Positions 1 to 64,000 of a DNA stretch of 64,000 nt are shown here, piece by piece. Position numbers and translations under genes: made by a program. The number at the start of each line of letters is the position of its first letter. The stretch's first letter is position 1. The notes under the pieces are model-generated. The model was not told where the DNA came from. It saw only the letters and a list, made by a program, of their open reading frames with translations, and did not search any database. The stretch lies in NCBI GenBank assembly GCA_010093815.1, contig ML996570.1; one strand, 5' to 3'. The DNA is from Pseudovirgaria hyperparasitica. Lineage: Eukaryota.

Positions 1-99
1 GGCCTAGCGTATCACGTAATATAATTAGGTAAGCCCGGGTACTACCTATATTAAAATCTTTTCTTAGAAATATTCCTTTCTTTAAAAAACTTCTTAACT

Positions 100-3000
100 C
101 TTTATAATAATAATAATAATAATATTGTATAACTAGGTAGAGTAGTACTCTACAGGCCTATGCCTCCTCTAGTCTAAGCTACTATATAAGAAGAAACCCA
201 AGAGGGGAAAACTTCCTTATGTCGATAATTACATCTCGTTAAACCTTTGTTTCTTCTTAAGTATACAGCTATAGGGTACACCTATTAGCCTACAGCCTAT
301 ATTACCGTTGTTTTGCCCTTAGGCAGCACGTATAGGTACGGAGGTTATTAGTCAAGGGGTTCTTCCGGCATATATTTCCGGGTCCACTAGAATTAGAGGA
401 GTAGTAGATATATAAGCATCTACCGGGCGACGTCCTTAGGGTACTTATTAAGCCATCGTATGATATCGGAGGTTCTTATCGTATAGATAAGCTTCTACCT
501 TTACGTGTGAAGATCGGGGCATATTACGAGATAGTAGCGTATTATGCCTCTCCGGCCGCACGCCTTATACCATAGAGACACGTTAGGGACGCCTCTCTTA
601 TAGAGGTAGTATAGGAGTCCTATGGCGCCCGTTCGGGCTTAGAGGAGTATAGATGCCTAGGCCTTTATAAGCCCTTTATACATCTATTTACTTAGCTCCT
701 TCTATGGTCCTCGGATCTACTCTAGGTATCTATTCTACTAGGAGGCCCACTGGGCCCGGAGTATCTCTTTCTACTTATCTTAGATCTATAACTATATACT
801 TCGTCTGAGCTCTCGAAGGCTCTATTAGTCTAGGAGGGCGTCTAGGTTATCCCTAATCTCTTATACCACTTAGTTCGAGTCTATTTCTATCGGGCACTTA
901 TACCGTAGTCGAGTCCGGCCTATATATAAGAGTACTTAGTAGTGTACGCTAACCCGCGCGCGTAGCGCGGCGAAGGTATATTCTATATTTTCTACACGTT
1001 CCTATGCTTATTATTTAGTAAAGTATAATACCCTCTATGTCTAATAGAAGTTCTATATACTTATTATATTTGTCTCGCGTCGTAGTAGCGCTATATTAGT
1101 AGCTTTATATACACTAGAGATAAGACGGAGTATGCGGTTTTATACGGATTCGAGCTTCGTTCGCCTAGCCTATATAAGGGCCGTATACTAGTACTCGTGT
1201 CCGTATGTAAAGGCTAGTCGTGCTATAGAGACATATAGTTAGCGTGCCTTATCCCGGGCGGTTCCCTACGTAGAGGCCGTAATCCGGCATATAGTAGCTT
1301 CTACCTAGAGGGCCCTAGAAACGGCGTATACTACCTATGGTCCCTATTTAAGCTTATTATCGATCATGACGCCAAGTGCGTGTATGCTTTATATCGGCGG
1401 TTCGTCGAAGGCGTCTATTCTAGGGCGTCGCTTGCCTTCCCTAGTAGCCCATTTCCTACGGCGGTTAATAAAGTGCATAAGTTAGTACTTTTCGGGGGCG
1501 AACTTTACTCCGTGGCGCTTTGCCCATTGGACGCATCTCCCGTAGTCTTATTCGAGTCGTCTATATATTTAGCTAGTATTATTATCGATAGCTAGAAGGT
1601 ATATATCATCTACGTATCCTACTACCTCTATATATTATATTCCCTAGAGGAGGTCTATAGTAAAGAAGAGGAAGAGGATCGGGGAGATAGTACTTCCTTA
1701 TAGAATGCCGTAAGCCGTCTTCTCGTACTTACTTCGATATCCGGGGATATATATCTAGGTAACTCTTTCGGCGAGGAAGGACTATATAAACCGCGTAATC
1801 CACGCGGGTATACGCCTATTCCGCAGGTTATGGATAAGTCTCGTGTAGTTTACTTTATCGAATACGCCGGCCATATCGAGGGAGAGTAGTGTTACTACAC
1901 GTCCCTACTTCTATACGGTCTAGACGACTTTAAGGATGTATTAGATAGCGGTAATTAGGGAGCTTCTAGCCTTCGCCTTCTAGTTTACTAGAAGGAGGTT
2001 ATATTCCTATACTACGGCGCTTATCTTCTTCGCGATCGTGGCCTCTAGTATCTTCCCGAGATAGGAGAGAAGGGTGATTAGCCTCCATCCTTTCGGGGAG
2101 CTAGGGTTCTTCCCTAGTTTCGGGAGTATAATGGTATAGGCGGCCCGGAAGCTTTAGGGGTGGTATCCGTTCTTAATACATGCTTGAAATATATAACTAA
2201 TAAGCGGTAGGGTAGCTAGTATAGTGCGTTTAAGGCACCTATTTGGTACCCTATCTAGTCCGGGTGCCTTATCATTCGGAAGTACTTTAACGGCGTCGAG
2301 TATGTCCTCCTTGGTAACCTCTTAGGGGATATTAATTACGTCTAGATATTTAGTATCATTAATATCTAATAGGTCTACTAGCTCCGGGAGGGGGAATATA
2401 ACTTCACGTAAGATCTCCGTCTTCTCCGGGCTTATAGAGTATATCCTCTCTTAGTATATTAGGGAAGGCATTAGTAGCGGCGGTATCGGCGCGTCTATAC
2501 CCTTAGCCTACTTTACCATACGCTATAGCCCTACGGCTTACCGTGTGTATTTATCGGTAATCATACGCTATTATTTTCGTCGTTTATTACGGAGGGCCCT
2601 ATTACGATATCGTACTACTTCCTTCTACTTTTCCCACGCCTTAGTCGTCCGGATATAGTATATATATATATATAGTCTACGGGCGTCTCTTCTATACTCT
2701 CATATTTAAGGTATACCCCTCGCTTCTAGGGGTCTATATATTTAGTATAGCACGTGTTTATCTCTCGTGGCTTAGTATACTTAAAGGAGGACTTACACGG
2801 CCTTATCTATGGCTAGGCCGTTGGATACGTCGACTATAGAGGGGTCTAGAATCGCCGATTCTAGGTCCTCTAGGTATTTATCCTAATTAGTATCCTTCTA
2901 TAGCTATTTCCCACGTTATTCGTTAAGAGTAGAGACGTCTATTACGGTTTCCATGTATTCGTAGTCGGAGTCCGTCTATATCCGGCTCGGGCGGTAGTAC

Positions 3001-5510
3001 TATACTCTATGGCTAATGTGCTTAGTGGCGAGGGTGAGGTCGAGCGTAGACCCGTCCTCGTCCTATTTATATTTCCTCTAGGTAATCTACCCCACGGGTG
3101 TAAGAAGATATAGGAAGTCATGGTACCGTGTGTGTAGTTCCCTTACTCTAAGTTCTTCTCTCGCGACGGCTAGGCCTCCCTACTACCTGTAGTAGAGATT
3201 AAAGTCGCCTAGGAGGATGTGTTATCCCGGCGTCGTGGTGCCCTCGAGTATATTATCTAGCGTAAGCGATCGCTATTAATTATAGATGTTATAGATATAG
3301 AGAGGCCCTATACTTATCTAGAGATATAGTGTTATCCGGAGGTTATTACGTTCGGTATAAGACCATTCTAAGAGCGGGATCGACTTATATATATAAAATA
3401 TAACTCTCCTATCCGGGCCCGTGGGGTGGATGGTATAGTATCCTAGGTGTGTTATTGGCTTGTTGGTTTGGTAGTGTTTATATAGTTCCTAGATGGCTAT
3501 TATTACGGCTCCTGTCTCTTCTAGGAGCGTCGCTTAGTTTTCTCGTTTATATTATACGTTCGCCTATATGATAATAAGTATATCTTATACCCTTATTAGG
3601 TGCTAGGGAAAGTTCGAGTCTATATATTAGTGGCGCTAAGGTATAATTATCCTCGCGCGGTGGCGGCTTTAAGTATGCCCCGGGGTCGGCCTATCTTTCT
3701 CTATATAGTATACTATTACGCGTTATCCTCTCCCCTTCGGGGGGTGGTTACCGGATTCATAAGTAAAGTTAGGGATAGTAGCGAGGGCGGCGAGGGCCTC
3801 ACGGCTTGGTATATCTACCTCGCCCCTCTTATCTTCATCGCGTTAATATATTCTACGACCTACTTACGTTTCGTGCACGTTACCGACTAGGATAGGTGTT
3901 TCCCGTCGTAGTTAGAGCACTTGGCGGTATCCCTATCTCGCGTCTCGTCGCTCTGCGTCTTGTGAGGGCATTCCTTAGTATTATCTTAACTCTTTATAGA
4001 GTTTTTTAGATTATTAGGTATATTACCCGATTCTTATAGATATAGATTTATATAGATTTACTATAATTTAGTACGATTTACGTAATTTACTAATTTTTAT
4101 ACCGTCCTTAGCTAGTAATAGTATAATTCGTAATAATCCGTATAAATTAGTAATAATTATAATATAGTTTCCCGAAATCTTAACGCTCTAAAGTAATTAG
4201 CGCGGAAGTAGGCGCCTTTAAATAATCTCTATCTTATATATATTACTAATATATCGAAAGCTATTAATCTACCCTAACCTAGGCCGGGCTCTAATAATCT
4301 AGCTATATATTATTATAGTTATTACTTTCTGTCGTATATTACTTATAGTAGTACTAAATCTATAATATATAGTACTTATATAACTAAGAAGTATTATTAC
4401 TTATAGATATTTAAGTAAGTTCGAAGAACTTTATATAGATTTACTTATATTAGTATAGATTACTACTAGGCCTCTAGTAACCCCTACTAATAAGGAGCGT
4501 GGTACTACTAATCGTAACGCCTTAGAGAAGGCTTTCTACGAGCTATATATCTAAGGTAAGAGTTACGCCTAGAAGTATAATTCTAATAAGATCTATAAGG
4601 ATTTATTAGAATCTACTATAGCTATTATTACTATAATTACTAGGTAATATCGTTTTCTTAAATCGTTATAGATTCTTACTAATATATATTAATCTCTATA
4701 ATAGTACTAAAATCTCTACTACTTCGGACTTCTTTCTATATACCGGCGATATTAAAATTCCTAGAAAAGGTTCTAGTAAAAAGGCTAAGGTTCCTTTCTT
4801 ACGCGTACTAAAGAGCTATAAATTTAGAGAAGATAGCTCTAATCTAGAAGTTTCTATACTAAAGGTATATAGTTCTATACCGATTATTAAATCTTTTCGC
4901 TAATTTATATAATTCTTAGCGTACCTACGCCGGTCCGTCTCTCTCTATCCCGGGTCCCGCCGCTCCGTAGGTTTCTATAGAGGAGTTTATAGCTATAAGA
5001 CGCGCTATATAGAATTTATAGCGTCGGAATAAAAGGCTAGAGACTTATATTATAAAGCTCTATACTATACTAAATAAGAACTAGTAGAAGGAATTAGATA
5101 TAACTATCGCGGTAATTAGTACTTCTACTCCTACTCTAACTTAATTAGTTTAGATCTATACTAATTAGTACTAATATATCTCTTTTATCTAGCGTTTTTA
5201 GTTTTTTAGTTTTAATTTTAAAGTAATCTTACTTCTTCTAGATAGATTAATATAAGTTTATATAGATCTATATAGATCTTTATATTCTCTTTTAGCTTTC
5301 TTAATTTTATCTTTCTTTAATAATAACTTCTTTAATCTCTTTAGTAATCTATACTAATCTATACTAATCGGTACCAATTTTCGATGTCCATTTCTCTTAG
5401 TAAATTATTTTTCTAAGTCTCTTTTTTAGTTAAATTTTTTAAAGTTCTAAGTTTAAACTTTCTAAGGAAGTTTCTTAATTCCTTAGAATATTTTAAAGAT
5501 CTATATTTCT
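100..5510 (-). mobile_element. RIP-inactivated non-LTR retrotransposon (Tad1/CgT1-like LINE): gag-like ORF1 plus APE endonuclease/RT ORF2
   Basis: Minus-strand translation gives CCHC knuckle AKCSN(Y)DGKH..S*SVTC (~3870-3925), APE motifs HILLGDFNL (~3195-3220), STLDLTLA (~3030-3050) and DSD(Y) (~2960), and RT motifs KAPGLDRVPN (~2245-2270), LPKLGKNPSSPKGWRLITLLSYLGKILE (~2045-2130), GIL*GSTISP (~1680-1710) and QWAKRHGVKFAPEKY*LMHF (~1470-1530). Many TAA/TAG stops and TpA excess. Ends are approximate. Confidence 0.9.
103..123. repeat. (TAA)n trinucleotide run at the presumed 3' end of the LINE, possibly its tail
   Basis: TATAATAATAATAATAATAAT lies just downstream of ORF2 in minus orientation. 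Confidence 0.45.
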
Positions 5511-5511
5511 T

Positions 5512-8500
5512 TTACCTTCTTTCTTTTAGATAGCCGTCCTTAGCGCTAAACTATACTAAAAAATATTAAATCGCCGTACTTTAGTATAATTCTCTATAAT
5601 TCTACGGCTTCCTTTACTAGTCGCTACTTATATACTAATATTACTACTTTACTAATATTTATTATAGGTTTCTAAGTATCTTTATTAGAATTATATTCTT
5701 TCTAATAAATTTTATATAGCTACGTACTATCTTCGGCACGTTACTAGCTAAGTATCTACTTAACTTTATAGATATCTATACCTTCTTACGTAACTACTTT
5801 ATATAGTATCTATTTAGAATAATCTAGTAATAATAAGGTATAAAATAGCTCGAGAAGCGTAATATAGAATATATTATATATCTTTAACATAGAAGGGAGT
5901 TATAACTCATACACCTAGTTATTAATTATACGAATAATCTTATATAGATCTATTATTATATAGTTAAGCTTCTTCTTTAGCCTAATACTATAAATATTCT
6001 TACTATTTAGTAAAACTTTATCCCTAATATTAAAGATCATGGGTTTTCTACCCTTATTATAGTGTAATTTACTATAATTTATAGTATCTTATAGTAACTT
6101 TATAACACTTCTTTACGTTTAGAATAGTTCTATAGTAATTTCTATTACTTTAACATTAGGTTATTCTACTTTAAACTAAGTCCCTAAGAACTATATATTA
6201 TAGTTCTAACTAAAGTTTACTTTAAATGGACTTACGTAGGTTAATATATATCGGCTATTATTATACGCGAATTCCGCGATATAGACTAACCTTACCTAGT
6301 TATTCTACTTATAGTTATAATATACGCGTAAATACGCCTTAACTATCTAATTCTACTACTCTATCTATCTATCTATTTATAGATAGAACGTAGTACTAAG
6401 TTTCTACTTAATTCCTAGTATATAGTAGAAATCCTTCTAAAATTTAGACGTTATCTACGGGCCTCTATCTAAACCTATACCGTTTAGTATACTATGGAGC
6501 CGAACTACGTCACGAAGTAGTATATCTATAAGATCCGGTGCTTAGATCGTCTTCCTTATAGAGATATAGTATAATATCTTTATAAATCTATCTAAAACTA
6601 TAAGTAAACTATTATAAATGTACCTAGAATACTTACTTAGGGGTAGATCTATAATAAAATCCATTAATAATTCCTTCTATACCTCCTTTAGTATAGGTAA
6701 TAGCCTTAATTTACTATATAGTAAGTATCTATATACTTTTATATACTAGTAAACGTTATACGTTTTTACGTAGTCTTTTATATATTTATAAAGACCCGGC
6801 TAGTCGTACGTCCTTCGGATTAAATCGACTATTCTTATAACGCTAAAGTACCCTACTAACGCGTAATTATACTATTCTCTTAAAATATCGATTTATAAGC
6901 CGCCTTCTAGCACGTAGAGTCGGCCTTAGAAGTAGATCGCGTCTAATTATTATTTCTACCTTAATAACTATAGCGGATCTATAGCGCTTTCTTTTATACT
7001 TATAACTTTCTTTACTAATATATTAGAATTCTAGGTAGATTTAGTTAAGTCTTTAAGGGTTTTCTTAGTTTCTTAGATATTTATTTAGATTACTTAATAC
7101 CCGCTCTAATTTCTACGAAGAATCGCCGAAAGTATCCTAGCTTCTAGTATTCTATTAGATAACTAGTCTTATAGTATCTAAAGTATAGTATAGTCTAACT
7201 TATACCGACTATCTACGTCATTCTATAACAATTTCTTATAATCTTTACACCGCAATAGAGGATTAGCTTTATTCTCTCTTCTAGCTTTATATAAGATTTT
7301 AAAGTTAAATATTAATATCTACTTAGCCTAACGTACTTATTAGCAATTAAGAACCTTAGTCAATATAAAGTAACATAGATTTATATAATCCGATAATAAT
7401 TTAATCTAATATATAGAGCCTTCTAAATAATATTACTATTACTTAAAACTCTTAATAATTATAAGTAGTTTCTAGTTATACATGTTATAACGTATCTCTA
7501 TATCCGCTATTTTATAGAAAAAGAAGGCGACCGGGTACTATTATACCTTATCTTTCGTATCTTTATATAGTTAACTAATAATTCTAGTAATTATAAATTC
7601 TAACGCGTTAGTTTTAACCTAAATATACTTCTTAGGATTAAAATACCTAAGAATTAGCGTAGTTATAAAGTAATTCTTTAATAATCGGAACGTATCTCGC
7701 GCTTCCGGTATTAACTATATCTTAACCGACTTAGCTTTACGCTATACTCGCCTATCTATAGAGATTTTACCGCTATTCTCTATAAGTTTATTAAGCGGCG
7801 CCGTAATTCGTAAGAAGTCTATAATAAATTTACGATAATAGTTTACGAAACCTATGAATATTCTAATTTAACGTATAGTAGTAGGTTCTAGCCATTCTAT
7901 AATGGTCTTTACACGCTCCGGCTCTATTTTTAGGCCGCCATATATTATAATAAAGCCGAGAAACCTAACTTCTTATTAGTGAAACTCGTATTTAGATAAT
8001 TTTACGTAGAGTTTATACTACCTTAAATAATTTAGTACCGATTTCACGTGTCCTTTATAATCCTACATGCTATTAGAGTAAATTAGTATATTATCGAGAT
8101 AAACTACGTAAATCACGTTAAGTAATCCTACGAGTATAGTATTAATGTATCCTTAAAACGCTCCTAGCGTATTTATTAGCCCGAATGGTATAATAGTATA
8201 CTTAAAATAACTATATCTAGTCCGAAATGTAGTTTTCCACTTATCTCCGCGACGAATTCGAAGCTAGTAATATATATCTTATAAATCTAGCTTCGTAAAG
8301 TACTTTACCTTCATTAATTAGTCTAAAGATTTACTAACTAGCGGTAATGGGTAACGATTCTTCTTAGTCACTATATTTAGTATCTAATAGTCGATATATA
8401 GACGTAAACTTCTATCTTTCTTCTTTATAAAGAGAATAGATACACCGGCCGATAACGTACTACGACGTATCCAGCCTCTTTTAAGGTATTCTTTAATATA

Positions 8501-10834
8501 TTTACGAAGAACTTCAAGTTCTAGTCTTAAAAGTAGGTAAAGTAGACTATAAGGGACGTCTACTCTCTCTTCGAGCTTGATCTTTAGCTTATACGGCCCG
8601 TAATTAGGGAGAAGTAATGTATCTCCTACCGAAAATACATCTATATACTATGAATATACGTCGGGTAGCGTGTCTTCGCCCTAATTATTACTATTATCCT
8701 TATCTTTATCGACGATTAATAAGGACGTAAGATAGATTAGTAACGATCGGGTCCGTACGGCGAGGTTCTATACCTCCTTACTAATAGTTATAACTTACTA
8801 GTATAATTTACTACGGTATCGTCGGAACGTTAATATCTCCTTCTAAAAATTAAGAATATAGTTTAGGTATCTAAGCTAAGGCATCCCTAGAATCATATTC
8901 TATTAGCTAATATTAGCTACGATAAATTTATTAGATATCTACTATTTTATTATCTTCGAGTCATGAACTTCGTAATTCGTTATAGCTTTATCTAAAGTTC
9001 TAACTTCATATCTGTTAACTACGATAGTTCGACTAACTTTACCGAGATCATACGATAATCTATACTCCTTTACGAGAATCGACGAAATATAGTTATCTTC
9101 TATACTAGTGTCTACGAGGGCCTATATAGTTTTATTACCATTTACTATAGATAATAATACTTTTAGTAATATTAGGTCTTTACTCGCCGGAAGGCGCTAC
9201 GGCTTCTCCTAAGTATATATAATTTAGCTAAGAACACGGTTAGATCTCGTGTACTAGCCTATTCTTTTTTTAGATTCTTATAGTTAGGCGAAATATATCC
9301 TATTTCTCTATACTTATAGTAACGAAGTGCGCTATAATCCTACTATTTTACGATAGGCGTTATATTTAAGCCTATACCTTATTCTTTTCCGTGTTAAGAA
9401 GCACCGCCTCGATTATTTTAGTATCCTCTTAACGCGTTTCTACCCCGATTTATACTCTTCTAGCGCTAATCGCGGTAAGGTTACTCTTAATCGAACGTAT
9501 TCGATCGACCTCGTTTCTAACCCGTATAGGGTTCGTCGGTTTTACCTAGAGAGCCGCGTTCCTTAAGGATATAGTAGTATTTATTAGCTTTCTCCTCTAA
9601 TTCGTATAGATAGTTAAAACTTAATAATACTATTCCTAGTCTTTCGTGGATTAACAGAAGTAGTACTTCGCGAAACTAGAATATACAAATATTTTCCTAT
9701 AGCATAGGGATATTATCCTATAGGTTTTAGAGGTATTATAGTAGTTAAGTAGGTGTCTAGTTCGGTCGTTATACCACGCTTCTTAACTTAGATAGTGCCT
9801 TTCTTTCACGTTCTCTATCCGTTCCGAGGGTGTTTAGTATAAATATAGCTAAATATTCCTAGGTTATCGTAGATAGTGGCTACACTTCCTTCTATCTATT
9901 CTATTAATCGCGGGATTATAAGCCTAGGTATCGTTCTCCGAACGAAATGTGTTATACTTTAGTAGAAAAGAGTAGAGGGTTATTAAGGAAGTACTTTTCG
10001 TAGTCTCTCTTCTAGTCTTTCTACTCCTTTTAGTTCTTCCCTATAAATATAGTTGGGTCTTTAGATTTTAGTATACCTAGGGAAGAAGTAGAGTAAATCG
10101 GTAACGAAGCGGCTGGGTATACGGTAGATTATCGTAACTCTAATAGTAGGTGAACTAATTCCGCCTGAATTAGTATAGGAAGTCGTTCACCTACTATCGT
10201 TTGGCGTAGTTCTTTAAGAGACTTCTTAAGTTCTCGTCTCTTTACGAGGAGTTTCGCGCGTTCTATCTATTCTTTAAGGGTTTAAATCTCTCGAGTCTAA
10301 TTCGCGACGTATTCCTAAAGTTTAGCGATAGTTTATTATAATACCTCGCGTGGCTCCGCCACGACTCGTTATCCGGCTTTATATTATTAGAAGTTACTTA
10401 GTATATCTACTATTTCTTCGTCTAAAAGCTCCGTGATTTAGTCTAATATTTCTACTTCTTAGTTAGAAACGGCTAGGATTAATACTAATTATAGAGGATC
10501 CCTATTATTTAATATAGTATTACTTATCCCTATAGTAGATCGTGTTAACCTTCTCGGTTCTAGTTAGACTATCTTAACTATAGTACTATATAGGGAGTAA
10601 TTCGAATATAAGAATAGGGTTATTAGATAGTAGTATAGTTAGATAGAATAATAGGGTATATTCTATTATAGAACGAATTACTACCGAACCCTTTTGGTAG
10701 GAATCCGAGAGTATATATATAAAGAGACGCCGATCTATCTAGCACGTGACTATTTACCGCCCTTTACGTTACCTCCTAACCCTGTTAGCTAAGGTACGTG
10801 TAGGTCGGGTCCTACCTAAGGCTAAGTCCTAATA
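5512..10834 (-). mobile_element. RIP-inactivated Ty3/Gypsy chromovirus (gag-PR-RT-RNaseH-IN-chromodomain) with 5' LTR
   Basis: Minus-strand remnants: gag CCHC R(Y)YK(Y)REIG(Y)ISPN(Y) (~9280-9325), protease ALVDTS (~9105-9120), RT DKWKTTFRTRYSYFKYTIIPFGLINT (~8165-8245) and VVYLDNILI (~8080-8107), chromodomain DIYKVK*IL...*KEYNSNKDT*KP (~5665-5775), and a purine-rich PPT-like tract at ~5515-5528. Confidence 0.92.
10579..10834 (-). repeat. Putative 5' LTR of the Gypsy element (~255 bp)
   Basis: Minus strand begins TATTAGGAC (RIP form of TGTTAGG/TGTCAGG) and ends ...GTACTATA (RIP form of ...ACA). It contains a TATATATA tract and lies just upstream of gag. No partner LTR was found to confirm the boundaries. 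Confidence 0.45.
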
Positions 10835-10839
10835 GAGAA

Positions 10840-11870
10840 AGCTAGAGTCTACTTGGCTTCCTTAAGATAAGGGACGGAGTACGCTATTAAAAAGGGGCTT
10901 ACTTAGCTTTATTAAGTAAGGAGAGAGTAGTAGTATAGACATAGTACGCTAGCGTTAAGTATATCTAGGGTCTACCCTTAATAAGTAGATATTCTTCTAT
11001 AACTCTATTATAGCTAATAAGCTATTAGAGATCTTTATCTTTAGTATTTATACTAGCTATTCTAACTATAGATCTTTAATACTAACTTTAGTATAGAATC
11101 TAATTATTATATAAGCTACTAATTAGCCTATTTAAATATAGAAGAATCGCGCTATATATAATAGTACTCTTACTCTAGTTATTATACGCCGTAGTACCCT
11201 TAAGGCTAAGACTCTCTTATTATAGCGGGCTTTATATTTAAAGGCCTTTATTATCTACTCTTATAGTTAGTAATATCTTCTTTAGAATTAGTTATTATAT
11301 ATATACTAATATTAAATCTAGGGTTTAAGAATACTATACTATATAATAGGTATATTTATATCTATAATAGTATAAATAAATTTAAGATATATATAGGCTA
11401 TATTAGTCTATATAGCTACTTTAATAATATCTACTCTAACTATATATATACTAAAGTAATTACCCGCTATAATAAGAATTATAAGATTAAGAATATAAAG
11501 AATCTCTTATATAATAAGTTTATATACTATTTCTCTAATAGTCTACTATAGCTCTATCTATCTTTAGTTAGTAAGTATATAGTAGATAGCCTTAGTAGCT
11601 CTCCTAGTATAAAATATATTATATAATCTTAGAAAAAAACTAGTTAATATAGATTTCTAGGGAGATAGGTATTATATAATATATAAAGGTTATATTATAA
11701 ATATATAGTAGTAGAAATTAAAGAAATCTATACTTAAATCCTATAGAAATCTTAAGCTAATAACTTTATCTAATTAATACTATTAGGTCTAGAAGGGACT
11801 TCTATAGAAAATAGCTATAGAGACTTCTAACTTCTAACTTTAACTTCTGACTTTTAAGTTTTAGAAGTGT
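10840..11870. mobile_element. Unclassified, heavily RIP-mutated repeat remnant, possibly a DNA transposon end
   Basis: Extremely AT/TpA-rich with no ORF. Ends in ~6 tandem degenerate (G/A)ACTTCT units at 11822-11865, followed immediately by normal-GC sequence. Confidence 0.45.
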
Positions 11871-12135
11871 GGCCCGCTAACACATACCGTCCACAATATG
11901 ATACTCGCGTATCGACCCGTACTGCAAGATCAGCCGAAGAGGGCTCGTGCTTTTGCGGATTTCGACCGTTCCGGTATTGTCGGAGCGATTGCCATTGTGT
12001 CCGCCCGACAAATCGTCACTCTCACAGCTTCACCTTTAGGCTGCAAAACTGCGCCAGGGTCTGGTGCCATGCGCCAGCCAGCATTTATACCTCGTCTTCG
12101 AATCTCATAACTGCCAGCGCTTCGGTAAACGTCTT

Positions 12136-13897
12136 ATGGCCAACAACTTAATGATACCGCCAAATCTGGCGGTCGCGACTCCGCAACCATCTTTGACGCC
12201 GCGAGACCTCCCGTTGAATTTGATTGCGCTCATCATACAACATGTGCGTCTGCAGCATAATTGTATAGATCTGATATGTACTTACGATGTTGCACTAGAT
12301 GGACGACCTAGGCGATATAGCACGGCTTACCTGTACATGTCGCCTTCTATATTACATGGCTCTTCCGAAGCTTTGGGAACGCGTTACGCTTCGGTCATAT
12401 ACAGAGGTTAGATATATGGATGGGGTACCAGAAGGCTTCGGAAGTGGCTCGCCGTTTGCTATGGGTATCAACTCGCTGGTCACAGGCAATGTAGCTGCGT
12501 ACGTCAAGAGCTTTGCTTTGACCGGAGAATGGACAGAGCTGAACATGGACGAATATACGAAAGGCAGAGTTCCAGACAACGCTATGATGTTGAACATCTC
12601 GCTTCGAGCAGCATTGGACAAGATGCCGGAATTAGAGACTTTCAAGTAGGCACTAGCACAAATCGTTACTCGGCATTACTGATATAGACGCAGGTGGGAG
12701 TTGAATCCTAAACTTTCGCTCAACGTGTATCAAGGCCTAGCCCAAAGACCGAAGCTGAGCTCCCTTACACTGCGTTTCCCTTCTACTCGAATGGCGAGAC
12801 CAACTACTACGATCCCACCGATGCCTCAGCTCCGTAAATTCGTCGCCTACGAATTAGACCCTCTCTCCTACCCCGATGATATATCTATCCTCATAGCCCA
12901 ATCGAAGAAGTTACAGGACTTGACATTGCATTGGAATCCAAGAATTCGAAGAGATGCCGAACAGAGCGTGAATGTTGGCTCATATTTTGGACCTCTTGTA
13001 GCTTCACAACGAAAGCTTCCTCTAAAACGTCTTGGGTTCCACAATTTCTTTGCAGCTGCTACAGGCCCTGAATTTCACGAAATTGTGGATTTCCTTTTCT
13101 TAGAATGCATCAATATCCTTAACGTGAAGAGCACTAGAGACCACAGCACAGTTTTTACCGACGATACTTGGCGCAAGAAATCAATGAAAGGCACTCCATC
13201 GAATCTGAAATCATACCGGGGAGATGTACTAGACAAGCCGCATGCCCTTATGCTTGCAAAATGCTATAAGATGGAAGAGCTGATTTTCGTCAACACATCC
13301 AGATACTACGGGACGGACGGTACATCATCGTCCAATGGCACTCCTTCGACACCTAATTCGGCGGACCCTGAAACTCCTAGATTACTCCGTCCCTCACCTT
13401 TCGAGCTCGTGCATGTAGCGTCGGACTATTTAGCCGCTATCCATACGGCTCATACACATTCCCTGAAGCGGCTGTTACTCTCAGATCAGTGGCTTCTAGA
13501 ACCGACTGTCGTTCGAAAGCTTGTCAAGGCGTGCCCGAACCTTGAGCAGCTAGGTGTAGCTTTGGCGGATAATAGCCCTGAATCGGCCCGTATTTTCATT
13601 CCTGATGCTCCTAAAGTCTGGGCCTATCGAGCGCTAATAAAACCGAATTCAGAGCTGCAAGAGAAGATGCACGGCATGGATCCTCAAGACCTGGAGATTC
13701 TGGTAAGCTACGAATTCTGGAGACCGGAGTACCGCAACCTGAAATTCCTCGGTATGGGATGCACGCCGTATAAGTTAGGATCTGTGGGCAAACATCCGAA
13801 CGGATCTGGAAAATTTCTTCGACATTGCGAGTCACTGACTTGGGCTCAAGTGTCACATATTGAAATATGGGGAATGGACAACACCGGCTTCTTATGA
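12136..13897 (+). CDS. F-box-like protein with LRR-like C-terminus (3 exons)
   Basis: Spliced N-terminus ...DLPLNLIALIIQH|MDDLGDIARLTCTCRLLYYMALPKLW has the F-box pattern. Introns at ~12244-12298 and ~12646-12693. The 398-aa last ORF has LxxLxL repeats. Confidence 0.75.
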
Positions 13898-16323
13898 GAG
13901 AATGATCGCGCTTTGTGTACCAACCTACTACTCTGGTCTGAAATCTCCAGCTCGAGCTTGAAATGAGAAATCGACGGCCAATATGAGATATAACGACAAG
14001 CAGTGGGTGTCCTACGCCTTGGAGTGCTTACTCTCTCCGGTCTTGGTCGTCGAGAGGATCTTGAACCGCGGGAATCGCGCTACGCCAACCACCGTCTCGT
14101 CAATTAAGAACTCAATACCGCACTACTGGAGCATGCCAGACATCCTAGTAGGTCCAGTACACAAGACGTGTTACTGTGATTTATTTGATTGATACCACGG
14201 GCAGCCGATGAAGGTCATAATAGGCACATGTCGATGGATATAGATCTCGGAAAAATACATAATATCACCATTGACACTCACGAACCTTGACGTCACGAGT
14301 GAACTAACGTCAGGTATTGAAACCCAACATCGCCTTCCAACGCGTCTACTATATGCCGAGCATGGCGCTATGGCAATCGCCAACTCAAGATATAGCCCAA
14401 GTGTATCTGCTGCCAATTGTCAAATTGATATGCAGCCAAATATATGTCCGGCCCGCTGGCCTTACATACTAGTGACGCGATGATCTTCTATCAATATCGA
14501 TCGTGCACATCATCCCAGCCAAAACATATTTGTGCCGGAATCCACGACTGTCCATGACCGACTTCGATCACGGAACCTGCCGATCTTACAGACGACATTC
14601 GGCTCCGTTACATAGTGCATCGTAAACGCCGAGATCTTGCGAGCTTTCGCGAGGTGACGCAGGCCGCGATCGAAATTCTCTTAAGGCCTCTATTCATTTT
14701 CGTAATTGCGAACAACATAGCGTATCCCTAGGAATCTCAACCGACCAGTATGCGTCCTAGAGTTAGGAGAGGTGCACATTAGAAACCTGCATAACATCAC
14801 AAACGAAAAATACGAACACGCGAGTAAGACTAGCTAGTAAGGACTTCTTAAGCGAGTGTGAAGACCGTGGAAAGGCTGCACCTGGCGCCGGAGTTGGCTG
14901 GTGGCGCCCCGCCAGGATAGCCAGGTCACAGCCCTGTGGGATGAGGAGTCGTGCGGGTCATTCCGTCCGGTGTCTGATGGAAATCTCAGGACACGAAAAT
15001 TCCCTTCTTGGGAGGTAGGCGGCCAATGAGCACGCCACAGTCTTTGTGGAAGAGGGCGCTGACGGTGCGGCAGGGAAAACAAGAACGACGATGGATGGGC
15101 GTATGATCGTAGTCGTCTTATAACGGATGGCTCTATCTCGAATTGAATGAACATCACACTACTATCAGAGGTATGTGTATGACTTTCTTTTTGTGATATC
15201 TATACGCGTACATTACTTTTACATATTTGCTTTTCAGGTTTCGTCTATTGTGGCATGTCGCACTACACGGGATTTGAGGGCGATAGACCTCACTTCGTAA
15301 GTCAGTAACCTAAGCAGTGCTAGGAAATTTTATTTTCCGTTAGAGTCTGTTTGATAGGGTTTCAGGCGTTTCAAAGACCTTTCCTTTGTGATTTCTGCTT
15401 CAACACTTCTTTCTGACCTCACATGCACGCATCTGAGGTACGATGTAATAGTCTTGATTACCAAGGCATAGTCTCGGCTTACACCTTCATCTTTCTGCTC
15501 CGAAGAGCTATTCATCACAGTACCGATTGTTGGGCGAAATCAGTATCTATAGACCGTCAGTTGTAGGCGGTAAGGAGACCACCACAACTCCAGAGCAGGG
15601 CATTTGTCCACCATCAAAAGACAAACATCATATTCAGAGCCATGAACGTCGGCGGATCGACTTGCAGATAGATAACTACTCGTCTTTTAGACAAGTCAAA
15701 CTAAACACCAGAACTTCAAAATCGAGGACATCAGACGTGCCCAACGTACTTTCGCAAGAAGCCGACACGCAAAGTGAAGGCGAAAGTCAGACTGCACCCA
15801 GGTAATGGTGCATGATCCTATAACATAGTCGGAAGAGCTGAGTTCCCAAGCCGAGGGCAGACTCTGGAGGATGTAGTGTAGACATACAGTCACGGTTGTA
15901 TTCAAATGCTAGATCTTCTTCGAATTTAACACCGGCCTTCTATCTACACAACGCCCGGTCCACGCAAGGCCGTGAAACCAGTCGCTGCAGATTATGAGCA
16001 TAGTGAAGCAGATTATAATGCACAGAAGTAGTGCTGGCAGGCGGATTCGTGATATCAAGAGTCAATGCATCACTGCACAGTGAGTCAAGTAGCGTTCTTT
16101 TTCACCGCTTTGTATACATTGTTTTATCTCTCGACATATTCGGTAATGCCTAACACAAAGCCTGGTTGCGATATATGGCAGATCTCCGATTCGCGGCTAC
16201 GATACAACGGGCTTGTTTCGAACAGAGTGCGCAGCCGTAGAAACAAAGAAAATTTATCTCGCAATTCTATCAATGGGAGACTGGTACGAGCGATCTACCT
16301 CTGAGCAGATGTGTGCTATGCGC

Positions 16324-17401
16324 CTAGGAACTGGCAATAACGCGATAAGTGCCAACGATATCATCACCGTTCTTGATAGGCCCTAAGAAATGTCAGAGCG
16401 GGTATCAACAACAGGTACTCCTATTAACTTACAGCAGACCTCTCCTTCAACCTCGCCATCATCGCACTGGCCCTTTCCTGTGCTACAGTTCATGGTAGCC
16501 GTCCAGCCGACCTTACCAGATTGACCTGCAGGTACTGAGAACATCACTTGTTTAGATGTGCTTTCGGACTCAGTAAACTCTGTGCTGACACCAAGACTAA
16601 GAATATCGGCAATGCCTAAACTCATCGAGGTGGACCACTGTTGCGTACGTTCTTTAGTGATCGCGACTGAAGTTCCTCCACTGCCGCCTTGGACTTCCTG
16701 GTCATAGACAATCTGCACGTTGTCTGCAGGCTTTGTGAGAACCTCGCCTCCTTGCCAGCTGTTCTTGGTGCAGTCACGCTTGGACAGGATACTACGTGTC
16801 TGATGCTTCGCTCCCTGGAGCTCTGGTGGAGGGCCAACCTCAGCAGGCTCAATAATCGTACCGTTGGCATGCTTCAGGTATACACCACCGCGAGCACCGA
16901 CAGTTACAGAGCGAGCACCACCGAGTCCGCGGATCATCTTTGCTCCAGCACTGTCACAGTCGGTACCACAGCAAGTCTGAACCATAAAAGATGACTCCAT
17001 CGCCAAGGCGACACATGCCGGCTGCTTGAAAGCACCAATGGCAACACCACAGCCTGCGAGATCTGTACCGGCAGGTGTCTTGATGATTGTAGCACAGCCT
17101 GGCTCATGTGCTTGCACATCGAAGAAGACTGAGTAGCCACTTTGCTACGATTAGCATTCCAATCTGAACGTTGAATATTACTTGAGACTCACCCTCCCTC
17201 CGTACCCTGGTACCCTTGATTGGCGAAAACATCTTCCGAGTTGTAGACGACGCATTCTGGGTAACCGGTTCCAGCACTGGCGACAGCAGATGGACACTGC
17301 TCACAGGTGTTTTCGGTACACATGTAGAATGGATCTTGCGCAGCCACAGATGAGGCAAGAGCGGCTATAAGCACGCTGACTGAGATTCTGGAAGGCATCA
17401 T
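16324..17401 (-). CDS. Secreted Cys-rich protein with KR processing site and C-terminal aerolysin/ETX-MTX2-like Ser/Thr-rich beta domain (3 exons)
   Basis: Signal peptide MMPSRISVSVLIAALASSVAAQ. Introns 17140-17192 and 16383-16432 keep the frame. Sequence ILSKR|DC...TKERTQQWSTSMSLGIADILSLGVSTEFTESESTSKQVMFSVPAGQSG; ends WPIKNGDDIVGTYRVIASS*. The gene model is well supported; the fold call is inference. Confidence 0.8.
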
Positions 17402-18814
17402 AGAGACTGGTTTGGAAGCAAAGATTGTGTGAGTTTGAAGGTTTAAACTGTGATGAGGACGAGTCTCTGGGGGAGGCAAAGTAAGTTTATATATTCTTTG
17501 AACCCTCCTTCCACAGAGATTAGATTTTTGCAATTGCTCCAAGGAGCCTAATCAAGTTGATATCCTCGTCTCAGATCTCCTGAGCAGCCCTCCTGAACAA
17601 AACAATACATGTCATCAAATTTTACGACCATCGTCATCACCGACCTGATTTCTCGTTTACATCAGTACAATGATGTAATAAGGTTACCCCAGGATTGACG
17701 CTTGCTCCCACAAAATAACGCTTCATCCTACGTGTTGAGCGATTAGGTACAAGAATCGTTCCGCGGCCTTTTAAGCACTGTAAACAGTAGTAGTTTCGCC
17801 TAACAGCGCTAATTTTACCAACGAACGTAAGTTCGCCGCTAAAGCTTCCAATCCTACTCCACGCCGTCGTGGCTATCACCACCAAATCGTGGGTCCAGAT
17901 CTTGGCATTCACAGCCTTGGTGCTTTTTCATTTGGAATGTGGTGCTAGATCTACGATTCGACTCGCCTCCTGATGTTACTAACGACTTTAACTTAGATCC
18001 TTGATACAATCTCCACGAATGGCAAGTCTCAAATACGTAAAATTTGACCATGCTCCTCGTGATACTGTCAGGAACGTGCCGAATGGCCACGATGGAGCCA
18101 GGAGCTCGCTCAACGGTCAATGTGCTGCCTCTTGCCGGTCCGCGAGGCTGGATATGCGATTGTAGTATTCAAGGATCAGTCTAGCCTGTCTTGAGAGCAT
18201 CCTCCGTCAACGAATGCTATCATTCGAGACGCTATCGCTAATATCTACCCATACACATGCGAGTATCCCGACCTCGTTCGTCGTCACGTGGCGTCTTTTC
18301 ACTTGGCATGCATGCAAATAAACATCCCCATGGGGCTGGGAATCCTATGGTCAATATCGTAGCGTACAAGTCGACGTCAGAAACCCAAACTCAGATGTTG
18401 GCCATCGAAGAATGCCTTTGCATTTGGCTTGACCCAACAGACCATGGAGTCCATGAGACAATAAACTATCTGTGATGAAGCTAGACCTGAGGGAAGAGGT
18501 GACATCGTGGGCAAGAGAACGGATCCATGAGGATTTGGAATTGAGCAGTTCCCATCAGGAGCAATGTTACACTAAAGATTTGTACCATTAGAATATCACG
18601 AACTTGTGAGGACTGATGGCAATCCCCGTAAGACTAGCGTAACATAATCTACAATCTGAACTCCACACTCATTGAGCCTGAATTCTGGTATAAAAAGATG
18701 AGGCGTGCCTCTTCTCCACCTATTCCATCATATTCCTCTTAGACGATATACTGCGCCTACTGAATCCCCTTCTTTTCAGGTCAACGAAAAAGCTTTTTGC
18801 CTCAAGTTTTCACG

Positions 18815-19468
18815 ATGCTCTTCCAACACTCTCTTGCCACCCTCATCTCTCTCTTCGCCCTCACCTCCGCCATACCTCTCTCAGAGTACAAAGCCCAATA
18901 CACTGCCTCTGAAATTGAGGCCCTGCAAGCTCGTCAAGATCAAGAGTATAACTTCTGGTCTGTCCACACCTCCTTTTTCTTACACAAGGCATCGTCACCC
19001 CAGCAAATATTTCATCAGTCGCCCTTTGAGATATATTGATATATTAACGTCCGCAGGCGCGTTGACTTCTACACTTCCGGCTGTGATGATGAGCCCGCTA
19101 GTGGCTTCAGCGGCATGAACGACCAGATTTTCGAATGCACTGGTGGAGCTGAGGGTGGATTTGTATGTGCCTCATATTCCCTTCTCCCATTAATTATGTG
19201 TCATACCTACCTCTAGAGCCTCGTGTTGAGGAACGCCGCACTGACGTCTTCAATCACAGCACAACGCCAAGATGACTGATATGGCGAAGAACGGCCGTAA
19301 GGTCGTGCTGTACTCTGATCTTGCCTGTAGGAATGAGATTGGACAGGTTCTCAGGGATGGGACTTGTGTTGCTGCGGCTAGTGATGTAAGTTCTCATTTG
19401 ACTCGTGATGTGAGAGTGCTAATCTATGGTAGTCGGTCATCGAGGGTTACGCTATCGTGCCGTTTTAG
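18815..19468 (+). CDS. Small secreted Cys-containing protein, candidate effector (4 exons, ~135 aa)
   Basis: TATAAAA at ~18689. Spliced sequence MLFQHSLATLISLFALTSAIP...EYNFW|RVDFYTSGCDDEP...FECTGGAEGGF|HNAKMTD...KVVLYSDLACRNEIGQVLRDGTCVAAASD|SVIEGYAIVPF*. Three GT-AG introns; 4 Cys. Confidence 0.75.
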
Positions 19469-19658
19469 ACAAGTGACACAAGAGTTTGAACGCTGTTTGT
19501 GACTTCGAGCATACTGCACCAGTTGTTTAGATTCACTCCATAGTTATGTAAAAAGATCGTAATAAGACTTGAACCCCTCTGCGCTTCACTATGAACACCG
19601 ACCATACCAGAAACGCCTCACATGCAATAGCCGCTCCGAACAAAGACTCACTCCCATC

Positions 19659-21502
19659 TCAGTGGGTATTGACAGCATAGAAGTTCCAAAGCACACACCC
19701 CTTGTCGCCGCTTTCCAGGAACGATCCCAGATCCAGCTTGCTCGGATCACTTCCCACACATTGCCCCTTTGGCTCTACTCCCATGACTTTCCTAAGGTAC
19801 CTTTTGCACCGATCTCCGTGAATCTCGTACTTCTGTCGTGCCCCACAGCCCCAGTTTTGAGGTGTGCCAAAGTCCTGATACGCTGCTTCTGCTCGCACGA
19901 CAAGGTCGCCAAGGCTTCCTTTGTCAGTGACTCTCTTGCCGTCATTGGTGTAGTAGTAGGCGCATGCCGCCATACCGTCCTGAGCGCACGTGTCCTGAAT
20001 AAAGGCATTGGACGCCGGGATCTTGTCAGGGTCCAGCGTGTACGACTGGCCGTCGCCGGAGCGGTCGCAGAACTGACTGATGACGTCTTCGGCCATTTCA
20101 GGACTGATAGCGATGTGCTCGCCCTGGCTGATAAAGCCCTTGTCTTTGTTGTCTGGATAGCAGGAGAAGACGTCTACACCATTGGGGTGGAACTCGAAAG
20201 CGCCGCAATTGTCTGTGTCCGTGGTGATGCCGCCGTGCTTATAGTTGACGCTGCCCGTGTCGCAATTATCGACAGTTTCGCTGAGGTACTTGACACAGAG
20301 GTCTTTCTCGATTGTGTAGGATCCACTGCCTGTACATTTGTCTGAGTAACTGGCTGTGAAGGCGGACTCCTTGATGTAGCTGCCGTCATCCTTGGCCTTC
20401 AATACATGGCCATCCTGTGCCGTGCAGAAGTTATTGATCGCGTCTATTGCCGCGTCACGGTACATGTATTTAACAAAGATGTCACTAGAAGGGTTTTTGC
20501 AGCTAGATTCAGTCCTTGGATCGGCGTTGACCATGAAGTTGTAGGTGCCGCAGCCTTGTTCGAGGGAGCCACCACCGAACATCGAGTGAGAATCATACTG
20601 GCCTATGTCTATCATCAGTATGTTGAGATGCAATGCGGTCTTGTGATTCAGAACTTACACATGGAAAGAATTCTGCCAACAGCGTCGTTACAATTCTTGG
20701 CGCATCCATCATGTGTGCTAGAATACTTAAAGTCAAATTTCACTCGTACACTCTGAAGTTTGTCGTTCTTCCATGAGCTATCGTTTGGAAGGTCAGGCTG
20801 TCCAATCTCCTTGCTCTGATCCTTAGTAAGGTCCATCTTGCAAAACACTTCTGCAAGCGCCTTGATGTATCCCGGATCAGTTCCGCGTAGCAGTTGGTTA
20901 TTGCTGCCATACTTCTCACACTTAGGCGCAATCTCTTCGGCGTTATCTGGGGGTGAGCCCGCAGTCCATTGTGGCTGGTTGTCAACTTTCTTGAAGTCCA
21001 CTTTTGAGCCACCCGTGGGGAATGGACATGACGGTGGGTCACTTGTCTTTGGAGGGTCTGTCGTCTTTGGGGGCTCGTTATTCTGGCTTGATGTACTATA
21101 CTCAGGAGGGTTCGTTGGAGCTGGAGGCTCGCCAGGTATAGGTTTGTATAACCATGCAGCAAGGGCACCAGCGGCGACTATACCAGCACCAGCAGCAACG
21201 GCGATGGCAACAGTCTCTACAGCGCCATTTTCCTCCGTGAGTGTAGTTGTGACGGTGGTTGCGGCCGTGATAGGGGGCACTAAGCCACTAATCGCCAAGG
21301 ATGTTGGTGTAAATGTTTGGACAACCGTCGACCCATCGGCACCAGTATTTGTGAGTAACACTGGAGTGACTACAGGTGTCGTTACTTCAGGTGCCTCTTG
21401 CGGAAGTGGTTTGGCAGCCACGTCTGTGGAGTATGAGTTCCATAGTAGGAGATAGGTAGCAAGTCGTCTCTTAGAGAAGGGGGTTCGTCCAAAGAAACTC
21501 AT
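19659..21502 (-). CDS. Probably secreted protein: Thr/Pro-rich N-terminal region, hydrophobic segment, and three tandem Cys-rich KP4/Ecp2-like domains (2 exons)
   Basis: ORFs 20648-21550 and 19659-20633 join through intron 20603-20658 (M-T|GC = C). Three repeats of xxFC...Cxxx(L/V)xxxxxxC...G(G/S)...GC/CG-x-(Y/F/W)xF. The signal peptide is atypical. Confidence 0.75.
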
Positions 21503-22367
21503 AATGGATGCAATGCTGAGTTGTGCAGTGAAGATTGTTCGGATATACATTGTGACAAGGCCATGGCATCAGAGAGATATATAGAGATGCTTCGTAGACT
21601 TGTTCGTGACTTGCTCAGTGAATGTTCATAATTAGAACATCTCTTGCATCCGCTAAGGAGGATCTTCATCGTTGATAGAAGCTGAAAGTCTGACCAACAT
21701 GCTGTTTCAAGATTCATGAATCCATACCATAGCCTCATAGAGGCTATTCTCATCATAAAATGTGGATACGACCGTACGGTGGGGTCGGTGTTGTAGTCTG
21801 GAGCATAGAGAGATCTTAGAGCTAGACAACTATAGTCGATTACCTTTTGTGTGAAGATCGGCAATCGCCGCAAAATGGCCGTTAATAGAAGCTTATAGTG
21901 GGGCGAGGGGTAATCCCTGTAGTAGCGTGGTAGGCGCAGGCTTACTCCCAGATGAACCCCCCTCAGCCTCTGCCCTATGGCATCTATACGCTTAAGCATC
22001 TCACGTTATCTAATCGTCGCTATAGCTCGTACACATCCACTGTTGTGTTTCATGTGTAGTCTAAAATCCCGAAGATCTAAATTTGTGCTATGTGCGATTC
22101 ATCCGCTGCCCCTTCAGCATGCTATCGTGACCTTGTTAGATCACAACATCCCACATCCAACATGGAACCGACAATGAGCCACTCAAGCTCGACGCGAAAA
22201 TCTAATTTTGACCTTCGGCGGATCATAGTCACCCCAAATGTCACCGCCGCAGTCGCAAGATCCCGTAAGCAGAATGGCCGAGTCTTGATATATAGAGAGA
22301 AAGTTATGAGCCGATTAAACAAGACATTCCAGAGCATATCCTATTTCCTTCTAAGTCGACGAGTACA

Positions 22368-23467
22368 ATGAAGTCCTTACTATTCCTCCCATTCTGCTCT
22401 CTTTGTGCGGCACTGGTTGTTTCGACTCCAGACAATGTCAAAGCTACGCATATCGCACCTCGCGTTGGCCAGTCTTTCACAAATCCAGACAACGAGCCTC
22501 AATACGAAGACCCAGTGACCAAGGCAAAAGTGGATAAGGCTAAGATTCTGAGTGGTGTAGGCCCCAAGGAAGCAGACGATAGGTGGTTCGATTGGGACGA
22601 GACCTGCACTGATGCCGACCAACGCAAGATCATCTTTCAGACCTTCGAGCATACTATTCTGATGGCAGATTATGGGGCTAGTCATCTTGATAATCTCAAG
22701 AAGGGCCTTCCAGAACCAGTAACGGATGATGCTTCAAAGCCGAACGACAATAATCGCAAAGCTATCTTCCAGACCGATCCCGCCTATGCCCAGATGTTTA
22801 ATGGACACGACAATCGTATAAAATATGTCCGAGACACTTTTGGACTTGTGTCAAGCGAGGCACAAAAGGCTCCTGGTGCTAGAAATGGACAGAAACAGGG
22901 AGCTCTACGTTTCATTTGCGATAAAACTGGCGCAATCAGGAGCGGAGATGGTACGAAAGGGGCTTGCGAGTAAGTTGTTACAGCATCTGACAACGACTTA
23001 CTTACTGGCTGACAACATACTATAGTGGTGGCACTCAAGCCTTTACTCTTGGTCCCTATGATCCAAAGTATGAGCCAACTATTGACATCAAGTGGAGCTT
23101 CGAGACTTCGTCCAGCATCACGTTTTGCCCACCATTTTTCGATGACAGCAAGTTCCCCAACATAGCCGATAGAGTCGGCCTCCCACAGGATCAGCAGACG
23201 TTGGACAAAGTCGATAACCGGGAGCGGATCTTGCTACATGAGTACACTCATCTACCGTGGGTCCGAAATCTTAATCCTGGGGCGAATCTTGACTTCATCG
23301 GATACCAGAATGCGGCGCAGGTAATGGCGAAGTCGGGTTGGGGACAGGCTAAGAAGACTCCAGACAACTATGCTTGGCTCACTGTATATGCCTACTTTAA
23401 CAATGACGCTGGAGGCTGCCTGGACGATGCATGGCCTAAAGGTGAAGATAAACCTTGCAAGCTATGA
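22368..23467 (+). CDS. Secreted zinc metalloprotease, M35 deuterolysin/aspzincin-like (2 exons)
   Basis: Signal peptide MKSLLFLPFCSLCAA. Intron 22970-23025. Motifs ITFCPPFF, ILLHEYTH (HEXXH), downstream Asp in NLDFIGY, and TPDNYAW (cf. NADNY). Confidence 0.8.
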
Positions 23468-23565
23468 TACATAGCGGGCATACAGTGGTGGGGTTGCTAG
23501 TCTCGTGTTACATTGAAGTTGCTGGAGTTTTTTTGCCTAGTCCTGAATATATATCCTGAATTATC

Positions 23566-24882
23566 TCAACTTGTCTTCAAAAGCTCCTCGTACTCTTCTT
23601 GCCCAGGTACACCATAGTCATACCCAGACGGTGGCGGGTGATGATCCACGTACGACTCCTCGGTCCAATTCACATTAGACACGGGACAGTCTTGTATCAA
23701 CGCATGGATCTCCTCAAGATTAGCATAAGGACTGAACATGTCATTTCCCTCTAAGATATTGAATCCTCGTACTTCTATTCGAGCGAGACGAGGAAATGAC
23801 TGTATGGTGAGTACTTTCAAGACTTGCCCAAGGAAAGAGGCGGCAAGAACGAGGACATTAGGCTGCATGTATGTTGAGAACGTGAGGCGATCTGTCCCAC
23901 AACCTGAAGAGTTGGGCTCCTCGTAGTGAATTGAATCGTTGCCAAAGTACAGGACGAGTGATTCGAGTGATTTCCTGGTCTTGAGCATGATTCGAACCGT
24001 GTGTTGATACATGGTCTCGTAGTTCCGAAGATCAATCTCCATGTTGATTGGCGCTAACTTCACTTCCAAATGTGTAAGTGACAGGGAGTGGGAAGATAGT
24101 AAGCGTAACGGAAACCACATGGGACCAGGAAAGACGCATGCGCTCCCTGATTCCTGCCGCTGGAATAATGCTTCATCAATAGGGCCAGATATCTCCGCTC
24201 TGTTCTTTAAATTGGGAATGTAAGGATCCGCAAGATCCTCAAGCATAGGCAGACCTCCTGGCAATGAACCCTCGTCTCCTAGATGGTCTAAGCGCAAGCT
24301 ACGAAGATCGCTCGGCTCGAGGGCTGTGATGATGGCTCTCACAAGTTTCCGATTCATAGATCCTACGAGCCGGAGATCAGTGACAGCAGGAAACAAACGT
24401 GGTGGAGGTTGGCGACTGTATTCGATCTCACGTTCGCCGAGTATTTGTGCTAGGTCCAATCGAGTGACACTATTGAGCCGATCAAAGACCACCCAAGTTT
24501 CGCGGTCAATATCCGTAAGATCTGAACAATCCGAGTACACGAGTGTCCAAGTGAAGGAGTGGACATGAGTAGCGAGCTCTGGTCGGTCTGTCATGAGCTG
24601 GAGGAATGCGCGCTGGCGAGGAACCAGATTGCCAGGTTTGAATTTGTCATTGAAACTGGCGTACACAACAGGCATGACTACGTCATCCTCAAACTCAGGC
24701 AGTCTACCTCGATTGTGGCAGCTCAAGTCGACATGATAAAGAAGATATGGAAGGGAGAAAGCGTGCCATGCGGTGCAAGTGAGACCAGCTGCGATCAAAG
24801 ACTCGCTGTCTCCGACCAATGTTTCGAAAATGGACACTAGAATGTCAGATGGTATTTCTGGCATCTTCAAAGATGGCGCCAT
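23566..24882 (-). CDS. F-box-like protein with LRR-like region (intronless, 438 aa)
   Basis: N-terminal EIPSDILVSIFETL...LIAAGLTCTAWHAFSLPYLLYHVDL is F-box-like, followed by LxxLxL motifs. Confidence 0.7.
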   Translation of the reverse strand: MAPSLKMPEIPSDILVSIFETLVGDSESLIAAGLTCTAWHAFSLPYLLYHVDLSCHNRGRLPEFEDDVVMPVVYASFNDKFKPGNLVPRQRAFLQLMTDRPELATHVHSFTWTLVYSDCSDLTDIDRETWVVFDRLNSVTRLDLAQILGEREIEYSRQPPPRLFPAVTDLRLVGSMNRKLVRAIITALEPSDLRSLRLDHLGDEGSLPGGLPMLEDLADPYIPNLKNRAEISGPIDEALFQRQESGSACVFPGPMWFPLRLLSSHSLSLTHLEVKLAPINMEIDLRNYETMYQHTVRIMLKTRKSLESLVLYFGNDSIHYEEPNSSGCGTDRLTFSTYMQPNVLVLAASFLGQVLKVLTIQSFPRLARIEVRGFNILEGNDMFSPYANLEEIHALIQDCPVSNVNWTEESYVDHHPPPSGYDYGVPGQEEYEELLKTS

Positions 24883-25557
24883 CCTCTTATAAGTGATGGA
24901 ATTAGTGTCGTGTTGCGTAAGATGTTAAAGCGAAAAGGCGTAGTTGCCTTCTGTATCGGTATCGACAAGCGTTTCAAGTCGCTTTGGAGGAATGAAGTGA
25001 CGACCCCATCGAGGAGGTATAAGTTGAGGTTTTGGCTTCATGCGATGATGATGGAGGGTGAAGACAGGTCGGGGACAGCTTGGCCACACTGTTGGAGAAG
25101 TGAGATAGTGGTGTTTTGGTGGTATTCTAGCGCTGACAGGATCCATTCAGCCTCAGAGGACCCCACTAAGACTCCTAAATTAGGACACGATTCCCTGAAC
25201 CTTGCGAAATACACATACTTGTACTTGCGATCAATAGGTGAAAGCATATTCTATCAATCGATGACGACCGGTCTCCATCGACAAGCAGTGTTGAGAGATG
25301 AGGGCGAAGCATTGCAACCGCATATACCCTTCTATTTATGCCATACGAGGCTATGGAAACATGAAGAACTATCTCATCGACCAAGCGCATGCTTCTCCTC
25401 GTAAATGCCGCATCATGTCAAGCTGACCTGTCAACAGGCTCTCACATGGTTTGCCATCCCATCGCCAGCAATATGCAAAGGACATCTACCATATTAGACA
25501 TTTAAGGCATCCCACAGCATCATATTGCCACGCGCATTCCCTTCCTGGGGTCGCTAT

Positions 25558-27290
25558 TCAGTCGCGCTCGTGATGTCCGAAGACACACGTCGGATTACGA
25601 CAAACCCCGTCTCTGCTCTCCGCAGCCCTGCACTCCTTCGTGCGCGTCACCAGCCACAGTGCATTCCACTCCTTGTCGTCTAGCGGCCGGCACGAATGCT
25701 GCTTCCGACACTTCGGCCCACCGACCTCTTTACATTCCCCTCGCAGGAATAGGTATGGGCATAGATTGCCCTTACGTACCCAGTCGAGCGCCTCTTTGTT
25801 GACCGATAACAAACGATCCACGCGCTTCCCACGTTTATTGTACAGAGGAGGGCCAAGGCGCTCGGGATGGGCCTGAGAGTTTCGGTAGGTCTGCGTGCCA
25901 GTGGCAGTCTTGATCCCGATGGTAGTAATAGCGGCCAAGGCCGCGCCAGCAGCCAGAGGCACAGGCTTGGGCTCCCGTGGAGCAGCAGCGGCAGTATTTG
26001 TAAAGACTTGTGGTAAGGACAAGGCATGAGATGCTGCTTCGGCATAAGAGGTTACTTCACCGGTCTTTACGGAGTATGAAGGTTCTTGCGTCTTGCCGTT
26101 CCTGAAATGAGTCGCAGGGTCGATAAAAACTGTGTTGAACTGAGTTGTGCGGAGCGGACCCAATTGCTCGATGTCGGCTTCACTGAGAGGCGCAGAGGTA
26201 TTGCGCAGCATGGTCATGCGGTGGAGACAGTGCACGTTCATGTCAAATGTCGCGAAATGCTCCGTTGTGTCAGATCCGAGGCCGAGTCCGAGGATAATAT
26301 GCTTGCAAGCGTGAACTTGGAGGTGGAAGTCCAAGACGCCTTGAAACGTTAGTATGAAGTCCGTTTGGATGAGATGAGAAACACTTACCGCGTATCTTTT
26401 CCGCAGCGCGGCCCTTGCTGGGCCCGACGTCCGAGAAGTCACATAGTGGAAAGCGACCAGAGAAACCACTAAAGAAAGGACGAAGCTCACTGACTGAAGC
26501 AGCGCTTGCGCCTCTACTGAGCATGCTCTGGCAGAGTCCTTCCATGTTGGCGTATGCCTTGACTACGACGTCGATCACGTCGTTGTCAGTGATATTCAGC
26601 TCGAGATATTGTCTGATAGCACTGTTCAGCTTCTCAGCTGCGATGGCTCCACTCTTACCGCTCTTGGGAGTTAAAGCGTCGCGGAACTGTACAATTAGCG
26701 CGCTGTAGGCTTTGACAGAGAGAGAGAGAGAGTGTGTGTGTGTGTGTGTGTGAGAGTGAGAGAGAGAGAGTGAGAGAGAGAGAGAGTGAGAGTGAGAGAG
26801 AGTGAGAGAGCAATTGTAACTTACCACGAACGCATCAGAGCTTGCGTCCAAGAGGACCAGAACATATGGCTTCACGCCATCGACAGCTCCAGAGCTACCA
26901 GTGCCCACGTTAGCCGTCGCCAACGAACCAAACTCTGTTGAAGTCGTCAGTCTCGAGACAGCTTGGTCTGACCGTGGATAGAGTTGCAAGCGGTTCATGA
27001 TGTGCTCCAGGGCACCGCTATTGGAGTCGACGGGAGACAAGTCTCCATTCTGTACGATGGACAGCTTCCATTCCAACAGTATCTTCGCGTCTACGGCGCG
27101 TTGGCGCTCGATAAGAGCTTCATCGCGCTCCTTTGTGGCTGTAGTCAGGAGTTCAATAACGCGCTAAACTTTTGTCAGTAGCTACGAATATCGAGGTGCT
27201 AGTCTTCCTTACAGCAATGAAGCCCTGGCGCTTGCGATCGAAGTCACTGTACTCAGCCAAGAGTTCTGGGACAGTCTGAGAGCTCGACAT
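25558..27290 (-). CDS. Coiled-coil, NYN/PIN-like domain and C-terminal CCCH zinc-finger protein (multi-exon)
   Basis: Starts MSSSQTVPELLAEYSDFDRKRQGFIA|gtaagg. Contains PYVLVLLDASSDAF, VVVKAYANMEGL, FFSGFSGRFPLCDFSDVGPSKGRAAEKIR and CKHIILG. C-terminal CPYLFLRGEC...C...H and C...C...C.FGH. Confidence 0.75.
26717..26810. repeat. Compound microsatellite (GA)n(GT)n(GAGAGT)n inside an intron
   Basis: Directly visible; lies within intron 26687-26824 of the CCCH gene. Confidence 0.95.
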
Positions 27291-30200
27291 GACGTCGAGC
27301 CGAATATTTCTTGTTGTCAGATAAAAGATGTTTCAGACATTGAAGTGTCACCTTGGTCGAAGTAGATTGTTGAAGATATAGAAAGAGAGTTGTCAGGCAA
27401 CAGTGAGCCAGCAAAAATAATGTAGAGGTCCGAGGTGCGAGAAGCATTAAGCAAATTTCATTGTTTTATACCCTGTGTGGTCATTTGCCTACCGCAGCAA
27501 GCACCGGCGCTAATTGTCTGTGGCACAGAGCGATTGAATGGTTAAAGTGAGTCTCGTGAAATGTTTGTTCACCTGCACTAAGCGTGGCGGTGCTACGCTG
27601 AGCCTTAGGTCTTAGGCAACAACAACAACAGCAGCGGCAGGACCTGCTGATCCTGGACAACGGATGACCTACATTTCTTAAGGGTATCGAAGGATCTTCA
27701 AAAAAGACTTAACGACAAAGCAGCAGATCAAAACAACTTACTTAGTAAGCAGCGAGTGAGTCAAACAATGCATCCATGGAAAAGGTCCCAATGCTTCGCT
27801 ATCTCATCAGAGTTTAGTATATTGTGCCATCTTAGTAGCCAGGTAGGTGAACTCGTCCCAATAGCATTGAACATTAAACAGAATTCGCAACTGTCCGCGA
27901 GCGATGCCAGTTTGAGTGCTGTAGACAGCAAATATTCACCATACGTGTCATTTGACGAAGAGGAATTCACAATATGAGGAAGCTTGTGCTTTACAAGCAT
28001 CACATCTTGCCATACTTGCTTGACCACATCTAGGAACGCCTTTAAAGTCTTTGGATGATGCCGTAAGAGGTAATGTTGAACTACATATACTCCTGAGCTC
28101 GCACATGTCAATGATTCAATGGATGAACGACGCAGACCGAGTTGCACATGATCTATACCAAAATATTATGATCAAGAATCCCGTCTCCATACCTTTCTAT
28201 TCATTATCGTAGAGGCCAGATTGACCGCCAACACAAAGGTATCAAATCACCTTGTCAAATGTTACCTTCCTCTGCCTACAGATTTACCTACATCTGCGTT
28301 TCATCGTTCCTTCCTTCACTGTGATGGTATGGTGCTAGTCGTCATGAAACGATCATGCTGTTATTCATCATCATAGCATATTATCATCGTAGAATAATAT
28401 AAGAGAAACTTGCGAACAAAGGCATGCGTGAGCTTTGGAAGGGTAGTGAGGAACGCGAAGCATCTTAGGAAACTCCCATCATACACTTGTGTGCTATGCT
28501 AGAACGAAGGGCAATAGCAACAAGTAGAATGGGAAGTCCTGTAATAGTGTCAGTACTCTAGAGGGCAGACACCTTTAGCATATAAGCATACAATCGGTAT
28601 GAGATAAGTAAGGAAAGGTATTAATATACTCGAAACTATTGGGCAAGTGTCACGAGTTATCTTTCCCACGTGCCTTTGTAACACAGTTAATATCGGAATG
28701 AGTCACAGCCTCTTTTCACAGTGTCACAATCTTACTGGGGTTCTCCGAGTCTTTTGAATATATGATTAACACGAGACTAAGACACTAATTGAACGACGAA
28801 ATGCTTCACTACTACAGTGTGTCAACTTTCTTGTATCCGGCACAGTATGACCGAGGCACAAGCAATGACGGAGTCAAGCTCGAGCATAGCCACTTTTATA
28901 TAGTTCTTCTCGATTGGAGAGAGCAAATATAGGTAAATATACATAACCCCAGCTCCTTATTGAATCGCCCATCGTAGGATGATGCAGTGAGTGGCTTTCC
29001 TCAATTTATGTACGAGTGATGAACAACGTTTTCTTGGATGGAACAAAGGAAATATATTCATCAGGCACTGCCTGCATAGTATAAGCGTATTGACGGCGGA
29101 CCAAATGCACGCCTGTTAGCGGGGTGGAAGGTCAGATGAGTATAACGAAATGCTGATTCCGGGTAAGGTCAATGATCTCATTTCTTTGGAGGCTGCACTA
29201 CGAGCTCTGTGAGAGGGCCGTAATGACAGAATCTTCGACATTCTATGGTTTGGCCGTGATTTCACCCTCCAATCAAGGCTCTTAAACTATTTGAGATAAC
29301 ATCATGTGGAATGAGAGGAACCCCTAGATATACTAATCGTCACTGTCATTCTGAATACCATAGGTTATTCGCACCACCCTTACGTGAAGAGTATAGAAGA
29401 CTATATTCGTGTTAAGAATCCACTTTCTCATGAAGGACCTATGCAATTCGAGGTCATCTATCCACTAATTATTTCAATGCGGAAGTAGATGCATCTTCAG
29501 TCGTACTTTTAAGATCATGATACGTAGTATATGGATGATTGCCGATGGATGTATATACTTGTAATGGTTGTTGCGTGCTTAGAAACAGGCTGTAGAACTG
29601 ACAGTATACATATATATATGAGACGCTGCATTAGAAATCTTTGAGGAAATAGCATAGTGTACGAGGGAAAAAAATGTGAACGAGGCACTCCATACTTCAC
29701 TAACCGTGTACTTAACCGCGTCTATCTTCAATACTTACCCCTATCAAAACAGCATAGTTTTAACAATCATCATCACAACAGAAGGGGCACATCGCAGATT
29801 TTTCCGCCATGTATAGCATCCGTCCCTAGCCATTTTCCCATTTCAAAAATATTACTCAGTCTTACTCACTAATGCGAGACACATCTCCCACTGTGTCAAC
29901 CAGCACAAGAAACGAAGGATACATCGAAATGTTTCCCCGAGTGCAAGATGGCAATTTTGCCAGTGTTGTGGATACTTACGACTTGAGAGGCGATGGCAAG
30001 CATATAAATATGTGCGGTTGCAATGAAGTATTATGCCGGGTTGGTACTGTTCAATTAGATGACTTGGTCACACCACCCTATAGTGAATGAGCTAGGGGTT
30101 TCAGCCTTTAGATAAAGTGTCAGCTACACTAAACGGCCGTGAATGTCGCAACAAACATCTACCTGGAACACATACAGATAACCATCAGCGCGACCTCACA

Positions 30201-31462
30201 CCAATACACATCACCATAGAATAGGTGCCGGGTCGGCGCATCAGCTGGACATGTGATTAGACTCAGATCTCTAGATCATGCAGAAATGACAGTAAGAGAG
30301 GACTCGATGACCTAATGTGAGGTGGGTAGGACTCTCACACGGAACTACACTAAGACACAGTGCTCGTTATCAACGTTACCAAACCTCTAATACAGAATAT
30401 CACCACGGAAATCCCGTGCCAAACATAATGATTGCATTGCATCCTTTACAGATACTCATAGCATGTAATAACGTCATGAGCTAAAACAAGATCACCAACG
30501 TGTTCTTTGTTGAGGTTGTAAAGGCGCCATCTCGCTGCTTCAACGGAAAATCTCTGGTGTGGTGGATCACGGTCCAGAAGTAGAAGAAATCATAGTATAT
30601 TCTGCATGATTTCTACATCAAGGTGGACGCCAGGCATATTTTCCTGGCTCTTCCTGTTATCTACATCGCAGAATAGCGAATGAGCTTGTATGTTTTAGGC
30701 TCGGTTGACGATATAGCATACCTGCTGGGAAACGTGGAAGACTATTCGTTAGCGATTGCAATACTGATCGTTACTATCACACAATACTACACATTGTTAT
30801 CACACCGCACTGTCATCAACGACATTGGGCCGCGAAGTTCTCCAAGCGAGCAGAAAGATGGAATCAGTTCCGGTTCGTGTACCGGGCGCTTCTAGCAAAA
30901 CCGCAGAGTGGTTTATATCGAAGCGGCTTGTGATATCAGGACATGTATCAGAAATCAGTTCTACAGATATCAGGTTTATGGATGTGCTCTCGAAATTAGT
31001 ATCTGACAAACATGTGACAAGTGTCGAGTAAAGAGGTGCATTCTCTTACGGTGACTGCCTGGCATCACTACCTAAATACTTGACAACGATAGACATTTGC
31101 CTGACTAGGCACTGTTAATGAAATAACGAGATTGTGGTACACTGAGGTACAACTGAGAATATCAAACTTTATCTACTGGCCATAATGGGAGTATTGTATA
31201 ATCTAAATATGCACACAAAGAAGGAAAGCTTGAGGAATCTTAAGACGAGGGCTTGCAAATCTGCATCTATCGAACAAGTGGTATATTAATGCCCGTTCCC
31301 AGACGCCTTATTAATGCTTGTGGGAATGCCTTGAAGCCTCCTAAGTCCAGATTGGTACAAAGGCCGCCTAAATTGCGAAGGGGCCAGCCCGTACAAAAGC
31401 CTATTCAGCGCCAACCAATTCTTGCTATGTTCATGACACCGTCATCACATATCATATGTCGA

Positions 31463-33445
31463 CTAGAACATACCGAAATTACGACGCAGAGGCGTTTCTG
31501 CGCCTGCACTGCTACTGGCCGCTGAATACCCCGAATCATGGTCGACATCATCGATGTCAATGTCGAATTCGAGTTCTTTGACGCTTTCACCGCTTGATTC
31601 GGTGGCTTGGCCATCCCAGCCCTTTTGTTGTGCACCACGAGTGTTCCAGCGCAAGGTGCGGGAGATGCTGTCAAACCATTCCGTGGGTTGGCTAAGAACT
31701 GTCGGAAAGGGGTACTGTGATGCTGCGATGGTAACGTGATCGCCAGGGCGGAGCTCGACACGACCTTTCCCATCGAAGGAACAATAGGCCGTGGCGCGAG
31801 AATTGCCAGGGACGGCGACTTTGAGGAGCATGGTGTCGTTGAGAAGCATAGGACGGAAAGAGAGGGTATGGGGGCAGATTGGAGTTAGCAGAATCGCAGG
31901 AATATCGGGGTGTACGAGAGATCCACCGGCTGAGAGAGAGTATGCGGTGCTACCGGTCGGAGTACTGAAAATACAGCCATCGGCTTGTACGACTGTCAAG
32001 AGATGATCATCGCCGTACAATTCCAGCTGTGAGACGTAGGGCGATGGGCCACGGTCAATGACGAGCTCGTTGAGTACTTCGTATTGTTCGGACTCAATAT
32101 GATCTTCGCTGGAGACGCTTACTCTAGAAGTGTTCAATGCTGCTCGATACACGGTGCAAGTGAAGCGCATGCGAAGATTCACTCGCATACCAGCATCGCC
32201 CATAACCGTGTTGAGTTGCTCCTTGTAGTTCTGGAATTGGAAGTTCGTGAGAAAGCCTAAGCTGCCGAGGCTGAAGGACAAGATCGGAGGAACAATTCTC
32301 TGAAACAGCCAGCTAGTAAACAGGACGGTGCCATCACCGCCTAGAGTGCAAACTAAATCGAACTTCTCTGGCGAAGACCAGCAGAGATCCGGCGTCCAGT
32401 AGCGGAGCATATTTTGAAACCGTTTATCCTTGGCGAGCAGGCCAGCTTCGTCAAATCTCTTGGATCTGCGTAGTTTCGCATCAACGTAAACATTGACACC
32501 AACGTCGGAACCGTAGCGCGGTGTCGTGAGCAGCCATTCTGCGAGCTCTCGTGTAAGGTGCACCAGCTCATTGTCTCTGGCCTTCGTGATTATCATAATG
32601 TTTTTGAAGGTCATCTTAATCGGGCGACGTTGCAGCTGTTTCGAAACCTCTCGAACACCCGTGGCTGTCTGCATGAGTCTGGAATGCGACATGCTTGCGA
32701 CATCTTGAATCTCTTCCAGAACCTTATCGATATTAACAGCATTATCGAATTTTTTGTGAAAAAAACATGGTGAGGCCAGTGCTGCAGCCTTGGTGGCGGT
32801 TAGGCAGTCCGGATCTAGTCGTAACGATGCCAGTGCTTCAGAGAGCCTGTTGCCCTGCGAATACTCTTGCCGCGACCCAGGCTTCTCCCACAGACCGTTC
32901 ATCGAGTCTATTGATATGTTTGAGGTGGATGGAGGTCTTGATACTAATGCTTTGATAAGGGTTTGCTTCGGAACGTCGAGAGATTGGGCAGCTTTGTGGT
33001 GACGACGGTCCTTTATAGTCGTCCGAGGGGCAGCGCTGTGAAATTCAGAGCGCTCTCTTTCAGAGCGCAGGATGCCACAAGGACCGGATTCTCGGTAGTC
33101 GATCTGAAGCAGAGAATCGTGACAGGCGGTTCGTGGAGTGGAGAGAGCAGACCCGGAGGTGCTTATGAATGTGGAGCTGTTCACTACTGCATTGTGTTGA
33201 TGAGGCTTATGTTCGCGAGGTGTGTCGACATACAATGTCGAGGCAATGGAGGTGGGCTCGAGAGGGCAGGGGGAACACGTAAGATGCGACTCTAGGGCCT
33301 GTAATGTTATGATGGAGGTGGCCGAAGCAGCGGAGGAGATGTCAGATCCGGCGATAGAATCATTTTGCGAGTGTAGGTTGGTGGGTGATGGCGTACTGTT
33401 GGGTGAGATCATACCAGTAGGTTCTTCTTGGATCGGCATTTCCAT
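31463..33445 (-). CDS. ATP-NAD(H) kinase, Utr1/Yef1 family
   Basis: LGGDGTVL, SLGSLGFLT, VLNELVIDRG, ADGCIFSTPTGSTAYSLSAGGSLVHP and PICPHTLSFRP are the canonical NAD kinase motifs. Confidence 0.95.
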   Translation of the reverse strand: MEMPIQEEPTGMISPNSTPSPTNLHSQNDSIAGSDISSAASATSIITLQALESHLTCSPCPLEPTSIASTLYVDTPREHKPHQHNAVVNSSTFISTSGSALSTPRTACHDSLLQIDYRESGPCGILRSERERSEFHSAAPRTTIKDRRHHKAAQSLDVPKQTLIKALVSRPPSTSNISIDSMNGLWEKPGSRQEYSQGNRLSEALASLRLDPDCLTATKAAALASPCFFHKKFDNAVNIDKVLEEIQDVASMSHSRLMQTATGVREVSKQLQRRPIKMTFKNIMIITKARDNELVHLTRELAEWLLTTPRYGSDVGVNVYVDAKLRRSKRFDEAGLLAKDKRFQNMLRYWTPDLCWSSPEKFDLVCTLGGDGTVLFTSWLFQRIVPPILSFSLGSLGFLTNFQFQNYKEQLNTVMGDAGMRVNLRMRFTCTVYRAALNTSRVSVSSEDHIESEQYEVLNELVIDRGPSPYVSQLELYGDDHLLTVVQADGCIFSTPTGSTAYSLSAGGSLVHPDIPAILLTPICPHTLSFRPMLLNDTMLLKVAVPGNSRATAYCSFDGKGRVELRPGDHVTIAASQYPFPTVLSQPTEWFDSISRTLRWNTRGAQQKGWDGQATESSGESVKELEFDIDIDDVDHDSGYSAASSSAGAETPLRRNFGMF

Positions 33446-35622
33446 TTCGGCCGGGGCGGGGGTCCTCGGGGGATCGGGGAGATCAGGTCAGCTAATTTGC
33501 GGTGGCTGCGGGGTCGGGGTGCGCGGGCTTTTGGCTTGGGATTGCGCGTATGCACTTGTGTATGCGGCACACAACACAGACGATGTTTTCTTTTTTACCG
33601 GAACAATGCCCGAGAATGTATGCAGACGACCTCGTGAGCTGCAAGAGGGCCTTGAAGAACAGAGAAGCCGACAAAAAGACTGAAATGGTGAGCCGTGGTT
33701 GGACGGACGTACTTCCACTCAAGGTTGGCTCCAACTGTGACAGTGATGGCGGCTGCAGAACGACCAAGCCTCAGAAAGCTTCTAGGCACCGCACAGCGAA
33801 AGCGGTGAGGAGTAAGAATGATATGGATATATACAAGGAATAGGATACGAAGCCACAGGCTCAGTTGAAGATGCAAAAGACACGAAGAGCGAAAGCGGGG
33901 AGCTGCAGAGATACCTCACAAATTGTAGACGCCGCAGCGTTCCTATATTGCGTTCGCGCCTCGTAACATGAGCCCTCACTGTCGGAGTATATGTCTCAAT
34001 TCTCTGCGAGTGAGACCATCAAACTTGCTGATGCGAAGCGTGTATCATCACCGTGGATCCTCAAGCCCGGTAGCTAACATACTCAAGTCTCACAAGTGCT
34101 AGTTCTTAACAACATGGATCGGATGCTTACTCGTGCTATCAGCTTCCATAAGGTACCTCCTCAATTTGTTCCTTCGAATTGACCGATGGTCGTTCTTTGA
34201 TGAGAGCTCATGTCAACGGCAGCTGCTGTGTGACGGAATAGAGGACACTCTTTCGCAAACACGCCCATAAAAGACCGTGCCGAACAGTCCCGTCTGATCG
34301 GATTCATCACGTTGAGATGTCAAATAAATGCAGCAAAAACTTGTTCATCCCTGCTGACACGTGTATGCGACAGATAACAAATATATCACACATTGACATC
34401 TCCACCGCTCCGCACAGGTAAGCCTGACCGTCTCAAGCCTAATCCCAAAACATGTAATTATGCTTGTCTCAAAACATCTCGCTAAATACCACCCGGAGAC
34501 CCGTTGCCAATATTCGGTAAGCTCTCCCAGAATTAGTGGTCGACCTTTCTTCACCATTCCGATACAAGTGTCAGAGCCCCACTATTTTTCGACTTCGGCT
34601 AGTCTCAAGAATCTGTTCAAGGGGGAGAGGGGCTGCACGGTCTCTATCACCGTGCTGGAACGGGAACTAATGCAACGATCGGAGGGCCCTTCCCTTTGTC
34701 CTTTGTCGTGTAACGTTATGTGAGGAACTTTCTCCCAGGCGCTACAATGCATACTCTCAACATAATTATCGTACCCATCTCAAGCCGCATCATCTATCTC
34801 ACTGATCCTGCACGCGGATAATCGCAAGAACACGCCGACAACTGAATCCAAATAACATTTTTATTAGACTCTAGAGCCGTATCTTGATACAATGCCATGC
34901 GACCATCTCATGCCAATACATGATTTTGCGACGTCCCCGCAATACTGCAACACCGCTAGGCGTTAGCATCTTGAATGATTCGTGGGTATATGTTCATATT
35001 CTTCAACTCTCATAGCTACTTATGCATTACTCGTCCTTTTTTCAGATTTATTTGCGTCGGTAGCTCACGGAGGAAGTCAAAGGTTCTTTCCTTCTTGCCT
35101 CCCTTCCGGATACTATGGATCACATCGTCGATAATCTAAGCACCCGCAACTTGACTCGTTTCGTCGACCTGGAACCCGGACTTAGGAGAAAAGCATGGCA
35201 TTGACCTGGATACCGCGTACAACTGGGTATGGCGCGACCTTATCACTCTCTTTTGCCGCAACATGCTCTATAGACGTCGGTTTGCCGCGAATGACGATTC
35301 AACTACTACCTAGGTGTATAGATACAAGCACCGTCGCGTCCGATAATCTGCATGCACCAAACATGACGTATGCGGGGAAGCTTTCTCGCTGTCGGCCAGC
35401 ACCAATCAGGACGTGGAGCTATGGTGTGATATTCAACACTTATAACAACGCCTCTGCATAACAAACATCGTCCGATCCTGAGTCTTCGATACAACGCAAT
35501 CTCGCTCTGCCACCATCCTTCCTGCTTTGCTCACCAAACCTACCAACGACTACACCACCTCCTATAATCCCACGACACACGCCAATCTTTAACCTCACAA
35601 CCTCTTCTTTCAAACTCCCAAA

Positions 35623-36402
35623 ATGACCTCCCAACGCGTCCTCCTTCTCGGAGGCCACGGCGCGATCGCCCAATTGATGACCCCGCTCTTCCTCCGACGA
35701 TCATGGAGCGTAACATCAGTGATCCGCAGCGCCGACCAAATCCCCACGATCCGTGCCCTCGGCAACGGCCAACCAGGCACCATCGACGTGCTGATTGAAA
35801 GCCTCGACGACGTCAAGACCCAGGCCGCGGCGCAGAGCGTCATCGACAAAGTGCAGCCGAACTACATCGTATGGGCAGCGGGTGCGGGCGGTAAAGGCGG
35901 GGCAGAGCGCACGTTTGCTGTGGATCGCGATGCTGCGACACACTATATACGGGCTGCGGCTGCATCGCCGGGGGTGTCCAAGTTTTTGATGATTAGCTAT
36001 ATTGGAAGTCGGCGTGGTCGTGCGGCGTGGTGGAGTGATGAGAGCTATAAGGCGGTGCAGGAGGTTAATGATGGGGCGCTGGCGAATTATCATGTCGCAA
36101 AGCTGGCTGCCGATGAGGTGCTTGTAGCTGCTGCAAAGGAAAGGGGTAGTGAGTTTGCGGGGATCTGTCTGAGACCGGGCACGTTGAAGGAGGGTAGTGC
36201 AACGGGCAAAATTTTGCTTGGTAAGACACCGGGTCGGGGTGAGGTGCGGAGGAGTGATGTTGCGGAGGTTGCGGTGCGGCTACTGGAGCAAGATGGGGTG
36301 GGGACTAGATGGTTAGATTTGGTGGCAGGTGATGAGGGGATTGATCAGGCTATTGCGAGAGTTGTGAAGGAGGGACTTGATTGCTACGATGGAGAGGGCT
36401 GA
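35623..36402 (+). CDS. NAD(P)-binding Rossmann-fold protein (atypical SDR, YMR090W-like)
   Basis: VLLLGGHGAIA, VWAAGAGGKGG.ERT.AVDRD, YHVAKLAAD and LRPGTL. Confidence 0.85.
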   Translation: MTSQRVLLLGGHGAIAQLMTPLFLRRSWSVTSVIRSADQIPTIRALGNGQPGTIDVLIESLDDVKTQAAAQSVIDKVQPNYIVWAAGAGGKGGAERTFAVDRDAATHYIRAAAASPGVSKFLMISYIGSRRGRAAWWSDESYKAVQEVNDGALANYHVAKLAADEVLVAAAKERGSEFAGICLRPGTLKEGSATGKILLGKTPGRGEVRRSDVAEVAVRLLEQDGVGTRWLDLVAGDEGIDQAIARVVKEGLDCYDGEG

Positions 36403-36603
36403 ACGTTCGAGTTGGAAAGACAAAACTTCCGGATTGTGGATGTTACAACCCACGACAAAATGTAGGATAAGCAATTAACGAAGTGTTCGTTTATATAGTG
36501 TGCTATGCGCTACTTGGTACTTGGTAGCCTTTGGGATATCTTTGAAATACGACTTTGATGAAACAATTGCCTAACGCGAGGACTTGTCAAATGGGTAGGG
36601 AAT

Positions 36604-37189
36604 TTACTTCCGCTCAGCATCTGCCTGTTTCTGCAGATCAGCCTCGACACCGCGCTGAAGGGTTTTGCCACGGTCGTGTTGCTCTTGAGCGGCAGCTTTG
36701 GCTTGCTCATCCCCAGTAAGACCCGCAACAGCTCCAGTTAACACACCTCCAGCGCGCTCTTTTAGGCCCTGACCAAGATCACTCAGTTGTCCTTGTGCCT
36801 CTTGTACCTTTCCCTCTTCATTCTGACGTTGGCCTGCTTGCTTGAGCTGCTCAGAGCCCGTAATGCCTCCAATAAATTCTTTGCCGGAGCCTATGGTTTG
36901 ATTCCAAGAGCCATCTGTACGGTCTTTGTTATCTGTAGCCACGCCATCAGCGGTCGCAGTGACAGGGCCAGCCTTGACAGTAGCATGGGAGAGATCTGAA
37001 CGAGCTTCGGCTTCGGCCTGTTTGCGGTCGGCAGCAGCCTGGTTATCGTGAGTAGAACGATTTGTAAGCATACATCGCCGAACATACTTTATCACCTGGA
37101 TTGCCAGTAACGGCGTGAATGCCACTCTGGATGGTGCTTGAGACAGAGTCTAGAGCGGATTGAAGAGTGGATGTTTCCTTGTTCGACAT
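36604..37189 (-). CDS. CsbD-like / Hmp1-like hydrophilic stress protein (2 exons)
   Basis: MSNKETSTLQSALDSVSSTIQSGIHAVTGNPGDK|...DRTDGSWNQTIGSGKEFIGGITGSEQLKQAG...HDRGKTLQRGVEADLQK. Confidence 0.75.
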
Positions 37190-37693
37190 GCTGGAGGTTG
37201 GTATGAGTATTTGAGGATGATGTATTGACTTTGTTTGACGAGATCGAAGTTGAATATAAGTAAAGAGCAAACAAGGAAGAAGATGTCAGTGACAGATTTA
37301 AATATCCAAGGTCTGAACGCGCCTTGCATAAGGCCGCGACGTCTTCACGGATAGGTGCATGTGAAACATGACGTCAGTCAGCCACACGTCCCCACCACTT
37401 CCACAACGTTGGGCCATTCAGACCAACCTTGACAAGTGAAGCATCCTGGTTGTGTCCAGTGTTTGAGCGAGTCTGCTGATACTTGCAGCGCCATCCCGTA
37501 TTGTATCTGCTCTTGGAGCATCCACATGGAACGGGTAATGACGCAAGATGTTGCGACTCGACGGTGATGCTACCCCCGATGGAGAGTCTAGGCTGTGATC
37601 TCGCAATGCTTTAAACTTCAGCAGTGGTCTATTTGTTGTGGTTGTCATAGAGTGTTCCACTTTTCTCGGAAATGTCAAACGGTGTTGCTGGTA

Positions 37694-38898
37694 TCAGCCC
37701 ATGCCCTCCATGAACGCCCTAAAGTCTCGAACTTCCCTGATCCACATATAACGAACGCATATCTCTTGGATCTCGTAGTAGAGCTCTTCAGGGGGTATCA
37801 GGGCCTTTCGTACCAAGTTACGCATGAACAAAACCAAAAGCTTCACAGATCTTCTTTGCGCTTCCCGTCCGACTTCTCCTTGCTCTTGAATGGAATCGTT
37901 GCTTTCGTATAGTGATGTATCGGGTATGACAGTCTGTCTCTGGCCCATCTTCTCGATGTGACGCAAGCCGTGTTGTATGTAATTTCTGATAGGGTTCAGT
38001 GAGTCAACACGTAGGGACTCTAGTGTACCATTCTGTAACAAGCCCGTCAAGAGTTCGAGGGTATTTAGATCCACTGGTAGGCGCGCAATAATCTTGTCCG
38101 CAGTCTCAACTGGATGTGAGCTTTCTTTTATACGTCGAAGAATTCCTTCCTTAGTATTGTCTATCGGGATATCAATCTGCGAATTTGACTGTGATCCAGT
38201 TGATATTTTATAGGAACTCTGTGCAGTTGATCCTGTAGTAGATTGTGCTTCTGGTGATTGTGAACGCTCGTATATGTCTTCGTCCTCCAGGATCCTGACG
38301 AAATCATCCAGCACGAAGTGCATAAGCTCTAACTCAGAGAGCGTCTCGAGGAGATCTCTAGGCGATTGATGCGAGATACGCATGAGTGTATCCGCATGCA
38401 ATATTTGTTGTACGAGTAATACTCGAACTCTGTGAATCAGTGGCCAGCTCATGCTTTTGCTCGTAATTTTGCTTATTTCCATACTTTCAGGTTTCCGGTC
38501 CAGTCGCTGAATCACTTCAACCCAGTGCGAGAGGAAGGGATTATATCGCATAGGGGTCTCGGCATAGATCGAGTAAAGGAGGTATTCGCAATGCAGAATA
38601 CGCGCGAGAATAGGTAGGGACGGTTCGCACGAGCCTTGATCAGAAGAGTCAGCATAAATCTTGGTTGGCTTTGTAGTAGAGTTTGTGTACCAGTAACAGC
38701 ACCTGCTTCGAGCAAGTCAAGTTTCTGTTTGAGCAGAAGTGCATCTTGAAAATTCTCCGTCACGTCTGGAGCGTCTGTGCTACCTCCCCGCGCTGCATTG
38801 CGAATGTCTTTGAACTTGCTGCTTGTGTCTGCGAAACTCGAGCAAACGTCGGAGAGCAAGGACTCCAGCCTTTCGGCTATTGTTTCGGATATCTCCAT
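37694..38898 (-). CDS. CCR4-NOT subunit 11-like protein (DUF2363-type C-terminus; 2 exons)
   Basis: An intron at ~38635-38690 (GTACAC...GCTGAC...AAG) joins the two ORFs. The C-terminus RSVKLLVLFMRNLVRKALIPPEELYYEIQEICVRYMWIREV resembles the CNOT11 C-terminal domain. Confidence 0.7.
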
Positions 38899-39546
38899 AG
38901 GGACCGAGAAGTATATATGATATGGAGATCGAGGAAATGAATCATGGGGAACTTGTACACGTAATTGTGGTACTGCTGCAACGTTGCTGGTAAGCTATGG
39001 TCCACGGGCTGGAGTTAGAACCTGCTTCTGCTGGAAGCTTTGGGTGGGCTTGGCAAGCTAATCTATTATTGATGTGGGCTATCCCGACATACAAGTCCCA
39101 ATCCTCATCTGGGGACATTGAAAGTACAACTTTGATCACTGCATAAGTGCACAGGATGCGGCATGTTACTTTCAACACGCCCTGGTTAATTATAGGCGTA
39201 ACACATTCGATAAGTCCGACCTCATGAAAAACCCGAAGGCTTTGAACCAAAAAGAAAAGTGGTATATTACTATTCAAATCCCCAGTATTAGTGCGACTAC
39301 GGAGAGACCGATTTCACATATACAGAACGACGCGCAGCAGCTCAAGCACTTGCTATGTTGGGCTAATGACGGCCATTAACAGGTGATGCACCGCAGTCGT
39401 ATTCGGAAGCGCCGGATATGCATAGTCACTAGAACTGACCCATGCGTCGACCATGGATGCGAAGTTGCGAGGGTTTTGTGAGACTATCCACCAGAAGAAA
39501 ACCATCTGCCATCATGAAGGGTATCGCTTTCGTTATCGGTAGGTTA

Positions 39547-39829
39547 TCAGAATTTCAATATGATATACCTACAGCCCGTCAGTGACTGTTAGAGGACCAT
39601 GCGCAGGTGTACTTACAAGGCGTGAATGATGCCGGGAATGTAACCCAGGATAGTCAACAGGATGTTGATGCAGAAGTCCGCATTACAGCCGCGCTCGAGG
39701 AATACGCCCAATGGGGGAATGAAGATGGCGAAGATGATCTTGATGATATCGCTGAGGAGAGTGTAAGCGGTTTCTCTCTCTACTATACACACGATAGCAC
39801 GGAAAGACTTACGAAGCGGTGAAAGGCAT
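39547..39829 (-). CDS. PMP3: Plasma membrane proteolipid 3 (Pmp3/RCI2 family; 3 exons)
   Basis: Spliced MPFTAS|DIIKIIFAIFIPPLGVFLERGCNADFCINILLTILGYIPGIIHAL|YIILKF*. Missing from the ORF track because of its introns. Confidence 0.92.
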
Positions 39830-41694
39830 GGTGACGGGTTGGTGTCGTTGACTTGGGTAGCTGAGTCAAACTAAAGTAAGAGATTGGAGATGGATGTTCA
39901 AGTCTTGAATGTATGGAAGTAACAGTAAGAGTGTGGAGAGGCAGGTCCACGTCTTTATGAATGTCGGAGAAGTGTAGCGGTGGCCGGACAGCAAATAACT
40001 GTGACGTAACTTAAGAGGCCATAGCTCCTACCATTCACTCAGCAGGCTTTAACTATTATTGCTAGTCATGCCTACCTGAGACACCCCCGCCACGCACACG
40101 CTTGCCTGCCCTTTCATTTACTGCCGGTCCCCCAATTATTGACCGGCTATCCTGCACCACCTGCACAAGCAAGAATGAAAATGCCTAAGCCACAAACGCG
40201 CAAGTCCCCGCCATCGCTGTTTGGTTTGTTTGTTTCTGGCTGAGATGTATAAAAGGTAGTTAATTACAACCGTTCTGGATTGCTATAAAAGTGGTGGCAC
40301 CGACTTCCCATACTCTTTGTGACACAGCAGTCATAATCTACTCGTCCAACTAACATCAGGAAAGTCCGCTTAGTAGTACCCGCAAGCTTGAACGACGGCC
40401 GTGTAAAGTACAATATTAGTATCAAGTATCGACTCTATCGAGTATCAATATTAGTATGGCATGATCGACGTCTGCAACTGGGACTGGGTCTGGGCTTTCA
40501 CCCTTGTTGTGACGGCTGGCGGTGGCTGGTACCCACAACTTACGTCACCCGCGACAGCGCCACATACATCAGCCACAGATCGAACATGTCAATCGTTCGT
40601 CAGCTGGCGATCAGTGTAGCGGATGCGCGTCCATACTGCTACATAGGGCGTGCATCGTCAGGAAAAATGTGCCGAGCGGCTCGTACGTTCGAAAGTCATG
40701 TTGCGTCGCAGGCTTGCAGCATTGAAAAGGCCTCGTAAGCTTTCGTCCGCCTTTGAACCGCTATGCGCTTATGCCGAGACCCCCAGAAGCATCACGTCAC
40801 ACGCGCAAGACATGGCAGGGATTTAGACTGGATCGAGACCGGGTATCGGCATGAACTTGAAGATAGAAGCGCTCTGTGCCCGTGGTGACAGAACGACACC
40901 AACATCGACAATTTTCCAAGTCCAGCTCCCTCATCACCTACCGATTCCACCAAAAGCCAACTCGCTGGGTCGTCGTAGATTGACGTGGTAATAATTGGAG
41001 ATGATCGGGGGATGGAACGCTAAGCTTTGCGCCTTTAAGACAGGAGTAGCCGAATTGGTATTGCGTCGATCGCACCCGACCAAACACTCATCCACATGGC
41101 CGATGTAATCAACATATCACTCCGTAATCTGATGCAGTATTTATCGGCTCAACGTTCTAGCGTTTACTGGTGATCGTTTTTGTCGCCATTTTCTCCATCT
41201 CACCTGATGGACAGGACCCTTGTAACAAGCCCTAGACGGCCAAGGTCCATTTTCAGCACTACACACACAAGCTGGAACTTACGCTTTCAAAACAAAATAA
41301 AGTAGGTACCGTCTCAAATTTCTCCTATGTAGCAGAAGTATACAAATCATAACCACGATGCAAATTGTATTCCCATGTCGTACGAGATTTCGTACATAGA
41401 TATGGCGCACATTTCTCATCTCAACATCAATGTTTCGCAGAGGACGCTTAAAGGAAGCGAAGATCATCTTCACCCAGCGGAGCCCCATGCCAAGGAAACT
41501 TGGCAGAACTTCATATGAAGACATTTCACGCCAATCTGATTGGAGTTTGTTATACATTGATAGGATCTACTGTAAGCGCTCATATCTGCTATCCCCATGG
41601 ACCCACTGCGGTACGGTCCTATTCGGGTGCCCCCTTGATAAATGGACGATTTCCGCAATCCTAGGTCGATGATTCACCCCCTCACATCTGTGGA

Positions 41695-42703
41695 ATGGCT
41701 GACCGACAGCAGATAGTGATCAATTTCGCTGGTATGTACACATGTCACGGATATGAGATACTGGTTGACCTTGGGTAGCTGGCGGCGGGGCCGGGACCGT
41801 TGAGGCATTCGCATGCCATCCACTCGACACTATCAAGACACGTATGCAGTTGTGTCGCGTTGTCGCGAATGCTGGCGTACGTCTACATTGATATCATATT
41901 TACGAAATATCCTATAACATGTCTAGCCGAGCCTAAGTTTCATTGGAACGACTACCTCAATTGTCACCCACGAAGGAGTCTTCGCCTTATATAATGGTCT
42001 CTCCGCAGTCCTTCTGGGCATGGGACCAAAGATCGCAATCCGTTTCTCCAGCTTCGAATTCTATAAATCCTTGTTCCAAAAACCCGACCGCGCGCCCCAA
42101 AGCCACGTACTCTTCTTGAGTGGTCTTGCTGCTGGTGTCACGGAGGCTATAACCGTCCTCAACCCCATGGACGTGCTCAAGATTCGGCTGCAGGCACAGA
42201 AAGCTGCCTCTGCACAGATCTCACCCAATGCTACAGCCCCGGTGTCGGCACGCCCAAGCCTCAGTGTGGTCTTGAAGAACATGATCGAGAAAGAAGGTGT
42301 CTTCGCACTCTACCGCGGTGTCGGCCTCACAGCAGTCCGCCAAGGCACGACGCAAGCCGTGAACTTCACCGTTTATAACATCCTCAAGGATTTGCTTCGC
42401 AAGTACCAGCCCGACAAGGATGTCCTGCCCAGCTGGCAGACCATGGGAATTGGATTGTTTGCAGGCGCATCGGGCCCGATATGCAATGCACCGCTGGACA
42501 CTGTGAAGACGCGTGTGCAGAGCACGACGGGTAAGTTCAGCGTGTCGCAGGTGCCGGGCATGATCGCGGTCGTAGCGAGAGAGGAGGGTGTTCGAGCGCT
42601 GTGGAGGGGGATCACACCGCGGCTATTGCGTGTTGCGCCAGGACAAGCAGTGTCCTTTACGGTATATGAGTTCTTAAAGGGCCTGCTGCAGAAGTCCGGA
42701 TGA
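41695..42703 (+). CDS. Mitochondrial carrier, succinate/fumarate antiporter SFC1/ACR1-like (3 exons)
   Basis: Three PxDxxKxRxQ signatures (HPLDTIKTRMQ, NPMDVLKIRLQ, APLDTVKTRVQ), plus GPKIAIRF, RQGTTQAVNF and RVAPGQAVSF. Confidence 0.85.
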
Positions 42704-43497
42704 GGAAGGGCTGTGTATGGCGTACCCGCGGGTAAGCAACGCTTTGACAGGAGACGACTTAGTGTCTTACAACTTTGAAGAGCTGACGACTTGCAACGGG
42801 AGAGTAAGCATCCTAGACAGTAGCATGATAGACTGCTTCCTGAACGCCAGCTCAACCAGCGACACATTCGCATTTGAGATGCGACCTCTGCTTCAGCTCT
42901 CGGCATGGCTATTTACGATAGACCGAATACAGATTTATAGGATCATCTGCGCCACTACATTTTAGAACAAAGCTTGTCATATTTTTCAGCTGCATAGATA
43001 CTCCGACCCTAGAATCTCCACTTCGATATAGACATCGTTAGACTGGGAGCGTAGTGGAAGTGCAATATCCTTTCATAGTGACTTCGGCGTAAGCACGCAC
43101 CCATCCTGAAGAATCGACAGTATTCCGAGTAGTGTAGGATCAGCGGATAGCTGCAAACAAAATTTTTGTGATAATAATTTAGGTATGACCTTCCACGAAT
43201 CTGAAAGCAGTCTCTGGCATTGACGAAGCTCGATTACCAAGATATTCAGTGTCCCACCAGACTTTCTCGCGCCAAAAAAACCGAGACTGGACAAACGTTT
43301 TCTTCTCCGAAAGACTCCGCGCCAAAATTCAAAGGATGTCAGAGAAGACACCATAGTATATAGAGATGGCAAGTCTCCATTCATGCACCCAAGAAAGGGA
43401 CATCTTGGTCCAATACACTCCGCCACAGGTATGCGCCACAACTCATAAGAAAAGCCAAAAAATCGAAGTATGTAGCTTCCAATTATACCACATATAC

Positions 43498-44601
43498 CTA
43501 CCTTATTCCATATGTCCCCATAGCCATGACATCAAAAGAGTGTCTCCCTTCACAGCCTTCCTCAAGTACCCTGGGACTAGCAGGCGATCCTTGTGATGCA
43601 TGACTCTCCTTCCTGTAACCCGAACTTAGCGGCGAAATAGATGAGCTACTCAAACTACACTTCCACTGTCTGACGAAACTCGGCGTGCTCAGACCGACAC
43701 TAGACTGCCTCTCGCCGACTTTTGCGCTGGCCCACATAGCACTCAGCGGCAAGCACAGCAGTGCAGACGTCTGCACCAAGCTGTACAGCTGCGCAACATC
43801 ACTGGTAAACTGCACGAGTGCGAACAGACTGGGGATCAGGAAGGTTTGCAGGCTCATGACGAGAAGGACCTGCAGTGGGCCGAATGCCCGGAGGCCGATG
43901 GTGCGGCGCTGGTAAATCGCACAGACGAGTTTGCCGCAGAAGATGAGGGACGTGGTGCAGATGGTGATGGTCAGCAAGATGTTGCATGCTTGTGGTAGCC
44001 ATTGCCAGCCGGACGTGATTTCGTTGTCGACGATGGCCTTTGCGTTGATCGCGCAGAGGCAGAAACGGAATGTCAGAGTGACAAGCGCGAGCGCGAGGGA
44101 TATGCATTGGATGACTATACGTTGCCAGCGATACGTTGCGATTGTAAGCATGACGCGGATCTGCAGATTGAGACTTGCGAGAATGCATGTGTACACGATG
44201 AAAGGGAGAATGGCGGCGGTGACAGATTGCGCGGTGATGGAGGTGGTGATCCGGGAGGTGTCGCCGGTGAAGTAGACGTAGGGATTCCAGTATTCGGTAG
44301 TAAAATATACTGCTTGGAGCAGATTGCGGATTGCGTTGGCAGTGAGGCCAATGCAGTTTGTGATGAAGATTATGGATCGTCGCCTATCAGATTTGGTGAG
44401 GGTGAGGAGGAGGATGAGCAGCGTGATGCTGGCACCGAATTGGCTGCCGTAGTTAATGCAGGCTCTGGTGGCATACAGCTGCCATCTCGAGAAGTCTTCG
44501 AGGGTGATAGACATAGTTTCGTACTCCGGGACGACGGTGATGTTGATGGTCTGGCTGAAGGGATCGAAGCTGCCATTAGTCGTGTCGTTCGTAACGTCCA
44601 T
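43498..44601 (-). CDS. STE2: Alpha-factor-type pheromone receptor (class D GPCR)
   Basis: FDPFSQTINI, INYGSQFGAS, seven hydrophobic segments, KLVCAIYQRRTIGLRAFGPLQVLLVMSLQTFLIP and LPLSAMWA. Confidence 0.92.
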   Translation of the reverse strand: MDVTNDTTNGSFDPFSQTINITVVPEYETMSITLEDFSRWQLYATRACINYGSQFGASITLLILLLTLTKSDRRRSIIFITNCIGLTANAIRNLLQAVYFTTEYWNPYVYFTGDTSRITTSITAQSVTAAILPFIVYTCILASLNLQIRVMLTIATYRWQRIVIQCISLALALVTLTFRFCLCAINAKAIVDNEITSGWQWLPQACNILLTITICTTSLIFCGKLVCAIYQRRTIGLRAFGPLQVLLVMSLQTFLIPSLFALVQFTSDVAQLYSLVQTSALLCLPLSAMWASAKVGERQSSVGLSTPSFVRQWKCSLSSSSISPLSSGYRKESHASQGSPASPRVLEEGCEGRHSFDVMAMGTYGIR

Positions 44602-45532
44602 CGTGAGTAATTCGCTCAGCGAATTGACTCGTATTAGACGGTTGAGTAGTGTGCATATGTCGAGTCGTGGATCTTCGATTTGAGTTTGGGGATGTCGCTG
44701 ATGAACAATGACAAAGGGGCGAGCTTTATGACTTGAAAAGATAGTTGGCGATGGAAATAAAGAAAGCTAAGGTTATAGAAGATAGAAGAGCTTATACTGA
44801 GGTACCCGTAACTGTTCAATACAATATAGAGATGACAATACCTACTTTGGACGGCTCGTGTATCTTGACCAGGGGAACAATACGAAGCCCAATAAGGTAA
44901 CTCAAGGATCCACGGGCGGGACAGGGATGTTTTTGGCGAGCGCCGTACACGAAATAATCTGATCCGCGCAGAGGACAATACTAACATATTCATCCCCCAG
45001 CCAGACCACTTTATCTTCTTCGTAACCTTGCATGAGAATATCTCAAATGGCTCCCTTTTAGGGTGTAAGCAAACATTGTGCCTATCGCGCCTGGGCTCGC
45101 ATCTCGCTTGTTGGGGATGCCAAAGTCGTGATTGCTTCCCCCGTCAATCATTATTCGGCCCTTCGCCACGTGTGCCGATTGGATATTTGGTAGACTGATA
45201 GTTTCCCGACTCGCCAATAGGATCATAGAACATGGGCGTTTCTCCGATCCAAGAATGAGATATCTTCTTGCTCTAACGCCGAACTCTAGTCGTCAGAGCC
45301 AGTATCACGAATGGGCACGGCAGAAACACTGGAACTCCGACATAACTCTGTTGACCGGGGGTGTTTGGCCCACGCACGTGATCACGCGTCACGGCGCGTT
45401 TCCCTATCAGGTCGCTGAGACGCGTCTCGGCAGGTTGAGGTGCCTTCACAGAAGACGTTGACATCTCTGCACTCACATTAACGCTGGCCTCACCATTTTC
45501 ATTCAGATGCTGGATAGTACCTTACTCCAGCT

Positions 45533-47404
45533 ATGATATCTCCACGATTCGTGATCGAGAATCTGTCCACAAAGAACGTCACCGTGCTCGCAGCGCACTT
45601 GAATAGTAGATATGAAATTATCGGCCATTCTGACGATGTGCTCTCCGTTCGATTGGAAGAGGATCGAGACAGAAATATTGAAGATAGAGACGGTTTGCTT
45701 GGCATACTTGGTAAGTCGACTAAGGCAGCACATTTTGCAATATTGATATATCCCAAAGACTTCTGCCCCAACTTCGTGCTTTGCCACGCCAGAACCACCC
45801 TGATGTTGAAGCCTGCACCAACTGCTGGACACCCCAATGAGTATTCGGCTATCGTAGACCCCCAGAAGGGCGGTCCAGCAGCAGTCGCACTCAGAGATGG
45901 CGATACTTTCTACTTCTCAGAAAAAGAGTTCGCCATGCAACTAAGGATCATGCCAGAGCATAGTGTCGAGGAAATTCAAGTCACATCATCTCCCCATGGA
46001 GAGCAGGATTCAGCAAGACATACAAGTGGGAACGTTCGCGCAAACTCAAGCCGAGCGCAAGCACTTGACGGTTCTTCTCGCGTCACACCCCATGCATCTT
46101 TCATCAAGATTGATACCGTTGCTGAGACACCCACCATGATTGAAGGCCGGCACAGACACGCATCGAAGTCACCATTCCTGAACGGGGCTAATGACGAGCG
46201 TCCTCCTGCCACGATCTCAACTGAAGCTTCCGATGTCGGCAAAGCTACCCGAATACCTTTCAATCAGCGGGTTCGATCTGTCGCCGCATCTGATGGAGAG
46301 ACAACAGACGAGGATTCCGAGTCTGAAAATATTGAAAACTTTGTGGATCAGAGCAAACCTGCCGTTGCAATAAATGGCGAACCGACACCGTCGGAAGATG
46401 TATTCTCGACTCCCATGGACCGCAATGGACCGACCCGAGCAGATCAAAATAAAGATCAAACAAAAGCAGTCATTGTTGAGATATCTCAAAATGTACAGTC
46501 GCAATCAAAACGGCGCGCAACAGGGGAAATCGAGAACGAGAGCAAGGGACCACCCAAGAAGAGGCGACAGAGTCAAACCTCAACTGATGACACGCCTCAG
46601 CGTGCTTTCAAACCAACAAAGAGAGGAGTTGGAAGGCCGAAGAAGGGCGCTGCTTCAGTATCATCTGTCACACCGACGAAGCCAGCAGGCTCGTCAAAGC
46701 AGTCGCCACCTGGAGCAGCAGGTTCACTAGAGGCTACTAGTCCACGTCCCCGGGTCGCTTTCAGCAGTAGTAGCAAGATACTTCGAACATCAGCCCATAG
46801 GAAGTTCTTGACAAGCGTAAAGTGTAAGGTGATCGACAACGCCTTAGATGAGGATTTCGACATCTTTTGTGTAGGCAACGATGGACTCAAAAAAACAGGC
46901 CAATTACTCATGAGCGTTGCTCTTGGACGGCACCTTGTGACTGATCATTGGGTCACGGAGAGCAGTAAGACTGGCTACCTCCTTGCAGCGGAACATTTCC
47001 TTCCAAGTGACCCAGAACATGAAGATGAATGGGGCATGCGTATAGCGGATATAGCTGGAGACTGTCGCACCGAGCTCTTCGCCGACATCATCGTCTATAT
47101 CACACCCGCGGCGAAAAAGGCTTACGGCGCTGGCTTTAAAGAGATCGAGAAGGTTTTAAGGACAGCTGGTGCTAAGGAAGTGGTATCTGGCTCACATCGA
47201 GATCTCGATGAGGAGACTAAATATTGCGTCATTGTCAACGAGAAGTCGGACTATGATGCTTCCGCATTACAGCAGGCCGGACACAATCTCTATTCCAAGG
47301 ACATCATCTCGCTCAGCATACTCCGAGGACACTTAGATCTGACCAGCGCCGAGTTCCGAATTGAAGTTGAATCAGCAAAGAAAGGTGGAAAGAAAGGTCG
47401 CTGA
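45533..47404 (+). CDS. Tandem-BRCT domain protein with long disordered linker (MDC1/Mdb1-like architecture)
   Basis: C-terminal RVAFSSS...FCVGNDGLKKTGQLLMSVALGRHLVTDHWVTES...EIEKVLRTAGA...YSKDIISLSILRG. Basic NLS-like stretches and a GRP AT-hook-like motif. Confidence 0.75.
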   Translation: MISPRFVIENLSTKNVTVLAAHLNSRYEIIGHSDDVLSVRLEEDRDRNIEDRDGLLGILGKSTKAAHFAILIYPKDFCPNFVLCHARTTLMLKPAPTAGHPNEYSAIVDPQKGGPAAVALRDGDTFYFSEKEFAMQLRIMPEHSVEEIQVTSSPHGEQDSARHTSGNVRANSSRAQALDGSSRVTPHASFIKIDTVAETPTMIEGRHRHASKSPFLNGANDERPPATISTEASDVGKATRIPFNQRVRSVAASDGETTDEDSESENIENFVDQSKPAVAINGEPTPSEDVFSTPMDRNGPTRADQNKDQTKAVIVEISQNVQSQSKRRATGEIENESKGPPKKRRQSQTSTDDTPQRAFKPTKRGVGRPKKGAASVSSVTPTKPAGSSKQSPPGAAGSLEATSPRPRVAFSSSSKILRTSAHRKFLTSVKCKVIDNALDEDFDIFCVGNDGLKKTGQLLMSVALGRHLVTDHWVTESSKTGYLLAAEHFLPSDPEHEDEWGMRIADIAGDCRTELFADIIVYITPAAKKAYGAGFKEIEKVLRTAGAKEVVSGSHRDLDEETKYCVIVNEKSDYDASALQQAGHNLYSKDIISLSILRGHLDLTSAEFRIEVESAKKGGKKGR

Positions 47405-48453
47405 ATATACTGCTTAACGCAGCCCTCATTCTAGCTTTATGACACCCCAAGTAACAGAGAGTATGATTGCATGACATGATATACAGCATTACAATAACAT
47501 ACGACCTCAGACGCGATACTGTTTCCGAAAGTGACAACGCCGAAACCCAGCCCCGCGTGCTCAGATCGAGACTAGGTGCGTCCAGTCAATTTACCAGGAT
47601 TTCAATCGGGAGCGGCCACATAGAATAGACCGCCTTGGCGTGCTTCAAATCGTCGGTCTTGCATCAGTACACAGACAGTACCAACGCTGCGAACTGCAAT
47701 AACCATATATTGAGACATGGAATACGAGACCGCTCTGATTACTATATTGGGAGCGAAGGATTTCACTTCCGCTGTCCCGACATCGTCACGCCTTTACTCC
47801 ACCAACAGAACTTGTACATCGAATAATAAGGGTATTCATACCGCTCGACATAGATACCAAGATCAAATGCAGCTAAGTAACATGTGGAGAGTGAGGTCAA
47901 AGAGCGTTTGCTGTCTCCCTCTTGAACGGGTGAAGTCAAATTTGCCAATGGTACCAGCAATGGTGTAGCTGTTCACCCGTCAATCAGGGCCAATCACTTG
48001 TAAGATCACACCTTAAATCTAAGTATGTACTATTCCAATGAAAACAAGATGTCATGCGTTATAGAAGTGTCAGTCCAGGGGCCCGTCTATATATGAGATC
48101 GCCTTTGCTGCCTTCTGCGGATATGACATGGATAGTATCATCCGGCCCGTGACGCCGACTCGTTTATGCATTCTCATCTATCGGCCATGTCAACTCTCCT
48201 GTCGATGTTCTTCGCGTCTTCTACGTAGCTTACTATGCATCTGTGGCCCGCTCATTTGTGTTTCATCTATTTCCTTGCCAAGGACTCGGTTTCAAGAGAG
48301 CAACTGAGGACCGCAAAATACAAATCTTGGTACAAGTGATAAGGACATTCCTGGGCTTTAAGAGTGCGCAAACATCCTTTCTACAAATTTTCTTTCTCGA
48401 TATCAAGCACACATCTCCTCACGTGGGTCACCGTTTGACCTCCAACGGTCACA

Positions 48454-49660
48454 ATGTTGTCCCTCGCCCTGACTGTGACTGCTCTAGCAGCGTTTATCTC
48501 CGCATCTCCAGCAGACTTGTACCCCAATCCATTCATTAACAAGGCCCAATTTGTGAACCCGGCCTACGCTGCCAAGCTGAACACCACAATCGCCTCCTTC
48601 GAAGCCAAGCACGATACGCTCAACGCGGATCGGACACGCACGGCGCAAAACATCAGCACCTTCGTCTGGGTCACAAGGGCAGTAGACATTGCCGCCATTC
48701 CTGTTGCTGTCACCGCGGCTCGCACCGCGCGATGGAAGACTGGTAAAGACCAGATCATCGGGCTTGTCCACTACAATTTACCAGACCGTGACTGTAGCGC
48801 CGGCGAGAGCGCGGGTGAGTTCAGCTCGGCTAAGAATGGACTTGAGCTATACAAGAGGACCTTTGTCGACAAATTCGCCATGGAACTAGAGAAGGCGCGT
48901 GATTTGACGTTCGCGGTCGTTCTGGAGCCGGATAGTCTGGGGAATGTGGTTACGAACCAGGGGATTGAGTTCTGCAAAAATGCAACGAAGGTGTATGAGG
49001 ATGGCCTCGCGTATGCGATTCAGAAGTTGCAGTATTCGCATGTTCATCTGTACGTTGATGCTGCGCATGGGGGATGGCTTGGGTGGGATGATAACCTTCC
49101 TCTTGGTGAGTACATCTTCGGCCATGATGCTCTTCCGTCCCGCTGATGGACATCTTTTTTCTATGAACCTGAATTCATGACTAACTTGGTTTGTAGCCGC
49201 TGCCGAATTCTCCAAAGTCATCAAAATGGCCGGTCCACACTCCCGCATTCGCGGCTTCTCCACCAACGTCTCGAACTTCAACCCCTATATCGCCAACCCC
49301 CGTGCCAACTACACACAGTACTCAAACTCATACGACGAGCTCCACTACGCACAATCCCTAACGCCCCATCTACTCAACAACTCGCTCCCTGCACACTTCA
49401 TCATCGACCAGGGCCGTGCCGGGCTGCAGAATCAACGGGCGGAGTGGGGCGAGTGGTGTAATGTCAAGGCTGGGTACGGGCTAAGGCCGAGCGCGAAGAC
49501 TGGGAGCGAACTTGTGGATGCTATTGTGTGGGTTAAGCCTGGGGGCGAGAGTGATGGTAAGTGTGGGCTCGAAGGAGCGCCGGGATCTGGGCAGTGGTTT
49601 AATGCGTATGTGGAGGGACTGGTGAAAGATGCGAATCCAGTGTTGGATCCTTTGAAGTAG
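48454..49660 (+). CDS. Secreted GH6 cellulase/cellobiohydrolase without CBM1 (2 exons)
   Basis: Signal peptide; YNLPDRDCSA, VLEPDSLGN, YVDAAHGGWLGW, FIIDQGR and VWVKPGGESDG. Intron 49106-49196. Confidence 0.93.
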
Positions 49661-50177
49661 CGTTGGCGATCAGTTTCCTAGCTCATATACAGGAAATTTC
49701 GTACGGGTTGGATGACGGCGCACATAATTGTCACCACACATAGAACTCTATTATATATAGATCGTCGCTCCGTGTAGCCCATTTAGACTGTTGCCATGAA
49801 TAGACTGTTGCTAGGTTGGAGATCCCCTAACGGAAGACATAACGCGGCGTGAATCGCTGTAACTTTCTTCGTGTATGTTCCTGTCAGAAAGTTCTACCTA
49901 CTTACTCAAACCATGAAGGCTCATGTACAAGTGAACAGTTATAACAACAACTCACTGTGTCGCCCTCGCTAGCAATCGGACCCCCCCCCATTTCACTTGA
50001 TCTACAGCAATAGCTTCATTATGGATCAGTTGACCACTCATGTTATGCACTGCCTTTCGCTCACGCTCAAGTGAACAGTTGACTGTCTCGTACTTCTACG
50101 TCAGCCTTTCGCTCTTCTCTCGTTCTTGCACCATCGTCACTTCCTCATTGACCTGATCTGTATCTCTACAGACCCAA

Positions 50178-51525
50178 TGAAGAATCCTTTGAAAGACTAT
50201 AAAATTGCCGTTACTGGCGTCCTTCGAGGTAATAAGCCCGAGGACATGAAGAAATGGATTGAAGCAAATGGCGGCAAATGGCACCCAAATGTCACAAGCG
50301 AGACCACTCATCTCCTCTGTTCGGATAAAGCATTCGAAACGCGAGCCACCTCAGGTAGAGTGCCTTCTCTCTCCTCTCTCGTGTCCGCAATGTCTAACAG
50401 AGCCTGCCAGTTCTCACGGCAGTGAAGTTCAACAAAGCCAAGATCGTAACATACGACTGGCTCGAAGATTGCCTCATCAACAACGCTCGTAAACGGGAAG
50501 GCCCATACTTGCTGCAGAAGCAAAAACAGGTCACCGAGAAGCTCAAGCATGAATCCAAAGCCGCTGCGAGAGCAAAAGAGAAGCGTGCAGTACAGGAAGA
50601 TGGTTCGCGCTTCCCTTCCTTCACTCGGCCCCCTTTCCCGTCTTCTTTCCGTGTAGATTTCGCTGACATTGCAACAGCAGCTGTATTCGAAGCAGGCTGC
50701 GTATCGGCAAAAAACGAATTGATGTCCGGTACGTTGTCCCACCTCGAGGAGATCAAGGCCACAAAGGCAGCAAATGCCGCCATCGTCAAAGCCGCACGAA
50801 AGGCGTTTCTGAAGAGCAAGAAAGACGCCGTCCAGCGCAAGGCCAAGGACTCGCTGTCCGCATCCTCTATATCTGTAGAGCCTGCAAGCGCGCTTCAGCT
50901 CAGTGCGTCTGCCGGTCCCGGTGCGTCTTAAATTCTTGTTCATACTCTGTGTCCTCCCCCGAACTTGGAGATCTATTACATGCTAGCATCTAAGCTGTGT
51001 AGCGAACATGCCGCTAATGTCTCGCTTTGCCTAGATAATCACCACGTTTACCGCGATGCCACAGGCTTCGACCTCGACATCATGCTCACGCGCATCTCAT
51101 TCGCCTCAAACACAAACGAGCGCTACGCCCTGCGTGTCTACGAGTCGCATACCCACCCACACACCTACGCGCTGACCGTGCGCTACACCCGCTCGCACAC
51201 CCTGCCTGTCACTCGCACTCTCGTGCCTATAAGTTCGTCCTTCGCTGACGTCTTCGGCACATTCTGTGCGTTCTTCAGGGCGAAGACGAGGCTGCATTGG
51301 GAGAATAGGTTCGAGAAGAATTTGAGGGACACAGTGACTAAGGAATATGTGGACGGGTATGGCGGCGAGGAACAGGCCGTGAGGATGGGGATCTTGAGTG
51401 TTGCGAAGGGCGATACGAGGTTGTGGCCATTCGAATATTATCCGCCTATGGAGGGGCCACAAGGAGTGCTCGTGGAGGGACTGTCCGTGGACATGAAGGA
51501 GAAGTATATGAAATTCGACATTTGA
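50178..51525 (+). CDS. BRCT plus WGR-like domain protein, PARP-like N-terminal modules without a catalytic domain (multi-exon)
   Basis: BRCT: LKDYKIAVTG...KKWIEANGGKW...THLLCS...KIVTYDWLEDC. WGR-like: DNHHVYRDATGF...LTR...NTNERYALRVYESH...FCAFFRAKTRLHWENR. Confidence 0.7.
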
Positions 51526-51842
51526 GCCGTAGACATGGACTATGCGCGTTTCACGGTTGTGGTTGAGTCAGAGTTGAGTGATTTGGGGGGCTAGGATAGA
51601 CTATATGCGGACGATATTTGGGGAGAAGGAATGTTTTTTTTCGCAGGTTGCGCTTGGGTGTCACATCATTTATCAATAAAGAACCCGATCTCGACGGGTG
51701 TCATGCAAAATTTGGATCTGAAATGGGTCATGAGCGTTCATCTAAATTGGAAAGAATTAGCACAGCTCAGAAAGCACGCACAAAGAAACGCTTAAGATAT
51801 AGTTTGCATTTCGTGTCATTAATGTTCAACTTGTTTATCCGT

Positions 51843-54209
51843 CTATGCTGCATGCACAGCAGATATGAAAGCCTGGATCTTGGTCAGGTCTTGCTTGCCG
51901 TCGGTCTCCACCCCACTGCTCACATCAACGCACAAAACTCTGTTGCTTAGTTTACCAAGACTCTTAAGTACAGTCTGGATGTTGTTCGGATGTAGTCCAC
52001 CTGCCAGGCTGATCTTTATATCTGGATCCGCCTCCAGCACCTCGGTGACTTTTGTTGTGTCTAGTAGCTCACCCGTCCCGCCAATACCAGAGTCCAGTAG
52101 CGCAAGTGCGTGGTAGCCCCTGAGCCCCAAACCTACATCCTCAGGTCGAAAGCTTTTAATGACAGGTACGGGAATCAACCGTGCCCATTCCAGCGGCTCT
52201 GAACCATGAAGTTGGACGACATCTAAATTCAGTGCTTTCGTTTGCTCGATAACGTGCTCCAGAGGTTGATTTCGGAAGACACCGACAAGCAGTGCGCGAT
52301 TTGGGTGCAAGAGGTGCTCGGCGGCAGTAAAGTCGAACCATTCGCGCGCACCCGAAGCGTCAGTCTGGGTTGGCGGTAGACGGACGTTTGGACGGGGTGT
52401 GGCATGCACAGCCGCCGAGATCGCGATTGCGTCTTTTGTGCTGACAGTGCGTGTGCGGTTCTCGGCGAGGATCATACCGATAAAATCTGCACCGGCCCGA
52501 ATGGCCGTTTTGGCGGCGTCGACAGTCCTAGTGCCGCATATTTTGACCATAGGAACTCCGGAGCCTTGTATTGAGGGTGCAGCAGCTGCGGGGGAGGCCT
52601 CGAGGAGCTCACGGATGAAGACGGAAGTGTCGGCAGCGCGCATAAGGGCCTCACCTATGAGAACGGCGCCGACACCAGATTCAGCATAAGACTGTACGTC
52701 TCTTGGACCATTGATACCGCTGAGAGCGCAGAGCGTGGTGTCCGAAGGCACGAATGAGAGAAGGCGGTTCGTGGTTTCCATATCAACTTCGAAGTTGACA
52801 AGGTTGCGATTGTTGACACCAATGACCTTAGAACCAAGCGTGACCGCGACTTTCATTTCGGCTTCATTCTGTACCTCCACGAGGGGCTCCATGCCGAGAG
52901 ACTGAGAGTAAAGATAGAGACGCTTGAGGACAGGCTCATCAAGCATCTTAACAATAAGTAGGACCGTGTCAGCACCAGCGAGACGGGCCTCTAGGATTTG
53001 ATATTCGTCAAATATGAACTCCTTACGAAGAACTGCAGGGCGATTGGGCATGCCTTCGAGACTTTGTCGTACAGCGCGAAGGTCTTCGATACTGCCCTTA
53101 AACCAATGTGGTTCAGTGAGGACTGATATCACACTGGCCCCTGCTAAAGCATATTTGCGGGCTTGCTCAGGGGCACAAGCTGAAAGAGAGATTATACCTT
53201 TAGATGGTGACGCTCTTTTGATTTCCGCCATTAGTGAACAGCGGTATGCAGATTGCTTCAGCCGCTTTGGAAATGAGATCTGAGGTGGTGCGAGATTGAG
53301 TCGGTATGATGCTTCAAGGTCAGCAGACCGTTGAGATGGTATTTCTTTTTGCGTAGCCACATCTTGCCTTCGTTGATCATAGATTCTTTCTAGTATAGAA
53401 ACTTTCTTTGTGCCATTGGTTTCTTGACTTTCTGTAGCTGCTGTTGCACACTTCGTGGCAGCCAAGCTTGTCATGTGTGCGTTCTCTGCCCAAGTTCCAC
53501 CTTGCATTTTTAGAAAATTCCTCAACATGACCCGGCCTTCTGCGGTCAGGATACTCTCCGGATGAAACTGAACACCTTCGACCACGAATTCTTTATGGCG
53601 AACACCCATGATTACGCCTTTGCCACCGTCCGGGCCAGCGGCAATCCACGAAGTAACTTCCAAACATTCTGGTAGTGTTGGGTGTGTTCCAGCAAGAGAG
53701 TGATACCGAGTCACTGGTATATCTTGTGGTATGTCTACGTAGAGGCCCTTAGTATCATGGCGCAAGGGTGAAGTCTTGCCGTGCAAGATCTCGCCAGTGA
53801 CATCGACGCGGCCGCCGAAGGCAGAGTAGATGCACTGTCTATAGCACTCTTAGCAGATACAGAGAGTATAGAGATCATCCTGTGCTCACTCTCCCATGCA
53901 TACTCCCAGGATCGGTATTTTGCCGCTGAAATGGCTTATAGCAGCTTTGCTGATGCCAGAATCTGTCTCTGGGTGACCAGGACCAGGGCTGACCACCAGT
54001 TGGGTTGGTTTCTTCTCAATAAGCTCTTGAAGACTGATTTCATCATTACGATACACTGTCACGGCGGCGCCTTCAAGGACAAGATACTGGTACACATTCC
54101 AAGTGAATGAGTCGTAGTTGTCGATCAAGACCAAGTTGGAGGCAGTCGCAATTCGCGGCGCTGGTTCTGGATGACTAGGCGAATGATCAATCAAGTCCTG
54201 TCCAGTCAT
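51843..54209 (-). CDS. trpC: Trifunctional tryptophan biosynthesis protein (anthranilate synthase GATase / IGPS / PRAI; 2 exons)
   Basis: [22 protein letters not shown] (across intron 53839-53889), [37 protein letters not shown] and DVSSGVE. Confidence 0.97.
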
Positions 54210-54562
54210 TTTGGAAATATTTTGGCAGTCTACAGTGTTGCAGCGTAGCAGCGTTGCAGTGCTCTAATAAAGATCAGTCGACCCGCAGACACCGACCTCA
54301 CAGTCATAACTCGCAATAATAATTCAGGGCACGGGCCCACTAGGTGGAATATGACCAGCCCTGCCAAGACATCGAAGCTACCTAAGCGCTATCAGAGCTC
54401 TTGGGATGTTTTGGTTTGCGCGCTCTACAACTTTTGCGACGCGACATCTCTAGATCCAAGAACCCAAACCGCGACTTCGATATAATGCTTCCACAGTGGA
54501 GAAGCTCCTGATTCCATGGCAGCTGCTCTGCGATTTGATCTGGAATCTCTGCTCGCCGCAAC
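54210..54562. promoter_or_regulatory. Short divergent intergenic region shared by trpC and NUP188
   Basis: Head-to-head start codons at 54209 (-) and 54563 (+), ~350 bp apart. Confidence 0.6.
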
Positions 54563-57500
54563 ATGGCGTCACAGAATCGAGCTCCGGATTATCTGCCGCC
54601 GCTGAACGACTGCTTCAGCGGCGAAGCAATCATCCTGTGTGTACTGCTCGACCCCATTCGATTTGGAAGCTAACGTAGCTTAGCTCCTGGGTGGAGGCCT
54701 TTCTGGCTTTGTGCGATCTCGATATTCTGAGTCGAAAGTATCGGAGGAGTGCCGACAAGGCGGCCGCGCAAGTCAAGTACCCAAGTGGCATAGAACATTT
54801 CCTCACCCAGGGGCCTAGCAGAGAGATCCTGCGCCGAAATCTATATCCTTTTCAAAAATGCAGTCCGGACACGAAGAAGGCGTTTGATGCGACGACTGCG
54901 CCGATCAATGTAACGCCTTCAGACACATCTAAAACGCTCATCGAGGACAGCTTATGGCTTTCCAAACAGACTGGGATCGACGAATCTGCAAGCTTGAGAG
55001 TTGCCCTAATAGAGTACCAGGATAGATCACGGATCCAATTGGCATCTGGGTTGACCGAAGAAGAAGCTGTGGGCATACAAGAAGCATGGAAGAACTCTAG
55101 TCTGAGAGGGCCTAGTTTCAGCATGAGCACTTCTGTATTAGGAATACCTACGAAGACTGAAAGGCAAACATTCTTATCTACAGAAAGGAGAAAAAGAAGG
55201 CTATTAGAAATTTACATGGCCGAAAAGAATGCAATACTTGCTGTTGGTAAGCTTCTCCTTCAGCATGCCTTGTCAGATGGGCTAGACTGCCTTCCCTGGG
55301 TCAGTTCACTGTCAAAAGATATTGCCGATAGCCAAGGATTGGAGATACCGCCCACGCAAGATGGCCCTGTAAGGATAAATGGCACAGTCACGAAATTCAT
55401 ACCTACCGGCATAGCAGCCTTGCGCGCAGCAGTCTCCAATGCCGCCATCTGTCCGTGGGAAATGGTATCTGACGAAGGAGATTTCATTGTTCTGTGGGGT
55501 TCACAGCAAATGACAGAAATGATACAAATTTTGCAGTATCTCTTCATTCATGTGTCGGCGTCCACAGTCCCTCAAGAGGCACAAGATGTCGCTTCCTGGT
55601 ATTCCTACATGGCGGAGTCCGAGTTTTTCGCACGATACGAACCTGTAAGTCAATCGCGTTGTGCCCAATCACACCGGTGCTCTAACGCATATACAGCCCG
55701 CGAGTCAGCAGAGCATTTCGCATTTTCAACTGCTCATTTCTAGTATCTCTTTGTCTATTCTGAGCACGCAAGCTACTATCGTTAATGCCGAAGACTATGC
55801 GGCAGCATTGGTCGAGTCCGCCGACAATAGGAACATCGCGAAACACCTATATTTTTCGGATATTGAGTGTCTCCACATCATACACGAGGCTTTATCAAAG
55901 GCTTCAGGGTCTGGTCCTAGCCCAGCGACACCGGCTATCTTGGCTTGGAGTCTTATATCACGAGCTTTACTGTTTCAAAAGGAGAATATCGAATCTACCA
56001 CGTCACTTGGTATCGATGATAGCCCTGAAGAACGACGTCAATCTACCTCTATTCCCACGGTCTTCGATGAATTCTCAAATTTTATGAATCAGCACCGTAG
56101 CGACGACGACCCACACCCAACGATGCTCATTGCGATGTCAAGTATTCAGGACGGCAGGGTTTTTCAGCTCATCGTGGGTTTCATGTCTTTGCTCGCATCT
56201 GCTTGCGGATCTCATAATGAGCTCGTTATTGAATCTCATATACGAAAAGTTTTCCTGGAACTTATCGGCGAAGCCGTTGGCATCGTTCAATATTCTCAAG
56301 AGATCGTTCTTGCCACTCTAGCTATCCTGAATGCGGCTTTTACTCATGATTCCGACAGCGTAGCCTTAGCCACAATTAACGCAGTGCAGTACCTCCAGAA
56401 GAACGACCTCCTGCGCGAGGAGATTCTTGGCAAAGCATTACTGCGCTTCCCTTTCGAGATCATACCAGCACTCAAACTTGGTCGGGCAGCAATGCTAGTG
56501 CGGAAAGACGACGAATCACCTGAGTCTTTCACAGAGCTACGCAACATGAAAGCGTTCACTTTATCTGTTCCAACACGTCAATATCAAGTCCTTTTCCAGA
56601 CAAGAGAGGACGAGCACGGAAATCCACGGGCTCGTCTGGACGATGAATTACGACTCTTCGCTCCATTGACCAGCTCCAAGACCAGCTGGCGCAGTCGACG
56701 TGAGGGTTCGCCCGCTGACACACTCTTGATAGTTCCTGCTGGCTCCGAAGGCTACTTGAGTCAAGGTGAAGGGGCCCATGTCGTCTCACTGGAATACGAA
56801 TACAGTGCGATCGACTATTTAGCCAAGCTGCTCTCTACAGCTACTGCGAACGCCGATTCCGTGGCGACCATGTCAGAAAGTGCACCAGACCTCGAAGTTA
56901 TATGTGAATCGGTCGCTTTCTTCACATCTATACTCAGTACTCAAGCAAAGACAGAAAGTGCAGAAGGTAGCGCACTAAAGATACTCGAGCAAGCCCAAGT
57001 GACTATCGACTCTGATGGTGATCTGATATCAGTAGTACTCGACATTTTCGAAAAGAATCTGAGGAGCGACAAACTGCGCACTGATAGCGATCTGACAGTT
57101 GAGCTTTATAGCAACTGCGTTGCGTTTCTGGACGTCTTGCTGCTCATCCAACCAAGCAGAGTGTGGTCTTTCCTAGCCCGCACGCAGTTCCTCGAGCTGC
57201 ATCGCAGTAACGTCAATCTAGCATCTATCATTCTGGCTGTTGAGACTGTGCTCGGGCAGTATGATTTGCTGTTGAGCTGTATTCGACTGACGAGCTCTTT
57301 GGTCGAGAATGCAATTTCTACCACGATAAAGCCTGCCGTATCCACCAAAGCATTGTCACGATTTGGCTCTGTGCGGTCACGAGCCGCCCCCAGCCCGGCC
57401 AAGTCGCAATCGTCAGTGATAGCTACCTTCCTGAAGGTCTTCACAGGCGCGTTAGAGTCACTTCCTAACTGGCGATTCAACGACCCGACGGATCAGCTTA

Positions 57501-60175
57501 AAATCAACACGTCTCTTATGCTTCTCTTCGACAAAATACTCACTTATACTTACGGCTTCGATGATCCGACCAAGGAAAAAGGACATGTTGGTGAAGTCAT
57601 GTTTCCTTCCGCAAAATACCTTTTGGATATATATCTATCGGTTTCGTCGAATGAGATGGCTGTATTACCAACATTGAATCTGCTGGCTACGGGGTTGAAA
57701 ATGAGTCCTTCGCCTGTTCACATGCAAACCTACGAGCTTGTCGTCACTCAAACGAAGGCTACGCTATCGTTCAGCACAACACTGCTTCGTGTTGGTACTT
57801 TGATGAATCACCCTACGTCAAGATTTGAACAGCTACTGTTCAGATCAGCGCCTATAATCATCCGACTGTTTGCACGTCTGGGCTCGTGTCAATCCAATGT
57901 CCTCAAGCTTCTCACGGCCATGATCGAAAGCGGAGGTAGGATGTCGGACGACCCGCCCTCGTTACTTGGTCACCTTGGAACAGATACCGCGAAATGTTTC
58001 TTGCAACTCATCTCATCGTATCCTCGGCGACTTCACCAAGATAACACGGGCGTCAGCCTTTGGACTTTCCTGACCACCATTATCACTGCCCGGCAACAGT
58101 GGCTTACCGTCTATTTACTGACCGGTAAATCTCCTCGAGAATCTTTCAAATCTACCACTACGGCGTCGTCCGCCGAACAAACTAAACCTGTCTTGCAGGT
58201 AGCGTTAGAGAAGGTGAAAAACCTGAGCAATATACCTGAGCAGGAGGCTCTCGCAGTTTTGAGGTTCTTGTCCGCCGTGCAGAGCTACGTGCCATGGGCG
58301 CTTGTCAAGCACGAAACAGAATATAGGACATCGAAAGATAGCATGGTCAGCACTCTCAGCAACATGCAATGGGATAGCAAGAGCAGTAAACAAGAAGAGA
58401 AAGCGTATCAGCTCTCTATAGCGGCCATCATCACTGAAATTCTAGCCATGGAGATTCACGATGCCAGGAACCGAGGAGCAAAGGTAGATACACGATCTTT
58501 GTACCCACACTTACATCTTCTCCGTAATAATGGTGTGGAACCCCCGGCATTCAACAACTCCCTTCACGCAAGTCTACAGAAGAATCTGGAAACCAAATTC
58601 CCGGGCAGTAAATTGGAGCGCTTCAAACATACGTCAGTTACTGCAACATATCTTGGGACCAATTATTGCTACGATCTCGATCTAGCAACAAAATTACTTG
58701 GTGGCGACCAAGCGTGGAAGCAGAATAGTGAAGACGGATATTGGCACGAGTTCTGTCGGGCCAATATCAACCTATCATTCGTTGAGTCCCAGATCATGCT
58801 TCTCAACAGCTGGAAGCTACTGACTATCGAACTAAGTCACGCCATCTCAGATGATGATCAATGGACACAAGCATTGGTACAAACAGCTAGGGACTGTCTG
58901 AAAGCTAATGCCGAATCACAGCTTCCAGAGGCACTCTTCGAAAGACTGTCATCCGTTCGCGTTGACTTTGCTTTCGCGTTGATTCAGAAATTGGTCAACA
59001 TGAAATGCGGGGATCCGAGTGCTCTCGAGTTGGTCAAAACGGTATGGGACACCATGACTGCGAGCGTGCCAGACTTCAACAATGTGTTTGCCAGTCCCAC
59101 CGCGGAGTACTATCGCTCACTCCTAAGAGTCCTATTCCTGACATTGCAATTTCACGTCTGGAGCCCAGGGGATAGGGGCAATACGAAAGGCCCCAAACAA
59201 AAAGCCTCGGAGCTGCGAATGACTATCGATGTAACACCGATTCTGCTCGAGATTCTCAATACAGTCATTGCGACTGGTTTCCGTTGTCTTGCGAATATGT
59301 TACATGAAGACTCATCACTCTGCTCACCGACTGATTTTGTGCTCCTGACGGCAATACTTCAAAAGCTTCTGCTGGTCCCAAGCATAAGAACGATCCAGCA
59401 CGATATTGCGTCTGACATTGCAAAGAGTGAGACTTCACGATATGCCACTACGTTATTCTCATGGTCAGATCGTCTTTCTGCGAATGATGGGGACCCTCTG
59501 TACGGAGAGCTGAGTATACTATTCCTTCTCGAGCTCTCGATCATCACGCCTGTAGCAGAACATCTTGCTATAGAAGGAGTCTTGTCTCAGTTGAATGATG
59601 CAGCTATCATGGAATACTTGCGCCGTCCCAACGGAACTGGTCCTTTCGATCATCCGCCACGCATGTTTTCCATCTGGACTCGAGGAATCCTTCCGCTTTG
59701 TCTGAATCTCCTCCATGCTGTAGGACCGCCTATCGCTGCTGAGGTCGCCACTTTCCTTAACCAGTTTCCTGGACAACTCGAACGTGCTGGTACGTCGCTC
59801 AGCGGCCGGATCGCACCGTCAGTCTCCAATCCCAATGTTGGCAGGATCACGTTAGGCATGGCATCCGAGGCACATTCGCTTTCCCTGATCTCGTTGCTGC
59901 TCGATCAATACCGCCTGAGAGGTACATCGGAAGGAATTGTGGCGGGCGAGGTGCCATCCTTAGACTGGGACAGGATGGGGGTGAAGGAGGATATTGACGG
60001 TTGGCTACAAGGCAAACGGGGCTTGCGCGACAGGATAGTGCCTGCCAATGAGAAAGAGCTCGAGTTTCTTGGGGTGAGAGCATCAGATGCAGCATCCGAG
60101 AGTAAGCTTGAAGAACGTATCATTGCCGAATTTGCCGGAGCATTGGAATGTTTGAATATGAACATACAGAATTGA
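54563..60175 (+). CDS. NUP188: Nucleoporin Nup188/Nup184 (3 exons, ~1830 aa)
   Basis: Spliced start MASQNRAPDYLPPLNDCFSGEAIIL|SWVEAFL; EDSLWLSKQTGIDESASLRVALIEYQ. Very long alpha-helical ORF with DPLYGELSILFLLELS and RMFSIWTRGILPLCLNLL. Introns at ~54637-54684 and ~55645-55696. Confidence 0.85.
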
Positions 60176-60875
60176 GCGAAAAGTTAATAATGTTGTAAGT
60201 TGAATGCATTTGCGCGGCGCTGGACGAATTGAAATAGAGGCTCGCTCATGGAGTTCGAATCAGACCTGTACCATGCCTATCCTTAAGCTACATACGTGCT
60301 GAACATTACAATGTGTACTGTGCACTGGTTATAGTTGTTTACTCCATGTCGAATAATGCGTCCGTGGTATATGCCCACGAATCACCGGCAGATGCTGATG
60401 CAAAGAAGACTATAAATTGCTTTGATGGGCTATTGTACTTCCGAATCAGGCCTAGATCCCGCAGTTCTGCTGAGCCCAGCTCAGGTCTGCAGCGACCTGC
60501 GCCTCCGCTTCCACGCACTCTTTGCCCGCTTCCGGGTTATGTCCGTCCCGTTCTTTTCACGACGTTAGTATCATTGCACATCTACAAATATCTGCTCCAG
60601 TCCGCAGTTTTGACACTGGGGAATACACTCCGTCGACAGCCCGCTACCGTAGCGTTGATTGAACTGGTTCAGGCATCCAATTTCCAGAAGTTCTTGGCGG
60701 CGCGCTTAGAATCTCCTTGGATCTTCGTTTGCTACCAAGCTTACCCTTGCCTTCTTTCACCTTGCAGCATTTCGCGCGAGCGCTTCTCCATCATCATCAA
60801 TTGCGCAACTTCTGCCGCGACCCGCATCTCATCCCTTCTACTTCCAGGCGATCATCTATTCATAGTCTCGTCGCC

Positions 60876-62045
60876 ATGTCATATAATCAATACAGCGGCA
60901 ATCCTTATGGCCAGACGGGCGAGAGTGGTTACGATGCAGGCAATCGCATGGAAGGTGGCTACGGATCTTCCAACCCATACGGTGGCCAGGGTGGATATGG
61001 ATCATCAAACCCATATGGTGGTCAAGTACGTGCACCGTATACCAGGACTTGCAATTGTATCACTGACAACTACGTAGCAGCAACAAGGGCGCGTAAACCA
61101 ACCACCGCTTCAGCACGAAACTTCAAACTATTCGCAACAAGACCACTACGTGGCAGCAGGCACGCAGCCAGGACTGAACTCGGTGCCTGAACAAATGGGA
61201 CCGCAGCCATTGTCCCGCGAGGAATACTTGGAGAGGATCGACATGGTCAAACAGCAGATTAACGAGCTCACACACAACATCTCTGAAATCGGCAACCTTC
61301 ACCAGCGCATGATTGCCAGCCCTGACAATTCGTCTAGTGCGAGACTCGAAAACCTGGTGTCTCAAACACAAATTCTAAATACGAATATCAAGGACCAGAT
61401 TAAATATCTCGAAAAAGATGCTTTGCGGAGTGAAGGCAACAAAGTCAAGGATAGCCAGATCAGGAACCTGAAAAAAACATTCCATGCGCAACTATTGGAC
61501 TACCAGAAACAAGAAAACTCATACGAGCAAAGATACAGAGAAACAATCGCGCGACAATACCGCATAGTGAATCCTGACGCGACTGATGCTGAAGTCGAGG
61601 AGGCTACAAATGCGAATTGGGGTGACGAGGGTATCTTCCAGACCGCCGTAAGTTTCCAGACCACCAGGTTGTGCGCACTGATCATGAATCTACGACACAG
61701 CTCAAAACCAATCGCGTCGGCCAGGCCAACTCGGTCCTTGGCGCCGTTCGCGCCCGCCACAACGACATAGTTAATATTGAGAAGGCCATGACCGAGCTTG
61801 CGACTCTCTTCATGCAGCTAGATGAACAGGTCACCTATCAAGAGCCGCTCATTCAGAATATCGAGCAACAAGCAGATGCCGTTCACGAAGACACTAAGAA
61901 GACCAACGTGGAGCTCAAGAAGGCGACCGAACACGCGCTTCGCACCCGTAGGATGAAGTGGTGGTGTGTCGGTATTGTTCTAGTCATCCTTGCTATCATT
62001 GGTATTGTGCTCGGTGTGTATTTTGGCGCCGTCAATCCTCCAGGC

Positions 62046-62079
<34 letters not shown>

Positions 62080-62087
62080 GCAATTAG
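60876..62087 (+). CDS. SSO1: Plasma-membrane t-SNARE syntaxin, Sso1/Sso2 family (3 exons)
   Basis: Habc helices, ARQYRIVNPDATDAEVEEA, SNARE motif ARHNDIVNIEKAMTELATLF...EQVTYQEP, and C-terminal TM WWCVGIVLVILAIIGIVLGVYF. Confidence 0.9.
62046..62078 (+). repeat. (AAC)10AAT coding microsatellite, poly-Asn x11
   Basis: Directly visible at the syntaxin 3' end. Confidence 0.95.
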
Positions 62088-63821
62088 CGGCCATCGAAGA
62101 CGGTAAATACATGTCACTCAAGATCAAAAGCGCCAATAGTATATTTGCGTCAGCAGTATGACCACACAGTGAGGGCCAATGCGTGGGCAGTAAGAAAAGG
62201 CATGTCATGGCAGATTGGGCAAATGACTTTTCATAGTTGGGCGTTTTGTGTCTTCAGTGTACACCAGAGGTCTGTACTGGTTTCTGGCTACGTACTGGTT
62301 AATAATTAATACCCCTATCTCTTCGCATCGCTTTTCCCAATGCAGTTCTGTATTGATGAAGCATGTCAGACGTCTAATTCGTAACACCCACGTTCAATGT
62401 GTTGATAGGTCTCTTGAACAATTTGATGTGACTGCTGTCTTTTCACAAGCTGTCAGGCCTGTCATAAGAGTCCTGTTGAGCCGCTTCACATGTCTGCCAC
62501 ATGCGGAGCTGATATGTCCAAATGTAGTTTCGTACGCTCTGTGTATCATACTCCGTTCGTTGTTCTCTATTTACACTGCCATGCTGCAGTTAGTTTTCCA
62601 CCAAAAATGGCCATTTCAGACGTCGTATGATCATCTGTAACAGCACCAACAGCACCTCTCAGTCCACAGACAGCTCTGAGAATAGGGCAGGGGAGACGTT
62701 GCAGTGTATGCTCTGAGCCGCTAGGTAGGCCCTAAGAACATACCTCTAGTAGTATATATATATACCACCCTCACTAGTACCAAAGCCTTTCGTGCTCGAC
62801 ATAAAGGATATCATATTCATCTATATAGATGCAGCTCACATGCTCACTTCGTACCTCTGTCGTGGAAGCATCTATATCAGATACCGGTCTCGAAGTATCC
62901 TTGTTCTATTGAATCAAGAGCTTCTCGCAGACCCTCAAAGAGACTGTTCATGTCCTGTGCGTTGGACTGGAGTCATGTTAGGGATGGTGTTGATCGTTAT
63001 CATATATGTGTGATGGGGATCGTGGGCGGCAAGTGTTGTCGGGGCATAAGGATGTGATGCCCATGTGAGTCCACTGGCTTTGTGAATGGCTTTGGTCCCT
63101 GGCTTGGCAGCTACTTCACTATCTATATCTAAACGTAGGTTTCGTGGCCTCTGCAACACTCATACCTGCTGCGTCCTTGTGGGACATGTGGGCAGGGGAT
63201 AGATGTGTGGTGTGTCGAGGACATGATGGTCCGACCACCTATTCCATGACTTTACTCGCGTCGGCAAGGCCGAAGTTTGACGCGAAGCGCAGGTAGCGTT
63301 GGTGATGATTTGCAGCATATGAATACGATACCGCTCAGCACCAGCCGAGTTTAGTGCTCGTATCACACGTCATCTCCAAGGAGATGCAGGCGTGGACGGC
63401 ATCACTATCGAACGGAGATAGGTCCGAGTCATTTCACAGCGAGGACGGAAGCCCATCAACCTATCTCAGCAGGGTAAGCGTCGATATCACAGTCATTGCC
63501 AGACGACGGAGGATAGCGACATTCAAATTGTGCTTTCTCAAGGAGTGAATACTACTTATGAATTGGAAGGGGTAGTACTCGAAATACCAAACCTCAAATA
63601 GAAAGTGAAATTCTAGGCTACAATTACAAGCTCTGTTACGCGATCAAGCACTGTCCTATTTACACAATTACCACTTGCATTAACTAACCACTGCTGGGTA
63701 AGACGTGTCTTATCCACCCTCTAGGTATGTGTACGTATCCTATAAAAATCCTATATAACCCATCAACAACACCCTGTTCCACACCATCCCAGAACCACTA
63801 CCCAAGCGCCCCTTTACTATC

Positions 63822-64000
63822 ATGGCGTCCTATGATCTCCACCATCCAAAGCCTGAATTCTCGGATTCATGCTCCCCTGTTCCTCTTTCGCATCAAGGCA
63901 AACAGATCTTGTATCTGTTCCCCACGGACGCAGTCCTGTTCATGGGGTTGTCATACTTGTATCCGTGGACATCGCCTGCCATGCTCTTCTTCGGTGCTTT
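63822..64000 (+). CDS. Possible 5' end of a gene running out of the window
   Basis: TATAAAA and TATATAA at ~63741-63760; CATCATGGCG start context; frame stays open to the window end (MASYDLHHPKPEF...). No recognisable domain. Confidence 0.3.
   Translation, partial: MASYDLHHPKPEFSDSCSPVPLSHQGKQILYLFPTDAVLFMGLSYLYPWTSPAMLFFGA

What the first reader, a model, noticed from the sequence alone, without database searches (positions are those of the whole stretch)
16324..23467. Four-gene secreted cassette: pore-former-like, small Cys protein, triple KP4/Ecp2-like protein and M35 protease in two divergent pairs
Seen in sequence: four consecutive genes with secreted-type N-termini, arranged <- -> <- ->, with no housekeeping gene among them. 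They lie ~4.5 kb from a RIP'd transposon block and between two F-box-like genes. Established: aerolysin-family beta-pore-forming proteins are typically made as pro-toxins needing proteolysis, KP4/Ecp2-fold proteins are fungal toxins/effectors, and M35 proteases are secreted. Inference: this may be a co-regulated multi-component secreted toxin or antagonism module, with the protease as activator, the pore-former as delivery component and the KP4-like domains as cargo. I do not know of this being described as a cluster.
Basis: partly seen in the sequence, partly recalled or inferred. Interest (0 to 1): 0.8.

Follow-up and report, generated by a model that had tools for sequence, protein, structure and literature searches.

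The report
Neighbouring secretory genes, one conserved pair
Four neighbouring fungal genes for secreted or membrane proteins are real, but only two of them (a lectin-like membrane protein and a zinc protease) are found together in other fungi, so a four-part toxin kit is unlikely.

Summary
The window comes from Pseudovirgaria hyperparasitica, going by the names on the 100%-identical database proteins. The four genes exist at the stated coordinates and lie in the order - + - +.

- **G1** has an N-terminal Cys domain, a conserved LxKR site, and a DUF6060 domain. The model of that domain matches only aerolysin-type pore-formers (Z 3.8-5.9, moderate confidence).
- **G2** is a 132-aa protein with a signal peptide and 4 Cys. 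I could not search for homologues.
- **G3** has a weak signal-like N-terminus, one Ala/Gly-rich hydrophobic segment, and three Cys-rich alpha/beta domains. These match the fungal lectins Y3 and LDL best (Z 10.5 and 9.3), then Zt-KP4 (8.7) and plant DUF26.
- **G4** is a secreted aspzincin-like HExxH protein that scores below Pfam's M35 threshold.

The four-gene toxin module is not supported. None of the 8 other named G1 genera appears in the G3 or G4 hit lists. G1 also carries its own Kex2-type site.

G3 and G4 do stay together. They share a contig in all three other species where both were found, spanning three fungal classes in all. Both are spliced and transcribed, with divergent 5' ends about 225-310 bp apart. 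The layout recalls the PRA1-ZRT1 locus. How the pair works is inferred, not shown.

The parts
16324..17398 (-). G1: 323-aa secreted protein (P0001, EJ05DRAFT_485200). It has a signal peptide, an N-terminal Cys-rich domain (10 Cys, aa 27-130), a linker, a single KR at aa 189-190, and a DUF6060 domain. Introns at 17140-17192 and 16383-16432.
   Evidence: Splice reading. 100% match to P0001. Pfam DUF6060 at 45.3 bits against a cut-off of 26.5. Cys and KR positions.
16324..16778 (-). G1 C-terminal module (aa 190-323, DUF6060), predicted aerolysin-like beta fold. A Ser/Thr-rich hairpin at about aa 233-263 has a low-confidence tip.
   Evidence: AlphaFold2 model: block-mean pLDDT 44-84 over aa 191-323, 72-84 in 8 of the 13 full blocks, below 50 at aa 243-254. 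In pdb_via_wide the top 13 rows, and in pdb_via the top 22 rows, are all aerolysin/ETX-MTX2-type proteins, Z 3.8-5.9. Foldseek gives the same families, but with E of 0.019 or higher.
18815..19468 (+). G2: predicted 132-aa small secreted protein with 4 Cys. Exons 18815-18945, 19057-19162, 19260-19385, 19433-19468.
   Evidence: Open frame across three GT..AG introns that have branch-point-like CTGAC/CTAAT motifs. No Pfam match. No RNA contig covers it. No homologue search was possible.
19659..21502 (-). G3: 595-aa protein (P0048, EJ05DRAFT_475364). It has a weak signal-like N-terminus, a conserved Ser/Thr-rich stretch, an Ala/Gly-rich hydrophobic segment, a Pro-rich linker, and three Cys-rich alpha/beta domains. 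Intron at 20603-20658.
   Evidence: RNA contigs cover 19496/19537-21843 and skip the intron. All 21 Cys are invariant in 11 of 11 full-length relatives.
21146..21211 (-). G3 hydrophobic segment, aa 98-119 (13 of 22 residues are Ala or Gly). It is a putative membrane anchor; its orientation is unresolved.
   Evidence: Kyte-Doolittle 19-residue mean up to 2.22. The segment is present in 11 of 11 relatives.
19662..20935 (-). G3 triple lectin/KP4-fold region (aa 190-595), with 7 Cys per domain counting C159 just upstream of aa 190.
   Evidence: Block-mean pLDDT 74-97 over aa 191-590, 80 or more in 36 of 40 blocks. Y3 Z 10.5, LDL Z 9.3, Zt-KP4 Z 8.7, ginkbilobin-2/Gnk2 Z 7.5-7.7, PDLP5/8 Z 7.2-7.4, KP4 Z 4.9. 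In Foldseek, all 4 matches with E of 0.001 or less are PDLP5/8. Pfam Fungal_lectin_2 matches 13 of 27 family members at E of 0.1 or less.
21503..22367 (.). Shared upstream region of G3 and G4. The RNA contigs end at 21843 (G3) and begin at 22068 or 22152 (G4), which leaves about 225-310 bp between the divergent 5' ends.
   Evidence: table 8. No notable repeats.
22368..23467 (+). G4: 347-aa secreted aspzincin-like metalloprotein (P0059, EJ05DRAFT_509995). Intron at 22970-23025.
   Evidence: The RNA contig skips the intron. Pfam Aspzincin_M35 at 18.4 bits against a cut-off of 30. The Atlas model of this protein aligns to a bacterial M35 cluster (TM 0.79 by that row, 191 residues).
23237..23293 (+). 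G4 metal-site motifs: HEYTH (aa 272-276), and Asp290 within DFIGY.
   Evidence: HExxH and DxxG[YF] are present in 7 of the 7 relatives that cover the site (read from alignment A2).

Best explanation
The four genes are real but are not one unit.

**G1** is a stand-alone two-domain secreted protein. A Kex2-type LxKR site separates an N-terminal Cys-rich domain from a DUF6060 domain whose predicted fold is aerolysin-like, so G1 is a candidate beta-pore-former.

**G2** is an orphan small secreted Cys protein.

**G3 and G4** form the only conserved unit: a head-to-head pair that appears to be inherited vertically in Pezizomycotina. The pair is transcribed from a short shared upstream region.

Inferred mechanism for the pair: the two products meet at the cell surface. 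G3, held by its hydrophobic segment, presents three lectin-type (Y3/LDL/KP4-fold) domains that bind glycans. The secreted HExxH protease G4 works beside it or on it. This is the same genomic logic as the secreted M35-like Pra1 and its membrane partner Zrt1.

- Shown: gene structures, fold similarities, linkage, transcription.
- Inferred: glycan binding, protease activity, any contact between G3 and G4, and the orientation of G3 in the membrane.
For: **Gene models.**. RNA contigs skip the G3 and G4 introns and leave about 225-310 bp between their 5' ends.

**Linkage.** G3 and G4 relatives carry consecutive identifiers in Emydomyces testavorans (PRK78_005352 / PRK78_005353, both on a 5,135,197-bp contig) and in Nemania abortiva (F5Y10DRAFT_242970 / 242969, contig 227,008 bp). 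In Hypoxylon crocopeplum both lie on a contig of 388,029 bp. That is 3 of the 3 other species in which both were found. With the window's own species this covers Dothideomycetes, Eurotiomycetes and Sordariomycetes.

**Descent.** The G3 and G4 trees group by class: Sordariomycetes 100/100 for G3, Eurotiomycetes 100/100 for G4. This fits vertical descent.

**G3 family.** It is small (46 representatives at E of 0.001 or less among 1.84 billion) and keeps its full architecture. All 21 Cys are invariant in 11 of 11 relatives.

**Folds.**

**G4.** HExxH plus Asp in 7 of 7 relatives (read from the alignment; positions), and an M35-like Atlas model.

**G1.** LxKR in 20 of 24 relatives.

**Against a four-gene unit.** 0 of 8 other named G1 genera appear among the G3 or G4 hits.

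**Precedent.** PRA1-ZRT1: a secreted HRXXH/M35-like protein and a membrane protein share an upstream region, and the arrangement is conserved from Ascomycota to Basidiomycota (PMC3386192; I read passages only).
Against: - True adjacency elsewhere rests on identifiers and contig lengths in result tables, not on DNA that I could read. For Hypoxylon only a shared contig is shown.
- The searches were limited by word index and by length, so both the co-occurrence and the absence of G1 from G3/G4 species are undersampled.
- G3's orientation is unresolved. A short N-terminal signal-like segment followed by one hydrophobic segment would put the Cys-rich domains in the cytosol, out of reach of a secreted protease. 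The flank charges do not decide it.
- G4's nearest Atlas cluster has 2,869 members, while G3's family has only 46 representatives. Most such proteases therefore probably have no G3 partner.
- The expression evidence is two runs of one sample, kept as contigs. This shows presence, not co-regulation.
- The aerolysin-like call for G1 rests on Z below 6 and a model with mean pLDDT 56. There is no sequence-level support: 0 PDB hits, and no aerolysin or ETX_MTX2 Pfam hit among 24 members.
Confidence: 0.5

Rival explanations
1. Pro-toxin release. G4 cleaves G3 in its conserved Pro-rich linker just outside the membrane. This sheds a soluble triple KP4/lectin-fold protein that acts as an antifungal or glycan-targeting toxin against competitors or, in this mycoparasite, against rust hosts.
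For: - One G3 domain matches Zt-KP4-1 at Z 8.7. Zt-KP4-1 and UmV-KP4 are reported to inhibit fungal growth (PMC12382754, abstract and passages read).
- The linker after the hydrophobic segment is unusually conserved: KP.PG.PPAPT.PP.Y.TS.Q.
- The pair is linked in other species.
- The organism is described as a mycoparasite of rust sori (PMC3317363, abstract in the search listing).
Against: - The pair also occurs in species such as Emydomyces, Nemania and Hypoxylon. To my knowledge these are not mycoparasites.
- G3 is conserved at 49-56% identity to the window's protein across four classes and keeps its architecture, unlike fast-evolving toxins or effectors.
- By sequence, its domains lean to the lectin families, not to KP4 or Hce2 (0 of 27).
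- No cleavage site has been shown.
Confidence: 0.15
2. Linkage without a shared function. G3 and G4 stay adjacent because they share a compact bidirectional promoter or by slow decay of ancestral gene order, and their products never meet.
For: - Only four species are documented.
- No interaction or co-regulation has been shown.
- G4-type proteases are far more numerous than G3.
Against: To my knowledge, gene order is generally poorly conserved between Pezizomycotina classes. Both families are patchy, yet all 3 other species where both were found have them on one contig, two of them with consecutive identifiers.
Confidence: 0.2
3. Sensor model. G3 is a type I surface sensor: its short Ser/Thr-rich N-terminal part faces outward and the three Cys-rich domains are cytosolic. 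G4 trims the ectodomain to signal, as a yapsin does with the mucin Msb2 (that comparison is recalled, not checked here).
For: - A signal-like N-terminus with an Ala-x-Ala-type end, conserved in the family (RRLAAYLLLWN..EV.A|RP).
- A conserved Ser/Thr-rich stretch before the hydrophobic segment.
- A Lys just after that segment in most relatives.
Against: G3 has 21 invariant Cys with no CxxC-type spacing. The structural relatives Y3, LDL, DUF26 and KP4 are extracellular, and DUF26 and the two lectins are disulfide-bonded (PMC6368629, passages read). Both points argue for an extracytoplasmic location.
Confidence: 0.1
4. One reading: all four genes form one multi-component toxin, with protease as activator, pore-former as delivery part, KP4-like domains as cargo, and a small accessory protein.
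For: All four encode secretory-pathway proteins, lie next to each other, and sit near a RIP-affected repeat block. The fold calls for G1, G3 and G4 are broadly right.
Against: - 0 of 8 other named G1 genera appear among the G3 or G4 hits.
- G1 has its own LxKR site (20 of 24).
- G3 carries a hydrophobic anchor-like segment and is conserved like a cellular protein.
- The RNA contigs at G1 carry antisense introns only.
Confidence: 0.05

Closest known systems
PRA1-ZRT1 (aspf2-zrfC) zinc-acquisition locus of fungi
   Same: A secreted M35-like (aspzincin-fold) protein and a membrane protein are encoded head-to-head with a shared upstream region. The arrangement is conserved over large evolutionary distances and the distribution is patchy (PMC3386192, passages read).
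   Different: G4 keeps the catalytic Glu (HEYTH), whereas Pra1 has HRXXH (the motif name is and from PF13933). G3 is not a ZIP transporter: it has one hydrophobic segment plus three lectin-fold domains and no transporter Pfam match. Nothing links this pair to zinc.
Aerolysin / ETX-MTX2 beta-pore-forming proteins (epsilon toxin, parasporin-2, Laetiporus LSL, Dln1, Bombina aerolysin-like protein)
   Same: G1 residues 190-323 are predicted as long twisted beta strands with a Ser/Thr-rich hairpin. All top structural rows are members of this group. G1 has an N-terminal accessory domain followed by the pore module, as in LSL and Dln1.
   Different: Z is only 3.8-5.9 and rmsd is 5.8-7.7 A. There is no sequence-level match to Pfam aerolysin or ETX_MTX2 models or to PDB chains. 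The module is short (about 134 aa). The processing site is an internal LxKR, not a C-terminal propeptide (that property of aerolysin is recalled).
Fungal lectins Y3 (Coprinus comatus) and LDL (Lyophyllum decastes), and plant DUF26 / Gnk2 / PDLP ectodomains
   Same: These are the best structural matches for G3's domains (Z 10.5, 9.3 and 7.2-7.7). Family members give sub-threshold Fungal_lectin_2 hits. The domains are arranged in tandem next to a membrane anchor, as in the PDLPs (PMC6368629, passages read).
   Different: G3 has three domains rather than one or two, with 7 Cys each. The anchor lies N-terminal to the domains, whereas in PDLPs and CRKs it lies C-terminal (recalled). No glycan-binding residues were checked. 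No member reached the Pfam cut-off in the scores that I saw (best 24.0 bits against 26.5).
KP4 / ECP2 (HCE2) structural superfamily of fungal effectors and killer toxins
   Same: The same alpha/beta sandwich: Zt-KP4 at Z 8.7 over 98 of 107 residues, and UmV-KP4 at Z 4.9.
   Different: 0 of 27 family members match the Pfam KP4 or Hce2 models at E of 0.1 or less. G3 is large, carries an anchor-like segment, and is conserved across classes, unlike small secreted effectors.
M35 aspzincins (deuterolysin, peptidyl-Lys metalloendopeptidase)
   Same: HExxH with a downstream Asp, a signal peptide, and an Atlas model that aligns to M35 clusters.
   Different: Pfam Aspzincin_M35 scores only 18.4-23.6 bits against a cut-off of 30, in 3 of 8 members. 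The Asp sits in DxxG[YF], not in the canonical GTxDxxYG (that motif is recalled). The profile finds no M35 structure by sequence.

Membership tests
DUF6060 (PF19535) | Score above Pfam's gathering cut-off | tested here: met
   G1 scores 45.3 bits against 26.5. 24 of 24 aligned relatives match.
Aerolysin / ETX-MTX2 beta-pore-formers (G1) | Elongated beta-sheet pore-forming module | tested here: inconclusive
   The top 13 rows (pdb_via_wide) and top 22 rows (pdb_via) are all from this group, but Z is 3.8-5.9 and rmsd 5.8-7.7 A. The model's block-mean pLDDT is 44-84 in this part. Foldseek E is 0.019 or higher.
Aerolysin / ETX-MTX2 beta-pore-formers (G1) | Amphipathic Ser/Thr-rich insertion hairpin | tested here: inconclusive
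   A hairpin at about aa 233-263 has a Ser/Thr/Glu-rich tip and pLDDT below 50 at aa 243-254. I did not score the alternation pattern.
Aerolysin / ETX-MTX2 beta-pore-formers (G1) | Sequence match to the family's Pfam models or to solved members | tested here: not met
   No aerolysin or ETX_MTX2 family among the Pfam hits at E of 1 or less for 24 of 24 members. 0 PDB chains at E of 10 or less with the family profile.
Aerolysin / ETX-MTX2 beta-pore-formers (G1) | Oligomerisation and pore formation | not testable with these tools
   Needs recombinant protein, liposome or cell assays, and electron microscopy.
Kex2-processed secreted proteins (G1) | Dibasic LxKR-type site between two domains | tested here: met
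   [KR]R lies within two residues before the invariant Cys192 in 20 of 24 relatives. It is the only KR in G1. Cleavage itself was not tested.
Fungal_lectin_2 / LDL (PF18647) and Y3 (PF22803) lectins (G3) | Fold of the lectin domain | tested here: met
   Y3: Z 10.5, rmsd 3.9 A, 102 of 112 residues. LDL: Z 9.3, rmsd 3.0 A, 89 of 94 residues.
Fungal_lectin_2 / LDL (PF18647) and Y3 (PF22803) lectins (G3) | Score above Pfam's gathering cut-off | tested here: inconclusive
   G3 itself has E = 1. 13 of 27 relatives match at E of 0.1 or less (best 1.1e-5), and 1 of 27 matches GBD_Y3. The best score I saw was 24.0 bits against 26.5.
Fungal_lectin_2 / LDL (PF18647) and Y3 (PF22803) lectins (G3) | Glycan-binding site residues and glycan binding | not tested
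   No residue-level comparison was made. Binding needs glycan arrays.
KP4 (PF09044) / HCE2-ECP2 (PF14856) (G3) | Sequence match to the Pfam models | tested here: not met
   0 of 27 members at E of 0.1 or less. 0 families for the G3 open reading frames at E of 1 or less.
KP4 (PF09044) / HCE2-ECP2 (PF14856) (G3) | KP4-type alpha/beta sandwich fold | tested here: met
   Zt-KP4 (8acx_D): Z 8.7, rmsd 3.3 A, 98 of 107 residues. UmV-KP4 (1kpt): Z 4.9.
Plant DUF26 (PF01657) (G3) | C-X8-C-X2-C cysteine motif (motif recalled) | tested here: not met
   The Cys positions of G3 give no X8/X2 spacing. The closest is C267-x3-C271-x10-C282. The fold is nevertheless similar (PDLP5/8 Foldseek E 3.1e-5, Z 7.2-7.4).
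Aspzincin / M35 (PF14521, PF02102) (G4) | HExxH zinc-binding and catalytic motif | tested here: met
   HEYTH at aa 272-276. HExxH in 7 of the 7 relatives that cover the site (read from the alignment).
Aspzincin / M35 (PF14521, PF02102) (G4) | Third ligand Asp in GTxDxxYG (motif recalled) | tested here: inconclusive
   A conserved Asp290 lies in DxxG[YF], 14 residues after the second His. The motif differs from the canonical one, and I saw no residue-level alignment to the Pfam model.
Aspzincin / M35 (PF14521, PF02102) (G4) | Score above Pfam's gathering cut-off | tested here: not met
   18.4 bits against 30 for G4. 3 of 8 relatives match, best 23.6 bits.
Aspzincin / M35 (PF14521, PF02102) (G4) | Aspzincin fold | tested here: inconclusive
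   The Atlas's own model (pTM 0.70) aligns to a bacterial M35 cluster over 191 residues (TM 0.79 by that row, 0.50 by the query). The top feature cluster scores 0.97 and is named lysine-specific metallo-endopeptidase.
Pra1/AspF2 zincophores (PF13933 HRXXH) (G4) | HRXXH motif and a syntenic ZIP transporter | tested here: not met
   G4 has HEYTH. No PF13933 hit at E of 10 or less in 8 of 8 members. The partner G3 has no transporter domain.
Conserved head-to-head pair of a secreted protein and a membrane protein (PRA1-ZRT1 type layout) | Shared upstream region, conserved in distant taxa | tested here: met
   Divergent 5' ends lie about 225-310 bp apart. The genes are linked in 3 of the 3 other species with both genes, across three classes in all. 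Adjacency is read from identifiers and contig lengths, not from DNA.
Conserved head-to-head pair of a secreted protein and a membrane protein (PRA1-ZRT1 type layout) | Physical re-association of the secreted partner with the membrane partner | not testable with these tools
   Needs binding and localisation experiments.

The most novel reading that the evidence does not exclude
G3 and G4 are an undescribed, ancient two-gene cell-surface module of Pezizomycotina. A secreted aspzincin protease is functionally tied to a membrane-held protein with three Y3/LDL/KP4-fold domains. In the boldest form, the protease releases or activates a triple KP4-like antifungal lectin, which a rust hyperparasite could use against its host. 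Separately, DUF6060 would be a fungal branch of the aerolysin-type pore-formers, matured by Kex2.
Probability: 0.3. Interest if true: 0.6.

Novelty: new variant of a known kind. Interest (0 to 1): 0.4.

Why it matters
**The pair.** If G3 and G4 are a working unit, they would be a second example, after PRA1-ZRT1, of a secreted M35-like protein genetically tied to a membrane partner across fungal classes. That gives a concrete handle on two large, mostly uncharacterised groups: the fungal aspzincin-like proteins (2,869 members in the nearest Atlas cluster) and the KP4/lectin-fold proteins. It would also show that KP4/Y3-fold domains are used in conserved, membrane-linked cellular proteins and not only in small effectors.

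**G1.** An aerolysin-like fold for DUF6060 would give a first functional hypothesis for a domain that the one paper found in the library lists as unknown (PMC10381368; search, passages).

**The scan.** A run of secretory genes beside a RIP-affected block is not by itself a module. Linkage in other genomes separates the real unit from its neighbours.

Tried and rejected
- **Whole genome.** None is held, so I could not look for paralogues, test linkage within the genome, or estimate how often four secretory genes lie in a row.
- **The listing of cluster members.** The call for accessions of the paired proteins was not sent because the database is switched off.
- **Metagenome scan with the G3 family.** The closer alignment A4 gave one 1,215-bp locus, too short to show a neighbour.
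- **Complex prediction, G3 aa 118-595 with G4 aa 20-347.** No verdict: score 0.00, controls not run. This is evidence neither for nor against binding.
- **PDB sequence searches.** Only repeat-protein noise or nothing for G4 exon 2, the G4 profile, the G3 profile and the G1 profile.
- **Pairwise BLAST between the three G3 domains.** Nothing significant; best E 0.095.
- **Sequencing runs.** No RNA holder is listed as such. The two runs laid are contigs of one sample. They do not cover G2 (18815-19468) and show no sense-spliced G1 form. This says nothing about silence.
- **Upstream-region repeats.** Only short two-copy matches.
- **Earlier findings of this scan.** None, by place or by sequence.
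- **Literature.** No paper holds both 'aspzincin' and 'KP4', and none holds PF18647, PF22803, GBD_Y3 or Fungal_lectin_2. I made no search for the gene pair itself.
- **G2 homologues.** Not searched.
- **Disulfide geometry of the G3 model.** Could not be inspected, because the model coordinates are not in the script box.
- **Supplementary files.** I opened none of any paper.

Full report
**Origin and gene models**

The database proteins that match the window at 98-100% are named as hypothetical proteins of Pseudovirgaria hyperparasitica. This is a Dothideomycete described as a mycoparasite of rust sori (PMC3317363; I saw only the abstract in the listing).

Reading the sequence for GT..AG introns gives four genes that fill 16324-23467 exactly:

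| Gene | Strand | CDS | Introns |
|---|---|---|---|
| G1 | - | 16324-17398 | 17140-17192, 16383-16432 |
| G2 | + | 18815-19468 | 18946-19056, 19163-19259, 19386-19432 |
| G3 | - | 19659-21502 | 20603-20658 |
| G4 | + | 22368-23467 | 22970-23025 |

G1, G3 and G4 equal the database proteins P0001 (323 aa), P0048 (595 aa) and P0059 (347 aa). tblastn puts their exons at these coordinates and finds no second copy in the window. G2 is my own model: 132 aa, 4 Cys, one stop at the end. I could not look for it in a database.

**Surroundings**

Positions 1-12000 carry a RIP signature: TpA/ApT is 1.62 and (CpA+TpG)/(ApC+GpT) is 0.15-0.36, against 0.69-0.80 and 1.13-1.26 elsewhere. GC falls to 0.24-0.37 between 4001 and 12000.

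The gene to the right (23566-24924, -) passes Pfam F-box-like (25.0 bits, cut-off 24.3). The gene to the left (12299-13897, +) matches it below threshold (17.5 bits).

**G1**

Pfam finds DUF6060 (45.3 bits, cut-off 26.5) in G1 and in 24 of 24 aligned relatives. The word-index search gave 47 proteins at E of 0.001 or less among 517 candidates. The named ones come from Kalmusia, Stemphylium, Karstenula, Pyrenophora, Bimuria, Lophiostoma, Pochonia and Alternaria.

The architecture, in order:

- a signal peptide;
- a Cys-rich N-terminal domain (10 Cys between aa 27 and 130);
- a linker;
- the only KR of the protein at aa 189-190;
- the invariant Cys192, followed by the DUF6060 domain.

A [KR]R within two residues before that Cys is present in 20 of 24 relatives, mostly as LxKR. 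This is the form of a Kex2 site (the consensus is recalled).

The AlphaFold2 model built on the 24-sequence alignment is weak overall (mean pLDDT 56). It is usable for most of aa 191-323, where 8 of the 13 full 10-residue blocks average 72-84 and the rest 44-68, with a dip below 50 at aa 243-254.

- Foldseek found nothing at E of 0.001 or less. Its top rows were Dln1, parasporin-2, lamprey immune protein, epsilon toxin, aerolysin and LSL.
- The Foldseek-independent search over 48,161 chains put 13 aerolysin/ETX-MTX2-type proteins in the first 13 rows for aa 190-323: epsilon toxin Z 5.9, parasporin-2 Z 5.8, LSL Z 5.7, down to Cry23Aa1 Z 3.8.
- The second look at Foldseek's candidates put 22 such entries in the first 22 rows.
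- These Z values are in the range the tool calls middling, and rmsd is 5.8-7.7 A.
- By sequence there is no link: 0 PDB chains at E of 10 or less, and no aerolysin or ETX_MTX2 Pfam hit.

I therefore rate 'aerolysin-like pore-former' as the best fold hypothesis, at roughly 0.6, not as membership. The one paper in the library that mentions DUF6060 lists it as a domain of unknown function in a candidate effector (PMC10381368; search, passages read).

**G3: sequence and family**

The family is small and keeps its architecture. An exhaustive HMMER pass over 1.84 billion representatives found 46 proteins at E of 0.001 or less, 31 at 1e-10 or less and 17 at 1e-30 or less. Many are exon-sized fragments.

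The 'longer' word search gave 11 proteins. Nine are of 582-621 aa, with 46-57% identity to the query exon. These nine come from Emydomyces, Hypoxylon (two species), Cryoendolithus, Nemania, Ilyonectria, Neopestalotiopsis, Microsporum and Bisporella. The other two are the window's own protein and a 1,102-aa Xylaria model that carries two precomputed Pfam domains and a glycoside hydrolase family 49 name.

In 11 of 11 full-length relatives the following are conserved:

- a short basic-then-hydrophobic N-terminus ending in an Ala-x-Ala-like motif;
- a Ser/Thr-rich stretch (FTPTS.SISGL.PPIT.ATT.TTT);
- a hydrophobic segment (aa 98-119 in G3, 13 of 22 residues Ala or Gly, Kyte-Doolittle mean up to 2.22);
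- a Pro-rich linker;
- all 21 Cys, seven per domain.

**G3: fold**

The model is confident for aa 190-595 (36 of 40 ten-residue blocks average 80 or more) and poor before that.

- Foldseek's only matches at E of 0.001 or less (4 of 4) are the tandem DUF26 ectodomains of Arabidopsis PDLP5 and PDLP8.
- The wide search gives Y3 Z 10.5, LDL Z 9.3, Gnk2 Z 7.7, PDLP5/8 Z 7.4/7.2, Zt-KP4 Z 7.2 and UmV-KP4 Z 4.9.
- The second look raises Zt-KP4 to Z 8.7, with 98 of 107 residues aligned at rmsd 3.3 A.

By sequence, 13 of 27 family members match Pfam Fungal_lectin_2 at E of 0.1 or less (best 1.1e-5), one matches GBD_Y3, and none matches KP4 or Hce2. G3 itself reaches only E = 1.

The literature agrees that these folds are close:

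- DUF26 domains are reported to resemble LDL and Y3 (PMC6368629, passages read).
- ECP2/HCE2 proteins are reported to form one group of a KP4 structural superfamily (PMC12382754, abstract and passages read).

So 'triple KP4/Ecp2-like' is right as a fold class. The nearer relatives are the Y3/LDL lectins.

**G3: orientation**

This stays open. A cleaved signal peptide followed by one stop-transfer segment would leave the Cys-rich domains in the cytosol. Their disulfide-type Cys pattern and their extracellular structural relatives argue for the outside. The flank charges do not decide it. I put about two to one on an extracytoplasmic location. This is inference.

**G4**

It has a clear signal-type N-terminus, HEYTH at aa 272-276, and a conserved Asp290 in DxxG[YF]. 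Both motifs are present in the 7 of 7 relatives that cover the site (read from the alignment).

Pfam Aspzincin_M35 stays below threshold: 18.4 bits for G4, and 3 of 8 relatives match with a best score of 23.6, against a cut-off of 30. The family profile finds no solved M35 structure by sequence.

The ESM Atlas holds this sequence. Its nearest feature cluster (score 0.97, 2,869 members, Ascomycota) is named lysine-specific metallo-endopeptidase domain protein. The Atlas's own model aligns over 191 residues (aa 51-332) to a bacterial M35 cluster (TM 0.79 by that row).

I call G4 an aspzincin-like metalloprotease. It is not a proven M35 member.

**Linkage in other genomes**

None of the 8 other genera named for G1 appears among the 9 other genera named for G3 or the 6 named for G4.

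G3 and G4 hits, in contrast, share three species, and in each both proteins sit on a contig of the same length:

| Species | G3 relative | G4 relative | Contig length (bp) |
|---|---|---|---|
| Emydomyces testavorans | PRK78_005352 | PRK78_005353 | 5,135,197 |
| Nemania abortiva | F5Y10DRAFT_242970 | F5Y10DRAFT_242969 | 227,008 |
| Hypoxylon crocopeplum | P0050 | P0074 | 388,029 |

With the window, that makes four species in Dothideomycetes, Eurotiomycetes and Sordariomycetes.

Maximum-likelihood trees of both families group by class: G3 has Sordariomycetes at 100/100 and the two Dothideomycetes at 87/81; G4 has Eurotiomycetes at 100/100. The trees used 14 and 7 rows. The class labels for the rows that I did not look up are from my own knowledge. 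This fits vertical descent with many losses and gives no sign of transfer.

Limits:

- I read adjacency from identifiers and contig lengths in result tables, not from DNA.
- The searches are bounded by a word index and by length windows.
- The tools that could have fetched fungal neighbourhoods were closed, switched off, or returned one short contig.

**Transcripts**

Two runs of one sample hold the region as contigs. They skip the annotated introns of G3 and G4 at canonical ends, so they derive from RNA.

- **G3** is covered from 19496/19537 to 21843.
- **G4** is covered from 22068 or 22152 onward. Only about 225-310 bp therefore lie between the divergent 5' ends.
- **At G1**, the one long contig carries three introns whose GT..AG ends lie on the + strand (16080-16181, 16392-16437, 17481-17574). 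It leaves G1's own introns unspliced and runs about 3.7 kb further left. It is thus antisense to G1.
- **G2** is not covered.

Contigs show presence only. Depth cannot rank genes, and a gap in cover is no evidence of silence.

**How it most likely works**

*Shown:* four real genes; the fold classes; the conserved LxKR in G1; the G3-G4 linkage in four species; divergent transcription from a short shared region.

*Inferred:*

- G1 matures by Kex2-type cleavage and may form pores on its own.
- G3 and G4 are co-regulated and act together at the cell surface, with G3 binding glycans through its lectin-type domains and G4 cutting proteins beside it or cutting G3 itself.

The nearest precedent is the PRA1-ZRT1 (aspf2-zrfC) locus. 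There, a secreted HRXXH/M35-like protein and its membrane partner share an upstream region from Ascomycota to Basidiomycota and bind each other (PMC3386192, passages read). G4 differs in keeping the catalytic Glu, and G3 is not a transporter.

The rivals are protease-triggered release of a triple KP4-like toxin, a type I sensor trimmed by G4, linkage without a shared function, and the original four-part toxin. They are listed with their odds in the Rival explanations section.

**Verdict**

The four-gene toxin module is not supported.

What remains of interest is a conserved two-gene pair that I found no paper on (searches; neither searched for the pair itself) and a fold hypothesis for DUF6060. 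Both are moderate in surprise and testable with ordinary experiments.

Noticed in passing
window 16080-17711 (+ strand), across G1: The RNA contigs at the G1 locus carry three introns with GT..AG on the + strand (16080-16181, 16392-16437, 17481-17574) and leave G1's own introns unspliced. This is a spliced antisense transcript. The 5,089-nt contig runs about 3.7 kb further left, toward the F-box-like gene at 12299-13897. A contig across two genes does not show that it is a single transcript.
   Followed up: partly
window 1-4000: The RIP signature (TpA/ApT 1.62, (CpA+TpG)/(ApC+GpT) 0.36) also covers the first 4 kb, where GC is still 0.42-0.45. The RIP-affected block is therefore larger than the AT-rich part at 4001-12000.
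   Followed up: partly
window 21503-21843 (G3 5' leader): The G3 transcript has a leader of about 340 nt. It holds an in-frame upstream ATG 16 codons before the annotated start (at 21550) and a short out-of-frame upstream ORF (ATG near 21565). Homologues align to the annotated start.
   Followed up: no
P0057 (Microsporum audouinii) and P0055 (Xylaria arbuscula), relatives of G3: Both gene models look fused to a neighbouring gene. P0057 carries a DPM3 domain at its C-terminus (E 4.9e-18). P0055 (1,102 aa, on a 6,872-bp contig) carries two precomputed Pfam domains and a glycoside hydrolase family 49 N-terminal name in the search table. In those genomes the gene on that side of G3 is therefore not a G2 relative.
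   Followed up: no
window 18144-18582: A short, low-depth RNA contig lies in the G1-G2 intergenic region, outside any gene model that I could make.
   Followed up: no
window 25558-27163 (-): The next gene beyond the right F-box-like gene has a DUF7923 domain (E 1.2e-20) and a weak tandem CCCH zinc-finger match. Further on, 31463-33487 (-) is a long ORF that I took by eye for an NAD kinase; I did not run it against Pfam. Ordinary cellular genes thus resume right after the cluster.
   Followed up: no
Atlas result for G4, structure row 5: A 90-member Ascomycota cluster automatically named 'Killer toxin subunits alpha beta' (498 aa) aligns to the G4 model over 256 residues (TM 0.59 by query). The name is automatic and was not checked.
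   Followed up: no
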